64,000 bases of DNA from an uncultured Solirubrobacteraceae bacterium (lineage in GTDB: Bacteria > Actinomycetota > Thermoleophilia > Solirubrobacterales > Solirubrobacteraceae): the NCBI GenBank assembly GCA_964588985.1, contig CAZPQW010000005.1:64001-128000 (forward strand). The letters are read 5' to 3'. Positions 1 through 64,000 of this stretch are shown here, one piece after another. The notes below the pieces were generated by a model, which was not told the origin of the DNA, ran no database searches, and was given only the letters and a program-made list of their open reading frames with translations. Positions within the stretch are counted from its first letter, which is position 1, and each line of letters starts with the position of its first letter. Made by a program: the position numbers and the translations under genes.

Positions 1-113
1 ATCATCTGCGAGGAGAACAGCGGCGCGATGAAGAACAGCGGCGTGACGCGCGCGAGCACGAGGATGAAGCCCGTGAGCTCGTTGCCCGCGAGCTTGCTCA
101 ACAGCGCGTTCAC
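1..113 (-). CDS. fliR: Flagellar export protein FliR, 5' part (truncated by window edge)
   Basis: GTG at 113 overlaps the fliQ stop (GTGA); reads MNALLSKLAGNELTGFILVLARVTPLFFIAPLFSSQM, typical FliR N-terminus; fliP-fliQ-fliR order. Confidence 0.85.
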   Translation of the reverse strand, partial: MNALLSKLAGNELTGFILVLARVTPLFFIAPLFSSQM

Positions 114-382
114 GTGCCGACCATCGTGGGGATCGCGGTGTAGAGCGCGGTCGTGTAGGAGACGAGCTGGCCGAGCATCCACGGCCCGAGCAGGACGATC
201 ACGACGGCCACGCCGACGATCTTCGGGATCAGCGTGAGGCTCTGCTCCTGGATCTGGGTGACCGCCTGGAAGACGCTGATCACGAGCCCGATCACGAGGC
301 CGACGAGCAGCAGCGGGCCGGCGATCTTGAGCGCCAGGCTCATGGCCTGCGAGGCGAGGTTGACGACGGTGTCCTGGTTCAT
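110..382 (-). CDS. fliQ: Flagellar export protein FliQ
   Basis: 90 aa, FQAVTQIQEQSLTLIPKI motif, two TM segments. Confidence 0.95.
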   Translation of the reverse strand: MNQDTVVNLASQAMSLALKIAGPLLLVGLVIGLVISVFQAVTQIQEQSLTLIPKIVGVAVVIVLLGPWMLGQLVSYTTALYTAIPTMVGT

Positions 383-383
383 G

Positions 384-1019
384 TCAGTGGAAGCTCTGCA
401 CGAGCGCTTTGATGACGAGGTCCCAGCCGTCGACGAGGACGAACAGCAGGATCTTGAACGGGAGCGAGATGAACGTCGGCGGGAGCATGATCATGCCCAT
501 GCTCATCAGCGTCGAGGAGACGATCAGGTCGATGATCAGGAACGGCAGGAAGATCAGGAAGCCGATCTGGAACGCGGTCTTCAGCTCGGAGACGATGAAC
601 GCGGGGATCAGCACCTCGGTGGGCACGTCGGCGCGCTTGTGCGGCTGTTTGGCGTGGGCGAGGCTCACGAACAGCGAGATGTCCTGCACGCGCGTCTGGT
701 GGAACATGAATTCGCGCAGCGGCTGCTCGGCGCGTTCGAGCGCCACCGTGGTGCTGATCTTGTGCGCGTTGAGGGGTTCGAATGCGTCCTTCTTGATCGC
801 GCTCACGGTGGGCGCCATCACGAAGATCGTGAGGAACAGCGCGATTCCGACGAGCACCTGGTTGGGCGGCGCGCTGTTGGTGCCGACCGCGGTGCGGATG
901 AACCCGAGCACGATCAGGATGCGGCTGAAGCCGGTGACGGTGAAGAGGATCGCGGGCACGAGCGTGAGCCCGCCGATCAGCAGCAGGATCTGAACGGCGT
1001 TCGAGGAGTTGAGGTTCAA
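384..1019 (-). CDS. fliP: Flagellar export pore protein FliP
   Basis: PPNQVLVGIALFLT, PAFIVSELKTAFQIGF, ISLPFKILLFVLVDGW motifs. Confidence 0.97.
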   Translation of the reverse strand: MNLNSSNAVQILLLIGGLTLVPAILFTVTGFSRILIVLGFIRTAVGTNSAPPNQVLVGIALFLTIFVMAPTVSAIKKDAFEPLNAHKISTTVALERAEQPLREFMFHQTRVQDISLFVSLAHAKQPHKRADVPTEVLIPAFIVSELKTAFQIGFLIFLPFLIIDLIVSSTLMSMGMIMLPPTFISLPFKILLFVLVDGWDLVIKALVQSFH

Positions 1020-1609
1020 CGACGCACCGTCAATTCACGTAGGCGCTCGACGAGTCCGGAGGAGGGCGAGGGCATGCGCATCGGGTCGTGGCGTGCCGGC
1101 GCGGGCGGACCGGGGAGCTGGAAGCGGCGCGGGCGTGGCGCATCGATGTCGTCGGTCAAAGGCAGGCCGGCCTCGCGCGCCTGCTCTTCGGTGTAGCGGT
1201 GGATCGGCACGAGGCCGTGCTCGCCGCTGCCGACGAGGATGTAGTCGCTGCCGGCACGGATCAGGTGCACGGCGCGCCCGGTGGAGAGGGTGATCGCGGC
1301 GACGCTCGCGAGGCCGGAGCTGGAGATGCTCGGATCGCGTCCGGCCTTGACCTGGCGCAGGATCCAGTAGAGCCCCCAGATCACGGCGATCACGATCGCG
1401 AGGCCGACGATCGTGCGCACGATCGACGCGCCGCCGCTACTCGTGTGCGCGCCGGTCGTGGTGGGGCTGAGGTTCAGCGGGGTGCTTTCCCCACCCGCTT
1501 TCGTGGCCGGCGTATACGCCGAGGCCGGGCAGGCGAAAGCGAGCAGGCATGCGCCAAGCACCGCGGTCGCCTGCGCGACCGCACGGGAAAGCGGGATCAA
1601 CTTAGTCAT
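1016..1609 (-). CDS. fliO: Flagellar biosynthesis protein FliO/FliZ
   Basis: Signal-like N-terminus, TM helix and FliO-like beta region; directly upstream of fliP. Confidence 0.8.
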   Translation of the reverse strand: MTKLIPLSRAVAQATAVLGACLLAFACPASAYTPATKAGGESTPLNLSPTTTGAHTSSGGASIVRTIVGLAIVIAVIWGLYWILRQVKAGRDPSISSSGLASVAAITLSTGRAVHLIRAGSDYILVGSGEHGLVPIHRYTEEQAREAGLPLTDDIDAPRPRRFQLPGPPAPARHDPMRMPSPSSGLVERLRELTVRR

Positions 1610-1642
1610 CGAGGGACGACTCCGAGGAAGAGTCGTCCCCGG

Positions 1643-1669
1643 TTATCGGCCCGCACGCCCGGGTCTTGA
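1643..1669 (-). promoter_or_regulatory. Sigma-28 (FliA/WhiG)-type promoter of fliO operon
   Basis: TCAA-N15-GCCGATAA on minus strand. Confidence 0.75.
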
Positions 1670-1692
1670 GGAAACGGCCCCTTACGTACGGG

Positions 1693-2883
1693 TCAGAGCA
1701 GCTGCTCGAGCTGCACGCCCCAGGCGCCCTCGCCGGTGACGACGAGACTGCCGTTGGCGAAGCACAGCCCGTTGGCGAACAGCTCGACGGGCTCCTCGGC
1801 GAGCTGGTCGAGCTCGACGACCGCGCCGGGGGCGAGATCGAGCGACGCGCCGATCCCCATGTGGGTCCTGCCCAGCTCGGCCCACACGCGCACGAAGATG
1901 CTGCTGAGGATCGCGCCCCCGTCGGGGCCCTCCGCGGCGCCCGCTACGTGCGCTCGCGCGCGTTCGAGCTCGGCGCGGCCGAGCGTCGCGTAGGTGTCGG
2001 CGCGGATCGGCGGTTCGCCGGTGGACTCGAGCTTGATCGCGCGCCGCGCGCCGCTGCGCCCGGGGCGCCCGCGGCCGATCGAGATTCCCTCCGCGAACAG
2101 GCGCACGCCGTCCTCGGCGTGCCCCTCGAGCTCCACGAGCGTGCCGGGACCCAGCTCCAACAGGCGCGCGATGCCCATCTGCGCGGAGCCGACCTCGGCG
2201 CGCAGCAGCACGTGCGCGCTCGCGACTCCACGGGCGAGCGCCTCGGGGCCGGGCGCGGACGCCTGCAGGCTCAGCCGCTGGCCCCCGCCGCCGCGGATGC
2301 TCTCGGCGACCGGCTCCACGGCCCACCACGGGATCAGCAGCGACATCGTCGAGGACTGTCCGGCGATGACGGTGGCGAAGGCGATCGACAGCGTGGGCTC
2401 GTTGGCGGGGACTAGCACGCCGGCGTCGCCCTCCACGTCGAGCGCGCCGCGCGTCAGCTCGGGTCCGTCGAGCTCGGTCCAGGCGCTCGAGAGCCCGCTC
2501 ACGATCGCGTCGAGCAGCCCGGCGGCGAGCTTCCAGTCGAGCTCGCTCAGATGACGCTCCACCGAGGCGCTGGCGGCGTCTCCGCCGAGCATGCATTCGA
2601 GCGCGTGCAGCACGAGCGTCCGCTCGACGCTCAGCAGCATGGAGCGTTCGATCGCGCTCTCCTCCACCGCCACCGCGACCGAGTCGACGGGCAGCTGCGC
2701 CTTGGCCTCGGCCCAGGTGCGCTGCGCGACATCCCCCACGCTCAGCTGCACCTCGCATGAGAGCTCCTTGGCCATCCACTCGCCGAGCTCCTCGCAGAAT
2801 GGCTCGAGCGCGTCGCCGATACGGCGCCTGATCTCGGTGGTGAACTTCGCCGGCTGTGAGAAGTCGAGCGAGGCTATTGCCAT
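1693..2883 (-). CDS. fliM: Flagellar switch protein FliM with two C-terminal SpoA (FliMN_C) domains
   Basis: DFSQPAKF start, MLGG and ERHLSELD middle-domain motifs, then two SpoA-like repeats (LLRAEVGSAQM..., VRVWAELGRTHM...). Confidence 0.8.
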   Translation of the reverse strand: MAIASLDFSQPAKFTTEIRRRIGDALEPFCEELGEWMAKELSCEVQLSVGDVAQRTWAEAKAQLPVDSVAVAVEESAIERSMLLSVERTLVLHALECMLGGDAASASVERHLSELDWKLAAGLLDAIVSGLSSAWTELDGPELTRGALDVEGDAGVLVPANEPTLSIAFATVIAGQSSTMSLLIPWWAVEPVAESIRGGGGQRLSLQASAPGPEALARGVASAHVLLRAEVGSAQMGIARLLELGPGTLVELEGHAEDGVRLFAEGISIGRGRPGRSGARRAIKLESTGEPPIRADTYATLGRAELERARAHVAGAAEGPDGGAILSSIFVRVWAELGRTHMGIGASLDLAPGAVVELDQLAEEPVELFANGLCFANGSLVVTGEGAWGVQLEQLL

Positions 2884-2889
2884 GTCAGG

Positions 2890-3288
2890 TCAGTCTTGGG
2901 GGGCCGCGGAGGGGTCTGCGGCTTGTGGGGAGGAGTCCCCGCCGGCGTCAGCGGCTGCGCCGTTGCGGGATTGCTCGCCGTCCTGCTGGGAGTCGAGGAT
3001 CTCGGTGACCCGCAGACCGTACTGCTCGTCCACGACGATCACCTCGCCGCGGGCGATCGCGGTGCCGTTGACGAGCAGGTCGACCGGCTGGCCGGCCTCG
3101 CGCTCGAGCGTCACGACCGAGCCGACGCCGAGCTCGAGCGTCTCGCCGACGGTCATGTGCGTGCGTCCGATCTCCACACTGAGCTCCATCGGGATGTCGC
3201 TGAGGCGGCTCAGATCCGGCTCGGAGGAGGAGACCCCATCCGGCTGGGCGGTCTGATCGAACTGCTCGTACTCGATTGCGTCGGTCAA
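2890..3288 (-). CDS. fliN: Flagellar switch protein FliN
   Basis: DIPMELSVEIGRT...ARGEVIVVDEQYGLRVTEI. Confidence 0.95.
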   Translation of the reverse strand: MTDAIEYEQFDQTAQPDGVSSSEPDLSRLSDIPMELSVEIGRTHMTVGETLELGVGSVVTLEREAGQPVDLLVNGTAIARGEVIVVDEQYGLRVTEILDSQQDGEQSRNGAAADAGGDSSPQAADPSAAPQD

Positions 3289-3297
3289 GCGTGCTCC

Positions 3298-3732
3298 CTA
3301 TTGGACGGCCAGGTCGGGGATCAGGACCTCTTCGACTTTGACGTCCGTCTGCTTCTCGATTTCGTGGAGGATCTGGGTGCGGATGCTGTGCCTGCCCCTG
3401 GAGCTGGTGAGCGTTTCGCCGTTCTGCCCGGTCACCGCGTTCGTCACGATTTCGCGGACCAACGGTTCCTCAGGCAGCGTACCGGGCCCACCTTCGGAAC
3501 TGGTGGAGGCGGTCGCCGAGGCCCCGTCGCTCTGCCCCGGAGCGAGCTGCAGCGCGACGGTGAGCTTGGCGTAGCGGCCGTCGCTGAGGTTGAGCAGGAA
3601 CGTCTGCGGCATCACGTAGATGGTGCCGGCGATCTTCGGCTTGACGACCTTGGGCTTGGGCTTGGTCATGGTGTAGCCCGCGAACAGCAGGATCGGCAGG
3701 GCGACGATGAATATCTTCTTGTTCTTGAGCAT
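3298..3732 (-). CDS. fliL: Flagellar basal body protein FliL
   Basis: N-terminal TM anchor, FLLNLSDGRYAKL motif, position after motB. Confidence 0.85.
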   Translation of the reverse strand: MLKNKKIFIVALPILLFAGYTMTKPKPKVVKPKIAGTIYVMPQTFLLNLSDGRYAKLTVALQLAPGQSDGASATASTSSEGGPGTLPEEPLVREIVTNAVTGQNGETLTSSRGRHSIRTQILHEIEKQTDVKVEEVLIPDLAVQ

Positions 3733-3747
3733 GGTCAGGGTGGGCTT

Positions 3748-4617
3748 TCAGGGTTCGCTTTGGGCTTCGTTGGTGAAAATCCGGCGCATCACGATCTCCA
3801 CGCGGCGGTTGCGCGCGCGTCCTGCGGCGGTGGCGTCGCTCGAGAGAGGGTGCTGGTCGGCGTTGCCGGTGGCGGTGAGCCTGCGCGGCGTGACGCCGTG
3901 TTCGATCAGGAAGCGCACGACGGTGCTGGCGCGCGCGGTCGAGAGCTCCCAGTTGCTCGGGAACTGCGCGCTGTGGATCGGCACGTTGTCGGTGTTGCCT
4001 TCGACATCCAGCGGGTGGGTGGAGTCGACGTTCAGCAGTTCTGCGATCTCGCCCAGCAGCCCGTGCGCGCGGCTATCGAGCGAGGCCTGCCCGGAGGGGA
4101 ACAGGAGGTCATCGGTGAGCACCCTGATGACGAGCCCCTTGGGTTCGATCGCGACCTTGACGCTTTTGCTGAATCCGTGCTTGGCGGCGTAGCTTTCGAG
4201 GCGCTGTTTGATGTGCGCGAACACCTGCGCCTCGTGCGACGCGGCGTTCTGGTGCGCGGCCGCGGCGGCTGAGCTCTGGGCGCTGGAGGAGCTCTTGGTG
4301 GATTCCGTCGCGCTCGGGGTGCTGAGCGCGGTGACCGGCGTGACGGCCTGCAGATCGGCGGCCTGGGGCACATGGCTGGAGTTGTTGGTGGCGCCCTGCG
4401 AGGAGAGGGCTTTGCCGCCGGGGAGGATGTTGCCCGAGAAGGCGGCCTTGAGGGAGTGCTGCAGCACCTGGTACTTGGACACGTTGACGGAGGAGATCGA
4501 GAACAGCACCATGAACAGCGCCATCAGCAGCGTGATCATGTCGGCGTAGGTGAGCAGCCAGCGCTCCTCGCTCTCCTCGCCTCCGCCGTGACCGGCGCGT
4601 TTGCGTCCGCGGGCCAT
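3748..4617 (-). CDS. motB: Stator protein MotB
   Basis: ERWLLTYADMITLLMALF; OmpA-like domain SNWELSTARA...NRRVEI. Confidence 0.95.
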   Translation of the reverse strand: MARGRKRAGHGGGEESEERWLLTYADMITLLMALFMVLFSISSVNVSKYQVLQHSLKAAFSGNILPGGKALSSQGATNNSSHVPQAADLQAVTPVTALSTPSATESTKSSSSAQSSAAAAAHQNAASHEAQVFAHIKQRLESYAAKHGFSKSVKVAIEPKGLVIRVLTDDLLFPSGQASLDSRAHGLLGEIAELLNVDSTHPLDVEGNTDNVPIHSAQFPSNWELSTARASTVVRFLIEHGVTPRRLTATGNADQHPLSSDATAAGRARNRRVEIVMRRIFTNEAQSEP

Positions 4618-4619
4618 TC

Positions 4620-5426
4620 TCAGGCCGCCTGGAACTCGACATCCCCGCGTGCCATCTGCGGCTCGTCCTCGGTGGAGCGCTGGGCGGGCGGGACGTAGGA
4701 CATGAGCTTTTCGGAGACCAGCCGCGGGTTGTCCCCGGCCTGGATCGAGAGGATCCCCTCGACGGTCATCATCCGCAGCTCGACCTCTTCGGCGGAGATC
4801 GCCTTGAGGCGGTTGGCGATCGGCAGGAAGATGACGTTGGCGGCGCCGACGCCGAGCAGGGTGGCGATGAACGCGGCGGAGATAGACGGGCCGAGGGTGG
4901 AGGGGGCGGCGAGGTTCTCGAGCACGTGCACGAGACCGAGCACCGTGCCGATGATCCCCATCGTGGGGGCGAAGCCGCCGGCCTTCTCGAACGGCGCGGC
5001 GCCGGCGTGGTGGCGGGCCGCCATGCCGTCGACCTCGGCCTCGAGGATCGCGTGCACCATCTCCGGGTCGGTGCCGTCGACGACGAGCTGCAGGGCGTTG
5101 CGGGTGAAGGTGTCCTCGATCTCGCCGAGCTGCGCGTCGAGCGCGAGCAGGCCCTCGCGCCGGGCCTTGTCGGCGAGCGTGACGAGCCGGTCGAGCTGCC
5201 CGCGCATGTCGGGCGGTTCGGCGGAGAAGACCATCTTGTAGAGGCTCGGGACGCGCTTCATCGACTCCATGCCGACGCTGGCCATCGTGACGCCGCCGGT
5301 CCCGCCGAGGATGATGAGGAGAGCCGGGATGTTGATGAACGAGGCGGGACTGGTCCCATCCATCATTGAGCTCATCAGCAGTGAGCCAAAGGCCACCCCG
5401 ATTCCGATGGCCGTAGAAGCCTTCAT
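4620..5426 (-). CDS. motA: Stator protein MotA
   Basis: ARREGLLAL, GGFAPTMGIIGTVLGL, IQAGDNP; ATG at 5426 chosen because it follows a sigma-28 promoter. Confidence 0.95.
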   Translation of the reverse strand: MKASTAIGIGVAFGSLLMSSMMDGTSPASFINIPALLIILGGTGGVTMASVGMESMKRVPSLYKMVFSAEPPDMRGQLDRLVTLADKARREGLLALDAQLGEIEDTFTRNALQLVVDGTDPEMVHAILEAEVDGMAARHHAGAAPFEKAGGFAPTMGIIGTVLGLVHVLENLAAPSTLGPSISAAFIATLLGVGAANVIFLPIANRLKAISAEEVELRMMTVEGILSIQAGDNPRLVSEKLMSYVPPAQRSTEDEPQMARGDVEFQAA

Positions 5427-5434
5427 TGGACTCA

Positions 5435-5461
5435 ACATCGGCCGGGCCGAGGTTTCCTTCA
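5435..5461 (-). promoter_or_regulatory. Sigma-28-type promoter of motA (probably leaderless)
   Basis: TGAA-N15-GCCGATGT, 8 nt before ATG. Confidence 0.65.
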
Positions 5462-5559
5462 ATGCTGCCGAAACTCGTGCAACATTCGTCCCAGAGGGCG
5501 GTCTCGGGGTCTCCAGGCCTGTTCAGCCCGACCCTGCGAAGCGTTCTAGAAAATACAGA

Positions 5560-5850
5560 TTACGCAGGTGAGTCCTCGACCGCGGAGAGCCGCGCCGAGT
5601 CGCGCTGGGCTGGCGATGGCCCTCCCGCGCGCTCCGGCCGACGACGCCTGAGCGCGTCGCTCATGATCAGCGCGCGGTAGGCGCTGACCTCGGAGGCGAC
5701 CTCTTCGGGCGTCTCGGCGACGACGACCTTTGCGCCGGTCGCGAGCGCGATCACGGTGTCGGGCGTGGATTCGACCGTGACGATCATGTCGGGATTGAGT
5801 TGAAATGGCTCGTCGCTCTGGCCGAGCCGGTGCAGCGTGATCATCGGCAC
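5560..5850 (-). CDS. flbD: Flagellar FlbD/SwrD family protein
   Basis: MITLHRL...LNPDMIVTVESTPDTVIAL; between flgE and motA as in Firmicutes. Confidence 0.88.
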   Translation of the reverse strand: MPMITLHRLGQSDEPFQLNPDMIVTVESTPDTVIALATGAKVVVAETPEEVASEVSAYRALIMSDALRRRRPERAGGPSPAQRDSARLSAVEDSPA

Positions 5851-5974
5851 TCCCCTCTGTTGCGACTGTGCCTCCGGTGGGACGACGCGCTGTGGCGCCG
5901 CCCCACCTCGGGCTCCTCGGAGTTCGTGTTCGTCCCTCGCAACCTCCTTGGTCGCTGACTGGAAGAAGATCGGG

Positions 5975-6868
5975 CTACTGGACCATCGTCACGACCGTCT
6001 GGAGCATCTGGTCGGAGACGCTGATCACGCGCGAGTTGGCCTGATAGCCGCGCTCGGCGGTGATCATGTTGGTCATCTCGGTGGCGAGGTCGACGTTGGA
6101 CATCTCGAGCTCTCCGCCGATCGTCGAGCCGAAGCCCGCGGTGGAGGGGGTGCCGACGATCGGCGTCCCCGAGTTGGCCGTCTGACCCCACAGCGAGCCG
6201 CCGAGCCGTTCGAGGCCCGATTCGTTGGCGAACGTGGCCAGCGAGATGTAGCCGGCGGTGACACGCTGTTGGTAGGTTTTCGATTCGGGGTTCTCGTCGG
6301 TGTAGTTGACCGACCCGTCCTGGCCGATCGACACGTTGGCCGAGCCGGGCGGGATCTTGAGGTATGTGTCTTCGGTGCCCGCCGTGTAGGTGGTGCCGGT
6401 TTCGGTTTCGTTGGCGACGGCGTTGCGCCCGATCACGTACTCGCCCGCCTGCGTGATCAGCAGGCCCTGCGTGTTGGTGGTGAGGTCGCCGGCGCGCGTG
6501 TACTGGAGGCTGGCGGGCTGCGCCGAGGTGAGTGGTTCTTTGGGTTCGCCGGCGCCGACGCGCAGGAAGCCCGGTCCCTCGATCGCGACGTCGAGCGGGT
6601 TGTTGGTCGATTGGAAGGAGCCCTCGGTCATCGTGTTGCGGGTCGCGGAGACCTGCACCCCGAGCCCGATCTGCACCGGGTTCGATCCACCGTTGGTGGT
6701 CGTCGGTCCAGAGGCCCCGCGGAGCACCTGCGTGAGCGAGTCCGCGAACGTGACGCTCGCGCCCTTGTAGCCCACGGTGTTGACGTTCGCCAGGTCGGCG
6801 GCGGTCTCGTTGAGCATCGCTTGATTTGCGTCGAGGCCGCTGATCGCGGCATACATTCCAGCCATCAT
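5975..6868 (-). CDS. flgE: Flagellar hook protein FlgE (short form)
   Basis: LANVNTVGYK, YTRAG, LEMSNVDLATEMTNMITAERGYQANSRVI; downstream of flgD. Confidence 0.9.
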   Translation of the reverse strand: MMAGMYAAISGLDANQAMLNETAADLANVNTVGYKGASVTFADSLTQVLRGASGPTTTNGGSNPVQIGLGVQVSATRNTMTEGSFQSTNNPLDVAIEGPGFLRVGAGEPKEPLTSAQPASLQYTRAGDLTTNTQGLLITQAGEYVIGRNAVANETETGTTYTAGTEDTYLKIPPGSANVSIGQDGSVNYTDENPESKTYQQRVTAGYISLATFANESGLERLGGSLWGQTANSGTPIVGTPSTAGFGSTIGGELEMSNVDLATEMTNMITAERGYQANSRVISVSDQMLQTVVTMVQ

Positions 6869-6935
6869 GTTGACTGCCCTTCCTTTCGCGGCCCCCTCGC
6901 AGAGGTCCAGCCGCCGTTGTGGCCTGTCGCCCTTC

Positions 6936-7355
6936 TCATGCGATCACGGCACTGTCGATGTTGGTGAACACGTTGTCCTTCATGTGTTCGGATCCGACGG
7001 CCGTGATGACCGTGCGGTTGCTGACGGACACCACGAACGCGGTGCCGTCGACAAGGACGAGGGAGTCGCGCGAGCCCTTGCTTGCGGCGCGGGCGACCCC
7101 CTGTGAGAGCCGGCCGAGCGTCGCCTGGTCGAGCTCGATCCCGCGGCGCTGCACGCGGGCGAGCGCGTGGCGGGAGAACTGCAGGGACTCGGCCGCGCCG
7201 GCCTTGGTGAGCGCGTCCGCGAAGGACTGTCCGGGGGCGGCGCCGGTCTGCGGGGCGTTCGCGGGCTTGCCCGCGCCGGGTGCGGCGGCGGGGGCAACCG
7301 GCGCTCCGAGGCCACCGGGCGGTATCAGCGCGGGGTTGGAGGGGATCGAGCTCAA
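6936..7355 (-). CDS. Flagellar operon protein (TIGR02530-like)
   Basis: LQFSRHALARVQRRGI...NRTVITAV...NVFTNIDSAVI; between flgD and flgE. Confidence 0.88.
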   Translation of the reverse strand: MSSIPSNPALIPPGGLGAPVAPAAAPGAGKPANAPQTGAAPGQSFADALTKAGAAESLQFSRHALARVQRRGIELDQATLGRLSQGVARAASKGSRDSLVLVDGTAFVVSVSNRTVITAVGSEHMKDNVFTNIDSAVIA

Positions 7356-7759
7356 TTGACTTCCGTGATGCTCGCGAGCTTCACGCCGCCGACGCCTTCG
7401 ATGGTCACGGTGGTGCCGGAGGCGTTGGACTGGACGCTCTGGACTTTCCCCACGGCGACGCCGCCGGCGGGGTTGTTGTAGGCGACGGTGCGCCCGATCA
7501 GCTGGACCGCGCCGGATAGCTCGTTGGCGTTGGCGAGGTTGGTGGTCTGCTCGACCTGGGTGAACTGGGCGAGCTCGTTGATGTATTCGTTGGTGTTGGC
7601 CGGCTGCAGCGGATCCTGCGCCTGCAGCTGCGCGATCATCAGTTTGAGGAAGTCGTTCTGGCCGAGCATGCCGTTGGAGTTTTCGGTGCCCGACGTGGAG
7701 CCAGATCCGGCGCTGTTGCTCGCGGCGGCGGCCTGTGCTGTGGGGTTGACGGTGGTCAT
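7352..7759 (-). CDS. flgD: Flagellar hook capping protein FlgD
   Basis: FLKLMIAQLQAQDPLQP...LAQFTQVEQ; ATG at 7759 preceded by GAAAGGA. Confidence 0.92.
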   Translation of the reverse strand: MTTVNPTAQAAAASNSAGSGSTSGTENSNGMLGQNDFLKLMIAQLQAQDPLQPANTNEYINELAQFTQVEQTTNLANANELSGAVQLIGRTVAYNNPAGGVAVGKVQSVQSNASGTTVTIEGVGGVKLASITEVN

Positions 7760-7781
7760 GGTCTTGGTCCTTTCGTGTGGC

Positions 7782-9560
7782 TCACGCGAGCACGTCGACG
7801 AGCTCGCCGCGCGGCGGTCCCGAGATCGACTGGACGCCTTCGAGTCCGGGCACCGGCTCGGAACCGGCCTCCCCGTCTTCGGGGCGGGTGGACGAGCCCG
7901 GGGCGCTTGAGTCCGAGCGCCCGGGGAAGCGGCCTTCGCCCCCTCCGACGTCCGACTGCGCGGATGAGCCGATGTCCAGCCGCAGGAGCGACACGCCGAG
8001 CGAGTGGTGAAGCTCGGCACGGCATCCCACGAGCACCTGGGCGACGGCGGGCGTGTCGGCGGTGACCCGTGCGAGCAGTCCGTCGGAGGTCTGGGTGAGA
8101 TGGATGCGGATCTCGCCCAGCTCGGCCGGATGCAGCGCGATCCGCGCCTGGGTCAACCCCTGGCGGGCGGCCACCTCGATCGTGGCGCCGATCGAGTCGA
8201 TCATGTCCTGCATGCCCGCACCCGAGGCGAAGCTCGGTGCCGAGACGGACGCGGTGGCGGTGGCCTGCGCGCCCACTGGCGAGGCTGCGAGCGGCTGGCC
8301 GGCTGCGTCCGTGGGGCTCGCCGGCGTCGAGTCGTTGGCGCTCGCGGTCTGGGTGGCGACGGCCAGCGCCCCCGGACGGGCTCCCTGGCCACGGGAGAAC
8401 GCGGCTTTGGCCGGGAGGGCGTTCGGTTGCGTCGGGGCGGCGGCGACCGTGTAGGCGACGCTCGTGTTTGGAGAGGATGCGGCTTCGCCGGGCTCGGATC
8501 GCGTGGTGGCCGTGCCCTCGCCTGTCGTGGGTTCGCCGGTCGGCGCGACTGCCGGGGGCGGCGTCTGGCTGGCGGTGAGCGAGACCGGGGGTGGTGACTC
8601 AGAGGAGCCGGTCGCGGTGGGCGGGCTGGCGGGGAGGGCCTGCGTGGTGGTTGCTGTCACGGCGGCCTTCGTGCCGGGTGTCTGGGGAGCGGCGTCGAGC
8701 GGTGGCTGGGCAGCCCCGGGCGCGGGCGTCGCGGTTGCGCTCGTGGCGTCGTTTGCGAGCGGGGTGCTGGACGCGCTCGCCGGTGTGGTCGCGAGCGAGG
8801 AGTGCGCATCTGCGGGGGGCGCGGGCTCCCGGAGCCGCGGCGCGGGGGCCGGCTCTCTCGAGGTGCGCGCATCCGTACCCGAGCGTGGAGTCGGCGGCGC
8901 TGGGACGTTGGCAGCGCCTTCCTGGACGCCAGGATCCTGGCTCGGCACGGGTGCCGCGGCGTCCGTGCTCGGGATGGGCGTGGCGGCGCTCGAGGTCGCG
9001 GGGAGGGGCGTGCCGGCGGTGTCGGCGGTGTCGGCGGCCGCACTCGTCGCTCGATCCGAGGCCGCGGGACTCGCGCCAGGGGTGGCTGGCGATGGGGCCG
9101 CGGTGGGTGCGGTCGGGATGGCTGCCTGCGTGAGCTGGTCGGCGGCGGTCTGCCCCTCCGTGCTCGCCGGTGCCGCTGAAGCCGATGCGCCCACGGCGAT
9201 GCTGAGAGCGGCGGCTGTCCCTGTGGCCAACGAGCTGGCTGGTGCATACGGGGCCGCGGGCGTTGCCGTGGCCGCTGATTCGGCGGAGGCGGAAGGCGTG
9301 GGCGCGGCGGACGCCGTCGGAGCGCCGGCCACAGCCGCAGCCGCCGGCAGCGCCGCTGCGGCGAGCGTGGTCGCACCGGTGGGCGCTTCGCTCGCGTCTG
9401 GCGAGTGACTCTGTTTGTGGCCTTCCGCAGTGGCGGTCCGGGCCCAGTGTTCCTCCAGCGCGCTCTGGAAGGGCGGCGCGCCTGGTGGGGCTCCCGGTGG
9501 AGCCGCGCCGCTCGTCGGCGGCGAGGATCCGGGCGGTGGGAGCTTCTGCGCGATCATCAT
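7782..9560 (-). CDS. fliK: Hook-length control protein FliK
   Basis: Long A/P/T/S-rich linker, C-terminal ARIALHPAELGEIRIHL motif. Confidence 0.85.
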   Translation of the reverse strand: MMIAQKLPPPGSSPPTSGAAPPGAPPGAPPFQSALEEHWARTATAEGHKQSHSPDASEAPTGATTLAAAALPAAAAVAGAPTASAAPTPSASAESAATATPAAPYAPASSLATGTAAALSIAVGASASAAPASTEGQTAADQLTQAAIPTAPTAAPSPATPGASPAASDRATSAAADTADTAGTPLPATSSAATPIPSTDAAAPVPSQDPGVQEGAANVPAPPTPRSGTDARTSREPAPAPRLREPAPPADAHSSLATTPASASSTPLANDATSATATPAPGAAQPPLDAAPQTPGTKAAVTATTTQALPASPPTATGSSESPPPVSLTASQTPPPAVAPTGEPTTGEGTATTRSEPGEAASSPNTSVAYTVAAAPTQPNALPAKAAFSRGQGARPGALAVATQTASANDSTPASPTDAAGQPLAASPVGAQATATASVSAPSFASGAGMQDMIDSIGATIEVAARQGLTQARIALHPAELGEIRIHLTQTSDGLLARVTADTPAVAQVLVGCRAELHHSLGVSLLRLDIGSSAQSDVGGGEGRFPGRSDSSAPGSSTRPEDGEAGSEPVPGLEGVQSISGPPRGELVDVLA

Positions 9561-10228
9561 GCGAGCGCTCCCGCGGAGACGGGGTGGGACTGCCGGTAGG
9601 CTTCGGCGTAGCCGAGAACTTTGGTGACGTAGCTCTGGGTTTCCGCATACGGCGGCACCCCGCCGTACTGCTTCACAGCCCCCGGGCCGGCGTTGTATGC
9701 GGCGAGCGCGTCGGTGGCGCTGCCGCCGAACTCGCTCATCATCTGGCTGAGGTAGCGCGCGCCGCCTTCGATCGCTTCGGCTGGGTCGAGCGGGTTGGCG
9801 ACGCCGAGCGAGGAGGCGGTACCGGGCATCAGCTGGGTGAGCCCGCTCGCGCCGGCGCTGCTCTGCGCGTTGGGGTCGAAGCCGGACTCCTGCTGGATCA
9901 GCCCGTGCAGCACGGCCGGGTCGACGCCGTAGCGCTGGGAGGCCTGTTCGATCAGCGCGTCGTAGGGAGTGGACTGCGCGGCGCCGGTCGTGCCCGCGTA
10001 GGCGGCGGGCACGGCGGTGTTGGCGGTCGTCGCGGCCTGCAGCGCGGAGGCGAAGGCGGTGGGCTGGGCTTCAGTGGCCGAGCCGCTCGTGGCGGCGCCC
10101 GGCACGATCCCGGTGACGGCCGACTGGCGCGTCTGTTCGATCATCGCCTGCAGCTGCTGGACGCGCTGCGCGATCGCGAGCTCGCCGGCGCTCACACCCG
10201 CGGACGGGGCGATCGCTTCGGTGCTCAC
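9557..10228 (-). CDS. Lytic transglycosylase (SLT domain)
   Basis: QQESGF, AGASGLTQLMPGTA, ALAAYNAGPGAV, GGVPPYAETQSYV. Confidence 0.92.
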   Translation of the reverse strand: MSTEAIAPSAGVSAGELAIAQRVQQLQAMIEQTRQSAVTGIVPGAATSGSATEAQPTAFASALQAATTANTAVPAAYAGTTGAAQSTPYDALIEQASQRYGVDPAVLHGLIQQESGFDPNAQSSAGASGLTQLMPGTASSLGVANPLDPAEAIEGGARYLSQMMSEFGGSATDALAAYNAGPGAVKQYGGVPPYAETQSYVTKVLGYAEAYRQSHPVSAGALA

Positions 10229-10683
10229 GCGGAGCTCCTGCCGAAGCGGCTGGAGGCGATCTCGTCGAGGCTGTTGCGCTCCACGCGGGCGGCCTCGCGG
10301 TCGTGCTCGCCGCGGTGGCGCTCCCTGAGGCGGTTGAGCATCTCGTGCTCGCTGGCGGCGGCGGTGAGCTTGGCGTCGCTCTCGGCGACCTCCGCCTCGC
10401 GCTGGGCGAGCTCGTGGGCGTGACCGTTGCGCTGCGCCTCGATGCGCTCGAGGAACGACTGGCGCACCTGCAGCTCGCCCGCGCTGATGGGGCCGGGCTC
10501 GGCGACCACGCTGCGCTGTTCGACGTGCGCCTGCGCGATGTTCGCCTCGGTGGCTCTGAGCTCCTCCTCGGTGCTCGAGCGCCGGGAGATCGCCTGCGCG
10601 AGATCCTGCTTGGCGAGCTTCTCGGCGCGCTCGCGAACGGCGCGTACGCGCTCGAGGCGAAAGCGAAATGCGGGTCCGGTCAC
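10225..10683 (-). CDS. fliJ: Flagellar export protein FliJ
   Basis: FRFRLERV start, coiled coil, LDEIA end; after fliI. Confidence 0.88.
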   Translation of the reverse strand: MTGPAFRFRLERVRAVRERAEKLAKQDLAQAISRRSSTEEELRATEANIAQAHVEQRSVVAEPGPISAGELQVRQSFLERIEAQRNGHAHELAQREAEVAESDAKLTAAASEHEMLNRLRERHRGEHDREAARVERNSLDEIASSRFGRSSA

Positions 10684-10690
10684 TGCCTGG

Positions 10691-10717
10691 TAATCGGACG
10701 AGCGGTTGCGTTCTTTA
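10691..10717 (-). promoter_or_regulatory. Sigma-28-type promoter of fliJ operon
   Basis: TAAA-N15-TCCGATTA, 7 nt before GTG. Confidence 0.7.
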
Positions 10718-10738
10718 GCCGCGCGGGGAAGGCGCGTC

Positions 10739-12199
10739 TCAGATGCTCAGACCGAGCGCCGGGATCGCGGGCGCCTCGCCCGTGACGATGCTCGGCGCGG
10801 CGGCGGCCTGCGGCGCGGGGTGCACCTCCTCGGCGTCGGGGATCTCGCCGTCGAGACGCTCGAGCTCGCCGGTGAGCGACGCCGCGAGCTCGATCAGGCG
10901 GGCGTCCGTGTCGTCGGGGTCGGAGTGCTCGCTGACGGCCTGGCGCAGGAACGCCTCGATCCGCGCGCGGTGCGAGAGGGCGGCGTCGAGCGCGGGGTCG
11001 CTGCCGGGCTGGTAGGCGCCGATCGCGACGAGGTCTTCCTTCTCGTGCAGCACCGCGAGCGCGGCGCGCAGCTGCTGCCCGGCGCGCGCGACCTCCGGTG
11101 AGACGATCTCCCCGACGAGGCGCGAGACGCTCTGCAGCACGTCGATCGCGGGGTAGTGCCCGGCGTGGGCGAGCGGGCGCGTGAGCACCACGTGCCCGTC
11201 GAGGATCGATCGCACCGCGTCGGCGATCGGCTCGTTCATGTCGTCGCCGTCGACGAGCACCGTGTAGAGCGCGGTGATCGAGCCGTCGGTGCTCGTGCCG
11301 GCGCGCTCGAGCAGCCGCGGCAGCAGCGCGAACACGCTCGGGGTGTAGCCGCGGGTGGCGGGCGGCTCGCCGATCGCGAGGCCGACCTCGCGCTGAGCCA
11401 TGGCGAAGCGCGTGACGGAGTCCATCATCAGCATCACGTCGTGGCCCTGGTCGCGGAAGTACTCCGCGATGGTGGTGGCGGTGAAGGCGGCCTTGATGCG
11501 CACGAGCGCGGGCTGGTCGGAGGTGGCGACGACGACGACGGAGTGCGCGAGCGCGTCGCCGAGGTCGCGCTCGATGAACTCCCGCACCTCGCGTCCGCGC
11601 TCGCCGACGAGCGCGATCACGTTGATCTGGGCGCTCGTGGAGCGGGCGATCATCCCCAGCAGCGAGGACTTGCCGACGCCCGAGCCGGAGAAGATGCCGA
11701 GCCGCTGGCCGCGCCCGCAGGGCACGAGCCCGTCGAGCGCGCGCACGCCGAGCCCGACGCGCTCGCTGATGCGGGGCCTGGTGAGCGCGCCGGGGGGCGC
11801 TGCGATGGTGGAGCGGGGCAGGCCGCCGGGGTCGCCGCGGCCGTCGTCGGGCACGCCAAGCCCGTCGACGATCCGCCCGAGCAGCCCCCGCCCCACGTTC
11901 ACGCGAAACGGCGCGCCGGTGGCGAGCACCCTGGTTCCGGGCCCGATGCCGTGCAGCTCGCCGAGCGGCATCAGCAGCGTGCGCCCTTCCCGGAACCCGA
12001 CCACCTCGGCGGACACCGCCGCGCGGTTGCGGTCGGTCCCCACGAGGCACACCTCGCCGACCTCCGCCTGCAGGCCGGTGGCCTCGATGATCAGCCCGAT
12101 GAGGTTCGAGACGAAGCCGTGGCGGCGGGCGAGATCGGCCTCGCGGACGGCCTCCGTGGCTCTGTCGAGCAGCGCGCCCACGACCGGCTGCTCGCTCAC
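10739..12199 (-). CDS. fliI: Flagellar export ATPase FliI
   Basis: GSGVGKS Walker A, IALVGERGREV, DSVTRFAMAQRE; GTG at 12199 overlaps fliH stop. Confidence 0.96.
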   Translation of the reverse strand: MSEQPVVGALLDRATEAVREADLARRHGFVSNLIGLIIEATGLQAEVGEVCLVGTDRNRAAVSAEVVGFREGRTLLMPLGELHGIGPGTRVLATGAPFRVNVGRGLLGRIVDGLGVPDDGRGDPGGLPRSTIAAPPGALTRPRISERVGLGVRALDGLVPCGRGQRLGIFSGSGVGKSSLLGMIARSTSAQINVIALVGERGREVREFIERDLGDALAHSVVVVATSDQPALVRIKAAFTATTIAEYFRDQGHDVMLMMDSVTRFAMAQREVGLAIGEPPATRGYTPSVFALLPRLLERAGTSTDGSITALYTVLVDGDDMNEPIADAVRSILDGHVVLTRPLAHAGHYPAIDVLQSVSRLVGEIVSPEVARAGQQLRAALAVLHEKEDLVAIGAYQPGSDPALDAALSHRARIEAFLRQAVSEHSDPDDTDARLIELAASLTGELERLDGEIPDAEEVHPAPQAAAAPSIVTGEAPAIPALGLSI

Positions 12200-12810
12200 G
12201 TGGGTGGCTCTTCGCCGGCGAGCGCAGCGGCGAGCACCTCGCCGGCCCGCTCCAGCTGGGTCTGCACGCCCGCGTCGATCTCGCCCTCGGTGGTGCGCAC
12301 GATCGCGCCGCCTAGCTCGACGCGCTGGTCGGACTGCAGGTCGCACAGCTCGATGCCGGCGACCTGGGCCTGCAGGTCGCCGATCGCCGCCTGCAGCGTG
12401 TCGAGGTCGGCGGGGTTGACGAGCACGGCGATCCCACGGCGGTCGCTGACGCGGCGGAGCGCTCCCTGCACGACGTCGACGACCAGCTCGGGGCGCGCGT
12501 GCAGCGCCCCGGCGAGAATCTTGCCGGCGAGGTCGAGTGCGAGCTGCACGGCGTCGCGTTCGACCGACTCGACCGTCTCGGTTCGCAGCGACTCCACGCC
12601 CTGAAGCGCCTCGCCGAGCGCGGCGGCCACGGCGGATACGTCGGCCGATCCCTCGACGCGGCCGGCGGCGCGGCCCTCCGCACGCGCCTGCTCGCGGATC
12701 TCCTCGGCTTCGGCGTGCGCCTGCGCGAGCGCTCGCGCGGCCGCGTCGCGCGGGGGCGGCGGAGACGGTTCGAGGTTCTCGAAGGCGTAGCTGACGGCCG
12801 CGTCAGACAA
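12196..12810 (-). CDS. fliH: Flagellar assembly protein FliH
   Basis: AxxxG repeats, VNPAD, GGAIVRTTEGEIDA; between fliG and fliI. Confidence 0.88.
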   Translation of the reverse strand: MSDAAVSYAFENLEPSPPPPRDAAARALAQAHAEAEEIREQARAEGRAAGRVEGSADVSAVAAALGEALQGVESLRTETVESVERDAVQLALDLAGKILAGALHARPELVVDVVQGALRRVSDRRGIAVLVNPADLDTLQAAIGDLQAQVAGIELCDLQSDQRVELGGAIVRTTEGEIDAGVQTQLERAGEVLAAALAGEEPPT

Positions 12811-13891
12811 CGTCTGAGCCCCCTTCGCCGTCGCCTTCTTCGCCGCCCGGGATCACGATCGTGCCCGCCTCCTCGAGCCTGCGCACGACCGCCACGATGC
12901 GGCTCTGCGCGGCCTCGACGTCGCGTTTGCGCTGCGGAGGCTGGACCTCCATCTCCTCCTTGAGCATCGCCGCGCCGCGCTCGGACATGTTCGTGAGGAC
13001 CGCGTCCATGACGTGCTCCTCGACACCGCGCAGCGCGAGCACGAGATCCTTCTGGTCGACCTCGCGCAGCACCTGCTGGATGGCGCGCTCTTCGAGTTTG
13101 ACTATGTCCTCGAACACGAACAGCATGCCGCGCACTTCCTCGGCGAGCTCCTTGTCGGTGGTGGTGAGGCTGTCGAGCACGTTTTTCTCGAGGCTGCGGT
13201 CGGCGTGGTTGAGGATCCCCGCGAGCGCCTTGGCGCCGCCGGCGGCCTTGTACTCCTCCTCGGTCTCCTCGCCCATCTTGGCGCGGATCGCCGCCTCGAT
13301 CTGCTGGATGACCTGCGTGCTGGCGTCGCCCATGCGCGCGATCCGCAGCGCGACGTCGGGCTGCTCGGCCTCGGGCAGGCGCGAGAGGACGCGGGCGGCG
13401 AGGTTGGCGGTGAGGCTCGCGAGCACGAGCGCGATCGTCTGCGGCGACTCGCCGCGCAGCAGCGTGACGATCTGCTCGGGCGGGATGCGGCGCAGGAACT
13501 CGAACGGGCGCGATTCGTTGTTCGATAGCCGGCCGAGGATGTCGGCCGCGCGCTCGGCCCCGAGCGCGCGTTCGATCACTTCGTGGGCGAACTCGAGCCC
13601 GCCGGCGACCGCCCCCGGGAGCTGGCCGGCTCCGGCGGTTAGCTCGGTGAAGATCGACTCGGTGGTCTCCGCGGCGACGTTATGCAGCCGCGCCATCTCG
13701 CGCGAGAGGCTCTCGATCTCTTCCTCGCCGAGCAGCTGGATCAGGCTCGCGGCGCGCTCGGGCCCGAGTGCGGCCATCAACACCGCGGCCTTGCGCGCAC
13801 CGGAGATACGCGGCGGCCCGACGGCCATGCCGGTCTGGGTCGCTCCCGCGGGGAGCGCCGGCAGGACCTCCCCGTGCAGCTCACCGGCCAC
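12803..13891 (-). CDS. fliG: Flagellar switch protein FliG
   Basis: RKAAVLM, ESPQTIALVLA, MLFVFEDI, NMSERGA motifs. Confidence 0.95.
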   Translation of the reverse strand: MAGELHGEVLPALPAGATQTGMAVGPPRISGARKAAVLMAALGPERAASLIQLLGEEEIESLSREMARLHNVAAETTESIFTELTAGAGQLPGAVAGGLEFAHEVIERALGAERAADILGRLSNNESRPFEFLRRIPPEQIVTLLRGESPQTIALVLASLTANLAARVLSRLPEAEQPDVALRIARMGDASTQVIQQIEAAIRAKMGEETEEEYKAAGGAKALAGILNHADRSLEKNVLDSLTTTDKELAEEVRGMLFVFEDIVKLEERAIQQVLREVDQKDLVLALRGVEEHVMDAVLTNMSERGAAMLKEEMEVQPPQRKRDVEAAQSRIVAVVRRLEEAGTIVIPGGEEGDGEGGSDVV

Positions 13892-13897
13892 CTGGTG

Positions 13898-15454
13898 TTA
13901 CCCCTCCTGGATCCAGCTGCGGACCTGCTGGGCGACGAGATCGGGGTCGTTGGCGGCGAGCTGTTCGACCTGCAGGCGCAGCGGGTCGGTGCTGCCGTTG
14001 CCGTTGGCGACAGCTCCGGGGCCGGCGCTGCCGTTGGGCGGCGAGGCGGCCGCGCCGGCCATCGCGGCCGCCCGCGGCGCGGTCTCGCGTTCGAGCTCGG
14101 ACAGACGCATCGGCGCCTCCAGCTCGCGCAGCCACACGGGCTCGCCGATCGCTTCGGTCTCGCGGTTGCGCAGCGCGCGGGTGGTGAAGAACAGGAACAG
14201 CAGCGCGCCGATGCCGAGCAGCGCGTACTTGGCGTAGCCGATCATCGAGCTGGTGGACGCGGCGGCCGCGGCGGTGGACTTGGGGAACACCACCTGTCCG
14301 AGGGAGATCGTGTCTCCGCGCTTGGCCTGTAGGCCTGCGGCGTTGGTGATCGCTTCGCGGATCGCAGGCAGCGAGGCGGCGGGCACGGAGTGGTCGAGGA
14401 GCACAGAGACGTGCTGGCTTTCGACCGTGCCGGGCGCGATGGTGGAGTGTGTGACGGTCTTGCCGACCGCTAGCTGGGAGTTGGTGGTTTCGCGCTTGTA
14501 GTTCGATTTGCCGCCCGATGCGCCGGCGGCGGCGGTGAGGTTCGCGGTGCCGGTCGCGCCGCCCGCGCCGGTCCCCGTGCCCGTCAGCGTCTCAAGCTGT
14601 TTGCTCTGCGACTGCGGCACGCCGGCTTTCGTGTAGGTGAGCGATTCCTGGGTGGTCTGGTTGACGTTCATGTTCGCGTACACGAGCACCTGCGCCTTGC
14701 CCGGCCCGAGCGTCTGCGCGAGCATCGCGTCGAGGCTCGCGGCCATCGTCTGGTCGTAGCGCTGCTCGGCTTCCTGCACGGTCGCGCCGGAACCCCCGCC
14801 GGCGGCGCCGCCGGGCGCCGGCCACAGCAGCTGACCGGAGGCGTCCGTGATCGTGACTTTGCTGAGCTGCAGGCCGGGCACGCTCGAGGTGACGAGCTGT
14901 GCGATCCCCTTCACCGAGCCCTGGTCCAGAGACGTCGTCCCCGAGAGCAGAACCGCGGCCGAGGAGGCGCCCTGGCTTTCGCCGAACAGCTGGTTCTGGG
15001 CGCTGGGCAGCACGAGCGACACCTGCGCGCCGGATACCCCCTGGACGGAGTTGATCGTCTGCTCGAGCTGTCCCTGCAGCGCTCGCTGATAGGTGACCTG
15101 CTGCTGGAAGTTGCTTTCGCCCAGTTTTTGTTTTTCGAAGAGTTCGAAGCCGGGCTGGCTGTTGCCGAGCAGGCCAGCGCCGGCGAGGGCGACGCGCGCG
15201 GTGGCGGTCTGACTGGACTGCACGGCGATCGCGGTGCCGTTGTTCTGCAGCTGGTAGTTGACCCCCTTCGCGCTGAGGGCGCTCGTCATCTTGCCCGTCT
15301 GCGCGGGGTCGAGGCCGCTGGCGAGTGTCGAGTAGCTCGGCTGGGAGACCAGGTGCAGGAACATGTACGCAAACAGGATCACGCCGACGACGAAGCCGCC
15401 CGCGATCAACCATGCGCGAGGGGTGAGCCTTGAGGCGAGCTGGGCGATGGGCAA
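13898..15454 (-). CDS. fliF: MS-ring protein FliF
   Basis: GFELFEK, QVTYQRALQGQLEQTI, two TM helices. Confidence 0.93.
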   Translation of the reverse strand: MPIAQLASRLTPRAWLIAGGFVVGVILFAYMFLHLVSQPSYSTLASGLDPAQTGKMTSALSAKGVNYQLQNNGTAIAVQSSQTATARVALAGAGLLGNSQPGFELFEKQKLGESNFQQQVTYQRALQGQLEQTINSVQGVSGAQVSLVLPSAQNQLFGESQGASSAAVLLSGTTSLDQGSVKGIAQLVTSSVPGLQLSKVTITDASGQLLWPAPGGAAGGGSGATVQEAEQRYDQTMAASLDAMLAQTLGPGKAQVLVYANMNVNQTTQESLTYTKAGVPQSQSKQLETLTGTGTGAGGATGTANLTAAAGASGGKSNYKRETTNSQLAVGKTVTHSTIAPGTVESQHVSVLLDHSVPAASLPAIREAITNAAGLQAKRGDTISLGQVVFPKSTAAAAASTSSMIGYAKYALLGIGALLFLFFTTRALRNRETEAIGEPVWLRELEAPMRLSELERETAPRAAAMAGAAASPPNGSAGPGAVANGNGSTDPLRLQVEQLAANDPDLVAQQVRSWIQEG

Positions 15455-15457
15455 CGA

Positions 15458-15829
15458 TCAGGCCTGGGTTTGGAAGATGCTCTGGACGGCTTCGGTCGCC
15501 TTCGTGCGGATCTGGGAGGCGAGTTGCATCGCCAGCTGCGCGTCCTCGACGGTGACGACGGCTGTCTCGGGATCCTTGACGGTCCCGGTCGCAAGCGCCT
15601 GCGCGGCGCTGTTGCCACTCTGCTGAGTCTTCTCCAGCGAGGAGATCGCGTTCGTGAGCTCGCTGCCGAAGCCACCCGACGTCGATTCGATCGCGCCGCT
15701 GGGTTCGGCGCCCTGCGCGAGTCCTTCGGCCTGCGCCGCGGCGGGCGCTTTGAGCGCGCCTTCGGCCTGGGCTCCGCCGAGCGTGCCACCCAGCCCGCCG
15801 GTCAAGCCGCCGATCGGCGGGATGATCAT
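15458..15829 (-). CDS. fliE: Hook-basal body protein FliE
   Basis: AQLAMQLASQIRTKATEAVQSIFQTQA C-terminus; flgC-fliE-fliF order. Confidence 0.88.
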   Translation of the reverse strand: MIIPPIGGLTGGLGGTLGGAQAEGALKAPAAAQAEGLAQGAEPSGAIESTSGGFGSELTNAISSLEKTQQSGNSAAQALATGTVKDPETAVVTVEDAQLAMQLASQIRTKATEAVQSIFQTQA

Positions 15830-16272
15830 TTGAGCAGTCCCAGGGTCGCGGTGAACATCGACTTGGCGGTCTGCATCGCGGTGACGTCCGACTGGTAGGA
15901 CTGCTGCTCGGAGATCAGGTCGGTCATTTCTGTGACGGTGCTGACGTTCGGCATCTTCACGTAGCCCTGCGCGTTGGCTTCGGGGTTGGTGGGGTCGTAC
16001 ACCTGGCGGTCGGGGGTGGCGTCGCTGACGATCCCCGACACCTGCACGCCACCCGCGGTCGGCACGCCGGACTGGGCGAGCGCGCCGGAGAGCGCGCCTT
16101 CGAAGCTGTTCGAGCCAGCCTGCGCGAGCACGACCTCCTGACGCTGGTAGGGCAGGCCGTTGGCGCCCTTGGTGGTGTCGGCGTTGGCGAGGTTCTCCGC
16201 GGTGACGTCCATGCGGATGCGCTGCGCGCTGAGGCCCGTGCCGGCAATGCCGATCGCGTCGAACAGGCCCAT
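15826..16272 (-). CDS. flgC: Basal body rod protein FlgC
   Basis: RMDVTAENLANADTT, YDPTNPEANAQGYVKMPNV. Confidence 0.95.
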   Translation of the reverse strand: MGLFDAIGIAGTGLSAQRIRMDVTAENLANADTTKGANGLPYQRQEVVLAQAGSNSFEGALSGALAQSGVPTAGGVQVSGIVSDATPDRQVYDPTNPEANAQGYVKMPNVSTVTEMTDLISEQQSYQSDVTAMQTAKSMFTATLGLLK

Positions 16273-16622
16273 CAGAGGATCCCGATCGCGGTGCGCATGA
16301 TCGTGTTGCGAGCTCCCATGACCTCGGTGATCGCCTGGTAGTCGAGCCCGTTTTCGGCGAGCTTGGCCGATTCCTGATCGACGCTCACGCCGGCGCCGTT
16401 GGGGCCGGCTTCGATCGGCTCGGTTTCGGTCTGGAACTGCACTTCTTCGGGGGATTCGCCGACGTTCATGGCGCTCTGCAGCGCCGACTCGAAGTTGACC
16501 TCCTGCGGCTTGTAGCCGGGGGTGTCGGCGTTGGCGATGTTGTTCGTGAGCGCGGTCTGGCGTTGCCAGGAGCCGCGCATGGCGGCCTCGAGCAGCTGCT
16601 GGGTCGAGTCGACGAGGGCCAT
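16272..16622 (-). CDS. flgB: Basal body rod protein FlgB
   Basis: RQTALTNNIANADTPGYK, SVDQESAKLAEN. Confidence 0.93.
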   Translation of the reverse strand: MALVDSTQQLLEAAMRGSWQRQTALTNNIANADTPGYKPQEVNFESALQSAMNVGESPEEVQFQTETEPIEAGPNGAGVSVDQESAKLAENGLDYQAITEVMGARNTIMRTAIGIL

Positions 16623-16632
16623 CGTGCCCTCG

Positions 16633-16659
16633 TGATCGGCCCGGAACGGTGGATCTTTA
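16633..16659 (-). promoter_or_regulatory. Sigma-28-type promoter of flgB operon
   Basis: TAAA-N15-GCCGATCA. Confidence 0.75.
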
Positions 16660-16670
16660 GGGCGCTTGGG

Positions 16671-17024
16671 TCAAGCGCTGCGGTCGAGGCGCGGGAGCCG
16701 CGCGGGCTGCTCGCCGTAGCCGTGGGCGGTGCGGCGGGCGCGCGTGGCGGTGGTGAGCTCCGCCACCAGCGCGTCGCGCAGGCGCAGCAGCTCGATGCGC
16801 GTGCGCTCGTGGATCAGGTGAGCGCGTTCGAGCAGCGACGCGGCCGCGGCGGGTGGAGGGGTGGGCAGACCCGCGACCAGATCGTCCCAGCTCTCGCCGA
16901 GCGCGAGCAGGCCGTCGACGTCGCCGCGGCCGGCGAGCTCGAGTTCCAGCTCGGCGTGCGCGTGGATCGCCTCGTAGCGCGTGAGCGGTCCGTCGACCGT
17001 GTTCTCGCGCGCGGGCGTCCTCAC
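16671..17024 (-). CDS. FliT-like flagellar chaperone
   Basis: 117 aa helical protein coupled to fliS; ends ...HGYG...LDRSA; assignment mainly positional. Confidence 0.6.
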   Translation of the reverse strand: MRTPARENTVDGPLTRYEAIHAHAELELELAGRGDVDGLLALGESWDDLVAGLPTPPPAAAASLLERAHLIHERTRIELLRLRDALVAELTTATRARRTAHGYGEQPARLPRLDRSA

Positions 17025-17404
17025 CCCTGCGAGACCTCAGAGGCGACCTGGGACCATGCCTCGCGCAGCTCGCCGAGCAGCTCGCTGACCTCTTCCAGCT
17101 TGGCGGGATCCTGGTGGATGCGCCCGCTGTTGAGGTGCTTGAGGCAGAACCCGTAGATCGTGTGCAGCTGCTCGGGGAGCTGGCCCTGCTCGAAGTCGAG
17201 TGTGGCGTCGAGGTGGGCGATGATCATCTCGGCGCGGCGCAGCGTGTTGTGCGCCCGCTCGATCTGCCCGTCGCGCATCGCCACCGTGGCCTGGCGCAGG
17301 AAGCGCCGCGCGCCGTCGTAGAGCATCACCACGAGCTCGCCCGGCGCCGCGGTGAGCACGGCGCTCTGGCGGTAGGCCTGCGGCGATGCCATCAGATTGC
17401 TCAT
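17021..17404 (-). CDS. fliS: Flagellin chaperone FliS
   Basis: TAAPGELVVMLYDGA, LDFEQG, LGELREAW. Confidence 0.95.
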   Translation of the reverse strand: MSNLMASPQAYRQSAVLTAAPGELVVMLYDGARRFLRQATVAMRDGQIERAHNTLRRAEMIIAHLDATLDFEQGQLPEQLHTIYGFCLKHLNSGRIHQDPAKLEEVSELLGELREAWSQVASEVSQG

Positions 17405-17412
17405 CTGGAGAG

Positions 17413-17439
17413 TGATCGGCCTGGCGCGGACAAAGCTGA
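17413..17439 (-). promoter_or_regulatory. Sigma-28-type promoter of fliS
   Basis: TCAG-N15-GCCGATCA, 8 nt before ATG. Confidence 0.65.
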
Positions 17440-17461
17440 AGTCCGACGCTCGCCGGCCGCG

Positions 17462-18850
17462 CTAGAGCCCGGAGTTGTTGAGCGACTTTTCCTGGCTCAC
17501 GAGCCACGACGACTGTGCGCTGTTCTGCGAGATCACGCCTTCGAGCTGCGCGTAGGTTGCCTGCAGAGCGCGCTGGCGCACGGCGAGCATCTCGTTCATC
17601 GTGCTGATCCGCTGGGTCATGTTGCTGATCTGGCTGGCGTCGCCTTCGATCCTTCCACCGAGCGTCCCGGCGGGTTCGGCCATCGAGGTGACCATGCCCT
17701 GCAGGTTCTTCGCCCACTTCTGCAGCATCGACTGGGCGCCCGCGGGGTTGGCTTCGATCGCTTCCTTGAGCTTTGTGGGGTTGAGGCTCAGCTGACCTTC
17801 GAGCGTGGACTGCGAGCTGCTGCCACCGCTTGCCGAGCCCGTGCTGAGGCCGATGTCGGCAGGGCTCGCCATGCCTTCCGTCAGGCCTTCGATCGGTTCG
17901 TACATCGCTTGGCGCATGCGGCTGAGCAGCCCCGTGAGGTTCTGGTCGCCGAACAAAGCCCCGGTGGCGAATTCGGCCGCGTTGGCGGCGTGGGCGGGCG
18001 GCTTGGTGGTGACCTGCTTCTGGATCGCCGCGACGGTGCTGTTGTAGAGCGTGACGAACGACTGCACCTGCGTTTCGACCGCGGTCACGCTCGGGCCTGG
18101 AGCATGGATGTTGATCGTCACCGGCCCGGTCGTCGTGACGCCTTCCAGTTTCAGGGTCACACCGGGGATGGCGCTGGTGACGGTGTTGGAGGCGGAGGTT
18201 CCCGCGACACCGTCGACGGAATATTCGGCGTTCTTGCCTTCTTTGGCGGTTCCGGGCTGTTCGGCGATCGCTCCCTGCGTGTCGATCACGTTGATGAATT
18301 CGGCGCCCGTGTTGCCGGTGGCGCGGCTGGAGAAGACGATGCCGCCTTCCACGACGGCGGCATAAACGGTGGCGGTGGCATCGGAGTTGATCTTGCTGGC
18401 GAGTTCTTTGGCGCTCGCGCCGGCCGCGATCTTGTATTCGTGCCCGTCGATCGTGATCGTGTCTGCTTCCGTGGGGCTCGTGAAGGTGAACGTTCGCTGT
18501 GCCGCGTTGGCGAGCTGTTTGACTTCGACCTGGTGACCACCGACGCCCGCACCGGACGTGGTGACGGCGCTGACGCGCGTGGGTTCGCTGGAGGTGACGG
18601 TCTGGGAGCTTTCGAACAGCGACGGCAGGCTGAATTCGGAGAGCTCGAAGGAGAGCTGCTGCAGGCTCGTCTGGATGCTCTGGAGCTGACCCTGCTCAGC
18701 CTGGAGCTTTTCCTGCTGGGTGGTGAGGCGTTTGACCGGAGCGCGTTCGGCGCTCATCAACGCTTCGATGATCGCGGCGGTGTTGAGACCCGACGCGAGC
18801 CCGGAGAAGTTGATCGTGGAGCCGCCGGTGTTGACAGAGCCCGAGGACAT
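17462..18850 (-). CDS. fliD: Filament cap protein FliD
   Basis: FSGLASGLNTAAIIEALMSAE, VKQLANA, FVTLYN, C-terminal coiled coil. Confidence 0.93.
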   Translation of the reverse strand: MSSGSVNTGGSTINFSGLASGLNTAAIIEALMSAERAPVKRLTTQQEKLQAEQGQLQSIQTSLQQLSFELSEFSLPSLFESSQTVTSSEPTRVSAVTTSGAGVGGHQVEVKQLANAAQRTFTFTSPTEADTITIDGHEYKIAAGASAKELASKINSDATATVYAAVVEGGIVFSSRATGNTGAEFINVIDTQGAIAEQPGTAKEGKNAEYSVDGVAGTSASNTVTSAIPGVTLKLEGVTTTGPVTINIHAPGPSVTAVETQVQSFVTLYNSTVAAIQKQVTTKPPAHAANAAEFATGALFGDQNLTGLLSRMRQAMYEPIEGLTEGMASPADIGLSTGSASGGSSSQSTLEGQLSLNPTKLKEAIEANPAGAQSMLQKWAKNLQGMVTSMAEPAGTLGGRIEGDASQISNMTQRISTMNEMLAVRQRALQATYAQLEGVISQNSAQSSWLVSQEKSLNNSGL

Positions 18851-18856
18851 GACTCG

Positions 18857-19201
18857 CTATCCCAGTGTCTTCCCGGCCGCGATGTCGAACACCTCGGCCG
18901 TCGAGAGAGCCCTGACGGCGTTGCCGTCGTCGAGCTCGACCTTGACGCGGCCGGTCTCGGAGAAGGAGAAGCGCACCTCCTGCCCGCGCTCGCGCAGCTG
19001 CTCGCCTATACGACCTGCGGCGGCCATCTGCTCCAGTACCTCGGGCGGCGGACCGCTGCGGGTGGCCTCGACCCTGAGCGAGCGCTCGCTGGCGGCGAGC
19101 TCGGCGACGAACGCCGCCATGTTGGTGGCGTCGCTCGGTGCGGACGACGTCGGTTCGGATGGGGCCCGAGGGTCCCTGATCGGCATGATCGGCGAGCTCA
19201 T
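18857..19201 (-). CDS. FlaG-like flagellar protein
   Basis: ATG at 19201 with GGGAG SD; EVRFSFSETGRVKVELDDGNAVRAL resembles FlaG; upstream of fliD. Confidence 0.6.
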   Translation of the reverse strand: MSSPIMPIRDPRAPSEPTSSAPSDATNMAAFVAELAASERSLRVEATRSGPPPEVLEQMAAAGRIGEQLRERGQEVRFSFSETGRVKVELDDGNAVRALSTAEVFDIAAGKTLG

Positions 19202-19281
19202 ATGGCGTTTTCTCCCTGAAAACGTGTGGTTACGCGGTCCGGTCCATGGGCCGCCTCGCTCATGGTGTGTTTCGTTCATGG

Positions 19282-19308
19282 TGATCGACGTCCTCCGGGA
19301 AAACTTGA
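19282..19308 (-). promoter_or_regulatory. Sigma-28-type promoter of flaG-fliD
   Basis: TCAA-N15-GTCGATCA. Confidence 0.65.
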
Positions 19309-19362
19309 AGTATTTCCCGCGATGAGAGCCGAGTTGCCGAAGCTGCACACGCGACAGCACGG

Positions 19363-21468
19363 CTACGCGGCCTCCGCCTCGCCTCGCGAGAGCAGCTCTG
19401 CGGCCTCCGCGTTGCCCGGGTCCTGGGAGAGCGCGGCGGCGGCGAACTCGCTCGCCTCGCGCGCCATGCCACGGGTGGCGGCCACGCGTGCGAGCCCCAA
19501 CAGCGCTCGCACATCGGGGTCCTCGCCGCAGACGGCCATCCACTCCTCGGCCGCGGAGGCGATGAACCCGTGGCGCAGGTACATCTCGGCGAGCAGCTCG
19601 CGCTGCTCGCGCGCGGACATGGGCGTACGCGCCATCAGACCGAGCAGCACCTCGAAGGTCTCGAAATCCTGGGAGCGCAACAGCGTCTCGAGCGTCCTCT
19701 CGAGCGGCGCCACCGCTGCCTCGCCGAGCACCACGGTGCTCTCCCCGTCGCTGGCCAGCTGCTGCCAAGCGGCGAACAGCTCCAGCTCCGCCTCATCCAT
19801 CCCGCTCGCGTGCGCCCGCGCGAGCGCCGCCGGGGTGGCCGTGCGCTCGCCGCCGGCGATGAGCGCGCACAGCTCTGTGCGACGAGCGCTCGCCGCGAGC
19901 GGTTCCTCGTTTGCGACTTCGCCCGCGACGCGCGCCGCCTCGGCGTAGCGGCGCTGCCTCAGCAGGAGCTCTGCGAGCTCCATGCGCGCCAGGAAGCTGC
20001 CGCAGCCGACGGTCGCGGCGTACCGCGGCGGAGCGTCGCCCATCTCGATGCAGCGCTCGAGCAGCTCGATCGCGCGGTCGCCCTCGCCGAGCGCGGCCGC
20101 GGCGAGGGCCTGCTCGAACACGAGATCGGTGAAGCCGGGAAAGCGGGCGAGCCCCTCCTCGGCGCGCGCGATCGCGTCGGCGTGCAGGCCGACCACGCGC
20201 AGCGTCTTGACCATGCGACTCGCCAGAGCGGGGGCGAACGCCTGACCGTCCAGGTCGGAAAGGCCTGCGAGCAGCGCCCAGGCGCGCTCGAACTCGGCCA
20301 GCGCGGAGACCAGGTCGCCCGCGGCGGCGTACTCGGAGCCGAGGTTGAAATGGAGGAACGGCGTGGCGGCGTCCTCGGCCTGCTGGATCTCGAGCAGCTC
20401 GATGTTACGCGCGGACTTACCGCGACGCACGCGCACGGACGCGAGGTAGCCGTAGTGCTCGACGCGCACGCCGCTCGCCTCCACCCGCTCGGGCAGGTAC
20501 CCCGGCAGACGTGCGGCGATCTGCTCGTGCACGCGCCCCTCGAAGCGGTACTCGGGCCGGCTGCGAAAGACGCGCAGCGCGTCGTGCGTGACCGCGGTCC
20601 CGTCGTGCAGCTCGCCGGTGTAGTTGATCTCGGTCAGCGAAAACGCCTCGCGCCAGGTGCGCCCCTTCAGCGCGCGCAGCAGGGCGAGGTCCTCCGTTAC
20701 GAGCACCTCGTCGGCGTCGAGGTACATCAGCCAGTCGCCCGTGGCCGCGTCGAAGGACACGTTGCGCGCGTCCGCGAACGAGCCGTTCCATGGGTGCTCG
20801 ATCACCCGGGCTCCGAACGAGCGGGCGATCTCGACGGTCGCGTCGCTGGAGCCGGTGTCGACGACCACGATCTCGTCGGCCGCGTCGGCCACCGCGGTCA
20901 GGCAGCGCGAGAGCATCTCCTGCTCGTCGCGAACGATCATGCACAGGCTCAGGCGCAACCCCTCGGCCGGCTGGGCGCGGCCGGCGATCGCGTGGGCGCG
21001 CTCGGCGAGCCCGGCGGACGGGCGCGTGGCCGGGTCGAGCGACTCGCGTCGCGCTCGAAGGGCTTCGCGAGCGCCGTCGAGTCCCGCGAGCCTCGGATCG
21101 AGGCGAGCGGCCGCCTCGAACATCGCCTCGGCGGCATCGAGGCTCCCCAGCCCGCACAGCGCCTTCCCCGCGTGACCCAGCAGCACGGGCTCCGCCGGCT
21201 CGCGCTCGAGCAGCTCGAGTGCCGCGTCGGAAACGGCCGCGAGCAGGCCCGGCGGTGGGGCCTGCTCACCAGCTTCGAGGCCCGCTTCCACGAGTGTCCT
21301 GCCGGCCCAGTAGCGGCGATGCGGGTCGGCGATCGACTCGATCCGCGAGAACAGCTCGCGATAGCTCTCCAGATCGCCGGCGGCCAGCAGCTCGCACGCG
21401 CGGGAGGGCAGCTCGCTCGCCGCGAGCGCGCCGTCGGGGGAGTCTGAGCCTGTGGGGCGGTGGGACAT
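19363..21468 (-). CDS. GT2 glycosyltransferase with TPR repeats (probable flagellin glycosyltransferase)
   Basis: LSLCMIVRDE, VVDTGSSD, FADARN, LDADE, GRVHEQ, HYGY; flanked by TPR-like helices. Confidence 0.88.
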   Translation of the reverse strand: MSHRPTGSDSPDGALAASELPSRACELLAAGDLESYRELFSRIESIADPHRRYWAGRTLVEAGLEAGEQAPPPGLLAAVSDAALELLEREPAEPVLLGHAGKALCGLGSLDAAEAMFEAAARLDPRLAGLDGAREALRARRESLDPATRPSAGLAERAHAIAGRAQPAEGLRLSLCMIVRDEQEMLSRCLTAVADAADEIVVVDTGSSDATVEIARSFGARVIEHPWNGSFADARNVSFDAATGDWLMYLDADEVLVTEDLALLRALKGRTWREAFSLTEINYTGELHDGTAVTHDALRVFRSRPEYRFEGRVHEQIAARLPGYLPERVEASGVRVEHYGYLASVRVRRGKSARNIELLEIQQAEDAATPFLHFNLGSEYAAAGDLVSALAEFERAWALLAGLSDLDGQAFAPALASRMVKTLRVVGLHADAIARAEEGLARFPGFTDLVFEQALAAAALGEGDRAIELLERCIEMGDAPPRYAATVGCGSFLARMELAELLLRQRRYAEAARVAGEVANEEPLAASARRTELCALIAGGERTATPAALARAHASGMDEAELELFAAWQQLASDGESTVVLGEAAVAPLERTLETLLRSQDFETFEVLLGLMARTPMSAREQRELLAEMYLRHGFIASAAEEWMAVCGEDPDVRALLGLARVAATRGMAREASEFAAAALSQDPGNAEAAELLSRGEAEAA

Positions 21469-21480
21469 TTCCTAACCCCT

Positions 21481-21507
21481 TCATCGACCGCGCCGTTCGA
21501 TAGATGA
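21481..21507 (-). promoter_or_regulatory. Possible sigma-28-type promoter of the glycosyltransferase
   Basis: TCAT-N15-GTCGATGA (weaker match). Confidence 0.5.
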
Positions 21508-21648
21508 GTACGACCGGAGCAGGGAATATCGTCGCGGCCGCGAATCAGTTGCCGGTTAGACCGCTTTAAGACGGCTCGGACGCGAGCAGTAGTTCCGTAT
21601 CAGGCGGGCCATCCCCCTGTCAGTTCCCTCGATACCAAAAGCAGGAGT

Positions 21649-22461
21649 ATGGAAATAATCGGAAAGCGTGCAGTCAGGGCGCCGGCAGCTGAGGTTTTGG
21701 CGACCTGGCGCGAGTACCGGCGCACGGGCGAGCGCGAGCTGCGCGACCGGCTGATCTTCATGTTCATGCCGATGGTTCGCTACATCGTGTACCGCAAGGT
21801 GCGCGAGGTACCGGCCCAGTGCGATGTCGAGGACTTCCTCTCCTGCGGCCTGGAGGCGCTGATCCACTCGATCGAGCGCTACGACCCGGACAAGGGCGCG
21901 ACGCTCGAGCAGTACGCGTGGACGCGGATCCACGGCGCGGTGCTCGACGAGCTGCGCCGCCACGACTGGGCGCCCCGCTCGCTGCGCCGCGACGAGCGCA
22001 CGATCAACAACGCCCGCGAGAGCTTCCTGTCAGCCAACGAGCGCCCCCCCAGCCGCGAGGAGCTCGCCGCGAAGGTGGGGATGACGCCTGTCCAGCTGAC
22101 CGGCCGGCTCGACGAAGTGGTGCTCGCGGAGGTGGGCTCGCTGAACCGGATCGTGCGCTCCGACGAGAGCGCCACGATCGAGCGGATCGACACGCTCGAG
22201 AGCTCCGACGAGGACTGCGACCCGATCGTGAGCGCCGAGCGCAGCGAAGCCAAGGAGCGCTTCCGCAAGGCGTTCGCGCGTCTCAGTCGCCAGGAGCGCG
22301 AAGTGGCGGTGCTCCTGTACGTCGAGGATTGGACGCTGCGCGACATCGGCGAGCGCCTCGGCGTGTCGGAGAGCCGCATCTCCCAGATCCACACCCAGCT
22401 GCGCCGCCGTCTCTACGAACAGCTCTCCGGCGAGCTGACGCTGTTCAACGCGGTCGGCTGA
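21649..22461 (+). CDS. fliA: FliA/WhiG family sigma factor (sigma-28)
   Basis: YAWTRIHGAVLDELRRHDWAPRSLR, LGVSESRISQIH. Confidence 0.93.
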   Translation: MEIIGKRAVRAPAAEVLATWREYRRTGERELRDRLIFMFMPMVRYIVYRKVREVPAQCDVEDFLSCGLEALIHSIERYDPDKGATLEQYAWTRIHGAVLDELRRHDWAPRSLRRDERTINNARESFLSANERPPSREELAAKVGMTPVQLTGRLDEVVLAEVGSLNRIVRSDESATIERIDTLESSDEDCDPIVSAERSEAKERFRKAFARLSRQEREVAVLLYVEDWTLRDIGERLGVSESRISQIHTQLRRRLYEQLSGELTLFNAVG

Positions 22462-22501
22462 AGCTCAGCCCGACGACCTCCTCGCAAGACCGCTTGCGTT
22501 C

Positions 22502-22528
22502 TAAAGAATCGTCGTCTCCGGTCGAACA
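22502..22528 (+). promoter_or_regulatory. Sigma-28-type promoter of flgF operon
   Basis: TAAA-N15-GTCGAACA. Confidence 0.65.
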
Positions 22529-22539
22529 CCCGGAGGGAG

Positions 22540-23226
22540 ATGGACCTTGGCATCTACATCGCTGCTACGGGGATGATCGCTGAGCAGACCCGCCAGGATC
22601 AGCTCTCGAACGACCTCGCGAATGCGACGACGCCTGGCTTCAAGCCCGACAAGTCGCCGCAGCACAACTTCGGCTCGATGCTGCTGGCGAACACCGAGGG
22701 CGGAGCGGCGGTCGGCTCGGTCGATGCGGGCGTGGCGCTCGGCAAGACCTACACGAACATGGCGCCCGCCTCGCTTCAGGAAACCGGCGAACCGCTCGAC
22801 TTCGCGATCCAGGGCAGCGGCTTCTTCGCGGTGAAGACCGCCCAGGGGACCCGCTACACCCGCGACGGCCAGTTCACCGCGTCCGCCGCGGGGCTGCTGA
22901 CGGACGTGAGCGGCAACCCCGTGCTCGACCAGGCGGGAGCGCCGATCAAGGTGAGCACCGGCGGCACCGTGCCTGCGAGCGCTCTCGGCGTCTTCGAAGT
23001 GCCGGGTGCCGCCAAGCAGGGCGAAAACCTCTACACGGGCACGGCCGCGGGCAAGCCCAGCGGCGTGGTGCACCAGGGGGCGCTGGAGGCCTCGGGGGTG
23101 GACGCGGCGAAGGTGATGGTCGACATGATCACCTCGCTTCGCACCTTCCAGTCCGGGCAGCAGGCGATCCAGACGATCGGCCAGACTTTGCAAGAGGCCG
23201 CCTCGCAGGTCGGCTCGGTGGCCTGA
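22540..23226 (+). CDS. flgF: Basal body rod protein FlgF (FlhO-like)
   Basis: LANATTPGFK, TGEPLDFAIQG, YTRDG, LEASGV. Confidence 0.85.
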   Translation: MDLGIYIAATGMIAEQTRQDQLSNDLANATTPGFKPDKSPQHNFGSMLLANTEGGAAVGSVDAGVALGKTYTNMAPASLQETGEPLDFAIQGSGFFAVKTAQGTRYTRDGQFTASAAGLLTDVSGNPVLDQAGAPIKVSTGGTVPASALGVFEVPGAAKQGENLYTGTAAGKPSGVVHQGALEASGVDAAKVMVDMITSLRTFQSGQQAIQTIGQTLQEAASQVGSVA

Positions 23227-23957
23227 TGCTCGAAGGCCTCTACGCGGCGGCGGCGGGCATGGCCGCGCAGCAGCAGCAGATCGACGCGATCGGCAACGAC
23301 CTCGCGAACGAGAACACCACCGGCTACAAGACCGAGCGCGTGGCTTTCAGCGACCTGCTCTACAACAAGTTCGACCAGGCGGGCACCGAAACGACGACCG
23401 GAGCGGGCGCGAGCGCACAGACGATCGGCGCGAGCCGCACGCAGGGATCGATCCGGGAAACGGGCGACCCCCTCGACATGGCGATCGAAGGCGAAGGCTA
23501 CTTCCAGGTGATGCGCGCGAACGGGCAGGTGGCGCTGACGCGCGACGGCTCCTTCGGCGTAGACGCGAGCGGGACGCTGGTCAACTCCAGCGGCGATCGG
23601 CTGAACCCGCCGATCAAGCTCCCGGCGGGCGTCTCGCCGAGCGAAGTGAGGATCTCATCCGACGGGACGGTGCGCGTCGGGGAAAAGACGCTGGGGCAGA
23701 TCAAGCTCGTCACGGTCGCGGCCCCAGACCGCCTGCTCGCGGACGGAGCCAGCGAGTTCAGCACGACGGCGGCCAGCGGATCTCCCACCCCGCTGGCCAC
23801 GTCGAGCATCAAACAGGGAGCGCTGGAGGCGTCCAACGTGGACATGGCGAAGGCGATGTCGCAGCTGGTTAGCACGCAGCGCGCCTTCCAGATGAGCAGC
23901 ACGGCGATCCAGACCGAGAGCCAGATGATGTCGATCGCGAACCAGCTCAAACCATGA
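23226..23957 (+). CDS. flgG: Basal body rod protein FlgG (FlhP-like)
   Basis: LANENTTGYK, TGDPLDMAIEGEGYFQV, LEASNVD. Confidence 0.88.
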   Translation: MLEGLYAAAAGMAAQQQQIDAIGNDLANENTTGYKTERVAFSDLLYNKFDQAGTETTTGAGASAQTIGASRTQGSIRETGDPLDMAIEGEGYFQVMRANGQVALTRDGSFGVDASGTLVNSSGDRLNPPIKLPAGVSPSEVRISSDGTVRVGEKTLGQIKLVTVAAPDRLLADGASEFSTTAASGSPTPLATSSIKQGALEASNVDMAKAMSQLVSTQRAFQMSSTAIQTESQMMSIANQLKP

Positions 23958-24388
23958 CCATCGAAGCCTCCACGGGGCTACCGGCGGTCAACCAGGCGCT
24001 GGAGCCGGCGTGGGTTCGCCACGGCTCGGCGTCCACCCAGAAGACCTACGAGACGGCGCTGGCGTTCGAAGAGATGCTCGTACAGCAGCTCTCGCAGTCG
24101 CTCACCGCGACGAGCGGGCTCGAAGGCGACTCCTCGCAGGGCGGCGGAGCGGGTGCCGAAGAAGGCGGCTCCGGCGGCTCCTCTTCGCTCGGCACCAGTC
24201 AGCTGTCCTCGCTGCTGCCGCAGGCGCTGTCGAACGGCGTGATGAGCGCTGGCGGACTCGGCCTGGCGGCGCAGCTGACGCGCGAGCTGCAAAGTGCACA
24301 GGGCATGCAGAGCTCGGCGAGCGGCGGTACCGCCGCGAGCACCGAGCACGGTGCGGTCTCCCCAGCCAGCGGAGGCGTGGGCGCGTGA
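23954..24388 (+). CDS. Rod-binding protein (FlgJ N-terminal-like, no muramidase domain)
   Basis: AFEEMLVQQL and GGLGLAAQLTREL motifs. Confidence 0.7.
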   Translation: MTIEASTGLPAVNQALEPAWVRHGSASTQKTYETALAFEEMLVQQLSQSLTATSGLEGDSSQGGGAGAEEGGSGGSSSLGTSQLSSLLPQALSNGVMSAGGLGLAAQLTRELQSAQGMQSSASGGTAASTEHGAVSPASGGVGA

Positions 24389-24936
24389 CCCCCGCGGCGA
24401 TGGTGGCGCACGAGGGCGTCGCGCGGGATCGCGCGCTTGCGAGCGACGTGCTCGTGCACCTGAACGCCCAGATCGCCTCGGCGCGCAGCCTGCTGGAGGT
24501 GGTGCTCGAGCAGGGCGCCGCGATCCGCGCGCGCGACGTGCACACGGTCGTGAGGCTCGCGGGCATCCTGCGCGGAGAGATGAGCCGTCGCCAGCTGCTG
24601 GAGGAGGAGCGCTCTCGTCTCCTGACTCGCAGCGGCGAGCGATTGGGGGTCCCCGCCGAGACCGTCACGCTCGCGCAGCTGAGCGCGCTGATGGATCCGC
24701 CCAGCGCCGAGCGTGCGGTCGAGCGCAGCGCGGAGCTGCGCGGCCTGCTGCACGAGCTCCAGCGCGAGCACACGAGCAACCGCACGTTGATGCAGATCGA
24801 GCTGGGCTTCCTCGACCACCTGATGGGGATGCTCGCGCTCGACGGCGTCAGCGGCTACGACACCCGCGGCTCCTCCACGTCGATCACGCGCTCGCGTCCC
24901 AACGGCGAGCTGCACGTCCTCGACCTGCGGGCCTAG
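24385..24936 (+). CDS. flgN: Flagellar chaperone FlgN
   Basis: Helical, ELQREHTSNRTLMQIEL...GYD...LDLRA; directly before flgK; GTGA overlap. Confidence 0.8.
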   Translation: MTPAAMVAHEGVARDRALASDVLVHLNAQIASARSLLEVVLEQGAAIRARDVHTVVRLAGILRGEMSRRQLLEEERSRLLTRSGERLGVPAETVTLAQLSALMDPPSAERAVERSAELRGLLHELQREHTSNRTLMQIELGFLDHLMGMLALDGVSGYDTRGSSTSITRSRPNGELHVLDLRA

Positions 24937-24941
24937 ACGCG

Positions 24942-26249
24942 ATGTCGATCCCCACCCTGCAAGGACTCCAGACCGCGCTCAGCGGCCTCCTGGCCGAGCA
25001 GCAGGCGCTCGACGTCGCCGGGCACAACATCGCCAACGTGAACACGGAAGGCTACTCGCGCGAGACAGCGGTCCTGGTGACCAACCGGCCGATCGAAATC
25101 CCCGCGATGTCGGTGCTGACGGGGAAAGGCGGGCAGCTCGGCACGGGCGTCAGCGTCGAGACGTATACACGAATCCGCAACGCTTACCTCGACGCTCAGT
25201 ACCGTACGCAGAACAGCGCGTTGAGCGGCTCGACGACCGAAGCGGAAGAGCTGCAGCAGGCACAGGCGGCGTTCAACGAACCGTCGGAATCCGGGCTCGC
25301 GAGCCAGCTGTCGAAGTTCTGGTCGGCGTGGAGCAACCTCGCCAACTCGCCCGAAACGGGCAAGCAGGGGGTGGTCGCCGCGGGCGAACAGCTCGCGAGG
25401 ACGTTCAAACAGCTCACCACCCAGCTCGAAACGATCTCCACCCAAGCCAACCAGCAGTATGCGTCGCTGACGGGCCCCACGGGCGAAGTCCAGGATCTCG
25501 CGAACCAGATCGCGCAGCTCAACGGGCAGATCAAGCTCGCCGAAGAAGCCGGCCAGCAGCCCAACAGCATGCTCGACCGCCGCGACCTGCTGCTGGACAA
25601 ACTCTCGTCTCTGGCCAACATCACCGTCGCCCAGCAGCCAAACGGCACCGACACCGTCAGCTTCGGCGACGCCGCCAAACCGCTGGTGGAAGGCACGACG
25701 GTCAACTGGCCGCAGACGCTCACCGCGGCGGCCGGCGGCCAGCTCGGCGCGCTCCTCGGCTTGACGAGCCCGGGCGGTGCGCTCGCCTCTTATCAGACCG
25801 CGCTCGACGGGGTTGCCGAACGCCTCGTGGGGTCGGTCAACGAACTCCACACCTCGACGCCGTTCTTCAGCGGTTTCACCGCGTCGACGATCGCCGTTGC
25901 GGTCGAACCATCGGAAGTCCAGACATCCTCCACCGGGACGGTCGGCGGAAACGACGTGGCGCAGGCGATCGCGGCGCTGCGCGGCGGCAGCGCCGACCAG
26001 AGCTACTCGGCGCTGATCGAGCAGGTCGGCAGCGACGTGAAGACCGCCAAGGACGAACAGTCCAACAACCAGACGACGGTCACCGCGATCGGCAACCAGC
26101 GCCAGAGCGTCTCGGGCGTGTCGCTGGATGAAGAAATGACCAACCTGATCACCTTCCAGCGCGGCTACCAGGCGTCCGCGCGCACGATGACCGCGATGGA
26201 CCAGATGCTCGAAACGTTGATTGAGCACACGGGCTTGGCGGGGCTGTAG
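24942..26249 (+). CDS. flgK: Hook-associated protein FlgK
   Basis: AGHNIANVNTEGYSR, LDRRDLLLDKLS, SVSGVSLDEEMTNLITFQRGYQASAR. Confidence 0.95.
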   Translation: MSIPTLQGLQTALSGLLAEQQALDVAGHNIANVNTEGYSRETAVLVTNRPIEIPAMSVLTGKGGQLGTGVSVETYTRIRNAYLDAQYRTQNSALSGSTTEAEELQQAQAAFNEPSESGLASQLSKFWSAWSNLANSPETGKQGVVAAGEQLARTFKQLTTQLETISTQANQQYASLTGPTGEVQDLANQIAQLNGQIKLAEEAGQQPNSMLDRRDLLLDKLSSLANITVAQQPNGTDTVSFGDAAKPLVEGTTVNWPQTLTAAAGGQLGALLGLTSPGGALASYQTALDGVAERLVGSVNELHTSTPFFSGFTASTIAVAVEPSEVQTSSTGTVGGNDVAQAIAALRGGSADQSYSALIEQVGSDVKTAKDEQSNNQTTVTAIGNQRQSVSGVSLDEEMTNLITFQRGYQASARTMTAMDQMLETLIEHTGLAGL

Positions 26250-26251
26250 CG

Positions 26252-27166
26252 ATGAGCAACCGGATCGCCACGGGGATGATCACGAGCTCGACGCTCAACG
26301 ACATCAACTCCGCCCTCAGCAAGCTCGAGCGCAGCTCCGAAGAACTGTCCTCCGGCAGGACGATCCTGCAGCCGTCGGACAACCCCTACGGCGCCAGTCA
26401 CGCGATCGACCTGCAGAGCCAGCTCGACGGGCTGACCTCATATGCCACGAACGTGCAGGACGGCATCTCGTGGTCGAACACGGCCAACGGCGCGATGACG
26501 AACATGGGCAGCGTGGTGCAGCGCGTGCGCGAACTGCTCGTGCAGGCGGGCAACGCCACGTACAACCAGAGCGACCTCAACAGCATCGCAACCGAGGTGA
26601 GCCAGCTCACCGAAACGATCAAGCAGGACGCCAACACGCAGTACGCCGGCCAGTATGTGTTCGCGGGCACGCTCACCACCACCGCCCCCTACAAACAGGG
26701 CCCGGAAGACGAATATCACGGCAACGAAGGGACGATCTCGCGCTCTGTGGGACCGGGCGCGTCGGTCACCGTCAACACGAACATCTCAACGCTGCTCGGC
26801 AACGGAGCGGGCTCCGGCGACGGCAAGCTGCTCGACACGCTGCGCACGATCTCCGAACACCTCACCAGCGGGACCGCGGAAGGCAGGGCGGCGCTCAACT
26901 CGACCGACCTGAAAGCGATCGACGCATCGATGGAAACGCTCACGCAACTGCAGGCGACGACGGGCAGCGTGACCAACCAGCTGCAGGTCGCCTCGCTTCG
27001 CATCGAAGACCTCCAGGACTCGATCACCAAGACCCTGTCGAACACTCAGGATGCGGACGTCGCGAAGACGACCATCGCCTACTCCAACGAGCAGGCCGCC
27101 TACCAGGCGGCGCTGCGCGCGGGAGCGAACATCGTTCAGGAATCACTTCTCAACTTCCTCCGCTAG
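26252..27166 (+). CDS. flgL: Hook-associated protein FlgL
   Basis: LSSGRTILQPSDNP, ANTQYAGQYVFAGT, YQAALRAGANIVQESLLNFLR. Confidence 0.95.
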   Translation: MSNRIATGMITSSTLNDINSALSKLERSSEELSSGRTILQPSDNPYGASHAIDLQSQLDGLTSYATNVQDGISWSNTANGAMTNMGSVVQRVRELLVQAGNATYNQSDLNSIATEVSQLTETIKQDANTQYAGQYVFAGTLTTTAPYKQGPEDEYHGNEGTISRSVGPGASVTVNTNISTLLGNGAGSGDGKLLDTLRTISEHLTSGTAEGRAALNSTDLKAIDASMETLTQLQATTGSVTNQLQVASLRIEDLQDSITKTLSNTQDADVAKTTIAYSNEQAAYQAALRAGANIVQESLLNFLR

Positions 27167-27194
27167 AAGCCGAAACAAGAGAGAGGCACACCCA

Positions 27195-27662
27195 ATGTCC
27201 GTCACATTTCAGAGCATCCGCTTCGGCTCGGTCGAGATACCGGCGCAGGACGTGATCGAGTTCCCCCTCGGCCTGATCGGCCTGGGCGGGCTGCGCTACG
27301 CGCTGATCGACCGCAACCCGGGCACCGGTTTTCTGTGGCTGCACTCGGTTGAAGACGATGCCCTGGCGCTGCCGGTCGTCAAACCCGAGCCGTTCTTCTC
27401 GACGTTCGCGCTCGACATCGCCCCCGAGGATCAGGAGCGCACCGGCATCCACGACGCGGCCGGAGCCGAGATCTACGTGACCGTTCGCGCCACGCCCAAC
27501 CCGCTCGACATCACCGCCAACCTGCGCGCCCCGCTGGTGATCCGCGACGGCCACGGCTATCAGGTGATCAACGTCAGCGAGGACGCGCCGCTGCAGGCGC
27601 CGCTGTTCGAACTGCCCGAGCCGGTCGTCGCCGAGCGCGCGCGGACGGTCGACGCGGCCTGA
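27195..27662 (+). CDS. fliW: Flagellar assembly factor FliW
   Basis: RFG, IEFPLGLIG, FLWLHSVED, TANLRAPLVI. Confidence 0.92.
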   Translation: MSVTFQSIRFGSVEIPAQDVIEFPLGLIGLGGLRYALIDRNPGTGFLWLHSVEDDALALPVVKPEPFFSTFALDIAPEDQERTGIHDAAGAEIYVTVRATPNPLDITANLRAPLVIRDGHGYQVINVSEDAPLQAPLFELPEPVVAERARTVDAA

Positions 27663-27711
27663 ATCGTCGGGTCCCTCCCGACATCTCGGGATTGCTTCAT
27701 AATCCGAAGCG

Positions 27712-27963
27712 ATGCTGATCCTGACGCGTCGTCCCGGAGAGCGCGTCGTGATCGGCGACGAGATCCTCGTGACCGTGATGGGCGTGAGCGGGCACACCGT
27801 TCGCCTGGGGATCGAAGCTCCCTCCGGCGTTCCGATCTACCGCGAGGAGATCTGGCTCGCGGTCAAGGAGGAGAACCGCGCGGCCGCCGCGGCGCAGCCG
27901 GACGCGCTGCCCGCCGACCTGCCGGCGCCACCCGCGCCCGAGACAGAGCCCGAGCAGCCCTGA
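27712..27963 (+). CDS. csrA: Carbon storage regulator CsrA
   Basis: [18 protein letters not shown]...VRLGIEAP...IYREEI. Confidence 0.96.
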
Positions 27964-28150
27964 CGTGGGCGACGTTGCGTCGGCGTGTGCGTCGATGTAG
28001 GGTGCGGTATCCAGGAGTCAACCCTGGCAGTGCGGCAGTGCGCCTCGTCGGCGAGGCGGATCGGGTGTGCAAGGAACTGCGAGCCTGAACCGATCACCTC
28101 CCGCGATTCGCAAGTGTCGCGCAGCAAAATCCAAGGGAGGGAGCAAAGCC

Positions 28151-29611
28151 ATGCCATCGAAGCGTTGCAGAGGGCGACGCACCGCAAGCCGGCTGACAAC
28201 CGTGCTGGCGCTCGCGCTAACGGCCTTCTGCGTTCTCGCGGCCAACGCGTTCGCGGTCAAGGTCGACATCGTCACGCAGGGTGCGATACCGAACAACCCG
28301 CCGAAAAAAGTGGCGTATTTCCACCACATCCAGGAAGCGGTCAACGCCACGCACCGTGGCGACTGGGTCCTGATCGAGCCGGGCGTCTACACCGAAGAAG
28401 TCAAGATCACCAAGGCGCACTCGGACATCTACGTCCGCGGCATGGACCGTAACTCGGTGATCGTCGACGGCCAGAACATCCAGGTGCCGGGCGGCCGCAA
28501 CGGGATCGAAGTCTACAAGGCGAACAAGGTGTGGATCGAAAACCTCACCGTGCGCAACTTCGACAAGGAAGGGCTCAACGGTGCCGGCGGCAACGAGATC
28601 TGGTGGAACGGCGGCGCCGACTCCGGGCGCATCCACGCGCGCGGATGGTACGGCTCGTATCTGACCGCCTACGACACCGGCCTGGACGGCGGCTACGGCA
28701 TCTTCACCAACAACGAGATCGAAGGCGAATGGAACCACATCTACGCCTCCGGCTTCAACGACTCGGGCATGTACCTGGGCGCCTGCGCCGAATGCAAGGC
28801 GCGCATCAACGATGCCACCATGGAAAACAACGCGCTGGGCTACTCGGGATCGAACTCGGGCGGCAACCTCGTGATCGAAAACTCGACCATCAGGAACAAC
28901 AGCGCGGGGATCGCGCCGAACTCGGAAAACCCGGGCGACGGACCGCCGCCTCAGAACGGCGCGTGCAACCCGATCCCGCCATATCGCAAGGGTCACAAGA
29001 TCCTGCCCACGTTCGAAACGACCGAAATCGAACGGTGCACGATCATCCGCAACAACCTGCTCGAAAACAACAACAACCTCAGCGCACCCGCCAACACGTC
29101 CGCTTCGGCGTCCCCGTGGGGCACCGGCGTGGAGCTCCCGGGCGACTACGGCGATCTCGTCGAAGGCAACACGTTCGTGGGCAACGCGACCGATGCGGTG
29201 ATGGCGTTCGAGTACCCCAACCCGTTCCCGCCCGAAGAAGACACGATCTTCTTCGCCGCGAGTGGGAACAAGATCGCGAACAACAAATTCATCGACAACG
29301 GCACAGCTCCGGTGAAATACCCCGGCGACGTGTTCATGGCGGGAGGCGTGTTCACCGAATCGACGAACAACTGCGCCTCCGGCAATGAATTCACAGCGGC
29401 CACGTACCCGGCGAACATCGAGGGAACGTGGGGCTGTCAGAACAAAACCACGCCGGCTCCCTCGGAACTGGGCTTCGCGGGCGTGGAATACCTGCTGGAA
29501 CTGCAGGAAATGTCGCTCGCCAGGGAACCGGTGCCGCAGCCCGCGCCACCGGCACAGGTAAGCATGCCCAACCCCTGCGAAGGGGTACCGACGAACCCGC
29601 TGTGCCCGTAG
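28151..29611 (+). CDS. Secreted right-handed parallel beta-helix protein
   Basis: Signal peptide; IQEAVN...GDWVLIEPGVY, IRNNLLENN repeats; Asn/Gly-rich. Confidence 0.8.
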   Translation: MPSKRCRGRRTASRLTTVLALALTAFCVLAANAFAVKVDIVTQGAIPNNPPKKVAYFHHIQEAVNATHRGDWVLIEPGVYTEEVKITKAHSDIYVRGMDRNSVIVDGQNIQVPGGRNGIEVYKANKVWIENLTVRNFDKEGLNGAGGNEIWWNGGADSGRIHARGWYGSYLTAYDTGLDGGYGIFTNNEIEGEWNHIYASGFNDSGMYLGACAECKARINDATMENNALGYSGSNSGGNLVIENSTIRNNSAGIAPNSENPGDGPPPQNGACNPIPPYRKGHKILPTFETTEIERCTIIRNNLLENNNNLSAPANTSASASPWGTGVELPGDYGDLVEGNTFVGNATDAVMAFEYPNPFPPEEDTIFFAASGNKIANNKFIDNGTAPVKYPGDVFMAGGVFTESTNNCASGNEFTAATYPANIEGTWGCQNKTTPAPSELGFAGVEYLLELQEMSLAREPVPQPAPPAQVSMPNPCEGVPTNPLCP

Positions 29612-29649
29612 TCGAGTAGGGACACATCGGCAGTTGACATAGGCAGTGA

Positions 29650-29678
29650 GCGGCGCCGCCCGACGAGGGCGGCGCCGC
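29650..29678. terminator. Probable bidirectional terminator hairpin
   Basis: Perfect 12-bp stem GCGGCGCCGCCC-gacga-GGGCGGCGCCGC between convergent genes. Confidence 0.7.
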
Positions 29679-29714
29679 CACTTAAAGGGACAGACGCTGA
29701 CTCCGAGCGTGCGG

Positions 29715-31163
29715 TCAGACCAGCTCGAGCAGTGGGAAGGCGCGGTTGCGCCTCGGCGGCACGAGGAAGTTCTGGCGGCGTGTGGCGGTGATGAAGCGCT
29801 CGATGCCGAGGTTCTGCGCGGGGACGTTGTACCGCTGCGCCAGGTCGACCGAGGCCTGGCTGCGACGCATCGTCGCGAAGAAGTCCGCGGTCGGGACGAA
29901 GATGCCGAAGTGCAGCTTCGGCTGCGAGGAGCCGTCGGGCACGTCGAGCGAGTCGAAGCCCGGGCCGTCCGCGCGGATGTGCATCGGCGTGCGGTCGTGC
30001 GCCCGGCTGGAGCGCTGCAGCGCGACCGTGTGGCCGATGTGCGGCTGTCCGTCGAAGTTGCTCGCGCCTTCGGCTTCGCGTTCGGCCGCTTCGGGGCTCA
30101 CCGCCGCGTTTGCAATCGATGTCGGACCACCGCCGCCGGTGAACTGGTCGGCGTTACCGCGTCTGGGGACGGGATTGGCGCTGAACATCTCGGCCGCACG
30201 GCGCACGTACGTTTCGCCCGGACGTTCGTAGAACTGCTGGAGGTCCTGGATCAGATGCGACAGGTGCATCACCGAGCCGTGGTTGAAGTAGTCGTGCGAC
30301 CGCGCGGTGGTGAGCTTGGCCGAGCCGTTGCCGAGAAACGTCACTATCGGCGGCGGGCCGCTGCTGCCGACCTGCTGTGAGATGAAGCCCATCCACATCG
30401 GCGAGAGCGGGTTGATCGTCGCGGCGTACGGCAGCGTGTGTTCTTCGGCGAGCCTGCGCGGCAGGCCCTGCTGCACGAACATCAGCCGCCGCGAGCTGAC
30501 GCGCAGGAGGCCGCCCAGACCCGAGCTTCCGCCCTGGACGCCCGCGAGCGTGGAGCTTTCGCCAGCCAGCCAGCTGAGCGCTTCGTCGATCACAGCGGTG
30601 GAGTCGCTGCGAAGCATCAGCACCATGTCGTTGGACTCGATCCGCACGGGCACGTCGAAGCGGAGCTTCTGCACCGCGGGGTTCACTGGCGAGACGTCGG
30701 TTGGGCCTGGGACGGCCTCCTCGAAGGCATAGCGCTGCGGTTCGGCTGCCAGGCGCGGCATGTGCGCGGAGACGAGCGCGCCACTCATTCCGCCGGGCAG
30801 GCGTTCGAAGTACGGCACGCCGTAGGCGATCGTCATGAACACGCCGCTCGGGCTGAAGGGGTAGCTCGCCTCGACCTTGGCCAGGGCCGCCGCCAGCGCC
30901 GCCTGGTCTGAGAGCGTCGGCGTTCGCGTCAGTTCCACCGTGGCGAACGTCGTGTACGTCGGCCCGAAGCGGACCTTCACGCCTTCGATCGAAACCGCGT
31001 GCGGGAGGTACTTTTCGATCTGGAACTGGACTTCCGGCAGGCCCGACTTGGTCGCCGCGCCAGCGCGCTGCGGGACCCACGCCAGCAGATCCAGCGCACT
31101 CATCGTGGAGGCGGCCACGCCCAGCCCCACCGCACGCTGCATCAGGGTTCGCCGCGTGATCAC
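29715..31163 (-). CDS. Tat-exported protein, DyP-peroxidase-like (DUF7405-like)
   Basis: TRRTLMQ twin-arginine signal; PMWMGF, MHLSHL, GHTVALQR, RRQNFLVPPR motifs. Confidence 0.6.
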   Translation of the reverse strand: MITRRTLMQRAVGLGVAASTMSALDLLAWVPQRAGAATKSGLPEVQFQIEKYLPHAVSIEGVKVRFGPTYTTFATVELTRTPTLSDQAALAAALAKVEASYPFSPSGVFMTIAYGVPYFERLPGGMSGALVSAHMPRLAAEPQRYAFEEAVPGPTDVSPVNPAVQKLRFDVPVRIESNDMVLMLRSDSTAVIDEALSWLAGESSTLAGVQGGSSGLGGLLRVSSRRLMFVQQGLPRRLAEEHTLPYAATINPLSPMWMGFISQQVGSSGPPPIVTFLGNGSAKLTTARSHDYFNHGSVMHLSHLIQDLQQFYERPGETYVRRAAEMFSANPVPRRGNADQFTGGGGPTSIANAAVSPEAAEREAEGASNFDGQPHIGHTVALQRSSRAHDRTPMHIRADGPGFDSLDVPDGSSQPKLHFGIFVPTADFFATMRRSQASVDLAQRYNVPAQNLGIERFITATRRQNFLVPPRRNRAFPLLELV

Positions 31164-31190
31164 CGGCGAATGGTAAACGCAGTGTGCTCG

Positions 31191-32534
31191 TCAGGTCAAT
31201 TGATGTGCAAGCTCGCGGAAGCGCTCCCCCCGCTCCTCGAAGTTGACGAAGAAGTCATAGCTTGGGGCCGCCGGCGAGAGCAGCACGACGCCACCGCCCT
31301 GCGCCAGCCCACGCGCCAGCTCGACCGCCTCGGCGAGATCGGACGCTTCGACTGCCCGCTCCTGCTCCGCCCCAGCCTCGCGAGCGGATGCGATGAGCCG
31401 CGGGCCCGTCGACGGCACCCCGATCACCGTGGCCCCGCGCTCGGCGAGCGCCCGCCCGAGCCCGGCGTAGTCCTGCCCCCTGTCCTGCCCACCGCCGATC
31501 AGCACCACGTCGCGTCCCGGAAAGCTGGCGAGCGCCGCGAGCGCGGACTCGGGCGTGGTGGAGATCGAGTCGTCCACCCACGTGACACCGTCGCGCTCCA
31601 GCACCGTCTCGAGTCGATGCGCGAGCGGACGGAAGTCGGCTAGCGCGTGCGACAGATCGGCAGGGAGCTCGACGCCGAGCGCCTCCAGCGCCGTCAGCGC
31701 CGCACACAGGTTCAGTGCGTTGTGCTCGCCGTGCAGCGGCAGATCGGCGCGCGCGAACTTCGACTCGCCGTGGAGAGTGATCCCACCATCGGCCGGCTCC
31801 CAGCCGCCGGGCACGCCGAACACCTCCACCTCGATGTCCGGATGGGCGCGCGCGATCCGCTCCTCGCGCTCGCCGACGACGGCCACGCGCACCCCGGGCA
31901 GTCCGAGGATCCGCAGCTTGTCCGCGCGGTAGGCGTCCTCGGAGCCGTGCCAGTCGGTGTGCTCGCGAAAGAGGTTCGTGATCACGGCCACCTCGGGTCC
32001 GGTGCTCAGATCGGCGAGCTGGTAGCTGGACAGCTCGACCACGGTCACCTCCGCGACGTCCTCGTCGAGCAGGTCGAGTGCGGGGACGCCGATGTTGCCC
32101 GCGAGCTGCACCGTCCGCCCCGCGGCGCGAGCCACGTGCGCGGCGAGCGCGGCGGTGGTGCTCTTGCCCTTCGTGCCCGTCACCCCGATCACGCCATCGC
32201 CGCCGCGCTCGGCCAGCCACAGCGCGGTGGCGGTCGTCACGGGCAGACCGGCATCGCGCAGCGCGATCAGCTCCGGCCGGTAGATCGACACGCCGGGCGA
32301 GCGCACGAGCACGTCGCAACCCGCGAGCGCAGCCGACGCCTCCCCGCTGCTCACCACCTGCACGGCCGGGGTGCGGAGCGTCTCGCCCACGTCCTGCAGG
32401 GGAGGCTCGTCGAAGACCGCGACCGCTATCCGCGCCGACGGCAGGCACTTGGCGAGCTGCGCGGCGAGCGATGTGATCTCCCGTCCGGCGCCCCACACGC
32501 CGATGCGGGCGCCGTCAAGCTCCGAGAACCGCAC
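31191..32534 (-). CDS. murD: UDP-MurNAc-L-Ala--glutamate ligase (MurD2 type)
   Basis: VRSPGVS, GVTGTKGKSTT, ELSSYQ, DDSISTTPES, LLSPAAPSYD; coupled to murL. Confidence 0.9.
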   Translation of the reverse strand: MRFSELDGARIGVWGAGREITSLAAQLAKCLPSARIAVAVFDEPPLQDVGETLRTPAVQVVSSGEASAALAGCDVLVRSPGVSIYRPELIALRDAGLPVTTATALWLAERGGDGVIGVTGTKGKSTTAALAAHVARAAGRTVQLAGNIGVPALDLLDEDVAEVTVVELSSYQLADLSTGPEVAVITNLFREHTDWHGSEDAYRADKLRILGLPGVRVAVVGEREERIARAHPDIEVEVFGVPGGWEPADGGITLHGESKFARADLPLHGEHNALNLCAALTALEALGVELPADLSHALADFRPLAHRLETVLERDGVTWVDDSISTTPESALAALASFPGRDVVLIGGGQDRGQDYAGLGRALAERGATVIGVPSTGPRLIASAREAGAEQERAVEASDLAEAVELARGLAQGGGVVLLSPAAPSYDFFVNFEERGERFRELAHQLT

Positions 32535-33888
32535 GCACGTCCGCCATCAGAGAAGCCGGCACCTCATGGTTGTCGCTCAGCGCGAGCACCGCCTCCGGGT
32601 CGCCCTCGCCGGGCGCGTATCGCGGCAGCACCTCCTCCACGAGACGCCGCACGACCGCGTGCGCGCTCCAGCGCTCGTCGCGTGCGAGCAGGCGGATCGC
32701 GGCGAGGCTCTCCTGCTCCTCGCCGACGCACTCGAACGGCTTGTGCCCGCCGGTCGCGGTGAGCAGCGCGAAGCCGTCGAACTGCCGCTCGTCGTCCAGC
32801 AGATCGCTCCCGAAGATCTCGCGCAGATGCTCGGGCGTGGAGAACGGCGCGAGCGCGAGGAACACGAACCGGCACTTGGGGCAGTCGCGGCACCACGACG
32901 CCGCGCGCAGCGCCGGGTCGAGCCGGAAGATCGCGTTGCAGCTGGTGAACGCCGCGTGGTAGGCGTCCATGCGCGCGAACGCGCGCGCGATCGCGAGCTC
33001 CGAGGCGGGGCGCAGCAGCGAGAACACCCGGAGTCCCGGCGCCACCTCGGCGACGGCCGCGCTCAGCAGCCGCTCGGCGCGCAGGCCCTTGCTGAACTGG
33101 TGGTTGACGTCCACGCCGTCCCAGCTCACGTTGCCGGCGGAGGCGGAGCGCTCGTTGGCCATCGCCACCGCGTCGAACCCGTTCAGCGCGGCGCTCAGCA
33201 GCGCCACGCACGACACGATCGCGGTGATCGGCACGTGACCGTTGATCGCGCCAGCGTCGTTGAGCGCCCTCAGCCCCGGGTCCAGGCGACGGCGCGCGAG
33301 CAGGTGAGGAAGCCCCGCCACCGCGACCGTGCGCGCGATCGGAGGTGCGTCGCCGATCGAGAACAGCGCCGGCTCGCGCCCGGAGCGGCGGGCGATCTCG
33401 ATCGCCACCGCGGAGTCCTTGCCACCGCCAACCGGCACGAGCATCCGCCCCACGTCCTCATTTTCAGGAGCGACAGGCACATAGCGACTCCCGTCCGCCC
33501 GAAAGCGCGGTCGCGGCAGCGCCGCCAGGTTGTTCGTGTACGCCAGCTCGCCGAGGCCCTCCGAGTAGAGCGCTTCGAGCAGGGCGCCCGTCGCGGGTGG
33601 CGGCGCGCCCGTCTCGAGGCTCACGCTCGTCGGCAGCGCGGTCTTGAAGTAGCTCACCCCGGCGACCCAGTGCAGCAGCGACAGCAGCCCGTCCACGCGC
33701 TCGACGTCGGCGTCGGTCAGCTCGCCGTCGATCGGCAGGTCGAACTCCTCCACGAAGAAGATCTCCTCGTCGAGCGCGTAGCGGAGCGTGACGCGTCCAC
33801 GCGCGTCGAGCTCGCGTGCAAGGAAGCGAAACGCTCCAAACGCCGTCGGGTCGAACAGCGCGGGGGCACGCTTGGCGTCGGCTGCCAT
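32515..33888 (-). CDS. murL: UDP-MurNAc-L-Ala-L-Glu epimerase MurL
   Basis: VSYFKT, PVGGGKDS (PP-loop), NGHVPIT, ANERSAS, VNHQFSK, WCRDCPKCRFVFL, KPFECVGE; leaderless TACGCT-N6-ATG start. Confidence 0.82.
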   Translation of the reverse strand: MAADAKRAPALFDPTAFGAFRFLARELDARGRVTLRYALDEEIFFVEEFDLPIDGELTDADVERVDGLLSLLHWVAGVSYFKTALPTSVSLETGAPPPATGALLEALYSEGLGELAYTNNLAALPRPRFRADGSRYVPVAPENEDVGRMLVPVGGGKDSAVAIEIARRSGREPALFSIGDAPPIARTVAVAGLPHLLARRRLDPGLRALNDAGAINGHVPITAIVSCVALLSAALNGFDAVAMANERSASAGNVSWDGVDVNHQFSKGLRAERLLSAAVAEVAPGLRVFSLLRPASELAIARAFARMDAYHAAFTSCNAIFRLDPALRAASWCRDCPKCRFVFLALAPFSTPEHLREIFGSDLLDDERQFDGFALLTATGGHKPFECVGEEQESLAAIRLLARDERWSAHAVVRRLVEEVLPRYAPGEGDPEAVLALSDNHEVPASLMADVRAVLGA

Positions 33889-33923
33889 GCCCCCAGCGTA
33901 GAGCGAGCTTCGGCCGCGCGTAC

Positions 33924-34535
33924 CTATGCGTACTCGAGATCGGGCTCGGGCTCGCCCGTGAACAGCCACGGCACGGCGTTGCCGATCACCTGACCGCGGA
34001 AGCGCTTGCGCGCCCCGTACACCACCCACGTCGTGTCCACCGCGCCGTAGGTCTCCTCCACGCGCAGCACGTCCGGGTATTCGCTCGCATAGTGCAGGTG
34101 GGTGAGGCCGGCGTGGTACTCGCCGGCGAGCAGGTGGCGCGCGACGACCGGCTTGGAGGGCTCGTCGATCAGCTCCTCCCAGCGGGTCAGGTCGGGGTAT
34201 CCGCGCGTCGCCGCCACGATCCCCATGCTCCTCGGGGGATCCGGCGCGTCGTGGCGGACGAGCAGCGCGAGCTCCTTGGTGGGGTAGATGAACGTGTCGA
34301 TCACGAACACCTCTTTGTAGTAGCGCTCGGTGACGAGGTGGACCTGCGTGTGCGCGCTGCACTGCACGAGGAACGTGTCGGGCTCGTCGCGCACGCGATG
34401 GATGTCGCCGAGCAGGTCTTCCGAGAGCTCGATCCGCACCGACGTCAGGCCCTGCAGCTCGAGGTAGCGCTTCAGCGCGTTCTCGTGACAGGTGCCCGTC
34501 GGCCCCAGCGTGATGAACGTCGGCTGCGCGCTCAT
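33924..34535 (-). CDS. BacA/AerD-like prephenate decarboxylase (prephenate dehydratase fold, no ACT domain)
   Basis: TLGPTGT start, ARHLLAGEYHAGLTH, TTWVVYG; 203 aa, similar in size and layout to Bacillus BacA as recalled. Confidence 0.65.
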   Translation of the reverse strand: MSAQPTFITLGPTGTCHENALKRYLELQGLTSVRIELSEDLLGDIHRVRDEPDTFLVQCSAHTQVHLVTERYYKEVFVIDTFIYPTKELALLVRHDAPDPPRSMGIVAATRGYPDLTRWEELIDEPSKPVVARHLLAGEYHAGLTHLHYASEYPDVLRVEETYGAVDTTWVVYGARKRFRGQVIGNAVPWLFTGEPEPDLEYA

Positions 34536-34822
34536 CGCTCCTCCGCGATCGCCGCCATCAGCTCGTCCTCCATCCTGCAGGTGGCATCGATCAGCAGCTC
34601 GAACAGCGCAGCGGTGAAGTCCGCCGGGAGCCTCACCTCCGCGCCGCGATCGAGATAGCGCGCACGGACCTGCTCGACGCGGCCGGGCTGCATCATCGGG
34701 ATGTCGTTCGCGCGCTTGTGGAGGGCTATCTCGCGGCAAGTCTCGAAGCGCTCGCCGAGCAACCGCACGATCTCCTCGTCGAGCTCGTCGAGGCGCGCGC
34801 GAAATGGCTCGAGGCCGCTCAT
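34532..34822 (-). CDS. AroQ chorismate mutase, PapB/CmlD (4-amino-4-deoxychorismate mutase) type
   Basis: RARLDELD...HKRANDIPMMQPGRV...LIDATCRMED. Confidence 0.8.
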   Translation of the reverse strand: MSGLEPFRARLDELDEEIVRLLGERFETCREIALHKRANDIPMMQPGRVEQVRARYLDRGAEVRLPADFTAALFELLIDATCRMEDELMAAIAEER

Positions 34823-35781
34823 TCGTCGCGCCCTCCGAGCAGGCCGGTCGCGAACGCGTGACTGCACGCGGCGAGCGTGTCGAGGTCGTAGCCGCCCTCC
34901 TGCACCACGCACACCGGCAGCTGCGAGTCGGCCAGCAGACGTCCGATCTCCGCGAAGATCGCCGGGCTGAACGTCCAGCAGCCATGCGGATCTCCACGCA
35001 CCGTGTCGTAGCCGAGCGACAGCACGAGCACGGCCGCGGACTGCGCGATCTCGTCGATCGACGCCGCCGCGGCGGCGAGGTAGCTGGCTTCGCTCGGAGC
35101 CTCGGCGAAGGCGACAAGCCGCTCGCGAGAGCTCAGCGGCTCGACCGTTCCCGTCGGCGAGTTCGCCACCGGCGAGGCGTGCAGCGAGTGCAGGCTCGTG
35201 TCGCTCATCAGCGCGGCGATCGCGGCGGTGCCGTTCGGGTAGTGGATGTCGAGGTCGAGGATCCCGATCGGTCCGACGCCCCCCTCGCGCAGCGTCTGCA
35301 CGGCGGCGGCGGCGTTGTTGAGGTAGCAGTAGCCGCCGAGCCAGCCCGGGCCGGCGTGATGTCCCGGCGGGCGACACAGCGCGTAGGCGTAGTGCGAGCC
35401 GTCGAGGATCCGGCGCGCGGCCGTGATCGCCGTGCGCACTCCCTCATACGCCACCGCCGCCACGCCCGCGCTCACGGGCGTGTCCGGGGCCATGCCGGGA
35501 GCGGCGAAGCGCTCCATCAGCACCGGCTCGCCCGAGCGGACGCGCATAAGCGCCTCGAGGTAGTCGCGCTCGTGCAGCGCGCTCACCGTCTGGCGCACCT
35601 GCTCGAAGGCCGCGTCGGCCTGGGCGGTCAGAACACCCGGATGCTGCGTCAGGCCAGCGCGCAGCTCCGACAGCCGCCTGTCGTGATCGCGGCCCTCGAG
35701 CCTGCGCCCGTGCGCGTCGAGGATCCACGGCTGGGCGTGCGCCGAGCCCGGACGTTGCTCGATCGCGAGCATCTCGCTCAT
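34819..35781 (-). CDS. Histone-deacetylase / acetylpolyamine amidohydrolase family enzyme
   Basis: RPPGHHA, GGYCYLNNAA, DLDIHYPNGT, SLGYD, QEGGY. Confidence 0.88.
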   Translation of the reverse strand: MSEMLAIEQRPGSAHAQPWILDAHGRRLEGRDHDRRLSELRAGLTQHPGVLTAQADAAFEQVRQTVSALHERDYLEALMRVRSGEPVLMERFAAPGMAPDTPVSAGVAAVAYEGVRTAITAARRILDGSHYAYALCRPPGHHAGPGWLGGYCYLNNAAAAVQTLREGGVGPIGILDLDIHYPNGTAAIAALMSDTSLHSLHASPVANSPTGTVEPLSSRERLVAFAEAPSEASYLAAAAASIDEIAQSAAVLVLSLGYDTVRGDPHGCWTFSPAIFAEIGRLLADSQLPVCVVQEGGYDLDTLAACSHAFATGLLGGRDE

Positions 35782-36293
35782 GGGATCCGCCTGCGCATGC
35801 GCGGACCGTTTGCCGTGAAGCCGTTGCTCAGGTAGAAGCCCTCGGTCGCGGAGAAGTTCGAGAAGCTCTCGCGCGGAAGCCCCACCTCGATGCGTTCCAT
35901 GTGTCGGCCGCGCGTGAGCTCGACGAGCGCCTCCACCAGTCCCGCCCCGACCGCCTGCCCGCGCCAGGCTGGATCGACCCACAGGTCCTGGATCAGCGCA
36001 TAGGACCCCGGCACGTGGATCGCCATCTGCCAGCTCGCCGCGAGCACGCCCACGATCGCCACACGCGCCTGCGCCACGAGCACCGCGCCCTCCCAGGGGC
36101 TTGCGATCAGCGTGCGCGTCGCATCCTCCATCGCCGCGGTGCTCGTCGGCGTCCCATCGAGCTCCAGCAGCAGGGCCCTCACCGCACCGGCGACCGCCTC
36201 GACGTCGTCGCCGGTGGCGGCGCGCACGCTCCATCCGAGACTCGAAGCCGCATCCGAAGCGGACGCCTGCACCTCGGCGGCGTGCTCACTCAT
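35778..36293 (-). CDS. GNAT family N-acyltransferase
   Basis: IQDLWVDPAWRGQAVGAGLV motif A, FYLSNGF; ATGA overlaps at both ends. Confidence 0.85.
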   Translation of the reverse strand: MSEHAAEVQASASDAASSLGWSVRAATGDDVEAVAGAVRALLLELDGTPTSTAAMEDATRTLIASPWEGAVLVAQARVAIVGVLAASWQMAIHVPGSYALIQDLWVDPAWRGQAVGAGLVEALVELTRGRHMERIEVGLPRESFSNFSATEGFYLSNGFTANGPRMRRRIP

Positions 36294-38470
36294 AACGCTC
36301 CCGCGGCCGCCATGTGCGAGTGCGGCTCGCGCTCCACGACCCACGCGTCGGGGGAGTCGCTGCCGGTCACCGCTCGCGCGACCGCCGCCATCGGCGCGCG
36401 CGCCTTCAGCAGCAGCTCCTCGAACTCCTGCTCGGGGTCGGACTGGGTGACGATCGCGCCGCCAGCACCGATCGTCGTCAGGCCGGGGCGCATCACGATC
36501 GTGCGGATCACGATGCTCAGGTCGACGCTCCCGTCGAGCCCGAAGTAGCCGAGCCCGCCCGAGTACACGCCGCGGGCGACGCGCTCGATGTCGTCGATGA
36601 TCTCCATAGTGCGCAGCTTCGGCGCTCCGGTCATCGAGCCGCCGGGGAAGCACGCGCGCACGCAGTCCACCGGCGTGCGCCCCTCGGAGAGCACGCCGTT
36701 GATCGTGGACGTCATCTGGTGCACCGTGCGGTAGCGCTCGCCGGCCATGAACTCCGACACGCGCACGCTGTCCACCTCGCACACGCGGCCGAGGTCGTTG
36801 CGCAGCAGGTCCACGATCATGAGGTGCTCGGCGAACGTCTTTTCGTCGTTCATCAGCTCGGTGCGCAGCGCCTCGTCGACGACGGCGTCGCTCGCGCGCG
36901 GCGCGGTGCCCTTGATCGGACGCGCCTGCACGTTGCGGTCGCGGTCGACCGACAGGAAGCGCTCGGGCGAGGAGCTGACGACGGCCATCTCCCCGAGCTT
37001 GAGGTAGGCGGCGAACGGCGCGGCGTTGCTGCGACGCAGTCCGCAGTAGAGCTCGAGCGGGTCGGGGCTCGCGGCCGTGGAGATGTGGTCGGTGAGACAC
37101 ACCTCGTAGGACTCGCCCGCCGCGAGCGCCGCCTGACAGCGCGCGATGTCGGCGAGATACTGGCGGCGTCCGCGGCCGCAGTGGAACACGACGGGCGCGC
37201 CCGCATCGTCCCCGTCGGTGGCGCCGGACTCCGGCGTCGATCCGTCATCCTCCCGCTGCTGAGACGCCGAGGAGATCATCTCGCTCACGATCGCCTCGGT
37301 CTCCACGAGCCAGCGCTCCGCGTCGTGCCCGTCCTCCGCGCACAGCGCGAACAGGTGCGTGCGCCCGGCGACGTGATCCACCGCGATCACGCGATTGGCG
37401 AGCATCATCACCGCGTCCGGCATGTCCGAGCGGTGGACGTTGGGTGAGCCGCAGTCGGCCTTGCACTCGTAACCGAGATAGCCGACGAAACCGCCGAGCA
37501 AGCCGCGCGCCACACCCTCCGGCGGCTGCACAGCGCCGAGCGCGAGTTCGCGGTCGAGCACGTCGAAGATCGAGGCGTGCTCCACGACGCTCGTGCCGGC
37601 GCGATCGATCGTCACCGAGGCGGACTCCACGTCGTATTCGAGCACGCAGCGCTCCTCGCCCATCGTCGTGCCCATGTAGGAGCTGCGCGCGAGGCGCGTC
37701 GGCGCGTCGGCGCTGTCGAGCCAGAAGGCGTGATCGGCGTCGGCGAACAGGCGTCGGAAGACCGCCTCGGTCGGAGCCTCGCCCTCGATCGTGCGCACCT
37801 TCAGGCGCATCCGCGAGTCGCCCACGTGGCGAACGGTCGGCCGCGCGGAGGGCGTCACGAGCCGCCTCACTCCGGGCGAGCGAGTCGGCCTGTTCGCACG
37901 CGCCATCTTGTAGAAGTTCTCGATCAGCGCGGGGCCGTGCTCGGTCGAGATCGACTCGGGGTGGAACTGCACGCCCCAGATCGGCCGGTGGCGATGCTCG
38001 ATGCCCATCACCACGCCGTCCTCCGTCCATGCCGTCACGCGTCCCTCCGGTCCCATCTGGCCGGTTACCGCGAGCGAGTGGTAGCGCACGACCGAGAAGT
38101 CCTGGGGAATCCCCTCGAACAGGCCGCTGCCGAGATGGCGCACGTGACTCACGCGGCCGTGCATCGGCAGCGGCGCCGCCCCAACCTCACCGTTGAGCAG
38201 CCGGCCGAGCCCCTGATGGCCGAGGCAGATCCCGAGGATCGGCACGTCGCTGAAGCGCAGGATGTCCGAGCACACGCCGAAGTCGTGCCAGCGATCGGGG
38301 TGCCCTGGGCCGGGGGAGATGACGATCGCGTCGAAGTCCCAGCGCGACAGCGCTCCCCACGAGACGGTGTCGTTCTGGATCACGATCGGCTCCTCGCCCG
38401 ACACGGCGGCGAGGATGTGAAACACGTTGTACGTATAGGAGTCGTAGTTGTCCACCAGCAGCGTTGTCAT
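36290..38470 (-). CDS. pabAB: Fused PabA-PabB aminodeoxychorismate synthase (PapA/CmlB type)
   Basis: DNYDSYTYN, SPGPG, GICLGHQ, QFHPES; then SSPERF, PIKGT, EHLMIVDLLRNDL, FPGGSMTGAPK. Confidence 0.93.
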   Translation of the reverse strand: MTTLLVDNYDSYTYNVFHILAAVSGEEPIVIQNDTVSWGALSRWDFDAIVISPGPGHPDRWHDFGVCSDILRFSDVPILGICLGHQGLGRLLNGEVGAAPLPMHGRVSHVRHLGSGLFEGIPQDFSVVRYHSLAVTGQMGPEGRVTAWTEDGVVMGIEHRHRPIWGVQFHPESISTEHGPALIENFYKMARANRPTRSPGVRRLVTPSARPTVRHVGDSRMRLKVRTIEGEAPTEAVFRRLFADADHAFWLDSADAPTRLARSSYMGTTMGEERCVLEYDVESASVTIDRAGTSVVEHASIFDVLDRELALGAVQPPEGVARGLLGGFVGYLGYECKADCGSPNVHRSDMPDAVMMLANRVIAVDHVAGRTHLFALCAEDGHDAERWLVETEAIVSEMISSASQQREDDGSTPESGATDGDDAGAPVVFHCGRGRRQYLADIARCQAALAAGESYEVCLTDHISTAASPDPLELYCGLRRSNAAPFAAYLKLGEMAVVSSSPERFLSVDRDRNVQARPIKGTAPRASDAVVDEALRTELMNDEKTFAEHLMIVDLLRNDLGRVCEVDSVRVSEFMAGERYRTVHQMTSTINGVLSEGRTPVDCVRACFPGGSMTGAPKLRTMEIIDDIERVARGVYSGGLGYFGLDGSVDLSIVIRTIVMRPGLTTIGAGGAIVTQSDPEQEFEELLLKARAPMAAVARAVTGSDSPDAWVVEREPHSHMAAAGAL

Positions 38471-40140
38471 GAGACCTCCTCCAGGCCGATTCCGCGCGCG
38501 CCGCGGTCGAGCAGCGTGTGCACCACCTGCTCCACCGGAGCGCTGCGCTCCTCCTCCAGGTACCAGCGAGCGAAGTGCGTCACGTAGCGGGCGAGCGGGC
38601 CGGCGTCGAGGCGCTCGACCGCGAGGCGCAGATGGCGGCGGTGCAGTTCCGCCTGCACGACCGCGAAGCGGTAATCCGGTTCCTCCGCCGGCCGATCCGC
38701 CAGCTCGTGCCCGCGACCCTCGTGCGCGCGCGCCTGCACCAGCTCCCACCCCGGGCTTTCGCGTGTGTCCAGCAGCTTGCCGGGATGGAAGTCCACGCGC
38801 GGGGTCACCGGGCGCGGCACGAAGTAGCCCAACGCCACCTGACCCGCGATCCGCTCCGCCGAGCCGAGCCGGCGCACGACGTCCTGCCCGCGCGGGTCCT
38901 GCTCGATCTGCTCCTGCAGCCGCTCGATCAGGTCGTCGATCAGCAGCGCCCCCTCCTCGCTCGAGGCGACCGCGCGCTTCTGGTGGGAGACCATCCCGTG
39001 GAAGATGTCGCCGGTCGGATGCATGCCTTCGCCGCCGGTGCTCATCAGGCGCGCCATCAGCTGGCGTCTGCAGGTGACGTGTGCGACCCACTCCGCACCG
39101 CACACCTGTACCGAGGTCATGCCCTCCAGGCCCGGCGCCGCCATCCAGTACGCGAGCGCGCGCATGTGCTGGGTGGGCAGATCGTCGCCGCGCACGAGCG
39201 GGAATTCGTCGAAGTCCTCGCGCTCGGTTGGGTAGATCACCACGCCGTCCTCGCGCCGGCGCAGCAGCCCTTCGCGCAGGCCGCACGCGGTCAGCTCGGC
39301 CGCCTCGGAGAGGAAGTCCGACTCGAAGAACACGCGGTCGAAGGCGATTCCCAGCCGCTGCAGCGTCTTGCGCTGCCCCGCGATCACCCACGCGCGCGTC
39401 TTGTACCAGAGCTCCAGCGCCTCGCGGTCCCCGGAGAGCACTCGCCGCAGCAGCTGGTCGGCGTCGTCGTCGCGCATCGTCAGCTCGCGCGTGAGGGAGT
39501 CCTCGGGCTGCTCGGTGGAGCCACCGTTGAAGGATCGGCCCGCCGCGACGTACTCGGCGTAGCAGCAGCCCACGAAGTGGTCGCTCTTCTCGTTGCGGTC
39601 CGGCCACGCCTGCGCGTGGCGGCCGCTCTTCATCACCCCGGCCATCGCCTCGCCCATGCTGCGCCCGGCGTCTGAGATCAGCGCGCGGCGCTCGACCTGG
39701 CCGCCGGCCTGGGTCAGGGCCGCGGCGAGCGCGTTGCCGATCGCGAGGTTGCGCAGGTGCCCGACGTGCAGCGCCTTGGTCGCGTTGGCGTCCCAGAACT
39801 GCACCGAGAAGCGTCGCCCGCGCGCGAGGTCGGAGAGCCGCTCCTCGCCGCTGTCGCCTTCCCGCAGCGCGGTCCCCTGAGTTTCGATCCAGTCGTCTGA
39901 CAGCCGCAGCTCCACGCCCGCGTCGGTGCGCGTCGCGCGCTCTACCCACGGCTCGCGTTCGATCCGCTCGAGCGCGTCGAGCGATGCCGCGTCATCGCGC
40001 CAGACGGGTGAACGTGGGACGAGCTTGACGTCGAAGCGGGCGTTCGGACGCAGCGGCGTGCGGGCAGCCCACAGTCCGCCCGTCTCGCCCTGCTCGGGCA
40101 GTTCCTCGAAGTAGTCGAAAAGGTTGGTGGCCGTCAGCAT
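38467..40140 (-). CDS. Arginyl-tRNA synthetase paralogue with altered specificity residues
   Basis: NATKALHVGHLRN (HIGH), FDRVFFES, HGMV, shortened DALR-like domain; KMSKS loop degenerate, no C-terminal Met. Confidence 0.85.
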   Translation of the reverse strand: MLTATNLFDYFEELPEQGETGGLWAARTPLRPNARFDVKLVPRSPVWRDDAASLDALERIEREPWVERATRTDAGVELRLSDDWIETQGTALREGDSGEERLSDLARGRRFSVQFWDANATKALHVGHLRNLAIGNALAAALTQAGGQVERRALISDAGRSMGEAMAGVMKSGRHAQAWPDRNEKSDHFVGCCYAEYVAAGRSFNGGSTEQPEDSLTRELTMRDDDADQLLRRVLSGDREALELWYKTRAWVIAGQRKTLQRLGIAFDRVFFESDFLSEAAELTACGLREGLLRRREDGVVIYPTEREDFDEFPLVRGDDLPTQHMRALAYWMAAPGLEGMTSVQVCGAEWVAHVTCRRQLMARLMSTGGEGMHPTGDIFHGMVSHQKRAVASSEEGALLIDDLIERLQEQIEQDPRGQDVVRRLGSAERIAGQVALGYFVPRPVTPRVDFHPGKLLDTRESPGWELVQARAHEGRGHELADRPAEEPDYRFAVVQAELHRRHLRLAVERLDAGPLARYVTHFARWYLEEERSAPVEQVVHTLLDRGARGIGLEEVS

Positions 40141-40148
40141 CTTGGTGA

Positions 40149-40168
40149 GGTCGGCGGTGGAGCCGACC
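40149..40168 (-). other. 7-bp hairpin between tRNA 3' end and synthetase start
   Basis: GGTCGGC-tccacc-GCCGACC, no U-tract. Confidence 0.55.
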
Positions 40169-40170
40169 GA

Positions 40171-40243
40171 TGCACCAGCCGGGGCTCGAACCCGGATCGA
40201 CGGCGTTTAAGGCCGCTCCCTTAACCGATTAGGGCACTGGTGC
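40171..40243 (-). tRNA. Atypical tRNA, anticodon UAA, short (4-nt) variable loop
   Basis: GCACCAG-TG-CCCT-AATCGGTTA-AGGG-A-GCGGC-CTTAAAC-GCCGT-CGAT-CCGGG-TTCGAGC-CCCGG-CTGGTGC-A: all four stems pair; U8, A14, G18G19, U33, TTCGA present; CCA not encoded. Confidence 0.9.
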
Positions 40244-40245
40244 TC

Positions 40246-40295
40246 AAAACCCGACAGCAACCAGCCGAGCTTCCGGTTTGGTTTGCGTAGTCGGG
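40246..40295 (-). promoter_or_regulatory. Imperfect hairpin plus U-tract in tRNA leader (terminator/attenuator-like)
   Basis: CCCGAC..GCAAACCA..CCG/CGG..TGGTTGC..GTCGGG followed by TTTT, 2 nt before the tRNA. Confidence 0.45.
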
Positions 40296-40389
40296 CTGCG
40301 GGGAGCACCATAAGGCTCGTCGTGGAGAACCGCACACTTCGAAAAACACCGGTAGGACAAGCCTCCAATACACAGGCAGGAAGGCCATT

Positions 40390-41817
40390 TTGAGCATGCA
40401 CGAGGAGCAGCACATGTCTCTGTCTCTCCCCCCTGGCCCACGCATGCCGAGCGCGCTTCAGGCGCTCGGCTGGGCGCTGCGACCGCTGCCGTTCATGGAG
40501 CGCTGCAACAACCATTACGGTGAAATCTTCACCCTGCGCGTTCGTCGCGGTCGTCCCTGGGTTGTCCTCACGGATCCGGCGGATGTCAAGCTGCTGTTCA
40601 CGACCGACGCGAGCGCGGTGCGCGCGGGAGCGGTCGCGGCCAGCCCGGTACTCGAGCCGCTGCTGGGCTCACGGTCGGTGATGCTGCTCGACGAGCCCGA
40701 GCACATGACACACCGCAAGCTGATGCTGCCCGCGTTCCGCATCACGCGCATGAGCGCCTATGACAACCTGATCACCCGCGTGGCCCGTCGAGAGATCTCG
40801 AAGTGGCCGATCGGCGAGCCGTTCGCGCTGTGGCCGCGCATGCAGGCGATCACCACAGAGGTGATCCTCCGCGCCGTGTTCGGCCCTCTGGAGGAGCCCC
40901 GGTTGGAGCATCTGAGCGGCCTGCTGAGACAGATGACCGCGCAGCTGAACGATCCGCGCCGCCTGGCGATCCTGACCGCCGTGGGCCCGGGGCGACTCTC
41001 TCACAGCGAGCGACTTCGCTCGGTGATGCGCCCGGTGGAGAGCGCGGTGCTCGAGGAGGTGCGCCGACGGCGTGCTTCACCCAACGGCGCAGCCTCGCAG
41101 GACATCCTCGCGATGCTCGAGCGCGCACACGACCAGGGTGGCTCGCCGATGGACGAGAAGCAGGTGCGCGACGAAGTCCTCACACTGCTCTCCGACGGTC
41201 CGACCGCCACCTCGCTCGCGTGGGCATTCGAGTGCCTCATGCGCCATCCCGAGAAGCTCGCCCGACTGCGCAAGGAGGCCCTCGCGGGTCGCGAGTACAG
41301 CTATGCGGACGCGGTCGCCAAGGAGACGCTGCGCCTGTGCCCGGTGGTGCCCCTGGTGATGCGCGAGCTGACCCAGCCGATGCGCATCCGCGGCTACACG
41401 CTGCCCGCGGGAGTCATCGTCGCCGCGGGCGTTTACCTGATTCACCGTCGCGAGGACATCTATCCGCAATCGCGCACTTTCCTACCTGAGCGCTTCCTCG
41501 ACCAGAACGCCCCCACCTACGCGTGGATTCCCTTCGGCGGAGGAGTGAGACGCTGCCTCGCGGCCAACTTCGCCCAGCTCACGATCAGGCGAGTGATGCA
41601 GACCGTGCTCACCGAGGTGGACCTGCAGGCGGTCTCCACATCCGGATCCGAGCACGCGGCGAGAAGCTCAGTCGCGTTCGTCCCCAACGAGCAGGCGATG
41701 GCGATCGTCACTCGACGGATCGGATCTCCCACCGACGAGCGGCTCGAGGATCCGGTCGGCGACGAGACCGAGCGAGCCGAGGGTCGAGAATCCGGGGCCC
41801 TGGCCGAGGCCGGCTAG
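40390..41817 (+). CDS. Cytochrome P450 with non-canonical I-helix
   Basis: PPGP, KETLR (ExxR), PERF, PFGGGVRRCLA heme ligand; I-helix LLSDGPTATSLAW; start may be a later ATG (MSLSLPPGP). Confidence 0.9.
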   Translation: MSMHEEQHMSLSLPPGPRMPSALQALGWALRPLPFMERCNNHYGEIFTLRVRRGRPWVVLTDPADVKLLFTTDASAVRAGAVAASPVLEPLLGSRSVMLLDEPEHMTHRKLMLPAFRITRMSAYDNLITRVARREISKWPIGEPFALWPRMQAITTEVILRAVFGPLEEPRLEHLSGLLRQMTAQLNDPRRLAILTAVGPGRLSHSERLRSVMRPVESAVLEEVRRRRASPNGAASQDILAMLERAHDQGGSPMDEKQVRDEVLTLLSDGPTATSLAWAFECLMRHPEKLARLRKEALAGREYSYADAVAKETLRLCPVVPLVMRELTQPMRIRGYTLPAGVIVAAGVYLIHRREDIYPQSRTFLPERFLDQNAPTYAWIPFGGGVRRCLAANFAQLTIRRVMQTVLTEVDLQAVSTSGSEHAARSSVAFVPNEQAMAIVTRRIGSPTDERLEDPVGDETERAEGRESGALAEAG

Positions 41818-43014
41818 CCCGGGCACCTGCAGCAGCGGGCGCACGCCGCTGAGCTCCAGGAATCGAGCCATGTTCACTTCTTCGCGTTTGTCGCCTTCCC
41901 AAAGCGGCCCGGTCACCCGTTCGATCTCGCGCCGCGCCGGATCGGACAGCAGACTGCGCAGCTGCTCGAGCAGATCGAAGCCGGTCGAGTTGATCACGTA
42001 GTCGTGGCGCGCCGTCTCGGCGCCCGCGACCGACTCGTAGTTGACGCACACCCCCTCGCCGTTCGGAGCGGACGCGATGCGCTCGACGCGCCCGAGCACG
42101 AAGCGACAGCGCTCGTCCCACGCGAAGCGCGCGAGACGCTCCGGCCCGAATACTCCGCGATCGGTGTGATTGATGAAGTCGCGACGCGTATCGACGCTGA
42201 GCGTCTCCCAGGCGACATTGTCGGGATTGGAGAAGACGCGATTCTCCAAGAAGCTCTCCAGCCGACTCAGAGGCAGATTGGAGGTGTACACCGATATGTA
42301 CGCGTCGGGACGCAGGTTGCGCACGAATTCGATGCAGCTGAGCGCGCTCTCCCCGCCACCCACGATCGCGATGTCGGAGCTCTGCTCGACCGGCGCGTGC
42401 GCGATCGCGATGCGCCCGCTGTCGCAGTCGAGCACGCGCTGCGCGATCTGGGGATCATGGGGGATGCCGCGATTGACCCCGGGGCCGGTCAGCGCGAACG
42501 CCCCGCACGCGTACTGGGACGCGGCGGGCGCACCGGCGACGTCCACGATCCAGCGTTCGCCGTCGTCGCTCAGCGACAGTCGTGCGACACGCCCGTTGAC
42601 GAGCGTCACTCCCTCGGTGGCGCGAGTGAGCACCCACGCAAGGTATGCGCCGTATTCGCGGCGCTGCACGGACGGTTCGCCGGCGTCCACCCAGCGTGAG
42701 TAGTCGCCTTTCTCGATCAGGTAGCGATGCCAGGAGAACGCCATCGACGCGATGTCCACTTCCGCTCCGGCGGAGCCGAACGCGCATGCGCTCTGGTACG
42801 GGTAGCCGACGTCTTTGGAGGGGGTGATCGCGAGCACCTCCCTGCTCGTGGTGATGCCGTTTCCGTCGACCCACGCGGCCGCCGGCCCGGTCGCCTCGAC
42901 GAGCGTCATCCTGATCGGACCCAGGCCGAGACTGTTGAGCACGTGCACCTTCATCGCGATCGCGGTGCCCTTGGCTCCGGCGCCGACGACGAGCAGGTCG
43001 GTGTTGTTCACCAC
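41668..43014 (-). CDS. MbtG/NbtG-like flavin-dependent lysine N6-monooxygenase
   Basis: VVGAGAKG, KDVGYPY, VGGGES, ENRVFSNP, TDRGVF, GLGQGPGFSTLGSLGLVADRIL; GTG start behind GGAGG. Confidence 0.85.
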   Translation of the reverse strand: MVNNTDLLVVGAGAKGTAIAMKVHVLNSLGLGPIRMTLVEATGPAAAWVDGNGITTSREVLAITPSKDVGYPYQSACAFGSAGAEVDIASMAFSWHRYLIEKGDYSRWVDAGEPSVQRREYGAYLAWVLTRATEGVTLVNGRVARLSLSDDGERWIVDVAGAPAASQYACGAFALTGPGVNRGIPHDPQIAQRVLDCDSGRIAIAHAPVEQSSDIAIVGGGESALSCIEFVRNLRPDAYISVYTSNLPLSRLESFLENRVFSNPDNVAWETLSVDTRRDFINHTDRGVFGPERLARFAWDERCRFVLGRVERIASAPNGEGVCVNYESVAGAETARHDYVINSTGFDLLEQLRSLLSDPARREIERVTGPLWEGDKREEVNMARFLELSGVRPLLQVPGLAGLGQGPGFSTLGSLGLVADRILEPLVGGRSDPSSDDRHRLLVGDERD

Positions 43015-43093
43015 GTCGCAGATCCTCCGGTCGAAGCTTGTCGTGCTCTCGTGCAAACGGCACGCCGAGTTATAGGGAGAAGGGCGACGTGGC

Positions 43094-43672
43094 TCAATGT
43101 GAGACCGGAACGCTCCCCCCGCAGGTCGGGCAAACCACCGTGTTCGCGTCGGCATCCGGCGTGGACGGATCGCTCCCGTCGTTTCCATCACCGGCTTTGA
43201 GCGCACGGCGGCGGCCGCGCAGTTCCGCGCGGAGGTCCGCGACCGACAGTTTGTCGGCGCTCGCTCGCGCCAGCCAGTGGTCCTGGATCGCGACATCCAG
43301 CGCCGCGACCGTCGCGTGGTGACTCCAGGAGAGATTCTCCCTACGTCGGGAGATGTCGAAGCGCGACGCGACGTACACCATGTTCATCAGGGATTGGACG
43401 TCGTATCCGGTGAGCTTCACCGCTCTCGTGTAGCGCTCGCCGAAGCGCGCGTTGCCGTAGTTGATCCAGTCGCCCAGCCACCATTGGCTGCAGCGACCGA
43501 TCTCGCCGAAGCGACGCCCCAACGCCGACCACTCGGCCAGGCCGACCTCGCCGCCGGGAACCCAGCCCACCTGTGTCAGCTCTGGAGTAGTCCGCGCCGG
43601 CCTCACATGAGGTCGTTCACGCGCAGTCGCTTGCCCGGCACCGTCTGTCGTCTGTGACAAGGCGGAAGTCAC
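43094..43672 (-). CDS. LmbU family transcriptional regulator
   Basis: SQWWLGDWINYG, YVASRFDISRRRENLSWSHHATVA, QDHWLARA. Confidence 0.85.
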   Translation of the reverse strand: MTSALSQTTDGAGQATARERPHVRPARTTPELTQVGWVPGGEVGLAEWSALGRRFGEIGRCSQWWLGDWINYGNARFGERYTRAVKLTGYDVQSLMNMVYVASRFDISRRRENLSWSHHATVAALDVAIQDHWLARASADKLSVADLRAELRGRRRALKAGDGNDGSDPSTPDADANTVVCPTCGGSVPVSH

Positions 43673-43864
43673 TAAGGGGTCCCCCTCCTCGTTGGACCCC
43701 GAACTTCGCAGCGGCCGCGGGCTTTGTCAATCAGCCTCGCGAGCGACCTCGGACGAGCGTCACGCCGACGCCGTGTTTTCCCTACAAATCAAGGGAATTC
43801 GGCACATGAGAGGCAGGATGCAATCGGAGACATGGGTGCGGATGTGAAGAGAGAGACATTTGAG

Positions 43865-45166
43865 TCAGTCGTTCGCGGTGACGGTCTCGAGCAGCTCCGC
43901 GAAGCGCTCACGCGAGCGCGCGCGGCGCGTCGGCAGGTGTTCGCTCGGCACACCGTCCGCGGGTGGCGCGTAGCCGTTGAGGATGTGGCGCGCGACGGAC
44001 TGGCGGTGCACCTCGTCGGGACCGTCGTAGATGCGCGCGGCGCGCGCGAAACGATACATCTGCTCGAGCGGCAGGTCGGTGGAGTAGCCGAGCGAGCCGT
44101 GCAACTGCAGCGCCCGATCGACCACGTCGTGGAGCACCTTCGCGCCGTAGAACTTGATCAGCGCGACGTCGGTGCGCGCGGCGCTCGCGCCCTGTGTGTC
44201 CATCACCCACGCGGCGTGCAGCGTCATCAGGCGTGCGGCCTGCATCTCGGCGGCGCTGTCGGCGATCCAGTTCTGCACGGTCTGCTTCTGCGCGAGCAGC
44301 GAGCCGTGGGCTTCTCTATATGTGGCGCGCTCGCACATCATGTCGAACGCGCGGCGCGCGACCCCGAGCCAGCGCATGCAGTGGTGGATGCGCCCGGGCC
44401 CGAGGCGGTGCTGGGCGAGCACGAAGCCCTCGCCCTCGCCGCCGAGCAGCGCCTCCGGGCCGACGCGCACGTCGCTGTAGAGGATTTCCGAGTGCCCGCC
44501 GTAGCCGCCGAAGTGCTCCGCGGGGTGCTCCATCGTGGGGACGTCGCGCACGATGTCGACGCCCGGCATGTCACTCGGGACGATGAACATGGACGCGCGC
44601 TGCGACGGTCGCGCGTCGGGGTTGGTGACGGCCATCACGATCAGGAAGTCGGCGATCGAGCCGTTGGAGGAGAACCACTTCTTGCCGTCGAGCACCCAGC
44701 CGTCGCCGTCGCGCACCGCGCGCGTCTTCAGCTGCGTGGGGTCGGAGCCCGGCGTGTGCGGCTCGGTCATCGAGAACGCGCTGCGCAGGTCGCCCGCGAG
44801 CAGCGGGTGCAGCCAGCGGTCCTTCTGCTCGGGCGTGCCCGCCATAGCGAGGATCTCCGAGTTGCCGGAGTCCGGCGCGGCGTTGCCGAACGCGAGCGGC
44901 GCGATCGGCGAGGTGCCGAGGATCTCGTGCATCAGCCCGAGCTTCACCTGCCCCATCCCCTGGCCGCCGAGCTCGGGCGGCAGATGCGTCGCCCACAGCC
45001 CGCGCGCCTTGACCTGCTCCTGCAGCGGCGCGATCGCACGGCTGAGGCCATCGAGACCCAGCTCCGGCCAGATCGCCTCCAGCGGCCAGATCTCGGTGCG
45101 CACGAACTCCGCCATCCAGTCGAGCTGCTCCTGGTAGTCGGCGTCGGTGGAGAAGTCCCAGCTCAT
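43865..45166 (-). CDS. Acyl-CoA dehydrogenase
   Basis: APDSGNSEIL, SAFSMTEP, GKKWFSSN, RLGPGRIHHCMR, RIYDGPDEVH. Confidence 0.93.
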   Translation of the reverse strand: MSWDFSTDADYQEQLDWMAEFVRTEIWPLEAIWPELGLDGLSRAIAPLQEQVKARGLWATHLPPELGGQGMGQVKLGLMHEILGTSPIAPLAFGNAAPDSGNSEILAMAGTPEQKDRWLHPLLAGDLRSAFSMTEPHTPGSDPTQLKTRAVRDGDGWVLDGKKWFSSNGSIADFLIVMAVTNPDARPSQRASMFIVPSDMPGVDIVRDVPTMEHPAEHFGGYGGHSEILYSDVRVGPEALLGGEGEGFVLAQHRLGPGRIHHCMRWLGVARRAFDMMCERATYREAHGSLLAQKQTVQNWIADSAAEMQAARLMTLHAAWVMDTQGASAARTDVALIKFYGAKVLHDVVDRALQLHGSLGYSTDLPLEQMYRFARAARIYDGPDEVHRQSVARHILNGYAPPADGVPSEHLPTRRARSRERFAELLETVTAND

Positions 45167-45272
45167 GGCGTGGCGTCCTTTCGTTCGGGGCCTGGCGGTG
45201 CTGTGCCTGCAAGCGTACGTGCTATCAACCCAAGCGCAACGCTTTCCACCATCTCGAACAAGGAGCCGCCAC

Positions 45273-45668
45273 ATGAGCACCACCGAGCAGCTGGTCACGG
45301 GCGTCGACTTCGTCTCTGTACCCACCGGCGATCTCGCCGCCTCCGTCGAGTTCTACGGCGACACGTTGGGCCTGCGCCGCTCGGTGTACATGCCCGACCG
45401 CAACTTCGCGGAGTTCGAGACCGGCAACCTCACACTGAGTGTCGTTCACGCGGAGAAGATGGGGATCCCGCACTGCGTGAACCAGAACGCGATCGCGCTG
45501 CACGTCGACGACGTCGAAGCGACCCGCGCGACGCTCGAAGCACGCGGCGTGAGCTTCCAGGGAGACACGTTCGACACGAGCGTCTGCCACATGGCGTTCT
45601 TCACCGACCCCTACGGCAACGCGCTGATGCTCCACCACCGCTACGCACCGCGCAACCCCGAGTCCTAG
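45273..45668 (+). CDS. VOC/glyoxalase family protein
   Basis: SVEFYGDTLGL, LHVDDVE, FFTDPYGNALMLH; AAGGAG SD. Confidence 0.9.
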   Translation: MSTTEQLVTGVDFVSVPTGDLAASVEFYGDTLGLRRSVYMPDRNFAEFETGNLTLSVVHAEKMGIPHCVNQNAIALHVDDVEATRATLEARGVSFQGDTFDTSVCHMAFFTDPYGNALMLHHRYAPRNPES

Positions 45669-45708
45669 ACGCACCTACACGTCGCCACCGCGCCCTTATA
45701 TTGAGCGG

Positions 45709-46548
45709 ATGGCTGGGCCCGGACCATTGGAGATGTCGCTCCTGCCGGGAGCGCGCGAGCTGCTCGACGCGCACGCCGCGGCGCTGCCCCAGCGCGACGA
45801 TCTTTGCGGCGCGTTCTGCGGCGCGCTGGCGCTGAGCGCGGCGGGGTTCCGCGAGCGCGGCGGGGAGCCCGTAGATCAGGACGCGGTGGGGCTGGCCGCG
45901 GGGAGCATCGTGTCGACAGCCGGCGCGCGCGATCCGGGCACGCTCCCGCACGGCGAACCGGGCCGGCGCGACTACCGCCTGGCGATCCCCGAGATCGAGG
46001 ACGCCGACGTGTCCGGCACGACGTGCTCGGGTGTGATCGACGCGATCGCGGAGCTCTCCGACGGCGCGCTGGAGGCGATCCCTTTCAGCGGCCCGTGGAC
46101 GGCGGAGACGCTCGGCGGCCTCTACGACGTGGCCGCCGAGCTGAAGCGCCCGGTGACGTTGATCGCGAACTTCGCCACCCACCACCTGTGGGGCGGGTCC
46201 GCTCGGTTCGACCAGCTGCTGGGCTATCTGCTCGACGGCGAGCGAGCAGGGCCTGAGCCGGACTGGCGCGTGGGCCACTTCGCGTGCGTGTTCGGACGCG
46301 TGCGCGGGCCGCGCGGGAACCTTTACGGCGTCGCCGACACCTACCCCGCGCTCGGCGACCATGGCGTGCACATGCAGCCGCAGGAGCGTCTCGCGGCGGC
46401 GCTCGAGCGGCGCGACATGCCGGCGGGCGGGATGATCGTGGTGGCGTTTGCCGACGACGCGGGCGCGATCCGCGCGGGCGCGGGCGCCGTGGGACTGAGC
46501 GAGGGCCTGTGGGACAACGGGACCGTGACGCAGGCGACGCTCGGGTGA
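45709..46548 (+). CDS. Papain-like (C39/phytochelatin-synthase-like fold) putative cysteine hydrolase
   Basis: PQRDDLCG...GHF...ADTY candidate Gln/Cys/His/Asp set. Confidence 0.55.
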   Translation: MAGPGPLEMSLLPGARELLDAHAAALPQRDDLCGAFCGALALSAAGFRERGGEPVDQDAVGLAAGSIVSTAGARDPGTLPHGEPGRRDYRLAIPEIEDADVSGTTCSGVIDAIAELSDGALEAIPFSGPWTAETLGGLYDVAAELKRPVTLIANFATHHLWGGSARFDQLLGYLLDGERAGPEPDWRVGHFACVFGRVRGPRGNLYGVADTYPALGDHGVHMQPQERLAAALERRDMPAGGMIVVAFADDAGAIRAGAGAVGLSEGLWDNGTVTQATLG

Positions 46549-47858
46549 GCGAGCGGGAGCTCGTATCGCTCGTCTGCTGCGACCTCGGCGCGATCGTGCG
46601 AGGACGCTCGCTGTTCTCGTCCGAGCTGACCGAGGCCGAAGCGTCGGGCATCGGCTGGGTGCCGGCGAACCACGCGCTCACGCCGCTCGGCCCGGTGGCG
46701 GAGACCAACCCGTATGGGTCGACCGGGGATCTGCGCCTGCTGCCCGACCCCGCCACCCGGGTGCGTGTGGAGGAGGGCCCCGGCGGTGGCGCGCTGGAGC
46801 TACTGCTGTGCGACATCGTGGAGACCGACGGGCGTCCTTGGGAGTGCTGCCCGCGGCAGTTCCTACGCGAGGCGCTGCGCGAGCTGGAGAGCGAGATCGG
46901 CGGCCGGCTCGTGGCGAGCTTCGAGCACGAGTTTCAACTTCTAGAGGACTCGTCCGCTGCGCTCCCGTTCTCACTCGAGGCGCAGCGACGTGGCGAGCCG
47001 TTTGCCACGCGCGCGATGGGCGCGCTCACACAGGCGGGCGTGGAACCGGAGCGGATATTCCCCGAGTACGCGCCGCACCAGTTCGAGATTCCGGTGGCGC
47101 CGGCGGAGGGCGTCGCGAGCGCGGATCGTTCGGTGGTGCTGAGGGAGGTGGTGCGCGAGGTCGCGCGCCGTGAGGGGAAACGCGCGAGCTTCGCGCCGCT
47201 GCTCGACGTGGCGCAGGCGGGCAACGGCGTGCACATCCACCTGAGCGTGATCGACCGCGATGGCGCGCCGTTGTTCTACGACCCCGTGCGTCGCGCGCAC
47301 CTGAGCGAGACGGGCGAGCGCTTCGCGGCGGGCATCCTCGCGCACGCGCACGCGTTGACCGCGCTCACGGCGCCGAGTCCGGTGTCCGCCACGCGCCTCC
47401 AGCCGCACCGCTGGAGCGCGGGCGCGATGTGCCTGGCGGTGCAGAACCGCGAAGCGCTGCTGCGAATCCCTCCGCTCGTGGAGCTGGCGGGCGCGGACCC
47501 CGCTCGCCAGCTGCGCCTGGAGTACCGCGGCGCGGACGCGGCGGCGAACCCCTACCTGGCGCTCGGCGCGCTCGTGCGTGCAGGGCTCGACGGGGTGCGC
47601 TCGCAGATGCCCGCGCCGCCGATCCTCGACTGCGACCCGGCGGAGCTGGAAGGACCCGAGGTGGAGCGCTTCGGTGTGGGCTCGCTGCCGGACTCGCTGG
47701 AGGAGTCGATGCGGGCGCTCACCGAGAACGCGACCGCGCGCTCGTGGATGGGGTCGCTGCTGTACGAGGCGTACGTGAGCGTCAAGCAGGCCGAGATCGA
47801 GGCGGCGCGCGATGTCGACCTGAAGGAGCTGTGCGCGCGCTATGCCGCGATCTACTGA
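46545..47858 (+). CDS. Glutamine synthetase-like gamma-glutamyl ligase
   Basis: FEHEF, EYAPHQFE, GNGVHIH, NREALLR, LEYRGADAAANPYL. Confidence 0.9.
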   Translation: MSERELVSLVCCDLGAIVRGRSLFSSELTEAEASGIGWVPANHALTPLGPVAETNPYGSTGDLRLLPDPATRVRVEEGPGGGALELLLCDIVETDGRPWECCPRQFLREALRELESEIGGRLVASFEHEFQLLEDSSAALPFSLEAQRRGEPFATRAMGALTQAGVEPERIFPEYAPHQFEIPVAPAEGVASADRSVVLREVVREVARREGKRASFAPLLDVAQAGNGVHIHLSVIDRDGAPLFYDPVRRAHLSETGERFAAGILAHAHALTALTAPSPVSATRLQPHRWSAGAMCLAVQNREALLRIPPLVELAGADPARQLRLEYRGADAAANPYLALGALVRAGLDGVRSQMPAPPILDCDPAELEGPEVERFGVGSLPDSLEESMRALTENATARSWMGSLLYEAYVSVKQAEIEAARDVDLKELCARYAAIY

Positions 47859-49032
47859 CGTCGTGCTCGAGCGGCTGCTCGAGGGGATCGAGCGAGAGAG
47901 TCCGCGCGCCGTGGAGCTGCGCCACCGGCTGCACTCAGGGCCCGAGTTGGCGGGCGCCGAGAAGCGGACCGCGGCGATGGTCGCGGCGGAGCTGCCGGTG
48001 GCGAGCGAGACGGCGGCGGCAACAGGGCTGCTCGCCCGGGTGGGACCGGCCGATGGCACGCCGATCGCGGTGCGCGCGGAGCTGGACGGGCTGCCGGTGC
48101 GCGAGCGCACGGGCGCGGCGTTCAGCGCGAGCGGCGAGACGATGCACGCGTGCGGGCACGATGTGCACATGGCAGCGCTTGTGGCGCTCGCCCGCGCCGC
48201 ATACTCAATTGAGGAGGATCTACCCGCCCCGCTGCTCGCGGTGTTCCAGCCGAGCGAGGAGGTGCACCCCTCCGGTGCGAAAGCGCTCGTCGAGGGCGCG
48301 CTCGCGGACGCGGCGCCGAAGGCGGTCCTCGCCGCGCACGTCCATCCGGAACTGCCGTGGGGCGAGGTGGCGCTCGACCCTGGGGCTGTGAACGCGTCGT
48401 TCGACGGGTTCGAGATCGTCGTCGAGGGCGAGCCCTCACACGGCGCCTACCCGCACCTGGGACGCGACCCGATCCTCGCGCTCGCGCAGGTGGTGGTCGC
48501 GCTGCACGCGCAGGTCGCGCGGCGGATGGACCCGATGCATCCGACGGTGCTGACGGTGGGCGTGGTGGAGGGCGGGAGCACGGAGAACGTGATCCCCGAG
48601 CGCGCGAGCGCGCGGGGCGCGCTGCGGTCGCTGCGGGCGGAGGACCGCCTGGCGTTGCGTGAGCTGGTTGAGGAGGTCGTGACGGGTGTGACAGCCGCGC
48701 ACGGCTGCCGCGGCGGCGTGTCGTTCGTGGCGGGGGAGCCGGTGTTGGAGAACGACCCGCGCATCGTGGCGGAGGCGTGCGGGCTGCTCGCCAGTGCCGG
48801 CCTTGCACCAGCCCCCGAGTGGCGCTCGTGCGGGTCGGACGACTTCGCCTTCTTCGGCGCGCTCGCGCCGGTGGCGATGGCCTTCGTGGGGCTCGACGGC
48901 GCGGCGGGCTTTCGGTCGCGGCCGCTTCACCACCCGGAGCTGCTCCCGCCCGACGAGGCGGTTGATGCGATCGCGCGCGTGCAGGCTGTGCTGTATGTGG
49001 CGGCGGCGCACTCCTTGCGGCAAGCCGACTGA
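47842..49032 (+). CDS. M20 family amidohydrolase
   Basis: HSGPEL, MHACGHDVH, FQPSEE, HGAYPH, SDDFAF, LHHP. Confidence 0.92.
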   Translation: MPRSTDVVLERLLEGIERESPRAVELRHRLHSGPELAGAEKRTAAMVAAELPVASETAAATGLLARVGPADGTPIAVRAELDGLPVRERTGAAFSASGETMHACGHDVHMAALVALARAAYSIEEDLPAPLLAVFQPSEEVHPSGAKALVEGALADAAPKAVLAAHVHPELPWGEVALDPGAVNASFDGFEIVVEGEPSHGAYPHLGRDPILALAQVVVALHAQVARRMDPMHPTVLTVGVVEGGSTENVIPERASARGALRSLRAEDRLALRELVEEVVTGVTAAHGCRGGVSFVAGEPVLENDPRIVAEACGLLASAGLAPAPEWRSCGSDDFAFFGALAPVAMAFVGLDGAAGFRSRPLHHPELLPPDEAVDAIARVQAVLYVAAAHSLRQAD

Positions 49033-49057
49033 GCGCACCGCTGGCTACGATGAGGCG

Positions 49058-49606
49058 GTGCCCGATCGCCTGTACTTCACGGACTCCGACGAGGCCAACG
49101 CGCTGATTGCGAGCGACCCGATGGCGCTGCTGATCGGCTTTAGCCTCGATCAACAGGTTTCGGTGCAGAAGGCGTTCGCCGGCCCGCTGACGATCCGCGA
49201 GCGCCTCGGCTCGATCGACCCGAAGGACCTGGCGGCAGCCGACCTCGAGCCGGTGTTCCGCGAGAAACCGGCTGTCCACCGCTTCCCGGGGGCGATGGCC
49301 AAGCGCGTGCACGACCTGGCGGTGCATGTGGTGGAGCGGTACGACGGGGACGCGGCGCGTGTGTGGGGCGACGCGAAGAACGCGAGCGCGCTGCGCGCCA
49401 ACCTCGAGGCGCTGCCCGGGTTCGGCGAGATGAAGGTGAAGGCGCTCGGGTCGGTGCTCGCCAAGCGCTACAAACTGGCGAAGGCCAAGAGCCTCGTCCC
49501 ACCGCACCCCACCCTCGGCGACGTGGACTCGCCGCAGGCGCTGCTCGACTACCAGGCCGAAAAGCGCGCCCACAAGGCGGAGTGGTCGAAGCTCAAAGCG
49601 CAGTAG
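49058..49606 (+). CDS. HhH-GPD-type base excision repair family protein (actinobacterial)
   Basis: LLIGFSLDQQV, PAVHRFPGAMAKR, LPGFGEMK. Confidence 0.85.
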   Translation: MPDRLYFTDSDEANALIASDPMALLIGFSLDQQVSVQKAFAGPLTIRERLGSIDPKDLAAADLEPVFREKPAVHRFPGAMAKRVHDLAVHVVERYDGDAARVWGDAKNASALRANLEALPGFGEMKVKALGSVLAKRYKLAKAKSLVPPHPTLGDVDSPQALLDYQAEKRAHKAEWSKLKAQ

Positions 49607-50778
49607 CCATCGCGGCTCCTGACGCACCCGTCGACGCCCCCACGGGCATCGGAGCGTCGACGGGCCTGTTCATCGCTGCGCTGTTCGCGTTCATCGCGAC
49701 CGGCGCGGCGCTGCCGGTGCTGCCCACGTACGTGCACGGCCCGCTGCACTCGGGGGACATCGCGGTGGGGATCGTGGTGGGCTCGTTCGCCGTCACCTCG
49801 GTGGTGTGCCGGCCGATCGCGGGGCGCCAGGCGGACAGGCGCGGACGGCGCGCGGTGCTCGTCGCGGGCTCGCTCGCGCTCGCGCTCGGCGGGCTGCTGT
49901 ACATCTTCTCCAGCAGCGTGATCACACTGGTGCTCGCGCGGCTGATGGTCGGCGCGGGCGAGGGATCGGTGTACACCGCGGGCGCCACCTGGGTGGTGGA
50001 CCTCGCGCCCGTCAACCGCCGCGGGCTCGCGCTCGGCATGTTCGGCCTCGCGGTGTGGGGCGGGCTGTCGCTGGGGCCGGTCGCGGGCGAGCTGCTGCGA
50101 TCGAGCTCCGGCTATGACGCGGTGTGGATCCTGACCGCCGCCCTGCCACTCGCCGGGGCGGCGATCGCGGTGCGCCTGCCCGAACCGTCGCGTCCGCCGC
50201 AGTCCGGGCGGCCGATACCGCTGCTGCACTTCCCGCGATCGGCCCGCCGCCCGGCGTTCGCGCTGGCGCTCGCCAACATCGGCTACGCGGCGCTCGCGGG
50301 GTTCATCGTGCTCGACCTGCGCAAGCAGGGGATCGGCGGCGGCGCGACGGTGTTCACCGCGTTCGCGGTGTCGGTGTTCGCGAGCCGGCTGATCTTCGGG
50401 CGCGTTCCGGACCGTTTCGGAGCGCGTGTCACAGCCACCGGCGCCGGGCTCGTCGAGGCGCTCGGGCTGATCGTGATCGCGCTCGCGCACTCGCTGCCCG
50501 TGGCGCTGCTCGGAGCGATAGTCGTCGGCGCGGGCTTCTCGATGATGTTCCCCTCGCTCGCGCTGATGGTGGTAGACGACGTCCACGACGAGCACCGCGG
50601 CTCGGCGATGGGCACTTTCACCGCGTTCTTCGACATCGGCGTAGGCGCGGGAGGTCCGCTGTCGGGGGCGACCGCGTCGCTCGCCGGCTACCCCGCGGTG
50701 TTCGTGCTCGCATCCGTCGCAGCGCTCGGCACCGCCGGACTCGCCGCCATGACGCCGCGCCGCCCTCCCGAGCAGTAA
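49582..50778 (+). CDS. MFS transporter
   Basis: About 12 hydrophobic segments, [10 protein letters not shown] motif A; start uncertain. Confidence 0.88.
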
Positions 50779-50812
50779 TTGCACATACAACTACCAGCGC
50801 TATGCTTCGCGC

Positions 50813-51862
50813 ATGGAACTGGGCCTCGCGACGTTCGCCGATCTCGCCAGCGGCGTGAGCCCGCGGCAGCGGATGCGCGACCTGATGGAGGAGGTCGAGC
50901 TCGCCGACCAGCTCGGGCTCGACGTGTTCGCGATCGGCGAGCACCACCGCCCCGACTTCCTCGTCTCCTCTCCCGCTGTGGTGCTCGGCGCGGCCGCGGT
51001 GAAGACCGAGCGCATCCGCCTGTCGAGCGCCGTGACGGTGCTCAGCTCGGACGACCCGGTGCGCGTGTTCCAGGACTTCGCCGAGGTCGACCTGCTGTCG
51101 GGCGGGCGCGCGGAGATCATGGCGGGGCGCGGCTCGTTCACCGAGTCCTTCCCCCTGTTCGGCTACGACCTCGACGACTACGACGACCTGTATGCGGAGA
51201 AGCTCGAGCTGCTGCTGGCGATCCGCGAGCAGACACACGTCACGTGGTCGGGACGCCTGCGCCCCGCGCTGGAGAACGCGGGCGTGTGGCCGCGGCCGGT
51301 GCAGGAGCCACTGCCGGTGTGGGTCGCGGTGGGCGGCTCGCCGCCGTCGGTGATCCGCGCCGGCTCGCTCGGCCTGCCGCTCACGATCGCGATCATCGGC
51401 GGGCAGCCGGCGCAGTTCGGTCCGCTCGTGGACCTCTACCGTGAGGCCGCGCGAGCGTCCGGCCACAACGCAAACCGGACGCGCGTCGCGATAAACACCC
51501 ACGCGTTCGTCGCCGACAGCAGCGCGCGGGCGGACAGCGCGTTCGCCTCCTCTTATCTATCGATGATGAATCGGATAGGCCGCGAGAGGGGTTGGCCGCC
51601 ATCCGGCCGGCGGGAGTACGAAGCCCTGAGGTCTCCGACAGGGGCGCTCGCCGTCGGGTCGCCGGAGCAGGTGGCGGAGAAGATCCTCTACGAGCACGAG
51701 CTGTTCGGCCACGACCGCTACATCGCGCAGATGTCCGTCGGCGCGGTGGCGCACTCCGACGTGCTGCGCTCGATGGAGCTGTACGGCACGAAGGTCGCGC
51801 CGCTCGTGCGCGAGGAGATCGCCCGCCGCGGCGCCCATCCGGAAAAACCCGCGCTTACTTGA
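50813..51862 (+). CDS. LLM class flavin-dependent oxidoreductase
   Basis: [40 protein letters not shown]. Confidence 0.93.
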
Positions 51863-51876
51863 TAAGAAGAGAGGGC

Positions 51877-53097
51877 ATGGCACTGATCCGCGCTGCCAGC
51901 CCTCTCAGCCGCGAGCTCCGGCGAGTGCTGCCCGAGCGGCCGTTTCACGTGCGCTTCTGGGACGGCAGCGCGGTCGAGGCGACGGAGCCCGACGCCCCGA
52001 CGTTCTTCGTCCGGCGGCCCTCCGCGCTCGCGCACTTCCTCCGCGCGCCCGGATCGCTGGGGCTCGGCCGCGCGTACGTGGAGGACTCGATCGCGGTGGA
52101 CGACCTCGACGCGGCGTTCCTCGTGGTGGACGAGTGGGAGCCGCCCGCGATCGGCAACGGCGACCGGCTGCGCCTCGGCCTCGCGATCGCCGCCGCGGCA
52201 GCGCCCGGCGGCATCCCGCGCCGCCCGAGCCTCGAGCTGATCCTGCGCGGCGGGCTGCACTCGATCGAGCGCGACAGGGAGGCGGTGCGCTACCACTACG
52301 ACGTAGGCAACGACTTCTTCGCGCTGTTCCTCGACGAGTCGATGACCTACAGCTGCGGCATCTTTTCGCGCGGCGCCACCACGCTCCAGGAGGCCCAGCG
52401 GGCGAAACTGGAGCTGATCGCGGGCAAGCTGAAGCTCGAGCCGGGGATGCGCCTGCTCGACGTGGGCTGCGGCTGGGGGAGCTTCGCGATCCACGCCGCC
52501 CGCGAGCACGGCGTGATCGTGACCGGCGTCACCATCTCGCCCTCACAGGCCGAGCTCGCACGCGAGCGAGTCGAGGAGGCAGGGGTCGCCGACCGCGTGG
52601 ACATCCGCCTGTCGGACTACCGCGAGCTGCCCGGCGGCTCGTTCGACGCGATCTCCTCGATCGGCATGACGGAGCACGTCGGCGACAGCCAGATCGACCT
52701 GTACGCGAAGTCGCTGTTCAAGCTCCTGACGCCCGGCGGCCTGCTGCTCAACCACGCGATCGCCGCCCTCGACCCCGACCACAACCCGCTCGAGGATCTG
52801 TTCTCGATGCGCTACGTGTTCCCCGACGGCGAGCCACTGCCGCTGTCGCGGATCCAGCTCGCGATGGAACGCGCGGGCTTCCGCACCCAGCACGTGGAGG
52901 GCTTCAGGGAAGACTACGCAACCACCCTGCGCCACTGGAGCGAGCGGCTGGACGAGCACCTGCCCGAGGCCGAGCGGCTCGCCGGAGCTGAGCGCACGCG
53001 CATCTGGCGGCTATATCTTCGCGCCGCGCGGCACGGGTTCGAAACGGCGCACACTGGCGTGTATCAGGTGTGTGTGAGGCGGCCGACCGCCGGCTGA
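51877..53097 (+). CDS. cfa: Cyclopropane-fatty-acyl-phospholipid synthase family methyltransferase
   Basis: HYDVGNDFF, MTYSC, LDVGCGWG, YVFPDG. Confidence 0.9.
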   Translation: MALIRAASPLSRELRRVLPERPFHVRFWDGSAVEATEPDAPTFFVRRPSALAHFLRAPGSLGLGRAYVEDSIAVDDLDAAFLVVDEWEPPAIGNGDRLRLGLAIAAAAAPGGIPRRPSLELILRGGLHSIERDREAVRYHYDVGNDFFALFLDESMTYSCGIFSRGATTLQEAQRAKLELIAGKLKLEPGMRLLDVGCGWGSFAIHAAREHGVIVTGVTISPSQAELARERVEEAGVADRVDIRLSDYRELPGGSFDAISSIGMTEHVGDSQIDLYAKSLFKLLTPGGLLLNHAIAALDPDHNPLEDLFSMRYVFPDGEPLPLSRIQLAMERAGFRTQHVEGFREDYATTLRHWSERLDEHLPEAERLAGAERTRIWRLYLRAARHGFETAHTGVYQVCVRRPTAG

Positions 53098-53137
53098 GCC
53101 CCCCGCCCGAACTCGCGCGCCGAACGTCGCACGGCGC

Positions 53138-53996
53138 TCAGTGCAGCTTCTTCGTTCCCTTTCTTCGCGTTGTGCTTGGGGCATCCGAACGGCGATCTTC
53201 GTGGTCTGTTTGATCACCGCCCCGTTTTGCCCGGTCAGTTCCGTCGGCATCTTCAACGGGGTCGCGTAGATGCTTCCGTTGGCGGCCGGCACCGGGTGGG
53301 GCCTTGCGGGCAACACGAGGTCGAAACTCGTGATCGGAGCGTCGGTGACGCTTCTGAAAATGCTCGATGTGATCCCGTTCTTTATGTGCGTCTACCCGAC
53401 GCGCATCAGCGTGATCCCTTCGCCTTGGAGGACGATCTCCAGGTCAGGGAATGCCGCCCCCGCGCTCGAGACGAAGTAGGCCGGTCCTCGCAGCACGCTC
53501 TTCAGCACAGGCGTGATGGCCGTGCCCGTGCCGACCACCGAGGCCGCAGGACACGATGCCGGGTTACTCGCGAACACAGCTGCAAGACATGCTTTCTGCA
53601 ACGTCGCCAATCGAGACGGCAGCTGCAGAGGCAGATCCACCTTGACTTTGCCGATGTTCGCCTGACCCGCCCCCGAGGTCACCTTGACGTGGAGCGACGC
53701 CCCACGCGCTTTGCTCGTCTTAGCCCTCGTCTCTTCCGAGAACGTCGGCTTGAACGGAAGGTGCGAGCAGTTGGCGACCGCGAACGGAGCCGAGGACGAC
53801 CACGGGTGCGCCTTCACCGCTGGAAAGCGTGCCGGTGATCGCCAGCTCGTTGCAGCTCGTGGGGTTGAAGATGAAGTTCGGCCGGTTGATCTCGACGTCC
53901 ACCGTCTGATCTGCAACGGAACGCCGTCCAAGATGCTCGGCAGCGGGTCGCTCGCCACCGTGATCTGCGCCGTTCTCGGATCGACACGCACCTCCA
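53138..53996 (-). pseudogene. Frameshifted 3' remnant of a large secreted repeat protein
   Basis: Colinear motifs split across frames: SDPLPSILDGVPLQIR / INRPNFIFNPTSC / LPFKPTF...LPSRLATLQKAC...FPDLEIVLQGEGI / MPTELTGQNGAVIKQTTKIAV; no 5' part; ends approximate. Confidence 0.7.
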
Positions 53997-54037
53997 TTCC
54001 GGACCGGATCCGCCCGCGGGCCCGAAGGACTCGTTGG

Positions 54038-55228
54038 TCACTCCTCGTCAAACGTCCCCAGCGGATGGTTCTCGCTCACGAACTCAGCGAACAGCGGCAC
54101 GGTGAAGTCAAGCTGGCCTCGACGCGGCGCCCAGATCAAACCCTTGTTGATGAGGGCGTCCCGGTGGATCGAGACCCCGCGCTGGTCCTTCGCTCCGTAG
54201 GCGTGGGCGATGTCTGCCGAGCGATACGGCGGACCCTCGACGGACGCCATCGCGGCGAGGTAGCGCTGCTCGGCGTCGGTTGCCAGCTGGAAGCGAGTGC
54301 CGAAGAAGTTGCGGGCCAGCGATTCCGAGACGATCTCGCGGACGGTGTCGACGTCGGCGGTGGTGATCGGAGAGGTCTCAGCATGGTTCCACAGCTCGAG
54401 GCCGTATTCCTGGATGAAGTACGGATAGCCGGCGGCTTCCTCCACGACCTGCAGAGCGGCGGGCTCCTCGTAGCTGACGCCGCGCGTGGCCGCCGGCGCG
54501 ATCAGGGCGGAGCGGGCGGCGGGAGGGCTGAGACGACCGAGCTCGTGGTACTGGAATAGGCGATCGGCGTAGGGCTTGGCGGACATCAACCGAGTCTGCA
54601 GGTCCGGCAGGCCCGCAGCGACCATCGCCACGGGGAGCGAATTGCGGCTGACGGCCTGAAATGCGATGCACAGCGCGGCGAGTGAGGCGGAGTCGAGATT
54701 GTGCATCTCGTCAATCAGGAAGAGAGCGCCGGCGCCTGTCGTCTGGGCGACCTCACCGATCTCCTTGATCAGATCCGTGAGGTCCTGCTCCGGATCGCCC
54801 GAGTCGGCGATCCCGGTTGCGGCCTGGACGTCGAGCTTGAGCTGCACGCCCGCTGGCGCCACGATGCTGAACGCCTTGACCACACCCAGTGCGCGATCTA
54901 CACGGCTCTTGATCCGATGCTTGCGGCTCATCTCGCGCAGCAGGCGTGCGGCCATCCGCGCGAACGTGACACGGAAGTCGGGTTGGGATCCGACCTCTTG
55001 GACATCGGTAGTCGCCCACCCAGCCTCTGTTGCGAGCACATCCAGCTCCATCAGCAGCACCGTCTTGCCCACTCCACGCAGGCCCGAGTAGATCAGGCTA
55101 CGCTCGTAGCGTTTGTCGGCGAGACGTTCGAGCAGAGATTGGAAGTTCTCCAGCTCGTCGCCGCGACCGCTGAGAGTCGGCGGCTTGCGCCCGGCTCCGG
55201 GGGTATAGGGGTTCTCGCGCTTCTGCAT
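54038..55228 (-). CDS. STAND-like AAA ATPase with C-terminal winged helix
   Basis: NPYTPGAG, GLRGVGKT Walker A, LFLIDEMH Walker B, GYPYFIQ, RDALINKGLI. Confidence 0.85.
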   Translation of the reverse strand: MQKRENPYTPGAGRKPPTLSGRGDELENFQSLLERLADKRYERSLIYSGLRGVGKTVLLMELDVLATEAGWATTDVQEVGSQPDFRVTFARMAARLLREMSRKHRIKSRVDRALGVVKAFSIVAPAGVQLKLDVQAATGIADSGDPEQDLTDLIKEIGEVAQTTGAGALFLIDEMHNLDSASLAALCIAFQAVSRNSLPVAMVAAGLPDLQTRLMSAKPYADRLFQYHELGRLSPPAARSALIAPAATRGVSYEEPAALQVVEEAAGYPYFIQEYGLELWNHAETSPITTADVDTVREIVSESLARNFFGTRFQLATDAEQRYLAAMASVEGPPYRSADIAHAYGAKDQRGVSIHRDALINKGLIWAPRRGQLDFTVPLFAEFVSENHPLGTFDEE

Positions 55229-55246
55229 TGGAGGCCACTTTCTGCA

Positions 55247-55373
55247 GCTTTCTATGGACCGATGATTACTCGCTAGAAAGCTATAGGGATTCGTCTGGCC
55301 GCTCAAGTCATGCAGCTGCCGAGGCTAGCCCCTATCAGGCTTTCTATGGACCCTTCTTTACTTTAGAGAAAGA
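55247..55373. promoter_or_regulatory. Two imperfect ~35-bp direct repeats, each palindromic (operator-like)
   Basis: GCTTTCTATGGACC identical at 55247 and 55339; each followed after a 19-nt spacer from GCTTTCTA by TAGAAAGC / GAGAAAGA. Confidence 0.55.
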
Positions 55374-56041
55374 CATAGACTGCCCCCTGCTTCCCCGCAT
55401 GCGCGCCGTGGCGGCGCACTGATCGTCGCTCGCGACCCGGTGCATTCGCACTGGTTCTCCACCGGCGGCGTCCTCGCGTAGGCTCCGCCCCAGCCCATGA
55501 TTCGGCTCTAGGTCAACGGGAGCGCTCTCGAAGGACAAGCGCCCAAGCCAGACAGCCACGCTTGCAGCCAACAAGAGTAGTGTCGTCTCGGGGGTTGCCG
55601 GCGACTTGAACGCAAGCGCTACCACGGGCGGCAGTACACAGAATCCGACGCGCCCCGGTAGAAGTCGCCGATCTTCAACTCGATCGAGCAACTCCGTCTT
55701 GCGTGTCACTATCTTCGCTAGAAGAGTCGACACCCACATGGCCAGCCCCCTCCAACAGATAAGCCTTCTGTAGATTTGTGGAAAAGAGAACGCTTCGACA
55801 TACACGACCACCCTACTCAGCGCACCGATCATGGCGCACGCGAACCCCGCCTGCCGGCGAGTCGGAAGCGCACAGTGCGATGCACGCCCCTCAACCCGTT
55901 GATCAGCAAGCTTAGGTGATTGTCGTAGCAGCATATTGCACTCAGATGAGTTTTGGTCGGACGACTTCTCGCGCAACCAGTTCTTGGTTTGCTTCAGGTT
56001 AGTTAATTAGGCCACTAACTAGCCACGGGCGGCCCTGCTAT

Positions 56042-56246
56042 CTAGTTAAGTGAAGCTAACTAACTAGTCATGCTTGTTTTAGTGTTAACCGGTTGTACTA
56101 TTACTAGTTAAGTGAAGCTAACTAACTAGTCTTAGTCTTGCTTGTTTTGGTGTTAACCGGTTGTACTATTACTAGTTAAGTGAAGCTAACTAACTAGTCT
56201 TAGTCTTGCTTGTTTTGGTGTTAACCGGTTGTACTATTACTAGTTA
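56042..56246. repeat. AT-rich tandem repeat, 3 units (62, 68, 68 bp) plus partial
   Basis: Units start CTAGTTAAGTGAAGCTAACTAACTAGTC at 56042, 56104, 56172; partial at 56240. Confidence 0.92.
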
Positions 56247-56808
56247 GATACCAACTAGTCTCATTAAGACTCTTGTTGGCTTACAGTTAGACTCAAGATA
56301 CTCTCGCAAACAACCGCGGGGGCCTCAGCGAGGGACGCTAAAGCTATTCCGCGACTTCCGTCAGCGTCGTCATCGCTAAGTGCGCCTTTTGATGCAATAG
56401 TGCCCCATGATTTCTACTATACGTATGCTACCCGCTCCGCGCAAGTCGAGTTTCTGACTTTCAAGGCCCGTCGCTAACGCAACCCCGGCCCCTACGCCTC
56501 AGCACTGGCCGTGCGTCCACTTTCGAAGCGGTGCCATGTCTCGTCCCGCCTCGGATCACCCCGCACGTTTCCGAGCGTGGCATGAACCCCCGCAAAGTCG
56601 ATCTTGAGCTAATCCGCGCAAGAGGCGCGGTCATCAGCGGAGGAGCTGCTGCCAGCAGTTACGCACCGAGCAGCCGCGGTGGTATCTGGACTTGTTCTGC
56701 CTGGCGCGGTAGGGTCGAGTGCGACTGGGCCTCTTGAGTGCCGAGACTACTCGGCCCTATGTCCGCCGCGCTGCACATACCCGGATAAGCGATGGGAAGG
56801 AACTTCGG

Positions 56809-58779
56809 ATGCCCTTCACGCTCGAGCTGCACCCCCATGGGCCATCGCGCGCACCAGCTCCTCTCGCCTCGATGCACACCCTCCTAGCCGCGGCGCTCGC
56901 CGTGCTCGCCTGCCTGCTGCTGCCCGCGTCGGCGACCGCGATTGCGCCCCCCGCGTTTGTAACCGAATGGGGCTCGCTGGGATCTGGTGAAGGGCAGTTC
57001 AATTTGCCCACCTTCATCGCGCTTGCGCCGAACGGAAGCGTATACGTCACGGACACAGACAACTACCGAGTCGAGGAGTTCGACCCTGACGGACACTTCG
57101 TCACCGCATGGGGAACGCGCGGGGAAGGACCCGGGCAATTCACCTACCCAGCGGGAATAGCCATAGGCCCTTCGGGTGATGTGTACGTGGGCGACATCGA
57201 CACCTCTCGGATCGAGAGGTTTAGTCACAACGGAGCATTCATTAGCGAGTGGGGCGAATACGGAGAAGGCCCAGGCCAGTTTGAGGGAGTTCTTGGGCTC
57301 GCTGCGGGCCCATCCGGCGACATCTACGCCGCCGACAAAGGAGACAACCGTGTGGAGAAGTTCAGTGCCAACGGAGTGTACCTTGGCGAGTGGGGGCAGA
57401 AAGGCGAAGCTGCGGGAGACCTCAGTAGTCCAGTGTCGGTCGCGACTGACGCCCAAGAAAACGTGTATGTCACGAGCTACGCCACATTTGGGATCCAGAA
57501 GTTCACCTCGACTGGACATTACCTGAGCCGCTGGGATCCCGCCAAAGGCGGCATCACGTTCGCAAACGGCCTCGCAGTGAGCGCGAGCGGGCAAAGCTAT
57601 GTCGATACTCCCAACGACGTGATCGAGGAGTTCGGCACGACGGGGACCCCGCTCACAGAATGGGGCGAATACGGCGCTCACCAAGGCCAGTTCGCCAACT
57701 CGCTCGGCCTGGCGGTCGACCCGGCGGCAGACGTATATGTGGTCGACCAGGGCAACAACCGAGTGGAGAAGTTCCGTTTTGATACCACGCCGAGCGTACT
57801 CACCGGCACGGGTGTGGCAAGCTCGACGACTACGGCGATGATCTCGGCGACTGTCAACCCGAACGGCGTTGAAGTAACGTCCTGCGAATTCGAATACGGT
57901 ACGAGCACCAGCTACGGGTCGCGGATTCCGTGCGCTACGGCACCTGGGTCGGGTGAATCCCCCCTTCCAGTGAGTGCCGAGATCACGAGCCTCGCGCCGA
58001 ACACCACGTACCACTTTAGGGTCGTGGCGAGCAACAGCGCAGGCTCGGGCGAAGGACTCGATGCCCGACTCACCACGCTAGGGCCCCCGGACTTCGGGCG
58101 CTGCGTCGCGGTGGTGGCAGAAAAGATCGGTGCCAAAACCGTTTACCACGGCGAGTTTACGACGCCCAAATGCACTGTGACGAGCGTGAAGAAGGCTGGC
58201 AAGTACGAATGGGAAGCCGGCGTCGTGAACTCAGCCTTCATCCTCAAAGCTGGCGCGCTTGCGCTCTCCACACCATCCGGGCGCTCGGTCACGTGCGCCA
58301 CCGAGAGCGGTGGCGGCGACTACCTCGGCAGCAAGGAAGTGGCCGACGTAACGCTGCGGTTCACGAAGTGCGCATCGCAGGGACAAAACTGCTCGACCGT
58401 TGGGTTCGTGGAAGGCGACGTGGAAAGCTCCCCGCTGGAAGGCAGCCTGGGATGGATCTCGCGCGCGGCGAAGACTGTGGCACTCGACCTCTATCCAGCC
58501 GGGAACAAAGGCACCATCCTCGAATACCGCTGCGGAGCGGAAGCAACGGTCATCGTGAGCGGCTCGGTGCTGGTAGGGCTGAAGACGGGCAAGATGCAGG
58601 TGTCGGAAACCCTCAAATACAAAGCCTCCCACGGCGTGCAGGGCATCCGACAGCTCGAAGGCGAGCCCGAAGACGTGCTGATCGCGTCGACCGCAGGCCC
58701 CGCACCGGAAACAACCGGCCTGTCTGCGAACACGATCATGGTCGACGAAGAAGAAGTGGAGCTCAACCCAGACGCGTAA
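56809..58779 (+). CDS. Secreted NHL-repeat beta-propeller protein with Fn3-like and Cys-rich C-terminal domains
   Basis: Signal peptide; six WG.xGxGxGQF...VYVxDxxNxRVEKF-type repeats; LAPNTTYHFRVVASN. Confidence 0.88.
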   Translation: MPFTLELHPHGPSRAPAPLASMHTLLAAALAVLACLLLPASATAIAPPAFVTEWGSLGSGEGQFNLPTFIALAPNGSVYVTDTDNYRVEEFDPDGHFVTAWGTRGEGPGQFTYPAGIAIGPSGDVYVGDIDTSRIERFSHNGAFISEWGEYGEGPGQFEGVLGLAAGPSGDIYAADKGDNRVEKFSANGVYLGEWGQKGEAAGDLSSPVSVATDAQENVYVTSYATFGIQKFTSTGHYLSRWDPAKGGITFANGLAVSASGQSYVDTPNDVIEEFGTTGTPLTEWGEYGAHQGQFANSLGLAVDPAADVYVVDQGNNRVEKFRFDTTPSVLTGTGVASSTTTAMISATVNPNGVEVTSCEFEYGTSTSYGSRIPCATAPGSGESPLPVSAEITSLAPNTTYHFRVVASNSAGSGEGLDARLTTLGPPDFGRCVAVVAEKIGAKTVYHGEFTTPKCTVTSVKKAGKYEWEAGVVNSAFILKAGALALSTPSGRSVTCATESGGGDYLGSKEVADVTLRFTKCASQGQNCSTVGFVEGDVESSPLEGSLGWISRAAKTVALDLYPAGNKGTILEYRCGAEATVIVSGSVLVGLKTGKMQVSETLKYKASHGVQGIRQLEGEPEDVLIASTAGPAPETTGLSANTIMVDEEEVELNPDA

Positions 58780-58934
58780 CCCAGCGGCGAGGAGCTAAGC
58801 GTTCCCGGCGTGGATTCAGCCCAGCGCGATGGAAATCAGCCGCAATTGGGTCGCAAGATCAGGGTTCCGTGCCCAATGCGAGTTCCAGCTAGCAGGTGCT
58901 CTCTAAGAAGATGCCGACTTGCAGCGACTTCAGA

Positions 58935-58980
58935 TGGCGAGACCGGGACTCGAACCCGGGACACCACGATTTTCAGTCGT
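58935..58980 (-). mobile_element. att site: 3' half of tRNA-Phe(GAA), left boundary of an integrated element
   Basis: ACGACTGAAAATCGTGGTGTCCCGGGTTCGAGTCCCGGTCTCGCCA has anticodon arm, T arm and acceptor 3' strand but no D arm or 5' acceptor strand. Confidence 0.8.
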
Positions 58981-59287
58981 ACCGGAACTAGCCCTGAAAA
59001 CTGTATATTTGCAGGGTGTTTGTGAATGTCAACACAAGCCAGTTGCCGCTTGGTTCCGGTGGTTTACCGGGGGTTTTGGACCACGGATGAGGGTCGTGGT
59101 CCATAACCTTGGATGGCCCTGTCGGAGAACAGCCCATCAAGGCCTATGGCTGGACTCGCGGAGGTATACAGAGTTATACGAGGTTTATCGTGATCGCGTA
59201 AACCTCTAACTCGCAGAGCAGGCGTCGTGGAATCTACCCGGACCACGCCCGGATGCGTGGCGAGTGCTCTTTCTGGGTTGCCATGCC

Positions 59288-60469
59288 TCAGAAGGCGACA
59301 ATGTATCTGGGGGTGAAGGGACGGTTGGTGGGACGTGCGGCGGCAACGCGGTCGATCCGGTAAGTGCGAGTTTCGCCCTGGCCGTTGACGGCGAGCAGCA
59401 CGAGGTTGCCAGCGCGAGTGCGCCGGAGTTCATAGGGCTCGACTAGGCGGCGTCCTGGGTATCCCTCGGCGGGGCGGTAGTCGATCTCTACCTTCAGGCG
59501 GTTGGTGCCGGCATAGCGGATCAGCTCCAGGGGTGCGCCCTGTCGCCAGGAGGCGATCGCGTGTGGAGGGCGCCACGTATCGAGTTGGTCTCTGGAGGGC
59601 GCGCGGCGAAGCCTGCGACGCGTCTGCGTGCCTGCGAGCCAGGCGAACACTTCCTCCAGCGCCTCCCAGAACATCTCGAATGGGGGGAGCGGCCGCGGTA
59701 GCTGGTGGCCGAGCATGTTCTCCCACTCGCGCTCGATCTCCTGGGCGTAGGGCGAGGTGCGGATCGAGTCGGCGTCGGGGACATTCACGCCGGCGTGGGC
59801 ACACTTGGCAGCGAGGACCGTGCGTACGCGCTCGGCTCGGCCGATCAGGTCGGGGTGGCGGTGCATGTGTACGACGTCGTAGAGATCGCGCGGGCGACAG
59901 CGAGTAGCGAGCGCGCGCGTCTTCTCAGCTAGCAACTCCGTCGGTGAGTAGCACAGGACGCCGACGCCGGGGAGTGGCTGGTCGCTGTATGAGTGCACAA
60001 TTATGCGGCGGTGCGGCCGTTCGATGAGCACCTCATCGCTGGTCAGATCGAACTTAAGCTTTGGGAGAGTCCCACGCGGGGCGTTCGGTCCGCGGTAGGC
60101 GATCCGCGCCTGTGTGGTGGGCTGGCCGCGTAGGTTGCGTCGCCGCGCGAATGTGCGCTGGTCGATCTCCAACTCGATGCCCGTTTCGCGCACGAGCCAG
60201 TCCGAGACTCTCTTGAAGATCTCGATCATCTCGTCGAGCTCCTCCGGGCCGCCGTCGACGACGGTGAAGTCGAGATCCTCAGAGAATCGGTAGGTCTCGT
60301 AGTAGCACTTGCGCAGGCAGGTACCGCCCTTGAAGATCCAGGTGTCGGCGAGCGCGGACTCTGCAGAGATCGCAGCAAGCACCCAGCCGAGCACGTAGTC
60401 CTTCTCGATCACGCCGATGTCGAGTTGCCACTCGCCACGGAGTCGCATCAGCTCCTGCTTGGCGATCAC
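59288..60469 (-). CDS. AbiEii-type nucleotidyltransferase toxin fused to C-terminal WYL domain
   Basis: IEKDYVL, FKGGTCLRK, RFSEDLDF, AEKTRAL, RPRDLYD; C-terminal IDY...RLVEPYEL...RTYRIDRV. Confidence 0.88.
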   Translation of the reverse strand: MIAKQELMRLRGEWQLDIGVIEKDYVLGWVLAAISAESALADTWIFKGGTCLRKCYYETYRFSEDLDFTVVDGGPEELDEMIEIFKRVSDWLVRETGIELEIDQRTFARRRNLRGQPTTQARIAYRGPNAPRGTLPKLKFDLTSDEVLIERPHRRIIVHSYSDQPLPGVGVLCYSPTELLAEKTRALATRCRPRDLYDVVHMHRHPDLIGRAERVRTVLAAKCAHAGVNVPDADSIRTSPYAQEIEREWENMLGHQLPRPLPPFEMFWEALEEVFAWLAGTQTRRRLRRAPSRDQLDTWRPPHAIASWRQGAPLELIRYAGTNRLKVEIDYRPAEGYPGRRLVEPYELRRTRAGNLVLLAVNGQGETRTYRIDRVAAARPTNRPFTPRYIVAF

Positions 60470-61275
60470 GACGGCTCCTGCGGCTCGAGCACCACGTTGG
60501 CGCGCAGCCGCCATGCAGGCACGCGCGGCCCCATACGGGGCCCGTCGGGGTCAAGCAGCGAGATGCCGCTGGAGAGCTCCGCACGGCACGCCGCGATCAG
60601 CTCGGGGGCGCCCCAGCCCTGCGACTCCAGCAGGAAACCCAGGCGCTTAAGCACCGCGCGGTTGCCGAGCCGCAGCGCGTACTCCACCAGGCGCTCACCC
60701 TCGTGCTCATCCAGATACGCCCGCAAGATCTCTGCGGCGTGGCGGATACCACCGCCGATTCGCGGTGCGTCGAGGATCTCCACTACCGTCCGTGCGGGGT
60801 CGGCGAACAGCATCCGCACCTCCTCCTGCCACGCTGTCTCCAAGCCCCACTCGAGCGTGTCCTCTGCTACGTGCATTAGTAGGTACTCGGCGTCCAGCAG
60901 GCTCGCCGTCGCGGCGCGCACACGCTGTGCGGTCTTCACGACCGTGGTGCGGAACACCTGCTCGGTCAGACCCCAGTGGCGCGCTGCCGTGAACCCGCTG
61001 AAGTAGCACGGCGACCACACCGCGCTCGCCAACACCAACGTGTCCTGTGACCAGCTTCGCGGAGGAGCCTCGACTGGCACGGCGATATACAGGCCCCGCC
61101 GCACCCTACGCAGCCACCCCTGTTCCGCCCAATGCGCGAGCTTTCGCGCCGCGACCCTCGCGTCCACACCTAGCACGCGTGCGGCGATCTCTGGAGAGAC
61201 AAACCTGCGATCGACAAGCACCGCCGACAATTCGGCACGTCCAGCGCCTGAGATTCCACGACCATCTTGCGTCAT
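60466..61275 (-). CDS. AbiEi-type antitoxin (type IV TA)
   Basis: N-terminal wHTH GWLRRVRRGLY, AARHWGLTEQV, DPARTVVE, KRLGFLLE; GTGA coupled to toxin. Confidence 0.88.
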   Translation of the reverse strand: MTQDGRGISGAGRAELSAVLVDRRFVSPEIAARVLGVDARVAARKLAHWAEQGWLRRVRRGLYIAVPVEAPPRSWSQDTLVLASAVWSPCYFSGFTAARHWGLTEQVFRTTVVKTAQRVRAATASLLDAEYLLMHVAEDTLEWGLETAWQEEVRMLFADPARTVVEILDAPRIGGGIRHAAEILRAYLDEHEGERLVEYALRLGNRAVLKRLGFLLESQGWGAPELIAACRAELSSGISLLDPDGPRMGPRVPAWRLRANVVLEPQEPS

Positions 61276-61418
61276 CAGAAAGCCAATAGTTCATTCGACA
61301 TCGGATCTAGCGGCTACATGATAACCGACGACCGATACCATTGCACCAGAAACTTCATCTTGAAGGAAACTACCGGCCCACCACTCCCGACAGCACGGTC
61401 TGTCCCTCAGCGATCCAC

Positions 61419-62558
61419 TTAGGTCACAAGTGGTCCCACCTCTACATAGCGGTCGAACCAGTCGAGGTAGTCAGCTACACACGCCGCGACATCCTCAGAG
61501 CGGGCCCAGAAATGCGTCGGAAGCTTGTCGCTGTCGAAGATCAGCTTCGTGCCCTCCTGCGCGGAGATCACCACTCGGCGTGGGCGGCCGAGAGCGTAGC
61601 CGAGCTCCATTGTGCAGTTGGGGCGCATGCCAGTGAGGTCGACGAGAACCACGCCGGCGCGATGCAGCCGCCGGAAGATCTCGACGTTCATGAACATGCT
61701 CTCTGGCGTGCCTAGACCCATCTGCACCGGCGCGTAGCCGCGCTCGGAGATAGCTGGGGTCACGACCTCCGAGAAGAACCACTCGACCGCAGCGTGGTCG
61801 TGATTGCTCGGGTCGAGCAGTCGGACGTAAAACGCGCTCGGCGGCATCAGGTCTTCGAGCATCCGCACGGTCGCTTCGGCGAGCGAACTCGGGTCCGACT
61901 CGGCTTCTAGCCGGAGAGCCTGTAGACGAGCAGTGTCGCCACCGGCGCCTGGCGCCAGCCTGAATAGTGCGCCCGGATCGCCTAGAGCCTTCTCATGTAG
62001 CGCTCGGCTACCTCCAGAGCCATCGTCGTTGAAGGCGCCCAGCTGCGCCCACACGGGAACCACCGGCTTGCCGTCGCGCCAGTAGAGCTCGGCGAGATGC
62101 TCCACGCCAGCCCCGCCGCCGAGCACGACCAGGATGTCGCCATGGGAGAGCTGGCGCTCGCGGATGATGCCCGCCATACGCCACCCCGGCGGAGTCGTGA
62201 CGAGCTCGAAGTCGCTCCGCGCACAACAACCCTCCCAGAGCTCGCGCCGGCCTGCAGGGATCCTGTCGAGCCCGCGCTGGCTGGCGACGCCGACGAACCG
62301 ACGCGGTCGACGTGGCGGCCACCCTTCGGCTGGGTCGGGCAGCGCCGCGACACTCGCGAGCGCAGTCCAGTCGAATGTGGCCGGCAAGCCGGACTCGGAA
62401 AGCGGCTCGCCGCCGGCACCCAGCACGAGACCAGCTCCCCGGGCGGCGAGTCCGGTGGCGAGGCTGCTGACGAACGCGTGCGCCCGTGTGAGAAGCGCGG
62501 CATCGCATGTCGCCGCTGCGCTGCCCGTGAGGTGCACGCGTCGTCCGGCGAGGCTCAC
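61419..62558 (-). CDS. Putative CBASS effector: SLOG (TPALS/Cap17-N-like) sensor plus TIR/NDT-like domain
   Basis: VHLTGS, LVVLGGGAGVEHLAELY...KPVVPV (SLOG); VDLTGMRPNCTMELGYALG (NDT/TIR-like). Confidence 0.7.
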   Translation of the reverse strand: MSLAGRRVHLTGSAAATCDAALLTRAHAFVSSLATGLAARGAGLVLGAGGEPLSESGLPATFDWTALASVAALPDPAEGWPPRRPRRFVGVASQRGLDRIPAGRRELWEGCCARSDFELVTTPPGWRMAGIIRERQLSHGDILVVLGGGAGVEHLAELYWRDGKPVVPVWAQLGAFNDDGSGGSRALHEKALGDPGALFRLAPGAGGDTARLQALRLEAESDPSSLAEATVRMLEDLMPPSAFYVRLLDPSNHDHAAVEWFFSEVVTPAISERGYAPVQMGLGTPESMFMNVEIFRRLHRAGVVLVDLTGMRPNCTMELGYALGRPRRVVISAQEGTKLIFDSDKLPTHFWARSEDVAACVADYLDWFDRYVEVGPLVT

Positions 62559-63463
62559 GCTTTGCCTTCGTCCATCGCCGGCGAGGGCTCGAGTTCCGCG
62601 CACGCCGCGAGCAGATCCTCCGCAGTCAGCGCTCGCTCGGCGAATGCCCGGGCTACTGCCGCCGGGACAAGGCGTGTCTGGACGTCGGAATACGTGTAGC
62701 CGGGCCGCCCGTCGCGTGGACCCGTCGCCGCAACGAGGTCGTCGAGCGCATGATCGGCTATGTCGACGCCCCGCAGGGTGGCACGAAACAGTTCGCGGCG
62801 CTCCTGCTCAGACGGGCGATCGAACTCCTCGATCAAGGCCGCGCGCCGGATGACCGCAGGGTCGAGCGCTCCGAATCGGTTCGTGCAGAGCACGATCAGT
62901 AGACGCCCATTCAGTCGGCGGGCGTCGTCGATCTTCTGGATCACAGTGTTGACGCCGACACGGTCCTCGTGGTGAGCCCGCTCCGCGCCGCGGTTGAACG
63001 CGAGCGCATCGCCCTCGTCAATGATCAGCGTGACGAACCGGGTTCGGCCCGCCAGCTCAACCGCCTCGGCGAAGGCGTCGCCGATCAGCGTGCTCATCTC
63101 GCCCACATGACCGACGCCGCGAACGCGCGTCGAGAGCTTCAGTAGGAAACCATCGGAACCGAGCATTCGGGCAAGACCGTCCGCTGCTGCTTCAGCGCTC
63201 GCGGTCTTACCAGTGCCAACGTCACCGTGAAAAATCGCGAGGGGATAGCGGTCGGCGATCGCACCGAGCAGCCCAGGAGCTCCATCGTGGTAACGCCGAG
63301 CCCACGCCCGCAGCCCATCTGCGTCGGCGAGCAAGCGAAGCTGGGCGCCGAGACGACGAAAGCGAGCGTCGAAGCCAACGAGCCGGCCGGCGCGGTCGGC
63401 AAGAGTCTCGTCCGGTATCTCGAGTTTCAACTCAAGCGCGCCCTGCCCCTCTCCTGGACTCAT
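62555..63463 (-). CDS. TRIP13/Pch2-like AAA+ ATPase (CBASS Cap6)
   Basis: FHGDVGTGKT, RVRGVGHVGEM, IIDEGD, HHEDRVGVNTVIQKID, CTNRFGALDPAVIRRA. Confidence 0.85.
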   Translation of the reverse strand: MSPGEGQGALELKLEIPDETLADRAGRLVGFDARFRRLGAQLRLLADADGLRAWARRYHDGAPGLLGAIADRYPLAIFHGDVGTGKTASAEAAADGLARMLGSDGFLLKLSTRVRGVGHVGEMSTLIGDAFAEAVELAGRTRFVTLIIDEGDALAFNRGAERAHHEDRVGVNTVIQKIDDARRLNGRLLIVLCTNRFGALDPAVIRRAALIEEFDRPSEQERRELFRATLRGVDIADHALDDLVAATGPRDGRPGYTYSDVQTRLVPAAVARAFAERALTAEDLLAACAELEPSPAMDEGKA

Positions 63464-63969
63464 TGGTAGCTCGTCCGCTCGAGGCCGTAGGCACGGCTAG
63501 GGTACCGACGGTCAATGGACCCGTTGAGAGCGCCGTAGCCCTCGAAGTTGCGATGGCCCCACCCCTTGAGGTGATCTTCCTCGAACTTCGTCTGCGTGGT
63601 AGTCGACAGCTGATCCCAACGCGCGTTGTATTCGACGTAGAGCTTCAGTACGTCGCCGTCCTCGTGGTCCCAATACATGTCTCCGGGCCGATCGGCGGAC
63701 CATGCTCCCGCGCTCGTAGAAACGCGGTACACGGCTGCTTTCTTCACCTTACCCAGCGCGGATGCAAGCTGAATGTGCACGGCGCCGAGGTACTCCTGCT
63801 CGGCGATGACTTTGACCTGCGCCGCCGTTTCCTCCACGTCCTGCCCAGTCCGCAGCCCGGTCCACTCACTCACGATTCTGAAATCCGCAACCCAGGAAGC
63901 GAACACGCGCTGAATATCTTCGCGGTTGTAGGTATGGGTGTTGCTGTCCGTCGCCATCGCTCCGGTCAC
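63460..63969 (-). CDS. Bacterial HORMA domain protein (CBASS Cap7-like)
   Basis: THTY start, ADF, EYL, ADRPG, DRRYPSRAYGLERTSY end; directly upstream of TRIP13. Confidence 0.78.
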   Translation of the reverse strand: MTGAMATDSNTHTYNREDIQRVFASWVADFRIVSEWTGLRTGQDVEETAAQVKVIAEQEYLGAVHIQLASALGKVKKAAVYRVSTSAGAWSADRPGDMYWDHEDGDVLKLYVEYNARWDQLSTTTQTKFEEDHLKGWGHRNFEGYGALNGSIDRRYPSRAYGLERTSYQ

Positions 63970-64000
63970 TCGATCGCGAAGCCCGGACCGAAGAGCTCCT
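63966..64000 (-). CDS. 3' end of upstream gene, probably the CD-NTase
   Basis: Ends ...ELFGPGFAIE-stop overlapping HORMA GTG; resembles the xxFGxxF tail of CdnC-like enzymes; only 10 residues visible. Confidence 0.5.
   Translation of the reverse strand, partial: ELFGPGFAIE

Follow-up and report, generated by a model that had tools for sequence, protein, structure and literature searches.

The window analysed here, a 64,000-nt stretch of DNA from an uncultured Solirubrobacteraceae bacterium, contains a single tRNA gene detected by ARAGORN, located on the minus strand at positions 40171-40243, 73 nt long and bearing the anticodon UAA (taa). The ATG of an open reading frame for a 557-aa ArgRS-like protein (40140-38467) lies 30 nt downstream of this tRNA and is followed, on the same strand, by genes for a 4-amino-4-deoxychorismate (ADC) synthase, a GNAT acetyltransferase, a deacetylase, a CM_2 mutase, and a 203-aa protein. 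These genes are linked by five ATGA start/stop overlaps (38470/38467, 36293/36290, 35781/35778, 34822/34819, and 34535/34532), which, like the gene starts, were read from the GC3 frame plot and the start-codon listing. The layout given in the preliminary description, i.e., a complete tRNA(UAA), an ArgRS paralogue 30 nt on, and enzyme genes joined by ATGA overlaps, is thus confirmed, with the unit itself drawn too narrowly. Its core genes stand, and the cassette also includes a cytochrome P450 gene (40390-41817) as well as, in the majority of loci, one for an NbtG-like N-monooxygenase (41668-43296); it has nine conserved parts in all.

The conservation of the cassette was followed in 80 Solirubrobacterales loci chosen by the paralogue, which is hence present in 80/80. 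The ADC synthase adjoins it in all 80, and the short-arm tRNA lies beside it in 72, so that the co-occurrence predicted in the preliminary description was found; the other parts were counted in 73 (P450), 71 (GNAT), 71 (deacetylase), 69 (mutase), and 53 loci (NbtG-like enzyme). The tRNA occurs in three different arrangements and stays within the cassette even when on the opposite strand, and the P450 gene lies in one of two places, upstream in divergent orientation or behind the mutase gene. The recurrence of the same set in 80 related loci, together with the compensatory changes seen in the tRNA cloverleaf, shows that the cassette is real and that its conservation goes beyond chance.

The cassette was found in 44 of the 291 good genomes of the order Solirubrobacterales (3 by a distant paralogue only and 1 by a broken piece), including 12/19 of the genus, and in 0/400 other genomes of the phylum sample. 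The tRNA has a full-length match in 11/21 genomes of the genus and is absent from the cassette-free ones. The cassette is therefore accessory and patchy, a distribution as expected of an accessory function. Moreover, a sister family of synthetase-like proteins, with 33 to 38% identity to the paralogue, likewise sits beside a tRNA of its own, with anticodon UCU, next to genes for a methyltransferase, an ATP-grasp ligase, and an AMP-binding enzyme. Thus, an ArgRS-like protein with its own tRNA appears to be a recurring design in metabolite-type operons.

The ArgRS-like paralogue and its tRNA

The class I synthetase paralogue (38467-40140, minus strand) is related to ArgRS and distant from it. 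It scores 83.9 bits against TIGR00456 (argS; cut-off, 261.65) and 72.3 bits against NF002446 (cut-off, 399), and its match to Pfam tRNA-synt_1d reaches just 27.9 bits, over aa 109-174. ArgRS matches from the PDB are restricted to aa 105-302, and the Pfam scan of the paralogue gave no match to the N-terminal or DALR domains. In contrast to these local matches, hhalign aligned the paralogue with the genome's own ArgRS at 97% probability over 390 columns (78-545 against 90-513), colinear across the catalytic and C-terminal parts; the whole C-terminal part colinear with the anticodon-binding domain is retained. The HVGH motif (125-128) is invariant among 26 paralogue sequences. By these comparisons, the paralogue keeps the class I HIGH motif and the colinear catalytic and anticodon-binding architecture of an arginine--tRNA ligase. 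The pocket is another matter. We take the guanidinium-binding Glu, Tyr, and Asp of ArgRS to be yeast E148, Y347, and D351. In the alignments, E148 corresponds to Q114 of the paralogue, and the Y and D of the TYxxxD motif to Q324 and A328, with Q114 and Q324 both invariant. Judged on its sequence, the paralogue is not a normal ArgRS, as it falls below the argS cut-offs and its predicted arginine-pocket positions are replaced. The source genome also encodes a canonical argS (C4, 390 bits).

The tRNA itself matches the Rfam model RF00005 at 65.2 bits (gathering threshold, 29) over the full model (1-71). It is class I shaped, with A73, a 4-nt variable loop, and no encoded CCA, a sequence that none of the source genome's tRNA genes encodes. 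Across 22 distinct relatives, pairing in the cloverleaf reaches 99.1%, and 7 pairs are altered on both sides, a covariation that 0/500 shuffles reached; the tRNA is under structural selection. All the elongator features are kept (G18G19, U33, A37, TTCGA, and the 7-nt anticodon loop), as are the acceptor stem and, in 23/23 aligned copies, A73. The UAA anticodon extends well beyond the source locus, being invariant in 67 loci, with AGU in 4 others. A normal tRNA-Leu was considered and excluded for this gene, which has 73 nt and a 4-nt variable loop, in contrast to the 84 to 88 nt of the source genome's five other tRNA-Leu genes.

The nearest tRNA within the source genome is tRNA-Arg(CCU). The cassette tRNA has U20 and A35 in place of the A20 and C35 of tRNA-Arg, which are presumably the identity elements read by ArgRS, and on these two positions it would not count as a tRNA-Arg. 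The cassette tRNA would then descend from a tRNA-Arg that lost the marks read by the normal ArgRS, and we propose that the pair is thereby insulated from arginine charging. Compared with the canonical ArgRS/tRNA-Arg pair, the cassette pair shares the domain order, the HVGH motif, a similar protein length, and the closeness to tRNA-Arg(CCU), but differs in the argS score, the Pfam domains, and the pocket of the enzyme and in U20/A35 of the tRNA.

Biosynthetic and tailoring enzymes

The gene next to the paralogue (36290-38470, minus strand) encodes a 726-aa fused PabA-PabB type, PapA-like ADC synthase with the Pfam domains GATase, Anth_synt_I_N, and Chorismate_bind and a score of 339.3 bits against TIGR00553 (pabB; cut-off, 328.4). 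It is one among three chorismate-binding genes of the source genome and hence an extra copy. The 96-aa AroQ-type protein encoded at 34532-34822 (minus strand; Pfam CM_2, 70.4 bits) is a PapB-like candidate ADC mutase. A PapA-type synthase and a PapB-type mutase thus appear to be both present, with ADC as the probable substrate of the latter. No dehydrogenase domain of the PapC kind was found among the conserved cassette genes.

The last gene (33924-34535, minus strand) had been called a BacA-like decarboxylase. The gene is present as described, and its 203-aa product is a candidate prephenate-decarboxylase-like enzyme through the ESM Atlas, where a "Prephenate decarboxylase" cluster with PF00800 is a feature neighbour (rank 4; 0.96, with 203/256 features shared). 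The protein has no Pfam or NCBIfam match, the Pfam search being empty even at E 10, and the label is therefore a lead. Along the same line, hhalign gave 7% probability against the genome's own PDT domain, and a six-frame search with PF00800 found pheA alone and not this protein. The gene tracks the cassette: it adjoins the other genes in 47/80 loci, it was located elsewhere in 5/5 cassette genomes whose locus was without a copy, and it was not found in 5/5 cassette-free genomes of the same genus. The NbtG-like gene was retrieved in this way in 1/5 genomes only, among those whose locus was without it.

The remaining genes encode putative tailoring enzymes. The 171-aa GNAT N-acetyltransferase (35778-36293, minus strand; start at 36293 by the ATGA overlap, with 36227 possible) matches Pfam Acetyltransf_7 and Acetyltransf_1, has an RGQAVG loop of the acetyl-CoA type with 2R1I as its top PDB match, and looks like an ordinary acetyl-CoA enzyme. 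The 320-aa protein encoded at 34819-35781 (minus strand) is a Zn-deacetylase of the HDAC/acetylpolyamine amidohydrolase type (Pfam Hist_deacetyl, 151 bits), whose closest solved structures are acetylpolyamine amidohydrolases (1e-32). The P450 gene (plus strand, divergent from the tRNA; start at 40390 or 40618) scores 181 bits against Pfam p450. Finally, the flavin N-monooxygenase gene (minus strand; start at 43296 or 43056) is an optional module, and its product matches the L-Lys monooxygenase 4D7E of the PDB (E 1.8e-63 over aa 100-518) and PF13434 (Lys_Orn_oxgnase; 40.6, threshold 21.3), which places it among the predicted lysine/ornithine N-monooxygenases of the NbtG/IucD type, close to lysine N6-hydroxylase. 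The nearest relatives of the deacetylase and of the NbtG-like enzyme have substrates that resemble lysine or polyamines, and it is the side-chain amines of these substrates that they act on. Among the Pfam matches of the conserved cassette proteins, none was of the Fem/L-F-transferase, CDPS, LanB/PEARL, DUF2156, or VlmA type.

Proposed function and the question of UUA recoding

Altogether, these findings support the view that the tRNA and the ArgRS paralogue would form a dedicated pair, inherited together and linked to an amino acid pathway based on ADC, and the orthogonal pair suggested in the preliminary description stands in this form. We propose a model in which the whole would be an accessory, horizontally patchy cassette that joins a private tRNA/synthetase pair to a pathway for the pair's own amino acid. 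The fused PabAB-type enzyme would make 4-amino-4-deoxychorismate, which the small AroQ mutase would convert to 4-amino-4-deoxyprephenate; the 203-aa protein may then decarboxylate this compound, and a general aminotransferase would yield a 4-amino-(dihydro)phenylalanine-type amino acid, whose ring amine would give it a likeness to lysine or arginine. The acetyltransferase and the deacetylase could mask and unmask this ring amine, and the amino acid could be tailored by the P450 and, in loci that have it, by the flavoenzyme of the lysine-hydroxylase kind. The ArgRS-derived enzyme, with its rebuilt pocket, would esterify the amino acid or its tailored form onto the cassette tRNA. In specialised metabolism, the charged tRNA would most likely be an activated donor or carrier, and it is unlikely to be a general decoder of UUA. 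On this donor or carrier reading, anticodons that match rare codons would let a stray entry into the ribosome do little harm. We give an even chance to the claim as a whole, in which the cassette makes a lysine/arginine-like amino acid and an orthogonal pair charges it for use in specialised metabolism. Some observations run counter to the donor or carrier reading: no enzyme recognisable as using aminoacyl-tRNA is found among the nine conserved parts, the full elongator features and the invariant anticodon of the tRNA would also suit ribosomal use, and TTA in the cassette genes of relatives lies mostly outside Leu columns.

The tRNA may, alternatively, not be the acceptor of a new amino acid, which we consider unlikely. 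The first version has the paralogue load a standard amino acid onto the tRNA, after which the residue is moved to an ADC-derived amine; in the second, the paralogue is a ligase like MshC, with the tRNA merely an activation cofactor, as ArgRS needs its tRNA to form the adenylate. Activation of the amino acid by ArgRS does depend on tRNA, and MshC is a precedent for a ligase. As no transferase is recognisable in the cassette, the formation of the final bond could fall to the synthetase-like enzyme. Moreover, an arylamine or cyclohexadienylamine derived from ADC is a plausible acyl acceptor, and an amide of this sort could be cleaved by an amidohydrolase of the deacetylase type. On the other side, the aligned arginine-binding positions are replaced in the paralogue, so that a standard Arg donor is unlikely; the C-terminal part colinear with the anticodon-binding domain is retained; and the intact acceptor stem with its constant A73 is what genuine charging of the 3' end would lead one to expect.

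We regard as distinctly unlikely an expansion of the code, in which EF-Tu delivers the charged tRNA and the home-made amino acid is inserted at UUA (ACU in the AGU clade), ambiguously or at few sites. The operon layout, with tRNA, synthetase, and biosynthesis genes together as in pylTSBCD, speaks for it, as do the complete elongator-like cloverleaf and its strictly kept 7-nt anticodon loop. Its anticodon and those of the AGU clade and of the sister family (UCU) each pair with a codon that is rare in the source genome (G000), where TTA ranks first in rarity, AGA fourth, and ACT ninth. TTA was counted 38 times among the 556,950 codons sampled, in keeping with the preliminary description, which gave it as the rarest codon of high-GC Actinobacteria. 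In the cassette genes of other genomes, 7/21 TTA codons fall in Leu columns, compared with ~0.75 to 0.8 for other Leu codons. Many of these 21 sites sit in the variable linker of the ADC synthase, and several go back to a common ancestor. In the partner genome used for comparison (G218), 0/4 TTA sites align to Leu.

The reassignment of UUA put forward in the preliminary description was, however, not borne out by the genomes. A normal long-arm tRNA-Leu(UAA) stands alongside the cassette tRNA in 5/5 cassette genomes checked, the one in the source genome being 87 nt long (C1:258520-258606). Of 15 TTA sites in G000, 12 align to Leu, one of them in a mixed column, and no site is TTA in both genomes (0/12 for G000 sites, 0/4 for G218 sites, i.e., 0/16), in a comparison that covers 1.2 Mb of G218, about one-third of one partner genome, and that may miss rare target sites. 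The cassette genes hold no conserved TTA (22 scattered in ~186,000 codons), and the sole in-frame TTA of the window's cassette, the final codon of the ADC synthase, is not common to relatives. Moreover, 7/19 good genomes of the genus are without the cassette, and the anticodon varies between clades with the same enzymes. For i6A37, tRNAs that read UNN codons require the A36-A37-A38 context; most copies of the cassette tRNA have C38 and therefore lack this context. A change of the genetic code by the cassette is thus not supported. A third natural code expansion, in which the ArgRS-derived pair would place a chorismate-derived, cationic amino acid of the 4-amino-(dihydro)phenylalanine type, possibly N-hydroxylated, at the near-unused UUA (ACU in one clade) in few proteins of some Solirubrobacterales, is a slim prospect.

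It is hardly credible that the genes form a cluster for making an ArgRS inhibitor, with the paralogue as an ArgRS copy for self-resistance and the tRNA as a chance neighbour or an island integration site: clusters for synthetase inhibitors often include a resistant synthetase copy and the cassette is patchy and island-like, but an enzyme so far below the argS cut-off and with changed pocket residues could hardly replace ArgRS, and the non-canonical tRNA moves with the cassette in its three arrangements, has undergone compensatory evolution, and is absent from cassette-free genomes of the genus.

Known systems and significance

The pyrrolysine system, which consists of the class II PylRS, tRNA(CUA), and PylB/C/D building the amino acid from lysine, is the likeness that the preliminary description chose. 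The analogy of layout stands, as both join a dedicated tRNA, its own synthetase, and amino acid enzymes in one operon, and both are patchy and accessory; the parts differ throughout. Neither PylRS, tRNA(CUA), nor PylB/C/D was found in the cassette by Pfam and NCBIfam searches of all its proteins and by the UAA anticodon. PylRS is class II, whereas the paralogue derives from ArgRS, a class I enzyme; tRNA-Pyl decodes UAG, a stop codon, whereas the cassette tRNA has a sense anticodon (UAA or AGU); and PylBCD start from lysine whereas the cassette route would lead from chorismate through ADC. In-frame target codons of the pyl type were not found in the part covered (the cassette genes and 1.2 Mb of G218).

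Synthetases also feed secondary metabolism, as VlmL, the seryl-tRNA synthetase of the valanimycin cluster, does, and CDPS, Fem, and PEARL enzymes act in other tRNA-dependent pathways. The cassette resembles VlmL-type clusters in that a cluster synthetase would supply aminoacyl-tRNA, and its N-hydroxylase has a counterpart in valanimycin; these systems use ordinary cellular tRNAs, standard amino acids, and a recognisable transferase, whereas the cassette has a private tRNA, an apparently home-made amino acid, and no recognisable transferase. Staphylococci retain a non-proteinogenic tRNA-Gly used by FemXAB, an extra tRNA kept for a use outside translation, as we propose here; that tRNA depends on the normal GlyRS and a normal amino acid and is unlinked to a synthetase paralogue or a biosynthetic operon. 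As for the pathway, BacA/AerD/SalX are non-aromatising prephenate decarboxylase routes, and PapC is the 4-amino-4-deoxyprephenate dehydrogenase of PapABC. In common with these routes, the cassette has an ADC synthase, an AroQ-type mutase, and, in the decarboxylase position, a stand-alone protein of ~200 aa with a "prephenate decarboxylase" cluster as Atlas neighbour; it differs from PapABC in lacking PapC and from BacA/AerD/SalX in that PF00800 and hhalign do not recognise the protein. No BacA-type enzyme acting on 4-amino-4-deoxyprephenate was found described in the searchable literature.

The closest parallel is man-made. In the accessible part of its account, the "autonomous" Escherichia coli of the Schultz group combines PapABC with an orthogonal pair for p-aminophenylalanine (PMC12631008). 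It resembles the cassette in its ADC synthase, ADC mutase, reliance on a host aminotransferase, and dedicated orthogonal pair, but, being engineered, it relies on MjTyrRS with an amber suppressor tRNA and leaves the aromatisation to PapC (PMC12631008). Compared with the strain as described there, the cassette has the 203-aa protein of no named family in place of PapC, adds acetylation/deacetylation, a P450, and an N-hydroxylase, and uses an ArgRS-derived pair with a sense anticodon. As natural additions to the code, the same part of that source names only Pyl and Sec (PMC12631008).

Our literature search found no published account of a tRNA/ArgRS-paralogue/ADC cassette of this composition, and its tRNA and synthetase seem to form a naturally occurring private charging pair of a hitherto undescribed kind. 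To our knowledge, the pyrrolysine system is the only natural operon with a private tRNA, a private synthetase, and amino acid synthesis, and the cassette appears to do likewise using unrelated parts, in that its synthetase derives from the class I enzyme ArgRS, its tRNA, which bears a sense anticodon, from tRNA-Arg, and its amino acid chemistry from chorismate. The pair may also indicate what evolution changes first as a pair turns private, namely, tRNA positions 20 and 35 and the pocket residues of the enzyme. Should the reading as a third code expansion be true, it would be the first natural sense-codon system with its own biosynthetic operon. Provided that a home-made amino acid is charged by the pair, the latter would be a natural example of an orthogonal pair evolving from a housekeeping pair and a source of new orthogonal parts for synthetic biology, would offer a direct test of whether nature ever captures rare sense codons, and would add a new tRNA-dependent route to the metabolism of a hardly cultured order of soil bacteria.

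Organization and conservation of the cassette

The cassette is real and conserved and, as far as the literature searched shows, undescribed, since no paper returned by the search describes this cassette or any ArgRS paralogue that comes with its own tRNA. The window has a G+C content of 68.5% and belongs to contig C5 of a genome that comprises 48 contigs (3.41 Mb). ARAGORN found one tRNA within its 64 kb, a 73-nt minus-strand tRNA with anticodon UAA (40171-40243) that matches the Rfam tRNA model over its full length (65.2 bits). The 557-aa ORF of the ArgRS-like paralogue (40140-38467, minus) starts 30 bases downstream and is followed on the same strand by five genes encoding an ADC (4-amino-4-deoxychorismate) synthase of 726 aa that fuses glutamine amidotransferase and chorismate-binding parts and passes the pabB model (339.3 versus 328.4 bits), a GNAT of 171 aa, an HDAC-type deacetylase of 320 aa, an AroQ (CM_2) mutase of 96 aa, and a 203-aa protein matching nothing in Pfam or NCBIfam. 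The GC3 frame plot and start-codon listing placed an ATGA overlap between each of these five genes and the one before it, and a consensus scan found no terminator-like site from the tRNA down to 31 kb. These overlaps and the missing terminator, together with the domain matches, therefore confirm the operon of tRNA, paralogue, and enzymes as given in the preliminary description. The consensus promoter scan of the region gave nothing useful. A divergent P450 gene (40390-41817, plus) and a flavin N-monooxygenase gene (41668-43296, minus) complete the cassette; as called, these two ORFs converge with a 150-nt overlap (41668-41817), and one ORF end may be overcalled because the domain matches stop short of it. 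Among the sequencing runs, the only one with an RNA label probably consists of DNA, and that run and two others contain contigs of relatives only.

In a scan limited to a single genome for each species, 247 genomes encoded a relative of the paralogue, and 202 representatives below 1e-30 were present in a library clustered at 50% identity; a cluster look-up of the more distant relatives yielded hardly any names or taxa. Conservation was counted on the best 80 loci, which have 60 to 91% identity and all come from metagenome-assembled Solirubrobacterales. Of these 80 loci, 72 contain a short-arm tRNA from the family of the window's tRNA, with the anticodon UAA in 67, AGU in 4, and an 8-nt loop in one copy. 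The co-occurrence of tRNA, paralogue, and enzymes expected earlier held among these homologues. Seven of the eight tRNA-less loci are contigs cut near the gene, and the eighth (locus L052) has full flanks and still no tRNA, the 92-nt tRNA-Gly called there by ARAGORN being a poor match and a false call. The tRNA takes three placements: immediately upstream of the paralogue, on the opposite strand in the interval separating mutase and P450, or on the far side of the P450. In tblastn searches with the window's proteins, the ADC synthase was found in all 80 loci, the P450 in 73, the GNAT and the deacetylase in 71 each, the mutase in 69, the N-monooxygenase in 53, and the 203-aa protein in 47. The P450 and N-monooxygenase counts therefore place both genes in the cassette unit, to the exclusion of the Mur-like genes, and all-against-all clustering of ~1,000 predicted genes from the loci revealed no further widely shared family. 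When the 203-aa gene is missing from the locus, it lies elsewhere in the same genome (five of five cases), and it was not found in any of the five cassette-free genomes of the genus examined. An N-monooxygenase missing from the locus was recovered elsewhere in just one of five genomes and is therefore considered an optional module.

Several neighbours were also recorded. Directly downstream of the cassette, within 31191-33888 on the minus strand, lie a MurL-like gene (NF041275, 424.7 bits, under the cut-off of 700) and, beside it, a MurD-type ligase gene (TIGR01087, 312.9 bits), a pair resembling MurD2/MurL, the Xanthomonad L-Glu ligase/epimerase pair. A link through these genes to cell-wall synthesis was dropped, as they accompany the cassette in no more than 17 and 15 of the 80 loci, respectively, all close kin. 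An acyl-CoA dehydrogenase-like gene (43865-45166) is a neighbour of the cassette in 16 loci, and in 25 (including L010, L012, L039, and L065) the cassette is followed by a PQQ-type beta-propeller protein of ~520 to 560 aa. A plus-strand run at 45727-49032 comprises genes for a DUF6885 protein (253 bits), a glutamine-synthetase-like protein, and an M20 peptidase.

The tRNA and the ArgRS-like enzyme

Among 22 distinct copies of the cassette tRNA, 99.1% of cloverleaf cells are paired and seven pairs are altered on both sides, values reached by none of 500 shuffles, while slid controls drop to 31 to 49%. Little or no variation is seen in the acceptor stem, A73, G18G19, U33, A37, and the T-loop. 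The gene lacks an encoded CCA, a trait it shares with the other tRNA genes of the genome. The closest tRNA in its own genome is tRNA-Arg(CCU), with which it has the variable loop and T-arm in common. ArgRS chiefly reads A20 and C35 on tRNA-Arg; in the cassette tRNA, these positions are U20 and A35. The copy with an 8-nt anticodon loop (L044:6716-6788, loop CTTAAAAA, read as 'taaa' by ARAGORN) has a D-loop one base shorter. ARAGORN also called, in the genome of the window, a 'tRNA-???' of 97 nt whose anticodon has four bases (C27:31243-31339) and two unusual tRNA-Arg(gcg), 94 and 78 nt long (C4:150012-150105 and C39:15065-15142), all probably false calls.

Only 66 residues of the paralogue matched Pfam, and its TIGR00456 score of 83.9 bits falls below the cut-off of 261.65; the canonical argS, which the genome also carries, reaches 390 bits. 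From these scores, we class the 557-aa protein as ArgRS-like, but only distantly. A profile of 26 family members nevertheless aligned with the genome's own ArgRS at 97% probability (columns 78-545 versus 90-513), spanning the catalytic and C-terminal parts. The family has an invariant HVGH; Glu148 of yeast ArgRS (1BS2) is matched in the alignment by Gln114, itself invariant, and Asn153 by Asn119, and where ArgRS has the motif T-Y-x-x-x-D, the aligned paralogue reads T-Q-H-M-R-A. The ArgRS pocket residues concerned presumably hold the guanidinium group. Together, the changes in the tRNA and in the enzyme would be as expected for a pair that left arginine. It is also conceivable, at a clearly lower probability than for a private pair, that the tRNA has a non-canonical role or acts as donor of a standard amino acid.

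Sister paralogues with 33 to 38% identity in other Solirubrobacterales (L084:7929-9724, L086:4987-6795, and L087:7932-9802) have a tRNA(UCU) just upstream and a methyltransferase and an ATP-grasp ligase downstream, with an AMP-binding enzyme in L087, and this is a second kind of private-pair operon. Some Conexibacteraceae loci hold two copies each of the paralogue and the deacetylase; two loci of this type (L039:10187-20242 and L047:10223-20291) combine the doubled genes with one tRNA of anticodon AGU (loop UUAGUAA).

A putative cassette-made amino acid

With its ADC synthase and AroQ mutase, the cassette has the start of the p-aminophenylalanine route (PapABC), without PapC. The 203-aa protein has the N-terminus TLGPxGTCHE, and an Atlas neighbour cluster (0.96) with the name prephenate decarboxylase contains PF00800; the relation was not confirmed by Pfam, by hhalign, or by searching all six frames for PF00800, and the family profile matched no PDB sequence. 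Acetylpolyamine amidohydrolases are the nearest relatives of the deacetylase and the L-lysine N6-monooxygenase NbtG (1.8e-63) that of the N-monooxygenase, and the GNAT has an acetyl-CoA-type loop, similarities that point to a side-chain amine. The product would be of the 4-amino-(dihydro)phenylalanine type, a cationic mimic of lysine or arginine, which would fit a re-specified ArgRS. There are three chorismate-binding genes in the genome, the cassette ADC synthase among them, and folate synthesis therefore need not rely on the cassette copy alone. Another of them, outside the window (C23:1105-2566), has TTA at codons 86 and 393, where the orthologue in the cassette-bearing partner genome G218 has ACC and CTG. 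An amiclenomycin lead came to nothing. The main text of the stravidin preprint (10.1101/2025.10.09.681295) contains no pathway terms.

UUA codons and the role of the pair

TTA is by far the rarest codon (38 in 556,950 codons, the next rarest being ten times commoner), and the preliminary description had proposed that the home-made amino acid might be inserted at UUA. Such ribosomal insertion, a change of the genetic code, is improbable in our view, slightly more so than the other roles considered for the tRNA. It would be consistent with the TTA sites in 27 gene families of the loci, which face Leu in 19% of other sequences versus 75 to 78% for the five other Leu codons, a comparison of 20 sites, several of them shared by descent. 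Against it, a pattern search found a long-arm tRNA-Leu(UAA) beside the cassette tRNA in five of five genomes, and the loss of the normal tRNA suspected from weak BLAST hits was therefore rejected; the genome of the window has a normal tRNA-Leu(UAA) of 87 nt. Moreover, the cassette is patchy, being carried by 44 of 291 good genomes, 2 of 5 families, and 5 of 74 genera of the order and by 12 of 19 genomes of the genus; a full-length match to its tRNA occurs in 11 of 21 genus genomes, and a phylum sample of 400 further genomes yielded no hit. Finally, the 22 TTA among ~186,000 codons of the cassette genes all lie at positions that are not conserved.

The genome of the window was further compared with 1.2 Mb of G218 and with two cassette-free genomes, each represented by 400 kb. 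Fifteen distinct TTA sites had an orthologue, 11 of them facing Leu only, 1 Leu or Met, and 3 other residues, and none of 12 sites compared was shared as TTA with G218. By source, TTA sites aligned to Leu at 4 of 6 in the cassette-free genomes (too few to decide), 0 of 4 in G218, and 7 of 21 in the loci, the last largely within a variable linker of the ADC synthase. Hence, TTA in non-Leu columns failed as a general pattern across the genome at large, where TTA use is ordinary Leu usage, and the pattern in the cassette genes is a small oddity compatible with TTA persisting only at unconstrained sites. No hidden small ORF with TTA was found between 31 and 43.4 kb; the sole in-frame TTA there is the final codon of the ADC synthase gene (36293-36295, minus), which overlaps the GNAT start (TTATGA) and is absent from relatives.

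The paralogue acting as a self-resistance copy appears very remote. Altogether, UUA reassignment was not borne out, while the other part of the initial proposal, a private pair with a home-made amino acid in a conserved cassette, stands as the best reading. We thus propose, with about even confidence, that the cassette encodes a natural orthogonal tRNA/synthetase pair for an amino acid of its own making, which would serve specialised metabolism in these bacteria.

Follow-up and report, generated by a model that had tools for sequence, protein, structure and literature searches.

Arginyl-tRNA synthetases (ArgRS) of the T. thermophilus/yeast type (PDB 1iq0, 1bs2/1f7u) are class Ia enzymes with a HIGH motif and a three-part layout of N-terminal, catalytic and C-terminal helical domains. 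Amino-acid activation by ArgRS requires tRNA, and the T. thermophilus-type enzymes are active without a lysine in the KMSK motif, the HIGH-loop lysine reportedly having a role of its own in them. In patchily distributed pylTSBCD cassettes, a private tRNA is encoded together with a dedicated class II synthetase and the biosynthesis genes for its amino acid; there the tRNA has a stop-codon anticodon and ribosomal use is proven. The PapABC route to p-aminophenylalanine, known from chloramphenicol and pristinamycin, employs an aminodeoxychorismate (ADC) synthase of the fused PabAB type and a type II chorismate mutase. In Streptomyces and Kitasatospora, the synthetase paralogue ProRSx adjoins tRNA-ProX, which has the parental tRNA body and a foreign anticodon that varies by lineage and includes AGU; within the available text of these studies, ProRSx keeps its proline specificity and is not accompanied by amino-acid biosynthesis genes (PMC10404621; PMC9437257). 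Aminoacyl groups are also used for chemistry outside translation. The clusters of valanimycin (VlmL/VlmA) and of the MetRS-like hydrazine synthetases combine a synthetase, or a relative of one, with an amine N-hydroxylase, and the donors in N-N bond pathways are either free amino acids or aminoacyl-tRNA, as set out in the accessible part of a recent preprint (10.1101/2025.08.22.671884). In that same part, the tRNA charged by VlmL is a housekeeping tRNA-Ser and the amino acid a standard one, the hydrazine synthetases need no tRNA and possess a cupin domain, and neither is described with a private tRNA.

The window, a 64,000-nt stretch of a Solirubrobacteraceae contig, contains an ArgRS-derived paralogue with an adjoining tRNA of its own. 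Like the Pyl-type cassettes, this locus co-locates tRNA, synthetase and biosynthesis genes and is patchily distributed, but it features an ArgRS derivative, sense anticodons that vary by lineage, and tailoring enzymes of the secondary-metabolism type. It shares with ProRSx/tRNA-ProX a paralogue next to a tRNA with a foreign anticodon, and differs in its rebuilt pocket and biosynthetic operon. A targeted full-text literature search found nothing comparable.

A conserved ArgRS paralogue with a rebuilt pocket

The open reading frame at 38467..40140 (minus strand; 557 aa, ATG start, third-position GC 0.91) had been proposed in a first-pass annotation to encode an ArgRS paralogue, and it is indeed a real and conserved one. 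The canonical ArgRS of the host genome is encoded on contig C4 and scores 390.1 bits against TIGR00456 argS, whereas the window's protein reaches 83.9 bits, about one third of the curated cut-off of 261.65; it is therefore a paralogue rather than the housekeeping enzyme. Its family profile matches yeast ArgRS almost full-length in HMMER (residues 102-557 against 133-604, E 1.1e-30), and hhalign aligns the family with the host's own ArgRS over 390 columns (probability 97%, E 1.1e-10). The three-part domain layout is retained. Pfam tRNA-synt_1d matches weakly, over residues 109-174 only (27.9 bits), and Arg_tRNA_synt_N and DALR_1, both matched by the canonical enzyme, have no Pfam match in the N- and C-terminal domains of this paralogue or in four others. 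The DALR domain had been described as shortened; the DALR_1 match is lost, but the C-terminal part is just some ten residues shorter (167 residues, against 177, counted from the KMSK position onwards). The protein ends GLEEVS where the canonical enzyme ends APEHM, so that the terminal methionine is lost, as first noted. The wider paralogue family comprises 202 clusters at 50% identity (E <= 1e-30), with all hosts found being metagenome-assembled genomes; of 201 genomes from the host's own bacterial family, 12 contain a match, and six of these are of the operon type.

Motifs were compared in four alignments: hhalign paired the family with the ArgRS of the host genome, HMMER gave alignments to the T. 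thermophilus (1iq0) and yeast (1bs2) enzymes, and MAFFT supplied the fourth. We assigned the pocket by sequence alignment to yeast ArgRS, whose arginine-binding residues we take to be E148, N153, Y347, D351 and Q375, presumably with the roles given in Cavarelli 1998. The equivalent residues of the paralogue are Q114, N119, Q324, A328 and W351: the asparagine is retained and the other four of the five are replaced. The motif VEFVSAN has become VQFWDAN (yeast E148 to Q114 and S151 to D117), YTYFAPDIAY has become PTQHMRALAY, and GADHH in the host enzyme, which holds the equivalent of yeast Q375, has become GAEW. The canonical GPGFVNLF aligns in hhalign with DAGVELRL; this GPGF(I/V)N motif we take to be part of the A20-binding N-terminal domain. 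The QMSKRSG stretch is replaced by AVASSEE, without a lysine, in HMMER and MAFFT alike, while hhalign places it differently at low confidence. HVGH (125-128), N119 and the HIGH-loop lysine K122 (yeast K156) are retained. These alignments bear out the first-pass annotation, which had noted by eye the loss of arginine-binding residues, the QFWDAN, TQHMRALA, GAEW and DAGVELR substitutions, the replaced KMSKS, and a retained HVGH and preceding Asn from which it expected adenylation chemistry to persist; HVGH and K122 are the ATP-site signatures kept. Little about activity can be concluded from the missing KMSKS, because T. thermophilus-type ArgRS also lack this lysine and carry the HIGH-loop lysine instead in the HMMER alignments.

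Across 96 orthologues (50-97% identity), W116, N119, K122, Q324, H325, R327, E350 and W351 are invariant, as is HVGH. The substitutions are therefore fixed, and the unconserved drift that the first reading had allowed for is not observed. By the alignment to yeast ArgRS, the pocket of the paralogue is no longer an arginine pocket. A paralogue of just 36% identity (L087) is again found with a tRNA(UAA), with PabAB and a chorismate mutase, and with an aminotransferase; it carries the pocket changes W116 to G and A328 to Y, which may represent a complementary size swap at two pocket positions.

The private tRNA

Located 30 nt upstream of the paralogue's ORF is a class-I tRNA of 73 nt (40171..40243, minus strand; ARAGORN; Rfam tRNA 65.2 bits), which has the anticodon UAA, U20 and A73 and no encoded CCA. 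The gap from the tRNA to the start codon contains a 7-bp hairpin (40149..40168, minus strand; MFE fold) that no T-run follows, and no terminator-like site was found there. Both the elbow of the tRNA and its 7-nt anticodon loop, which carries U33 and A37, are canonical, and its best alignment score is to tRNA-Arg(CCU). The stems of the cluster tRNAs show compensatory changes, with covariation at 10 of 21 cloverleaf pairs, 98.3% of cells paired, and none of 500 shuffles as high. Among the aligned cluster tRNAs, the acceptor stem and T arm are nearly invariant and U20 is found in 37 of 37; the host's four canonical tRNA-Arg, by contrast, all have A20. The identity elements for ArgRS are A20 and C35-U/G36, according to the available text of PMC8975779; with U20 and a UAA anticodon, the private tRNA lacks this set.

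Of the 80 related loci, 72 carry the tRNA, either upstream or elsewhere in the cluster and on either strand; distant paralogues, too, adjoin private tRNAs, in 7 of 12 loci. The anticodon varies by lineage (UAA, UGU or AGU, with UCU or CCU beside the distant paralogues) and is stable inside large clades, as would be expected of a decoding tRNA and equally if the enzyme reads the anticodon. Clusters with UGU or AGU, and hence G35, share the same synthetase pocket as UAA clusters. The suggestion that the enzyme's changes mirror U20 and A35 of the tRNA is consequently upheld for U20, but A35 is confined to the UAA lineage.

Operon content and a proposed pathway

The gene order is tRNA, ArgRS paralogue, PabAB, GNAT, deacetylase, chorismate mutase and candidate prephenate decarboxylase, with the linkage of each gene counted across the 80 related loci. 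The fused glutamine amidotransferase and aminodeoxychorismate synthase (PabAB/PapA-like; 36290..38455, minus strand; Pfam GATase and Chorismate_bind; start codon uncertain) scores 339.3 bits against the TIGR00553 pabB cut-off of 328.4, and is found in all 80. A small GNAT acyltransferase (35778..36293, minus strand; Pfam Acetyltransf_7/_1; PDB 2r1i, 2.8e-6) and an HDAC-family deacetylase nearest to acetylpolyamine amidohydrolases (34819..35781, minus strand; Pfam Hist_deacetyl; PDB 9gkz, 1.4e-32) each occur in 71, and a type II chorismate mutase (PapB-like candidate; 34532..34822, minus strand; Pfam CM_2, 70.4 bits) in 69. The last gene (33924..34535, minus strand; 47 of 80) encodes a 203-aa protein with no Pfam or NCBIfam family and no PDB sequence match; its candidacy as a BacA-like prephenate decarboxylase is a language-model lead only, from an ESM Atlas feature score of 0.96 to a 'Prephenate decarboxylase' cluster.

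The operon is flanked by a divergently oriented cytochrome P450 (40390..41817, plus strand; Pfam p450, 181 bits; start codon uncertain; 73 of 80), an NbtG-like flavin N-hydroxylating monooxygenase (41668..43296, minus strand; PDB 4d7e L-Lys monooxygenase, 1.8e-63; 53 of 80) and an LmbU-family transcriptional regulator (43094..43672, minus strand; NF038070, 122.5 bits, below the cut-off of 125). The listed start of the N-hydroxylase overlaps the neighboring gene, and its true start is probably further downstream. From the patchy distribution, the LmbU-type regulator, the P450, the N-hydroxylase and an ABC exporter in one variant locus (L053), the system looks accessory and akin to a biosynthetic gene cluster. 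Unlike the PapABC pathway, the cluster has no PapC-type or prephenate-dehydrogenase-like gene and no NRPS, and instead combines the candidate decarboxylase with a GNAT/deacetylase pair and the tRNA/synthetase pair. As in tRNA-dependent natural-product systems, a synthetase paralogue lies within a cluster bearing biosynthetic hallmarks, but Pfam and NCBIfam recognize no aminoacyl-tRNA user among the window's cluster genes and no consumer of the Fem/VlmA/MprF type, CDPS, LanB/PEARL or L/F-transferase in the conserved core. The ribosome is thus left by default as a possible consumer; the small GNAT is a candidate aminoacyl-tRNA user.

The reading we favor, to which we give about an even chance, is that the ArgRS-derived ligase charges its private tRNA with an amino acid derived from 4-amino-4-deoxyprephenate for specialized metabolism. 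The ligase, using neither arginine nor tRNA-Arg, and the private tRNA would form a self-contained pair within an accessory biosynthetic operon. PabAB would convert chorismate to 4-amino-4-deoxychorismate, which the chorismate mutase would convert to 4-amino-4-deoxyprephenate, and further steps would yield a 4-amino-ring amino acid, either p-aminophenylalanine or a non-aromatized or N-modified relative. The paralogue would activate this amino acid with ATP, probably only with tRNA bound, as in ArgRS, and esterify it to the private tRNA. The P450, N-hydroxylase and GNAT/deacetylase steps would then use the charged tRNA as donor or scaffold, and it would play no part in general translation. An operon with ADC synthase and type II chorismate mutase fits the ring-containing substrate first suggested from the pocket. 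A basic substrate, which that suggestion held less likely, would also be compatible, since the GNAT, the acetylpolyamine-amidohydrolase-like enzyme and the NbtG-like N-hydroxylase belong to enzyme types whose substrates include primary aliphatic amines. The lack of a recognized consumer and of PapC, the absent KMSK lysine and the decoding-like, canonical tRNA loop are points against the favored reading.

Alternative readings and wider meaning

It is unlikely, in our judgement, that the pair serves genetic code expansion or programmed mistranslation, with the ribosome inserting the operon's amino acid at the private tRNA's codon (UUA here; ACA/ACG or ACU in other lineages). The order of tRNA, synthetase and biosynthesis genes parallels pylTSBCD, the anticodon loop is canonical, and the lack of a dedicated consumer recognized by Pfam or NCBIfam points the same way. 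UUA is moreover the rarest sense codon of the genome (67 of 718,813 codons in 2,159 host-genome ORFs picked by third-position GC), approximately tenfold rarer than the next. There is also a precedent, insofar as the available text of two studies describes it, for a synthetase paralogue and a tRNA of lineage-variable anticodon decoding on the ribosome (PMC10404621; PMC9437257). However, a normal 87-nt tRNA-Leu(UAA) encoded elsewhere in the genome would compete for the codon, and the cluster genes contain no in-frame TTA; a Pyl-type codon without a competing decoder and with in-frame targets in the cluster genes is therefore not what is found here. Clusters with the same pocket and UGU or AGU anticodons would strike common Thr codons (ACG occurs at 26 per 1000 codons in the host genome), and the P450, N-hydroxylase, LmbU-type regulator and the one variant's exporter resemble small-molecule biosynthesis.

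We regard as rather improbable a role of the tRNA as an activating cofactor only, in which the adenylated acid passes to a non-tRNA acceptor such as a hydroxylamine made by the N-hydroxylase, in the manner of the MetRS-like hydrazine synthetases or MshC. The tRNA requirement of ArgRS for activation would suit such a role, as would the linkage of the N-hydroxylase in 53 of the 80 loci. Class I synthetase relatives that transfer aminoacyl groups to an N-hydroxy amine are described in the accessible part of the preprint (10.1101/2025.08.22.671884). Conversely, Pfam and NCBIfam recognize no cupin partner, the N-hydroxylase is missing from 27 of the 80 loci as searched, and a near-invariant acceptor stem and T arm, together with retention of the tRNA when relocated, suggest more than a loose cofactor.

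Continued use of arginine, either by a self-resistance copy of ArgRS or by an enzyme that loads it onto a tRNA decoding a codon not assigned to arginine, is very improbable. The ancestry of the enzyme and the UCU or CCU anticodons beside distant paralogues would be consistent with it, and biosynthetic gene clusters are known to carry synthetase copies that confer resistance; SerRS2 is listed in the available text of PMC9437257. Yet other residues are fixed where the tyrosine and both guanidinium-binding carboxylates would be, the score against argS comes to a third of the cut-off, and a resistance copy would have no need of its own tRNA without A20. Least credible is a dead pseudo-synthetase acting as a tRNA-binding regulator or scaffold, which the lost KMSK-loop lysine and short Pfam catalytic-domain match might suggest, but which would not be expected to hold HVGH, K122, the GxE motif and a remodeled pocket invariant across the 96 orthologues. 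T. thermophilus-type ArgRS, moreover, is active without that lysine.

Charging of the private tRNA for specialized metabolism remains the favored reading. A more far-reaching possibility, which we hold to be unlikely, is that the locus works as a natural cassette by which one further amino acid is genetically encoded: bacteria of the Solirubrobacterales would insert a chorismate-derived 4-amino-ring amino acid at UUA by means of an ArgRS-derived orthogonal pair, which sister lineages would have retargeted to Thr codons. If true, the 202-cluster paralogue family would be a natural source of orthogonal pairs for a range of unusual amino acids.

Family assignment and the rebuilt pocket of the ArgRS paralogue

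The ORF at 38467-40140 (minus strand) opens with ATG and specifies a protein of 557 residues, and its third-position G+C of 0.91, in surrounding DNA of approximately 70% G+C, marks it as a real gene. A scan of 38300-40500 found neither promoter nor terminator. The protein matches ArgRS weakly: Pfam tRNA-synt_1d is detected over residues 109-174 (27.9 bits), and the score against TIGR00456 is 83.9 bits (cut-off 261.65). A canonical ArgRS is encoded elsewhere in this genome (48 contigs, 96% complete), on its contig C4; it scores 390.1 bits against TIGR00456 and matches Pfam Arg_tRNA_synt_N, tRNA-synt_1d and DALR_1; in the paralogue and four relatives, tRNA-synt_1d was the sole Pfam match, with Arg_tRNA_synt_N and DALR_1 unmatched. 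This host ArgRS is of another type, with MSK present and no HIGH-loop lysine, so the paralogue is no recent duplicate of it.

The first-pass annotation had proposed that the paralogue has lost the ArgRS motifs for arginine binding and tRNA-Arg recognition. We compared the family with the host ArgRS by hhalign (probability 97%, 390 columns), and the paralogue with PDB chains by phmmer, and also made a MAFFT alignment; these alignments bear out the reading motif by motif. Within (D/E)xSxPN, Glu is replaced by Q114 and Ser by D117, with the Asn retained as N119, and HVGH is present as claimed. The Tyr and Asp of TYxxxDIA are replaced by Q324 and A328, GAEQ becomes GAEW through a Gln/His to W351 change, and GPGFVNL of the A20-binding domain becomes DAGVELR. 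The MSK/MSTR loop reads VASS, without the lysine, and the C-terminus is EVS in place of HM, so the terminal Met is indeed missing. A family profile searched against PDB chains by hmmsearch recovered yeast ArgRS (E 1.1e-30, profile 102-557 to yeast 133-604), and the substituted or compared positions align exactly onto yeast E148, N153, Y347, D351 and Q375, reportedly the arginine-binding residues (Cavarelli 1998). In yeast and Thermus thermophilus ArgRS, the residue aligned with K122 of the paralogue is the HIGH-loop lysine (K156 in yeast). Both of these enzymes also lack the KMSK lysine, and its absence is thus no argument for a dead paralogue.

The substitutions are not the product of drift. 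Of 8,000 candidates scored in a word-index search, 2,308 were relatives; the top 120 show 65-97% identity, are mostly unnamed or labelled ArgRS, and belong to Solirubrobacteraceae wherever a name is given. When representatives clustered at 50% identity were searched exhaustively, 202 clusters reached E <= 1e-30. All hosts seen are MAGs. Across 96 orthologues, taken from a tree of 107 rows, F115, W116, A118, N119, K122, H125, H128, T323, Q324, H325, M326, R327, W332, G348, E350 and W351 are invariant, and most also carry Q114 (84/96), D117 (89/96) and A328 (80/96). Ten distant paralogues retain a common frame of D117, N119, K122, TxH, R327, E350 and W351, and vary at 114, 116, 118 and 328, with C116 in nine of the ten. 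This variation looks like tuning of specificity.

A private tRNA with lineage-dependent anticodons

ARAGORN detects a single tRNA in the window, at 40171-40243 (minus strand) beside the paralogue: 73 nt, anticodon UAA, scoring 65.2 bits against the Rfam tRNA model. It has no long variable arm, and an ordinary 87-nt tRNA-Leu(UAA) is encoded on contig C1 of the same genome, which together rule out a bldA-like regulatory tRNA-Leu. Among the genome's 48 tRNAs, its nearest relative by alignment score is tRNA-Arg(CCU), with 51/73 positions identical. The ArgRS identity elements named in PMC8975779 are A20 and C35-U/G36. The private tRNA carries U after G18G19, where all four tRNA-Arg genes judged credible in this genome carry A. 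Three further ARAGORN calls, on contigs C4, C27 and C39, are probably spurious and do not have the usual D-loop: two are 'tRNA-Arg(gcg)' (94 and 78 nt), and the third, of 97 nt, has a four-base anticodon (ggag). The 3' CCA is encoded in only 8/48 tRNA calls of this genome. A perfect 7-bp hairpin with no T-run lies between the tRNA 3' end and the start codon (40149-40168, minus strand), and might serve either for processing or as a translational element.

We fetched 80 loci from 247 genomes encoding relatives of the paralogue. The private tRNA lies directly upstream of the paralogue in 43 and elsewhere in the cluster, often on the opposite strand, in 29 more, for a total of 72/80. Seven of the eight loci lacking it are limited by a contig edge or by contigs of 4-14 kb, leaving one full-length locus (L052) in which none was found. 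A T-box-style, cis-acting tRNA-like leader is ruled out, since in many loci the tRNA gene is on the other strand or kilobases away. When 37 distinct private tRNA sequences are aligned, cloverleaf pairing holds in 98.3% of cells, two-sided changes occur at 10/21 cloverleaf pairs (0/500 shuffles as high), and there is almost no variation in the acceptor stem, the T arm or U20.

The anticodon varies between lineages. UAA is found in 68 genome loci, in one of them within an 8-nt loop; four Conexibacteraceae/Baekduia loci have AGU, and 16/25 metagenome paralogue loci have UGU. UGU loci with enough sequence carry the same PabAB-GNAT-deacetylase-mutase operon. Distant paralogues adjoin tRNAs with UCU or CCU, or UAA in L087, in 7/12 such loci. 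The FastTree phylogeny requires at least six anticodon changes, placing the AGU clade inside the UAA clade, the UGU clades basally, and the paralogues with Arg anticodons outside; branch confidence is given by FastTree local supports only, and long branches are flagged. Residue 447 of the paralogue (window approximately 38800-38802) tracks the anticodon: most UAA-type proteins have Pro, the AGU clade has Arg, and Lys accompanies UGU, UCU and CCU, with exceptions in L095 (UAA, Lys) and L087 (UAA, Glu). This covariation, comprising about two independent events, offers a lead that the C-terminal domain may still read the anticodon.

Operon composition and distribution

Frame analysis places the tRNA and paralogue at the head of a minus-strand gene chain with abutting or overlapping ends, followed by PabAB (a fused GATase/ADC synthase), a small GNAT, an HDAC-family gene, a type II chorismate mutase and a 203-aa protein, protein F. 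PabAB scores 339.3 against TIGR00553 (cut-off 328.4); the genome encodes two further chorismate-binding enzymes, and the operon PabAB is therefore an extra copy. The HDAC-family enzyme is nearest to acetylpolyamine amidohydrolases (1.4e-32). Protein F matched no family in Pfam or NCBIfam, and its sole lead is an ESM Atlas feature match of 0.96 to prephenate decarboxylases. Upstream and divergent of the operon are a P450, an NbtG-like N-hydroxylase (4d7e, 1.8e-63) and an LmbU-family regulator; start positions of the PabAB, P450 and N-hydroxylase genes are approximate. The regulator ORF (43094-43672, minus strand; 122.5 bits, cut-off 125) and the 5' end listed for the N-hydroxylase ORF share approximately 200 nt, so one of the two starts is wrong.

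Over the 80 loci, PabAB is linked in all 80, the P450 in 73, GNAT and deacetylase in 71 each, the mutase in 69, the N-hydroxylase in 53 and protein F in 47. Three other neighbors are excluded by the same counts: an acyl-CoA-dehydrogenase-like gene (43865-45325) occurs in 18/80 loci and is not part of the core, and neither DUF7405 (29715-31163), which follows the operon in 1/80, nor MurD2/MurL (31191-33969, minus strand), which follows it in only 15-17/80, is part of the system. The latter two, a MurL-like epimerase (NF041275, 424 bits, where the cut-off is 700) and a MurD-type ligase (TIGR01087, 313 bits), represent the alternative path to the peptidoglycan stem peptide, with L-Glu first and epimerisation after it.

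The system is accessory. Matches were found in 12/201 same-family genomes and 3/51 genera, six of the 12 being of the operon type, and in a phylum-wide sample of 401 genomes only the window's own genome matched at E <= 1e-40. Variant loci differ in content. In L087, where the paralogue is only 36% identical, tRNA(UAA) and PabAB recur together with a class IV aminotransferase and a mutase-VOC fusion. In four loci (L085, L086, L088 and L114; 36-38% identical) a private 74-nt tRNA(UCU) with U20 precedes the ArgRS-like gene; in L085, the only one of these scanned for neighbors, an ATP-grasp (L-amino-acid-ligase-like) gene follows. One genome (G476) has a closer match to the housekeeping tRNA-Arg(UCU) on another contig. 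The distant paralogue of L089 (9255-11012) adjoins both the alpha and beta subunits of D-lysine 5,6-aminomutase, and ARAGORN found no tRNA in that 20-kb stretch. A Conexibacteraceae chromosome (L039/L090) carries two paralogue copies, 67% and 64% identical to the window's and approximately 6 kb apart, with one private tRNA (AGU) divergent from the second copy and a PQQ-type beta-propeller protein in place of protein F. In L053, an ABC transporter (ATPase and ABC-2 permease, 3991-6788) lies beside the private tRNA, P450 and N-hydroxylase.

Proposed substrate and fate of the charged tRNA

The most likely chemistry, judged from these sequences, is that the paralogue charges the private tRNA. Activation of the amino acid by ArgRS requires bound tRNA, which would explain why the tRNA travels with the paralogue. 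The shared core joins the rebuilt ArgRS and its private tRNA to an ADC synthase and a chorismate mutase, a combination that points to a 4-amino-4-deoxyprephenate-derived amino acid as the putative substrate. Its ring could be aromatic, as in p-aminophenylalanine, or non-aromatic. The predicted neutral, aromatic pocket (Q, W, Q, H, A, W) would suit an aniline or an N-acylated amine. The GNAT, polyamine-type deacetylase and Lys-type N-hydroxylase are of kinds that act on aliphatic amines, and the decarboxylase lead for protein F is to the non-aromatising BacA kind.

The charged tRNA may supply small-molecule biosynthesis, as suggested by the make-up of the cluster and the exporter in one variant (L053), the patchy distribution of the system, the absence of TTA codons from cluster genes, and the switch of anticodon to common Thr codons while the pocket stayed unchanged. 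Alternatively, it may supply the ribosome: no enzyme consuming aminoacyl-tRNA was recognized in the cluster by Pfam or NCBIfam, the anticodon loop is canonical, and UUA is the rarest codon (67/718,813). There is also precedent in ProRSx/tRNA-ProX, described in PMC10404621 and PMC9437257 as a paralogue-linked tRNA with lineage-variable anticodons that does decode. A third option is aminoacyl transfer to a hydroxylamine, of the kind outlined for N-N bond pathways in a recent preprint (10.1101/2025.08.22.671884).

Synthetase paralogues with new roles are already known. To our knowledge, only one natural cassette, that of pyrrolysine, combines a synthetase with a private tRNA and the biosynthesis genes for the amino acid concerned. 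Full-text searches returned no published ArgRS derivative with a rebuilt pocket and its own co-evolving tRNA in a biosynthetic operon, and the word ArgRS is absent from a 2022 review of synthetase duplications (PMC9437257). If the pair supplies small-molecule biosynthesis, it would represent a new form of tRNA-dependent natural-product chemistry, and the first in which the carrier tRNA is a dedicated one; if it supplies the ribosome, it would add a new case of natural genetic-code expansion. Under either reading the pair comes ready-made and may turn out to be orthogonal, and its synthetase class has, as far as we know, not yet been used for code expansion. Moreover, each of the more than 200 sequence clusters of this family may match a private tRNA to some unusual amino acid.

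Follow-up and report, generated by a model that had tools for sequence, protein, structure and literature searches.

A conserved extra tRNA linked to an arginyl-tRNA synthetase-like enzyme in a metabolic operon of soil Solirubrobacterales: a possible dedicated pair

The window considered here, a 64,000-nt stretch of a contig from an uncultured Solirubrobacteraceae bacterium, encodes a tRNA that combines a leucine (UAA) anticodon with a short, class I body and that stands upstream of a gene for a protein resembling arginyl-tRNA synthetase (ArgRS). This arrangement raises the question of which amino acid such a tRNA carries, which enzyme attaches it, and whether the product is meant for the ribosome or for the metabolic genes encoded alongside. 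The tRNA and the gene that follows it are located as listed here, with the source of each assignment in brackets.

40171..40243, minus strand: class I tRNA with a UAA anticodon, 73 nt (ARAGORN, Rfam, covariation on 33 homologues)
40141..40170, minus strand: spacer from the tRNA 3' end to the ATG of the ArgRS-like gene, 30 nt (sequence)
38467..40140, minus strand: ArgRS-like class I synthetase paralogue, 557 aa (Pfam, TIGR00456, PDB alignments, AF2, Foldseek)

ARAGORN reported a single tRNA in the 64-kb window (minus strand, anticodon taa), and the Rfam tRNA model (RF00005) matched it over model positions 1-71 of 71, scoring 65.2 bits where the gathering score is 29 (E=4.7e-13). Read on the reverse complement, the gene has a 7-bp acceptor stem (GCACCAG/CUGGUGC), a D stem CCCU/AGGG, an anticodon stem GCGGC/GCCGU with a G-U at its first pair, and a T arm CCGGG-UUCGAGC-CCCGG. 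The D loop, AAUCGGUUA, includes G18G19, U20 and U20a; the anticodon loop CUUAAAC provides U33, the UAA anticodon and A37; the variable region consists of four nucleotides (CGAU); A15, U48 and A73 are present, and CCA is not encoded. The cloverleaf features listed in an earlier note on this DNA, from the stems and loops to CGAU, A73 and A15:U48, were all found on this strand.

The minimum free energy fold is a cloverleaf of -31.1 kcal/mol, which is weak evidence alone (z=-1.87, with 8 of 200 shuffles as good). Across 33 distinct homologous tRNAs, 99.7% of cells were paired and 8 of the 21 pairs had changed on both sides; no shuffle out of 500 equalled any of these measures, and slid controls paired at 31-51%. 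It is this comparison of homologues, and not the folding energy, that speaks strongly against chance. The earlier note had proposed covariation as a check and had argued that intact pairing speaks against decay, and this was borne out, since compensatory changes have kept all four stems. Mean column identity of the tRNA body was 91% over the 33 distinct sequences, with linked proteins 52-91% identical, and the acceptor stem and D arm were almost unvarying. The invariant-column check found G18G19, the T loop, U33 and a purine at position 37 kept among the homologues, and the window tRNA retains all of the traits of a ribosomal tRNA (7-nt loop, U33, A37, G18G19, T loop UUCGAGC).

The identity of the tRNA was assessed with the bacterial leucine and arginine rules given in Table 1 and the text of PMC9976931. 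The long variable arm of bacterial tRNA-Leu is absent, the genome's five canonical Leu tRNAs being 84-88 nt long, and A20a of the leucine D loop is missing, with U at position 20a, although the leucine traits A73, A15:U48 and G18G19 are present. In place of the arginine set A20, C35 and U/G36 the window tRNA has U20, A35 and A36, and the UGU and AGU forms found in relatives, with G35 and U36, also fall outside that set. The earlier description, a leucine anticodon joined to a class I body at odds with both isotypes, therefore holds. The same note had allowed that the short-arm form might simply be the sole tRNA-Leu(UAA) of the lineage; this proved not to be so, as a canonical 87-nt long-arm tRNA-Leu(UAA) lies in the same genome at C1:258520-258606, and canonical-looking long-arm UAA matches were found in 5/5 relatives checked. 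Matches resembling canonical tRNA-Leu(UAA) and tRNA-Thr(UGU) occurred in all five genomes checked, as judged by eye from short patterns on the anticodon-to-T-arm stretch and not with a tRNA finder. A BLAST search with the genome's own tRNA-Thr(UGU) as query returned other isotypes only and no Thr tRNAs. The window tRNA is real, conserved and extra to the standard set. Its nearest relative in the genome is tRNA-Arg(CCU), identical at 51 of 73 positions, which gives a hint of its ancestry.

The anticodon is the part of this tRNA that varies. Among 75 tRNA-bearing loci it was UAA in 69 and AGU in 6, UGU was found in 13/29 sampled genomes, and UAA and UGU occurred within one genus. More distant paralogues of the enzyme (35-38% identical) adjoined a tRNA in three of five cases, here with a UCU anticodon and U20; their neighbours included a lysine 5,6-aminomutase, an aminotransferase and ATP-grasp ligases, a setting of amino-acid secondary metabolism. 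All of the anticodons seen (UAA, UGU, AGU, UCU) read rare A/U-ending codons, and the anticodon has changed at least three times on a tRNA body that stayed fixed. Such variation between lineages makes tRNA and enzyme look like a private pair that stands apart from the standard set.

These observations bear on a more conventional explanation, in which the tRNA is an ordinary or bldA-like rare-codon tRNA, charged by LeuRS (or by ThrRS in the UGU and AGU lineages), that supplies decoding capacity for the operon, with the ArgRS-like gene a mere neighbour. The UGU and AGU forms do have G1-C72, C2-G71, G35 and U36, which we take to be determinants of E. coli ThrRS. In the table and text of PMC9976931, E. 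coli ThrRS identity is assigned to acceptor pairs and the anticodon, and E. coli LeuRS is described as dispensing with both the anticodon and the long arm; A73, A15:U48 and G18G19 are present in the window tRNA. On the other hand, two or three synthetases would need to recognize the one body, whose acceptor stem and D arm hardly vary; position 20a is U and not A; and canonical isoacceptors are already present. The earlier caveat that an odd bldA-like Leu tRNA might be at hand is unlikely to apply, because the same body bears Thr anticodons in sister lineages.

The association of the tRNA with the ArgRS-like gene also speaks against an ordinary tRNA. The tRNA was present in 75 of 80 related loci, and the five without it were either a gene at a contig start (L007) or short or cut contigs (L038, L043, L058, L086). 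In an order-wide sample, 301 genomes were searched with a tRNA pattern, and 33 of them have the ArgRS-like gene; all 26 genomes with the pattern were among those 33. Genomes with a close copy of the gene had the tRNA in 29/29 cases, the three missed by the pattern carrying variant copies. The tRNA is strictly linked to the ArgRS-like gene, and the family with its tRNA was found in 237 species-level genomes. A profile search across the phylum (401 genomes, E<=1e-40) recovered the family in the window's own genome only; the family is rare outside a few genera. It also includes roughly 200 clusters of more distant members. An integration-site or mobile-element tRNA was also considered, and synteny of the locus across families led to its rejection.

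In the window the tRNA lies 30 nt upstream of the ArgRS-like gene, with a local GC hairpin in the spacer that is unconserved. The spacer of relatives ranges from 3 to ~130 nt (just 3 nt in L064 and L065) and is likewise unconserved; a hairpin or riboswitch conserved between tRNA and ATG was not found in relatives, and promoter and terminator consensus scans at the locus gave 0 matches. The tRNA and the ArgRS-like gene are probably co-transcribed. The locus was found in no RNA sequencing run; a single run marked 'RNA?' is probably DNA, and it yielded a 6-kb contig of a relative. This position ahead of the first ORF would be in keeping with a tRNA-shaped processing signal for RNase P or RNase Z at the 5' end of the operon mRNA, where the shortest spacing would leave the mRNA nearly leaderless, or with a decaying tRNA gene, neither of them aminoacylated. 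However, compensatory change has kept the anticodon and D arms and the loops are conserved, in 10 loci the tRNA has moved ~4 kb downstream to the opposite strand and is retained there within the operon, and one locus (L070) has two copies, all of which makes this reading very unlikely.

The protein encoded by the adjoining gene has diverged from ArgRS in a specific way. Pfam PF00750 matched residues 109-174 only (27.9 bits), and the protein scored 83.9 bits against the arginine--tRNA ligase equivalog TIGR00456, for which the cut-off is 261.65 and at which a separate canonical ArgRS elsewhere in the genome scored 390.1. The HIGH motif is represented by HVGH (residues 125-128) and the upstream lysine, K122, is retained. 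Yeast ArgRS residues E148, Y347 and D351, which presumably bind the guanidinium group and whose positions were confirmed in phmmer alignments to PDB entries and in profile alignments, correspond to Q114, Q324 and A328, and these three are invariant or consensus across the paralogue family. The AF2 model had a pLDDT of 90.6 (an earlier model built from 15 close sequences, with a pLDDT of 50.1, was left out); its best 20 Foldseek matches were all ArgRS (TMq 0.51-0.74), and the match ran from end to end, taking in the N-terminal domain and the helical C-terminal domain. As modelled, the protein has an ArgRS fold with a changed arginine pocket. With the residues that bind the parental amino acid lost, the charged residue is probably not arginine. 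In automated annotation the tRNA appears as 'tRNA-Leu' or 'tRNA-Thr' and its partner as 'arginine--tRNA ligase', labels that are probably both mistaken. The papers searched contained no account of an ArgRS-like paralogue paired with a tRNA of its own.

Extra synthetase copies within biosynthetic clusters are a known resistance device, and the enzyme could in principle be a self-resistant or back-up ArgRS with a tRNA-Arg-derived substrate, in an operon that makes an ArgRS inhibitor. A family of natural ArgRS inhibitors is reported in the available text of 10.64898/2025.12.02.691738. Such a role is very improbable, given that three guanidinium-holding residues are replaced, that the TIGR00456 score is one third of the cut-off, and that the tRNA, having no Arg anticodon, could not restore arginine decoding.

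The remaining genes of the operon and its divergent neighbour indicate a metabolic setting, and they are the following.

36290..38470, minus strand: fused PabA-PabB aminodeoxychorismate (ADC) synthase (PabAB), 726 aa (Pfam, TIGR00553)
35778..36293, minus strand: GNAT acetyltransferase, 171 aa (Pfam Acetyltransf_7, Acetyltransf_1)
34819..35781, minus strand: HDAC-family, acetylpolyamine-amidohydrolase-like deacetylase, 320 aa (Pfam Hist_deacetyl E=5e-44)
40390..41817, plus strand: cytochrome P450 (Pfam p450 E=4.5e-53)
41668..43296, minus strand: lysine N6-monooxygenase-like flavoenzyme (Pfam Lys_Orn_oxgnase, NAD_binding_9)

The PabAB gene was found within a 1219-aa mixed-frame ORF; the protein matched GATase, Anth_synt_I_N and Chorismate_bind in Pfam and exceeded the TIGR00553 pabB cut-off (339.3 vs 328.4 bits). 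'orf261' (37245-38030) and a 440-aa 'GNAT', both listed as genes, were rejected as wrong frames over the PabAB gene. The PabAB ATG overlaps the stop of the ArgRS-like gene (ATGA) and the GNAT ATG overlaps the PabAB stop in the same manner (ATGA), a junction kept in most loci, and the ArgRS-like enzyme appears to be translationally coupled to the ADC synthase, the GNAT and the deacetylase. The best PDB relatives of the deacetylase are acetylpolyamine amidohydrolases (E=1e-32). The P450 gene is divergent from the tRNA, with an uncertain start codon (candidate ATGs near 40396 and 40414), and gave no match above cut-off in NCBIfam. The hydroxylase ORF extends to 43296 with a likely start near 43020, and residues 8-426 matched the 'L-Lys monooxygenase' of PDB 4D7E (E=1.1e-63). 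Synteny of the six partner genes was found in 64-77 of 80 loci: PabAB in 77, the P450 in 73, the GNAT and the deacetylase in 71 each, and the lysine N6-hydroxylase in 64. This conserved metabolic operon headed by the ArgRS-like enzyme is a feature of soil Solirubrobacterales.

The reading that we favor, and that we hold to be about evenly balanced between right and wrong, is that the tRNA and the ArgRS-like enzyme are dedicated to one another as tRNA and ligase, that the amino acid attached is not arginine, and that the charged tRNA probably serves the operon's own pathway. The tRNA would be the private partner of the enzyme, the two descending from ArgRS and tRNA-Arg and being made from one transcript. 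ArgRS-type enzymes are described in the available text of PMC2034488 as activating their amino acid only with tRNA bound, so a paralogue with a changed pocket would have kept a tRNA of its own. Most likely, what the enzyme would esterify to this tRNA is not arginine but another amino acid, probably one derived from lysine or aminodeoxychorismate and produced by the neighboring enzymes (Lys N6-hydroxylase, P450, ADC synthase, GNAT, deacetylase), and the aminoacyl-tRNA would serve as an activated donor or carrier in the operon's pathway, not in general translation. With an enzyme that no longer reads C35, the anticodon would be free of identity constraint and may have drifted from one rare A/U-ending codon to the next (anticodons UCU, UGU, UAA, AGU), these being codons at which leakage into the ribosome would be least harmful. 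Enzymes that use aminoacyl-tRNA (of the Fem, L/F-transferase, cyclodipeptide synthase or PEARL types) were not recognized among the conserved genes, which leaves the step after charging without a candidate.

Codon usage offers some information on whether the tRNA also reaches the ribosome. TTA is the rarest codon of the window's genome at 0.14 per 1000, and its genome-wide count of 108, from a crude gene caller, is an upper bound, since three 'TTA ORFs' on a 7.3-kb stretch turned out to be wrong frames. Genomes without the cluster have equally rare TTA (0.04-0.11 per 1000). The window's own genome uses TTA at conserved leucine positions of a polyprenyl synthase (Leu in 28/29 orthologues), GlmS (22/29) and an ATCase/OTCase (28/29); leucine was the majority residue at three of the six sites tested, and the mean Leu fraction, 0.52, was like that of other Leu codons (a DUF2600 site, with paralogues only, was left out). 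Wholesale reassignment of UUA was rejected on the grounds that TTA still stands at invariant leucine sites.

A different picture was obtained for ACA. In one genus this codon made up 51 of 103,514 codons in UGU-type genomes and 146 of 97,880 in UAA-type genomes, i.e., 0.49 vs 1.49 per 1000 (pooled Fisher p=3e-13), a contrast that represents one or two evolutionary events among kin. ACA differed most of the 61 codons, and all four UGU-type genomes fell below all four UAA-type genomes; same-family genomes without the cluster had 1.0 per 1000. The roughly 3-fold scarcity of ACA where the tRNA reads ACA suggests that the tRNA meets the ribosome. ACT was undepleted in AGU-type loci (1.3 vs 1.55 per 1000). 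Within the operon genes, TTA in UAA-type loci fell in leucine columns at 1 of 11 sites, ACA in UGU-type loci in threonine columns at 0 of 2, and ACT in AGU-type loci in standard-residue columns at 0 of 3, the controls being 0.30-0.67. TTA itself numbered 0 to 13 per gene family, in 6,671 to 54,305 codons, and no conserved in-frame TTA, ACA or ACT was found across six operon gene families in 86 loci. A TTA at the end of PabAB was rejected as a recoding site, being unconserved across loci.

For an ordinary rare-codon tRNA these data are unfavorable, as there is almost no TTA in the operon genes to decode and none that is conserved, and as extra capacity for decoding should make ACA commoner in UGU-type genomes, where it was found to be rarer; we consider that explanation highly improbable. 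Another reading is a mistranslation or recoding pair in the manner of ProRSx/tRNAProX, in which a non-cognate, possibly non-canonical, residue would be delivered by EF-Tu and inserted at UUA, ACA or ACU, either at a low level or only when the operon is on. The ribosome-relevant traits of the tRNA, the restriction of its anticodons to rare A/U-ending codons, the ACA contrast, and the seldom use of the matching codon in standard-residue columns of the operon genes all point this way, as does an anatomy like that of ProX (an odd conserved body, several anticodons including AGU, an adjacent synthetase paralogue, a metabolic-looking operon). Nevertheless, TTA occupies conserved leucine positions of essential enzymes and is just as rare without the cluster, ACT is undepleted, canonical Leu(UAA)-like and Thr(UGU)-like tRNAs occurred in every genome checked, the codon contrasts reflect one or two events, and the operon genes contain no conserved in-frame target, so that recoding, while possible, is doubtful.

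A further version of ribosomal use is code expansion at a sense codon by a natural orthogonal pair, which would insert a non-canonical amino acid made by the operon at the rarest codons (UUA here, ACA or ACU in sister lineages) in competition with the normal tRNA. The residue would be derived from lysine (e.g., N6-hydroxylated or acylated) or from aminodeoxychorismate. Such expansion would explain the anticodons confined to rare codons, the purge of ACA in UGU-type genomes and the avoidance of standard-residue columns in the operon genes, but we regard it as improbable. The conserved ribosomal-tRNA traits and the scarcity of ACA count against a tRNA that acts as carrier only.

To our knowledge, private synthetase/tRNA pairs beyond the canonical twenty are very few, namely the pyrrolysine system, the selenocysteine machinery and ProRSx/tRNAProX, and each is informative on how the code can change. 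The present candidate pair is of class I, is found in 237 species-level genomes, has a changed amino-acid pocket and has had its anticodon rewritten at least three times. If it is a metabolic carrier, a pathway would be employing tRNA in a manner that is new, and the pair would reveal which features an ArgRS-type enzyme has to retain when its substrate changes; if it reaches the ribosome, it would be a case of natural sense-codon ambiguity or expansion. Either way, it is a ready-made candidate orthogonal pair.

The closest of the known systems in anatomy is tRNAProX (ProA, ProN, ProT) with ProRSx, described in the available text of PMC10404621 and PMC11415595 from Streptomyces and Kitasatospora as a conserved odd body with varied non-cognate anticodons, including AGU, beside an adjacent ProRS isoform in an operon with murG, GT4, WbqC and lmbE, in 46 organisms. 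As far as those descriptions go, the two systems share one tRNA body with several non-cognate anticodons (AGU in both) next to a distinct synthetase isoform, an operon of metabolic-looking genes, a patchy distribution in Actinomycetota, and tRNAs named by their anticodon in pipelines. They differ in that the synthetase here is ArgRS-like and class I, whereas ProRSx is a class II ProRS, and in that the parental amino-acid-binding residues are lost here. The tRNA here has U33, A15:U48 and A21, where ProX is given with A33, A34 and A15:A48; the proline identity pair C1:G72 is absent in favor of G1:C72, and UAA, UGU, AGU and additionally UCU serve as anticodons. The gene content of the operon is distinct as well (ADC synthase, GNAT, deacetylase, P450 and Lys N-hydroxylase), and so is the far wider spread, 237 species-level genomes against the 46 organisms described.

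The other systems each share some of these properties. In the pyrrolysine system, pylT, pylS and pylBCD occur together, with a class II PylRS, a CUA anticodon and conserved in-frame UAG targets. The present locus resembles it in encoding a tRNA, its own synthetase and lysine-modifying enzymes together, and differs in its sense-codon anticodon, which varies by lineage, and in having no conserved in-frame site in the operon genes. The bldA tRNA of Streptomyces is a canonical long-arm tRNA-Leu(UAA) and the sole reader of UUA; the window tRNA shares with it the UAA anticodon, the high-G+C actinobacterial host and TTA as the rarest codon, but is class I, additional to a long-arm copy, linked to a synthetase, and bears Thr anticodons in sister lineages. 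Compared with canonical ArgRS and tRNA-Arg, the pair has the full-length fold, the HIGH motif, the upstream lysine, tRNA-Arg(CCU) as nearest tRNA and UCU at the distant paralogues, yet the tRNA lacks A20 and C35, the equivalents of E148/Y347/D351 are Q/Q/A, and the score is under the equivalog cut-off. MshC and the MetRS-like domain of hydrazine synthetases, which act on N6-hydroxylysine, are small-molecule ligases without a tRNA of their own, and the staphylococcal non-proteinogenic tRNA-Gly, with altered D and T loops, is charged by the normal GlyRS for cell-wall synthesis. The use proposed here, of a synthetase paralogue or a spare tRNA for metabolism, would be akin to these, and a Lys N6-hydroxylase is a neighbor as in the hydrazine pathways; unlike MshC and the staphylococcal tRNA-Gly, however, enzyme and tRNA would both be private, and the loops of the tRNA are canonical.

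The class I tRNA(UAA) and the gene for an ArgRS-like enzyme beside it are real and conserved and look like a private synthetase/tRNA pair, which is a rare kind, and the pipeline annotation names of both gene and tRNA are probably wrong. Relatives of the enzyme were sought in a single genome for each prokaryote species, and 237 were found; the best 80 loci were kept, all from Solirubrobacterales metagenome-assembled genomes. The genes of the operon are listed below.

Operon features in the window, with the number of the 80 kept loci that share each neighbor
40171-40243, minus strand: tRNA, anticodon taa (ARAGORN), the sole tRNA found in the 64-kb window
38467-40140, minus strand: ArgRS-like open reading frame, 557 aa, starting thirty bases downstream of the tRNA on the same strand
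36290-38470, minus strand: fused PabA-PabB aminodeoxychorismate synthase (PabAB; TIGR00553, 339.3 bits, cut-off 328.4); 77 of 80
After PabAB, minus strand: GNAT protein, 171 aa, its start overlapping the PabAB stop as ATGA; 71 of 80
After the GNAT gene, minus strand: deacetylase, 320 aa, HDAC/acetylpolyamine-amidohydrolase family; 71 of 80
Opposite side of the tRNA from the ArgRS-like gene: cytochrome P450; 73 of 80
Same opposite side: flavoenzyme (N-hydroxylase) with a single relative of solved structure, 4D7E, an L-lysine N6-monooxygenase (E=1.1e-63); 64 of 80

The tRNA covered the whole Rfam tRNA model with 65.2 bits (gathering score 29, E=4.7e-13). The anatomy described in an earlier note was re-read on the minus strand and matched exactly in every feature: a 7-bp acceptor stem, a 4-bp D stem, the D loop AAUCGGUUA, the anticodon loop CUUAAAC, a 4-nt variable region (CGAU), a canonical T arm, A73, and A15 with U48; CCA is not encoded. 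The minimum-free-energy fold is a cloverleaf, with a z of -1.87 that was equalled by 8 of 200 shuffles and is weak alone. The same note had held that the tRNA fits neither the Leu nor the Arg family, and indeed it lacks the long arm and A20a of the Leu set and the A20 and C35 of the Arg set.

The genome of the window (3.41 Mb, 48 contigs, 68.3% G+C, 48 ARAGORN tRNA calls) is, judging by how near-identical proteins and related records are named, that of a Solirubrobacteraceae bacterium. Its contig C1 carries an 87-nt tRNA-Leu(UAA) of the canonical long-arm type, and the genome also has Leu tRNAs with the anticodons CAG, GAG, CAA and UAG. This makes the class I UAA tRNA an extra one and removes the possibility that the short-arm form is simply the sole tRNA-Leu(UAA). 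That it is a bldA-like Leu tRNA is a minor alternative. The nearest tRNA in this genome is tRNA-Arg(CCU), identical at 51 of 73 positions against 49 for the next, a margin that gives only a hint of closest kinship. Elsewhere in the genome, outside the window, ARAGORN called a 'tRNA-???' of 97 nt at G000:C27:31243-31339, giving it an anticodon of four bases (ggag); as a UCA anticodon and a long extra arm would fit the sequence, this may be either a tRNA for selenocysteine or one that is interrupted.

The special tRNA was present in 75 of the 80 loci, as 76 copies of 33 distinct sequences; amongst the other five, one has the gene at a contig start and four lie on short or cut contigs. In most loci it sits directly upstream of the ArgRS-like gene on the same strand, a position that a processing signal might also occupy. 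This is a minor alternative; the spacer varies from 3 to ~130 nt and is unconserved, and in 10 loci the tRNA is encoded on the opposite strand ~4 kb downstream, which is also within the operon. In a sample of 301 genomes of the order, the enzyme occurred in 33, from 7 of 81 genera, including the unpublished G610 with a distant copy only. A tRNA pattern matched 26 of the 301, every one among those 33, and the three close-copy genomes that it missed hold variant tRNA copies, so all 29 close-copy genomes carry the special tRNA. The pattern search of the 301 genomes found no special tRNA without the ArgRS-like gene. At G651:C1:269966-271724, in a member of the window's genus, several in-frame TGA stops interrupt the ArgRS-like gene, yet the adjoining tRNA(UAA) is intact.

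Covariation across homologues, a check proposed in the earlier note, bore out the structure. The 33 distinct sequences have a mean column identity of 91%, and the enzymes accompanying them are only 52-91% identical. Standard pairs fill 99.7% of cells and 8 of 21 pairs have changed on both sides, values reached by no shuffle; slid controls pair at 31-51%. The tRNA is under structural selection and its anticodon is not fixed. UAA was found in 69 of the 80 loci and AGU in 6, all Conexibacteraceae or Baekduia, while UGU occurs in 13 of the 29 sampled close-copy genomes, with UAA and UGU coexisting in one genus. At AGU loci the enzyme is duplicated, its copies being 76% identical and flanking the tRNA. 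In five such loci (L039, L040, L042, L049 and L083, from Conexibacteraceae and Baekduia), copy one lies in the operon without an adjoining tRNA and copy two is divergent from the AGU tRNA; another, L070, has two different AGU tRNA copies <4 kb apart. In an enzyme tree built by a quick method, with a midpoint root and long outgroup branches, UGU-linked copies branch first; copies linked to UAA and AGU group together with support, AGU being one nested clade.

The enzyme itself matched the Pfam ArgRS catalytic domain weakly (27.9 bits, residues 109-174) and scored 83.9 bits against TIGR00456 (cut-off 261.65), for which the normal ArgRS of this genome, on contig C4, reaches 390.1 bits. An AlphaFold model from only 15 close sequences was poor; one from a 65-sequence alignment reached pLDDT 90.6 and pTM 0.92. 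Foldseek with the latter placed ArgRS structures at ranks 1-20, matched at full length (TMq 0.51-0.74), with CysRS and MshC far behind. In yeast ArgRS the guanidinium group is held by E148, Y347 and D351; the aligned positions here are Q114, Q324 and A328, invariant among close family members and the consensus across the wider family. Since the HIGH motif (HVGH, 125-128) and the preceding lysine K122 are kept and these guanidinium-binding residues are replaced, the enzyme looks catalytically alive yet not arginine-specific. That it is a resistance ArgRS, another arginine enzyme beside the normal one, is a minor alternative.

Of five distant paralogues examined (35-38% identical), three adjoin a tRNA that has U20 and the anticodon UCU; one of these tRNAs has its T arm and variable region in common with the special tRNA. 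The genes neighboring the distant paralogues encode subunits of D-lysine 5,6-aminomutase, an aminotransferase, ATP-grasp ligases, a methyltransferase and an ABC-F protein. At L091 and L094 (genomes G676 and G650), distant paralogues adjoin both the alpha and beta aminomutase subunits and the aminotransferase, and G650 holds a distant as well as an operon copy.

Within the operon, the PabAB start ATG overlaps the ArgRS-like stop as ATGA. A TTA at 36290-36295 (minus strand) is the last sense codon of PabAB, inside its TTATGA overlap with the GNAT start, and is not conserved in other loci. Just past the operon (31191-34362, minus strand) lie a MurD-like Mur ligase and a protein matching the Xanthomonadales model of MurL, the UDP-MurNAc-L-Ala-L-Glu epimerase (423 bits, cut-off 700). 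The pair occurs in only 15-16 of the 80 loci and looks like an alternative MurD2/MurL route to peptidoglycan D-Glu in an actinobacterium. On the other flank, 43865-49032 encodes acyl-CoA-dehydrogenase-like, DUF6885 and glutamine-synthetase-like proteins and an M20 peptidase, all confined to the nearest relatives, in 4-18 of the 80 loci. The best NCBIfam model for the glutamine-synthetase-like protein is gamma-glutamylputrescine synthetase, below its cut-off, and these genes may extend the operon pathway by amine gamma-glutamylation.

Delivery of the charged tRNA to the ribosome, as in a ProRSx/tRNAProX-like system, is a less likely alternative, on which codon use gives mixed evidence. TTA is by far the rarest codon of the genome, at most 108 of 761,307 codons, an upper figure as many lie in wrong-frame ORFs of a crude gene caller. 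This rarity is uninformative, because TTA use is as low in relatives that lack the operon (0.04-0.11 per 1000). In favor of a ribosomal role, in genus g298 ACA makes up 51 of 103,514 codons in two UGU-type genomes (G674, G536) and 146 of 97,880 in four UAA-type genomes (G584, G605, G683, G635), sampled as 20-kb pieces; this ~3-fold contrast is the largest among 61 codons (pooled Fisher p=3e-13), and none of the explanations tested accounts for it. In a sister genus, two UGU-type genomes have 0.27 and 1.07 ACA per 1000, and the family's cluster-less genomes have 1.0. Additionally, across six operon gene families from 86 loci, the anticodon-matching codon seldom falls in columns of its standard residue: 1 of 11 distinct TTA sites in UAA-type loci (mean Leu fraction 0.10), 0 of 2 ACA sites in UGU-type and 0 of 3 ACT sites in AGU-type loci, with 0.30-0.84 for the same codons in other types and for synonymous codons. 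However, those families hold no conserved in-frame site, ACT is undepleted in AGU-type loci (1.3 vs 1.55 per 1000), and the codon contrasts depend on one or two evolutionary events in related genomes. For each of six TTA sites that lie in genuine genes of the window's genome, 28-29 orthologues from cluster-less genomes were compared.

Leu at TTA sites among orthologues
Polyprenyl synthase, beside the DDxxD motif: 28 of 29
GlmS: 22 of 29, one row being the unpublished genome G422
ATCase/OTCase: 28 of 29
Chorismate-binding enzyme, second site: 10 of 29 (plurality)
MiaB-like enzyme: 2 of 28 (variable)
Chorismate-binding enzyme, first site: 0 of 29 (variable)

With Leu in the majority at three of six sites and a mean Leu fraction of 0.52, as for other Leu codons, we conclude that UUA has not been reassigned; the special tRNA may read UUA at a low level or conditionally. 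Canonical-looking long-arm tRNA-Leu(UAA) and tRNA-Thr(UGU) were matched by short patterns, judged by eye, in all five genomes checked, whatever the special anticodon.

According to PMC2034488, amino-acid activation by ArgRS, GluRS, GlnRS and class I LysRS needs the cognate tRNA. Because of this dependence, an ArgRS taking a new substrate would have to bring its own tRNA along. The housekeeping ArgRS would have to be evaded by this tRNA, as loss of A20 and C35, the tRNA-Arg identity elements described in PMC9976931, would allow. Such a substrate switch with a private tRNA would explain why linkage is strict, why the acceptor, D and T arms are frozen and the pocket altered, and why the anticodon is without identity constraint. 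The charged tRNA would then most likely feed the operon's lysine N-hydroxylation, aminodeoxychorismate, acetylation/deacetylation and P450 chemistry, a reading that we give about even chances; its main gap is that no recognizable consumer of aminoacyl-tRNA was found among the conserved genes. The pair may serve as a metabolic carrier or as a ribosomal mis-inserter.

The features that define the Leu, Arg and Pyl families place the pair outside all three. Our literature search, with most subscription journals and supplements outside its scope, returned no relevant report on an ArgRS-like protein or ArgRS paralogue, or on a biosynthetic cluster with a dedicated tRNA; PMC9437257, which reviews duplicated synthetases, contains 'ArgRS' 0 times and 'arginyl' once, in a reference, with no text on ArgRS paralogues. 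The closest published system is tRNAProX/ProRSx of Streptomyces (PMC10404621, PMC11415595). Both have a conserved odd tRNA body with several non-cognate anticodons, AGU amongst them, an adjoining distinct synthetase isoform, a metabolic-looking operon and an obscure host function. In contrast to that system as described there, the enzyme here differs in class and parent, being derived from ArgRS, and has lost the parental amino-acid site, the tRNA has a normal U33 and A15:U48, the operon content is other, and the pair is far more widespread.
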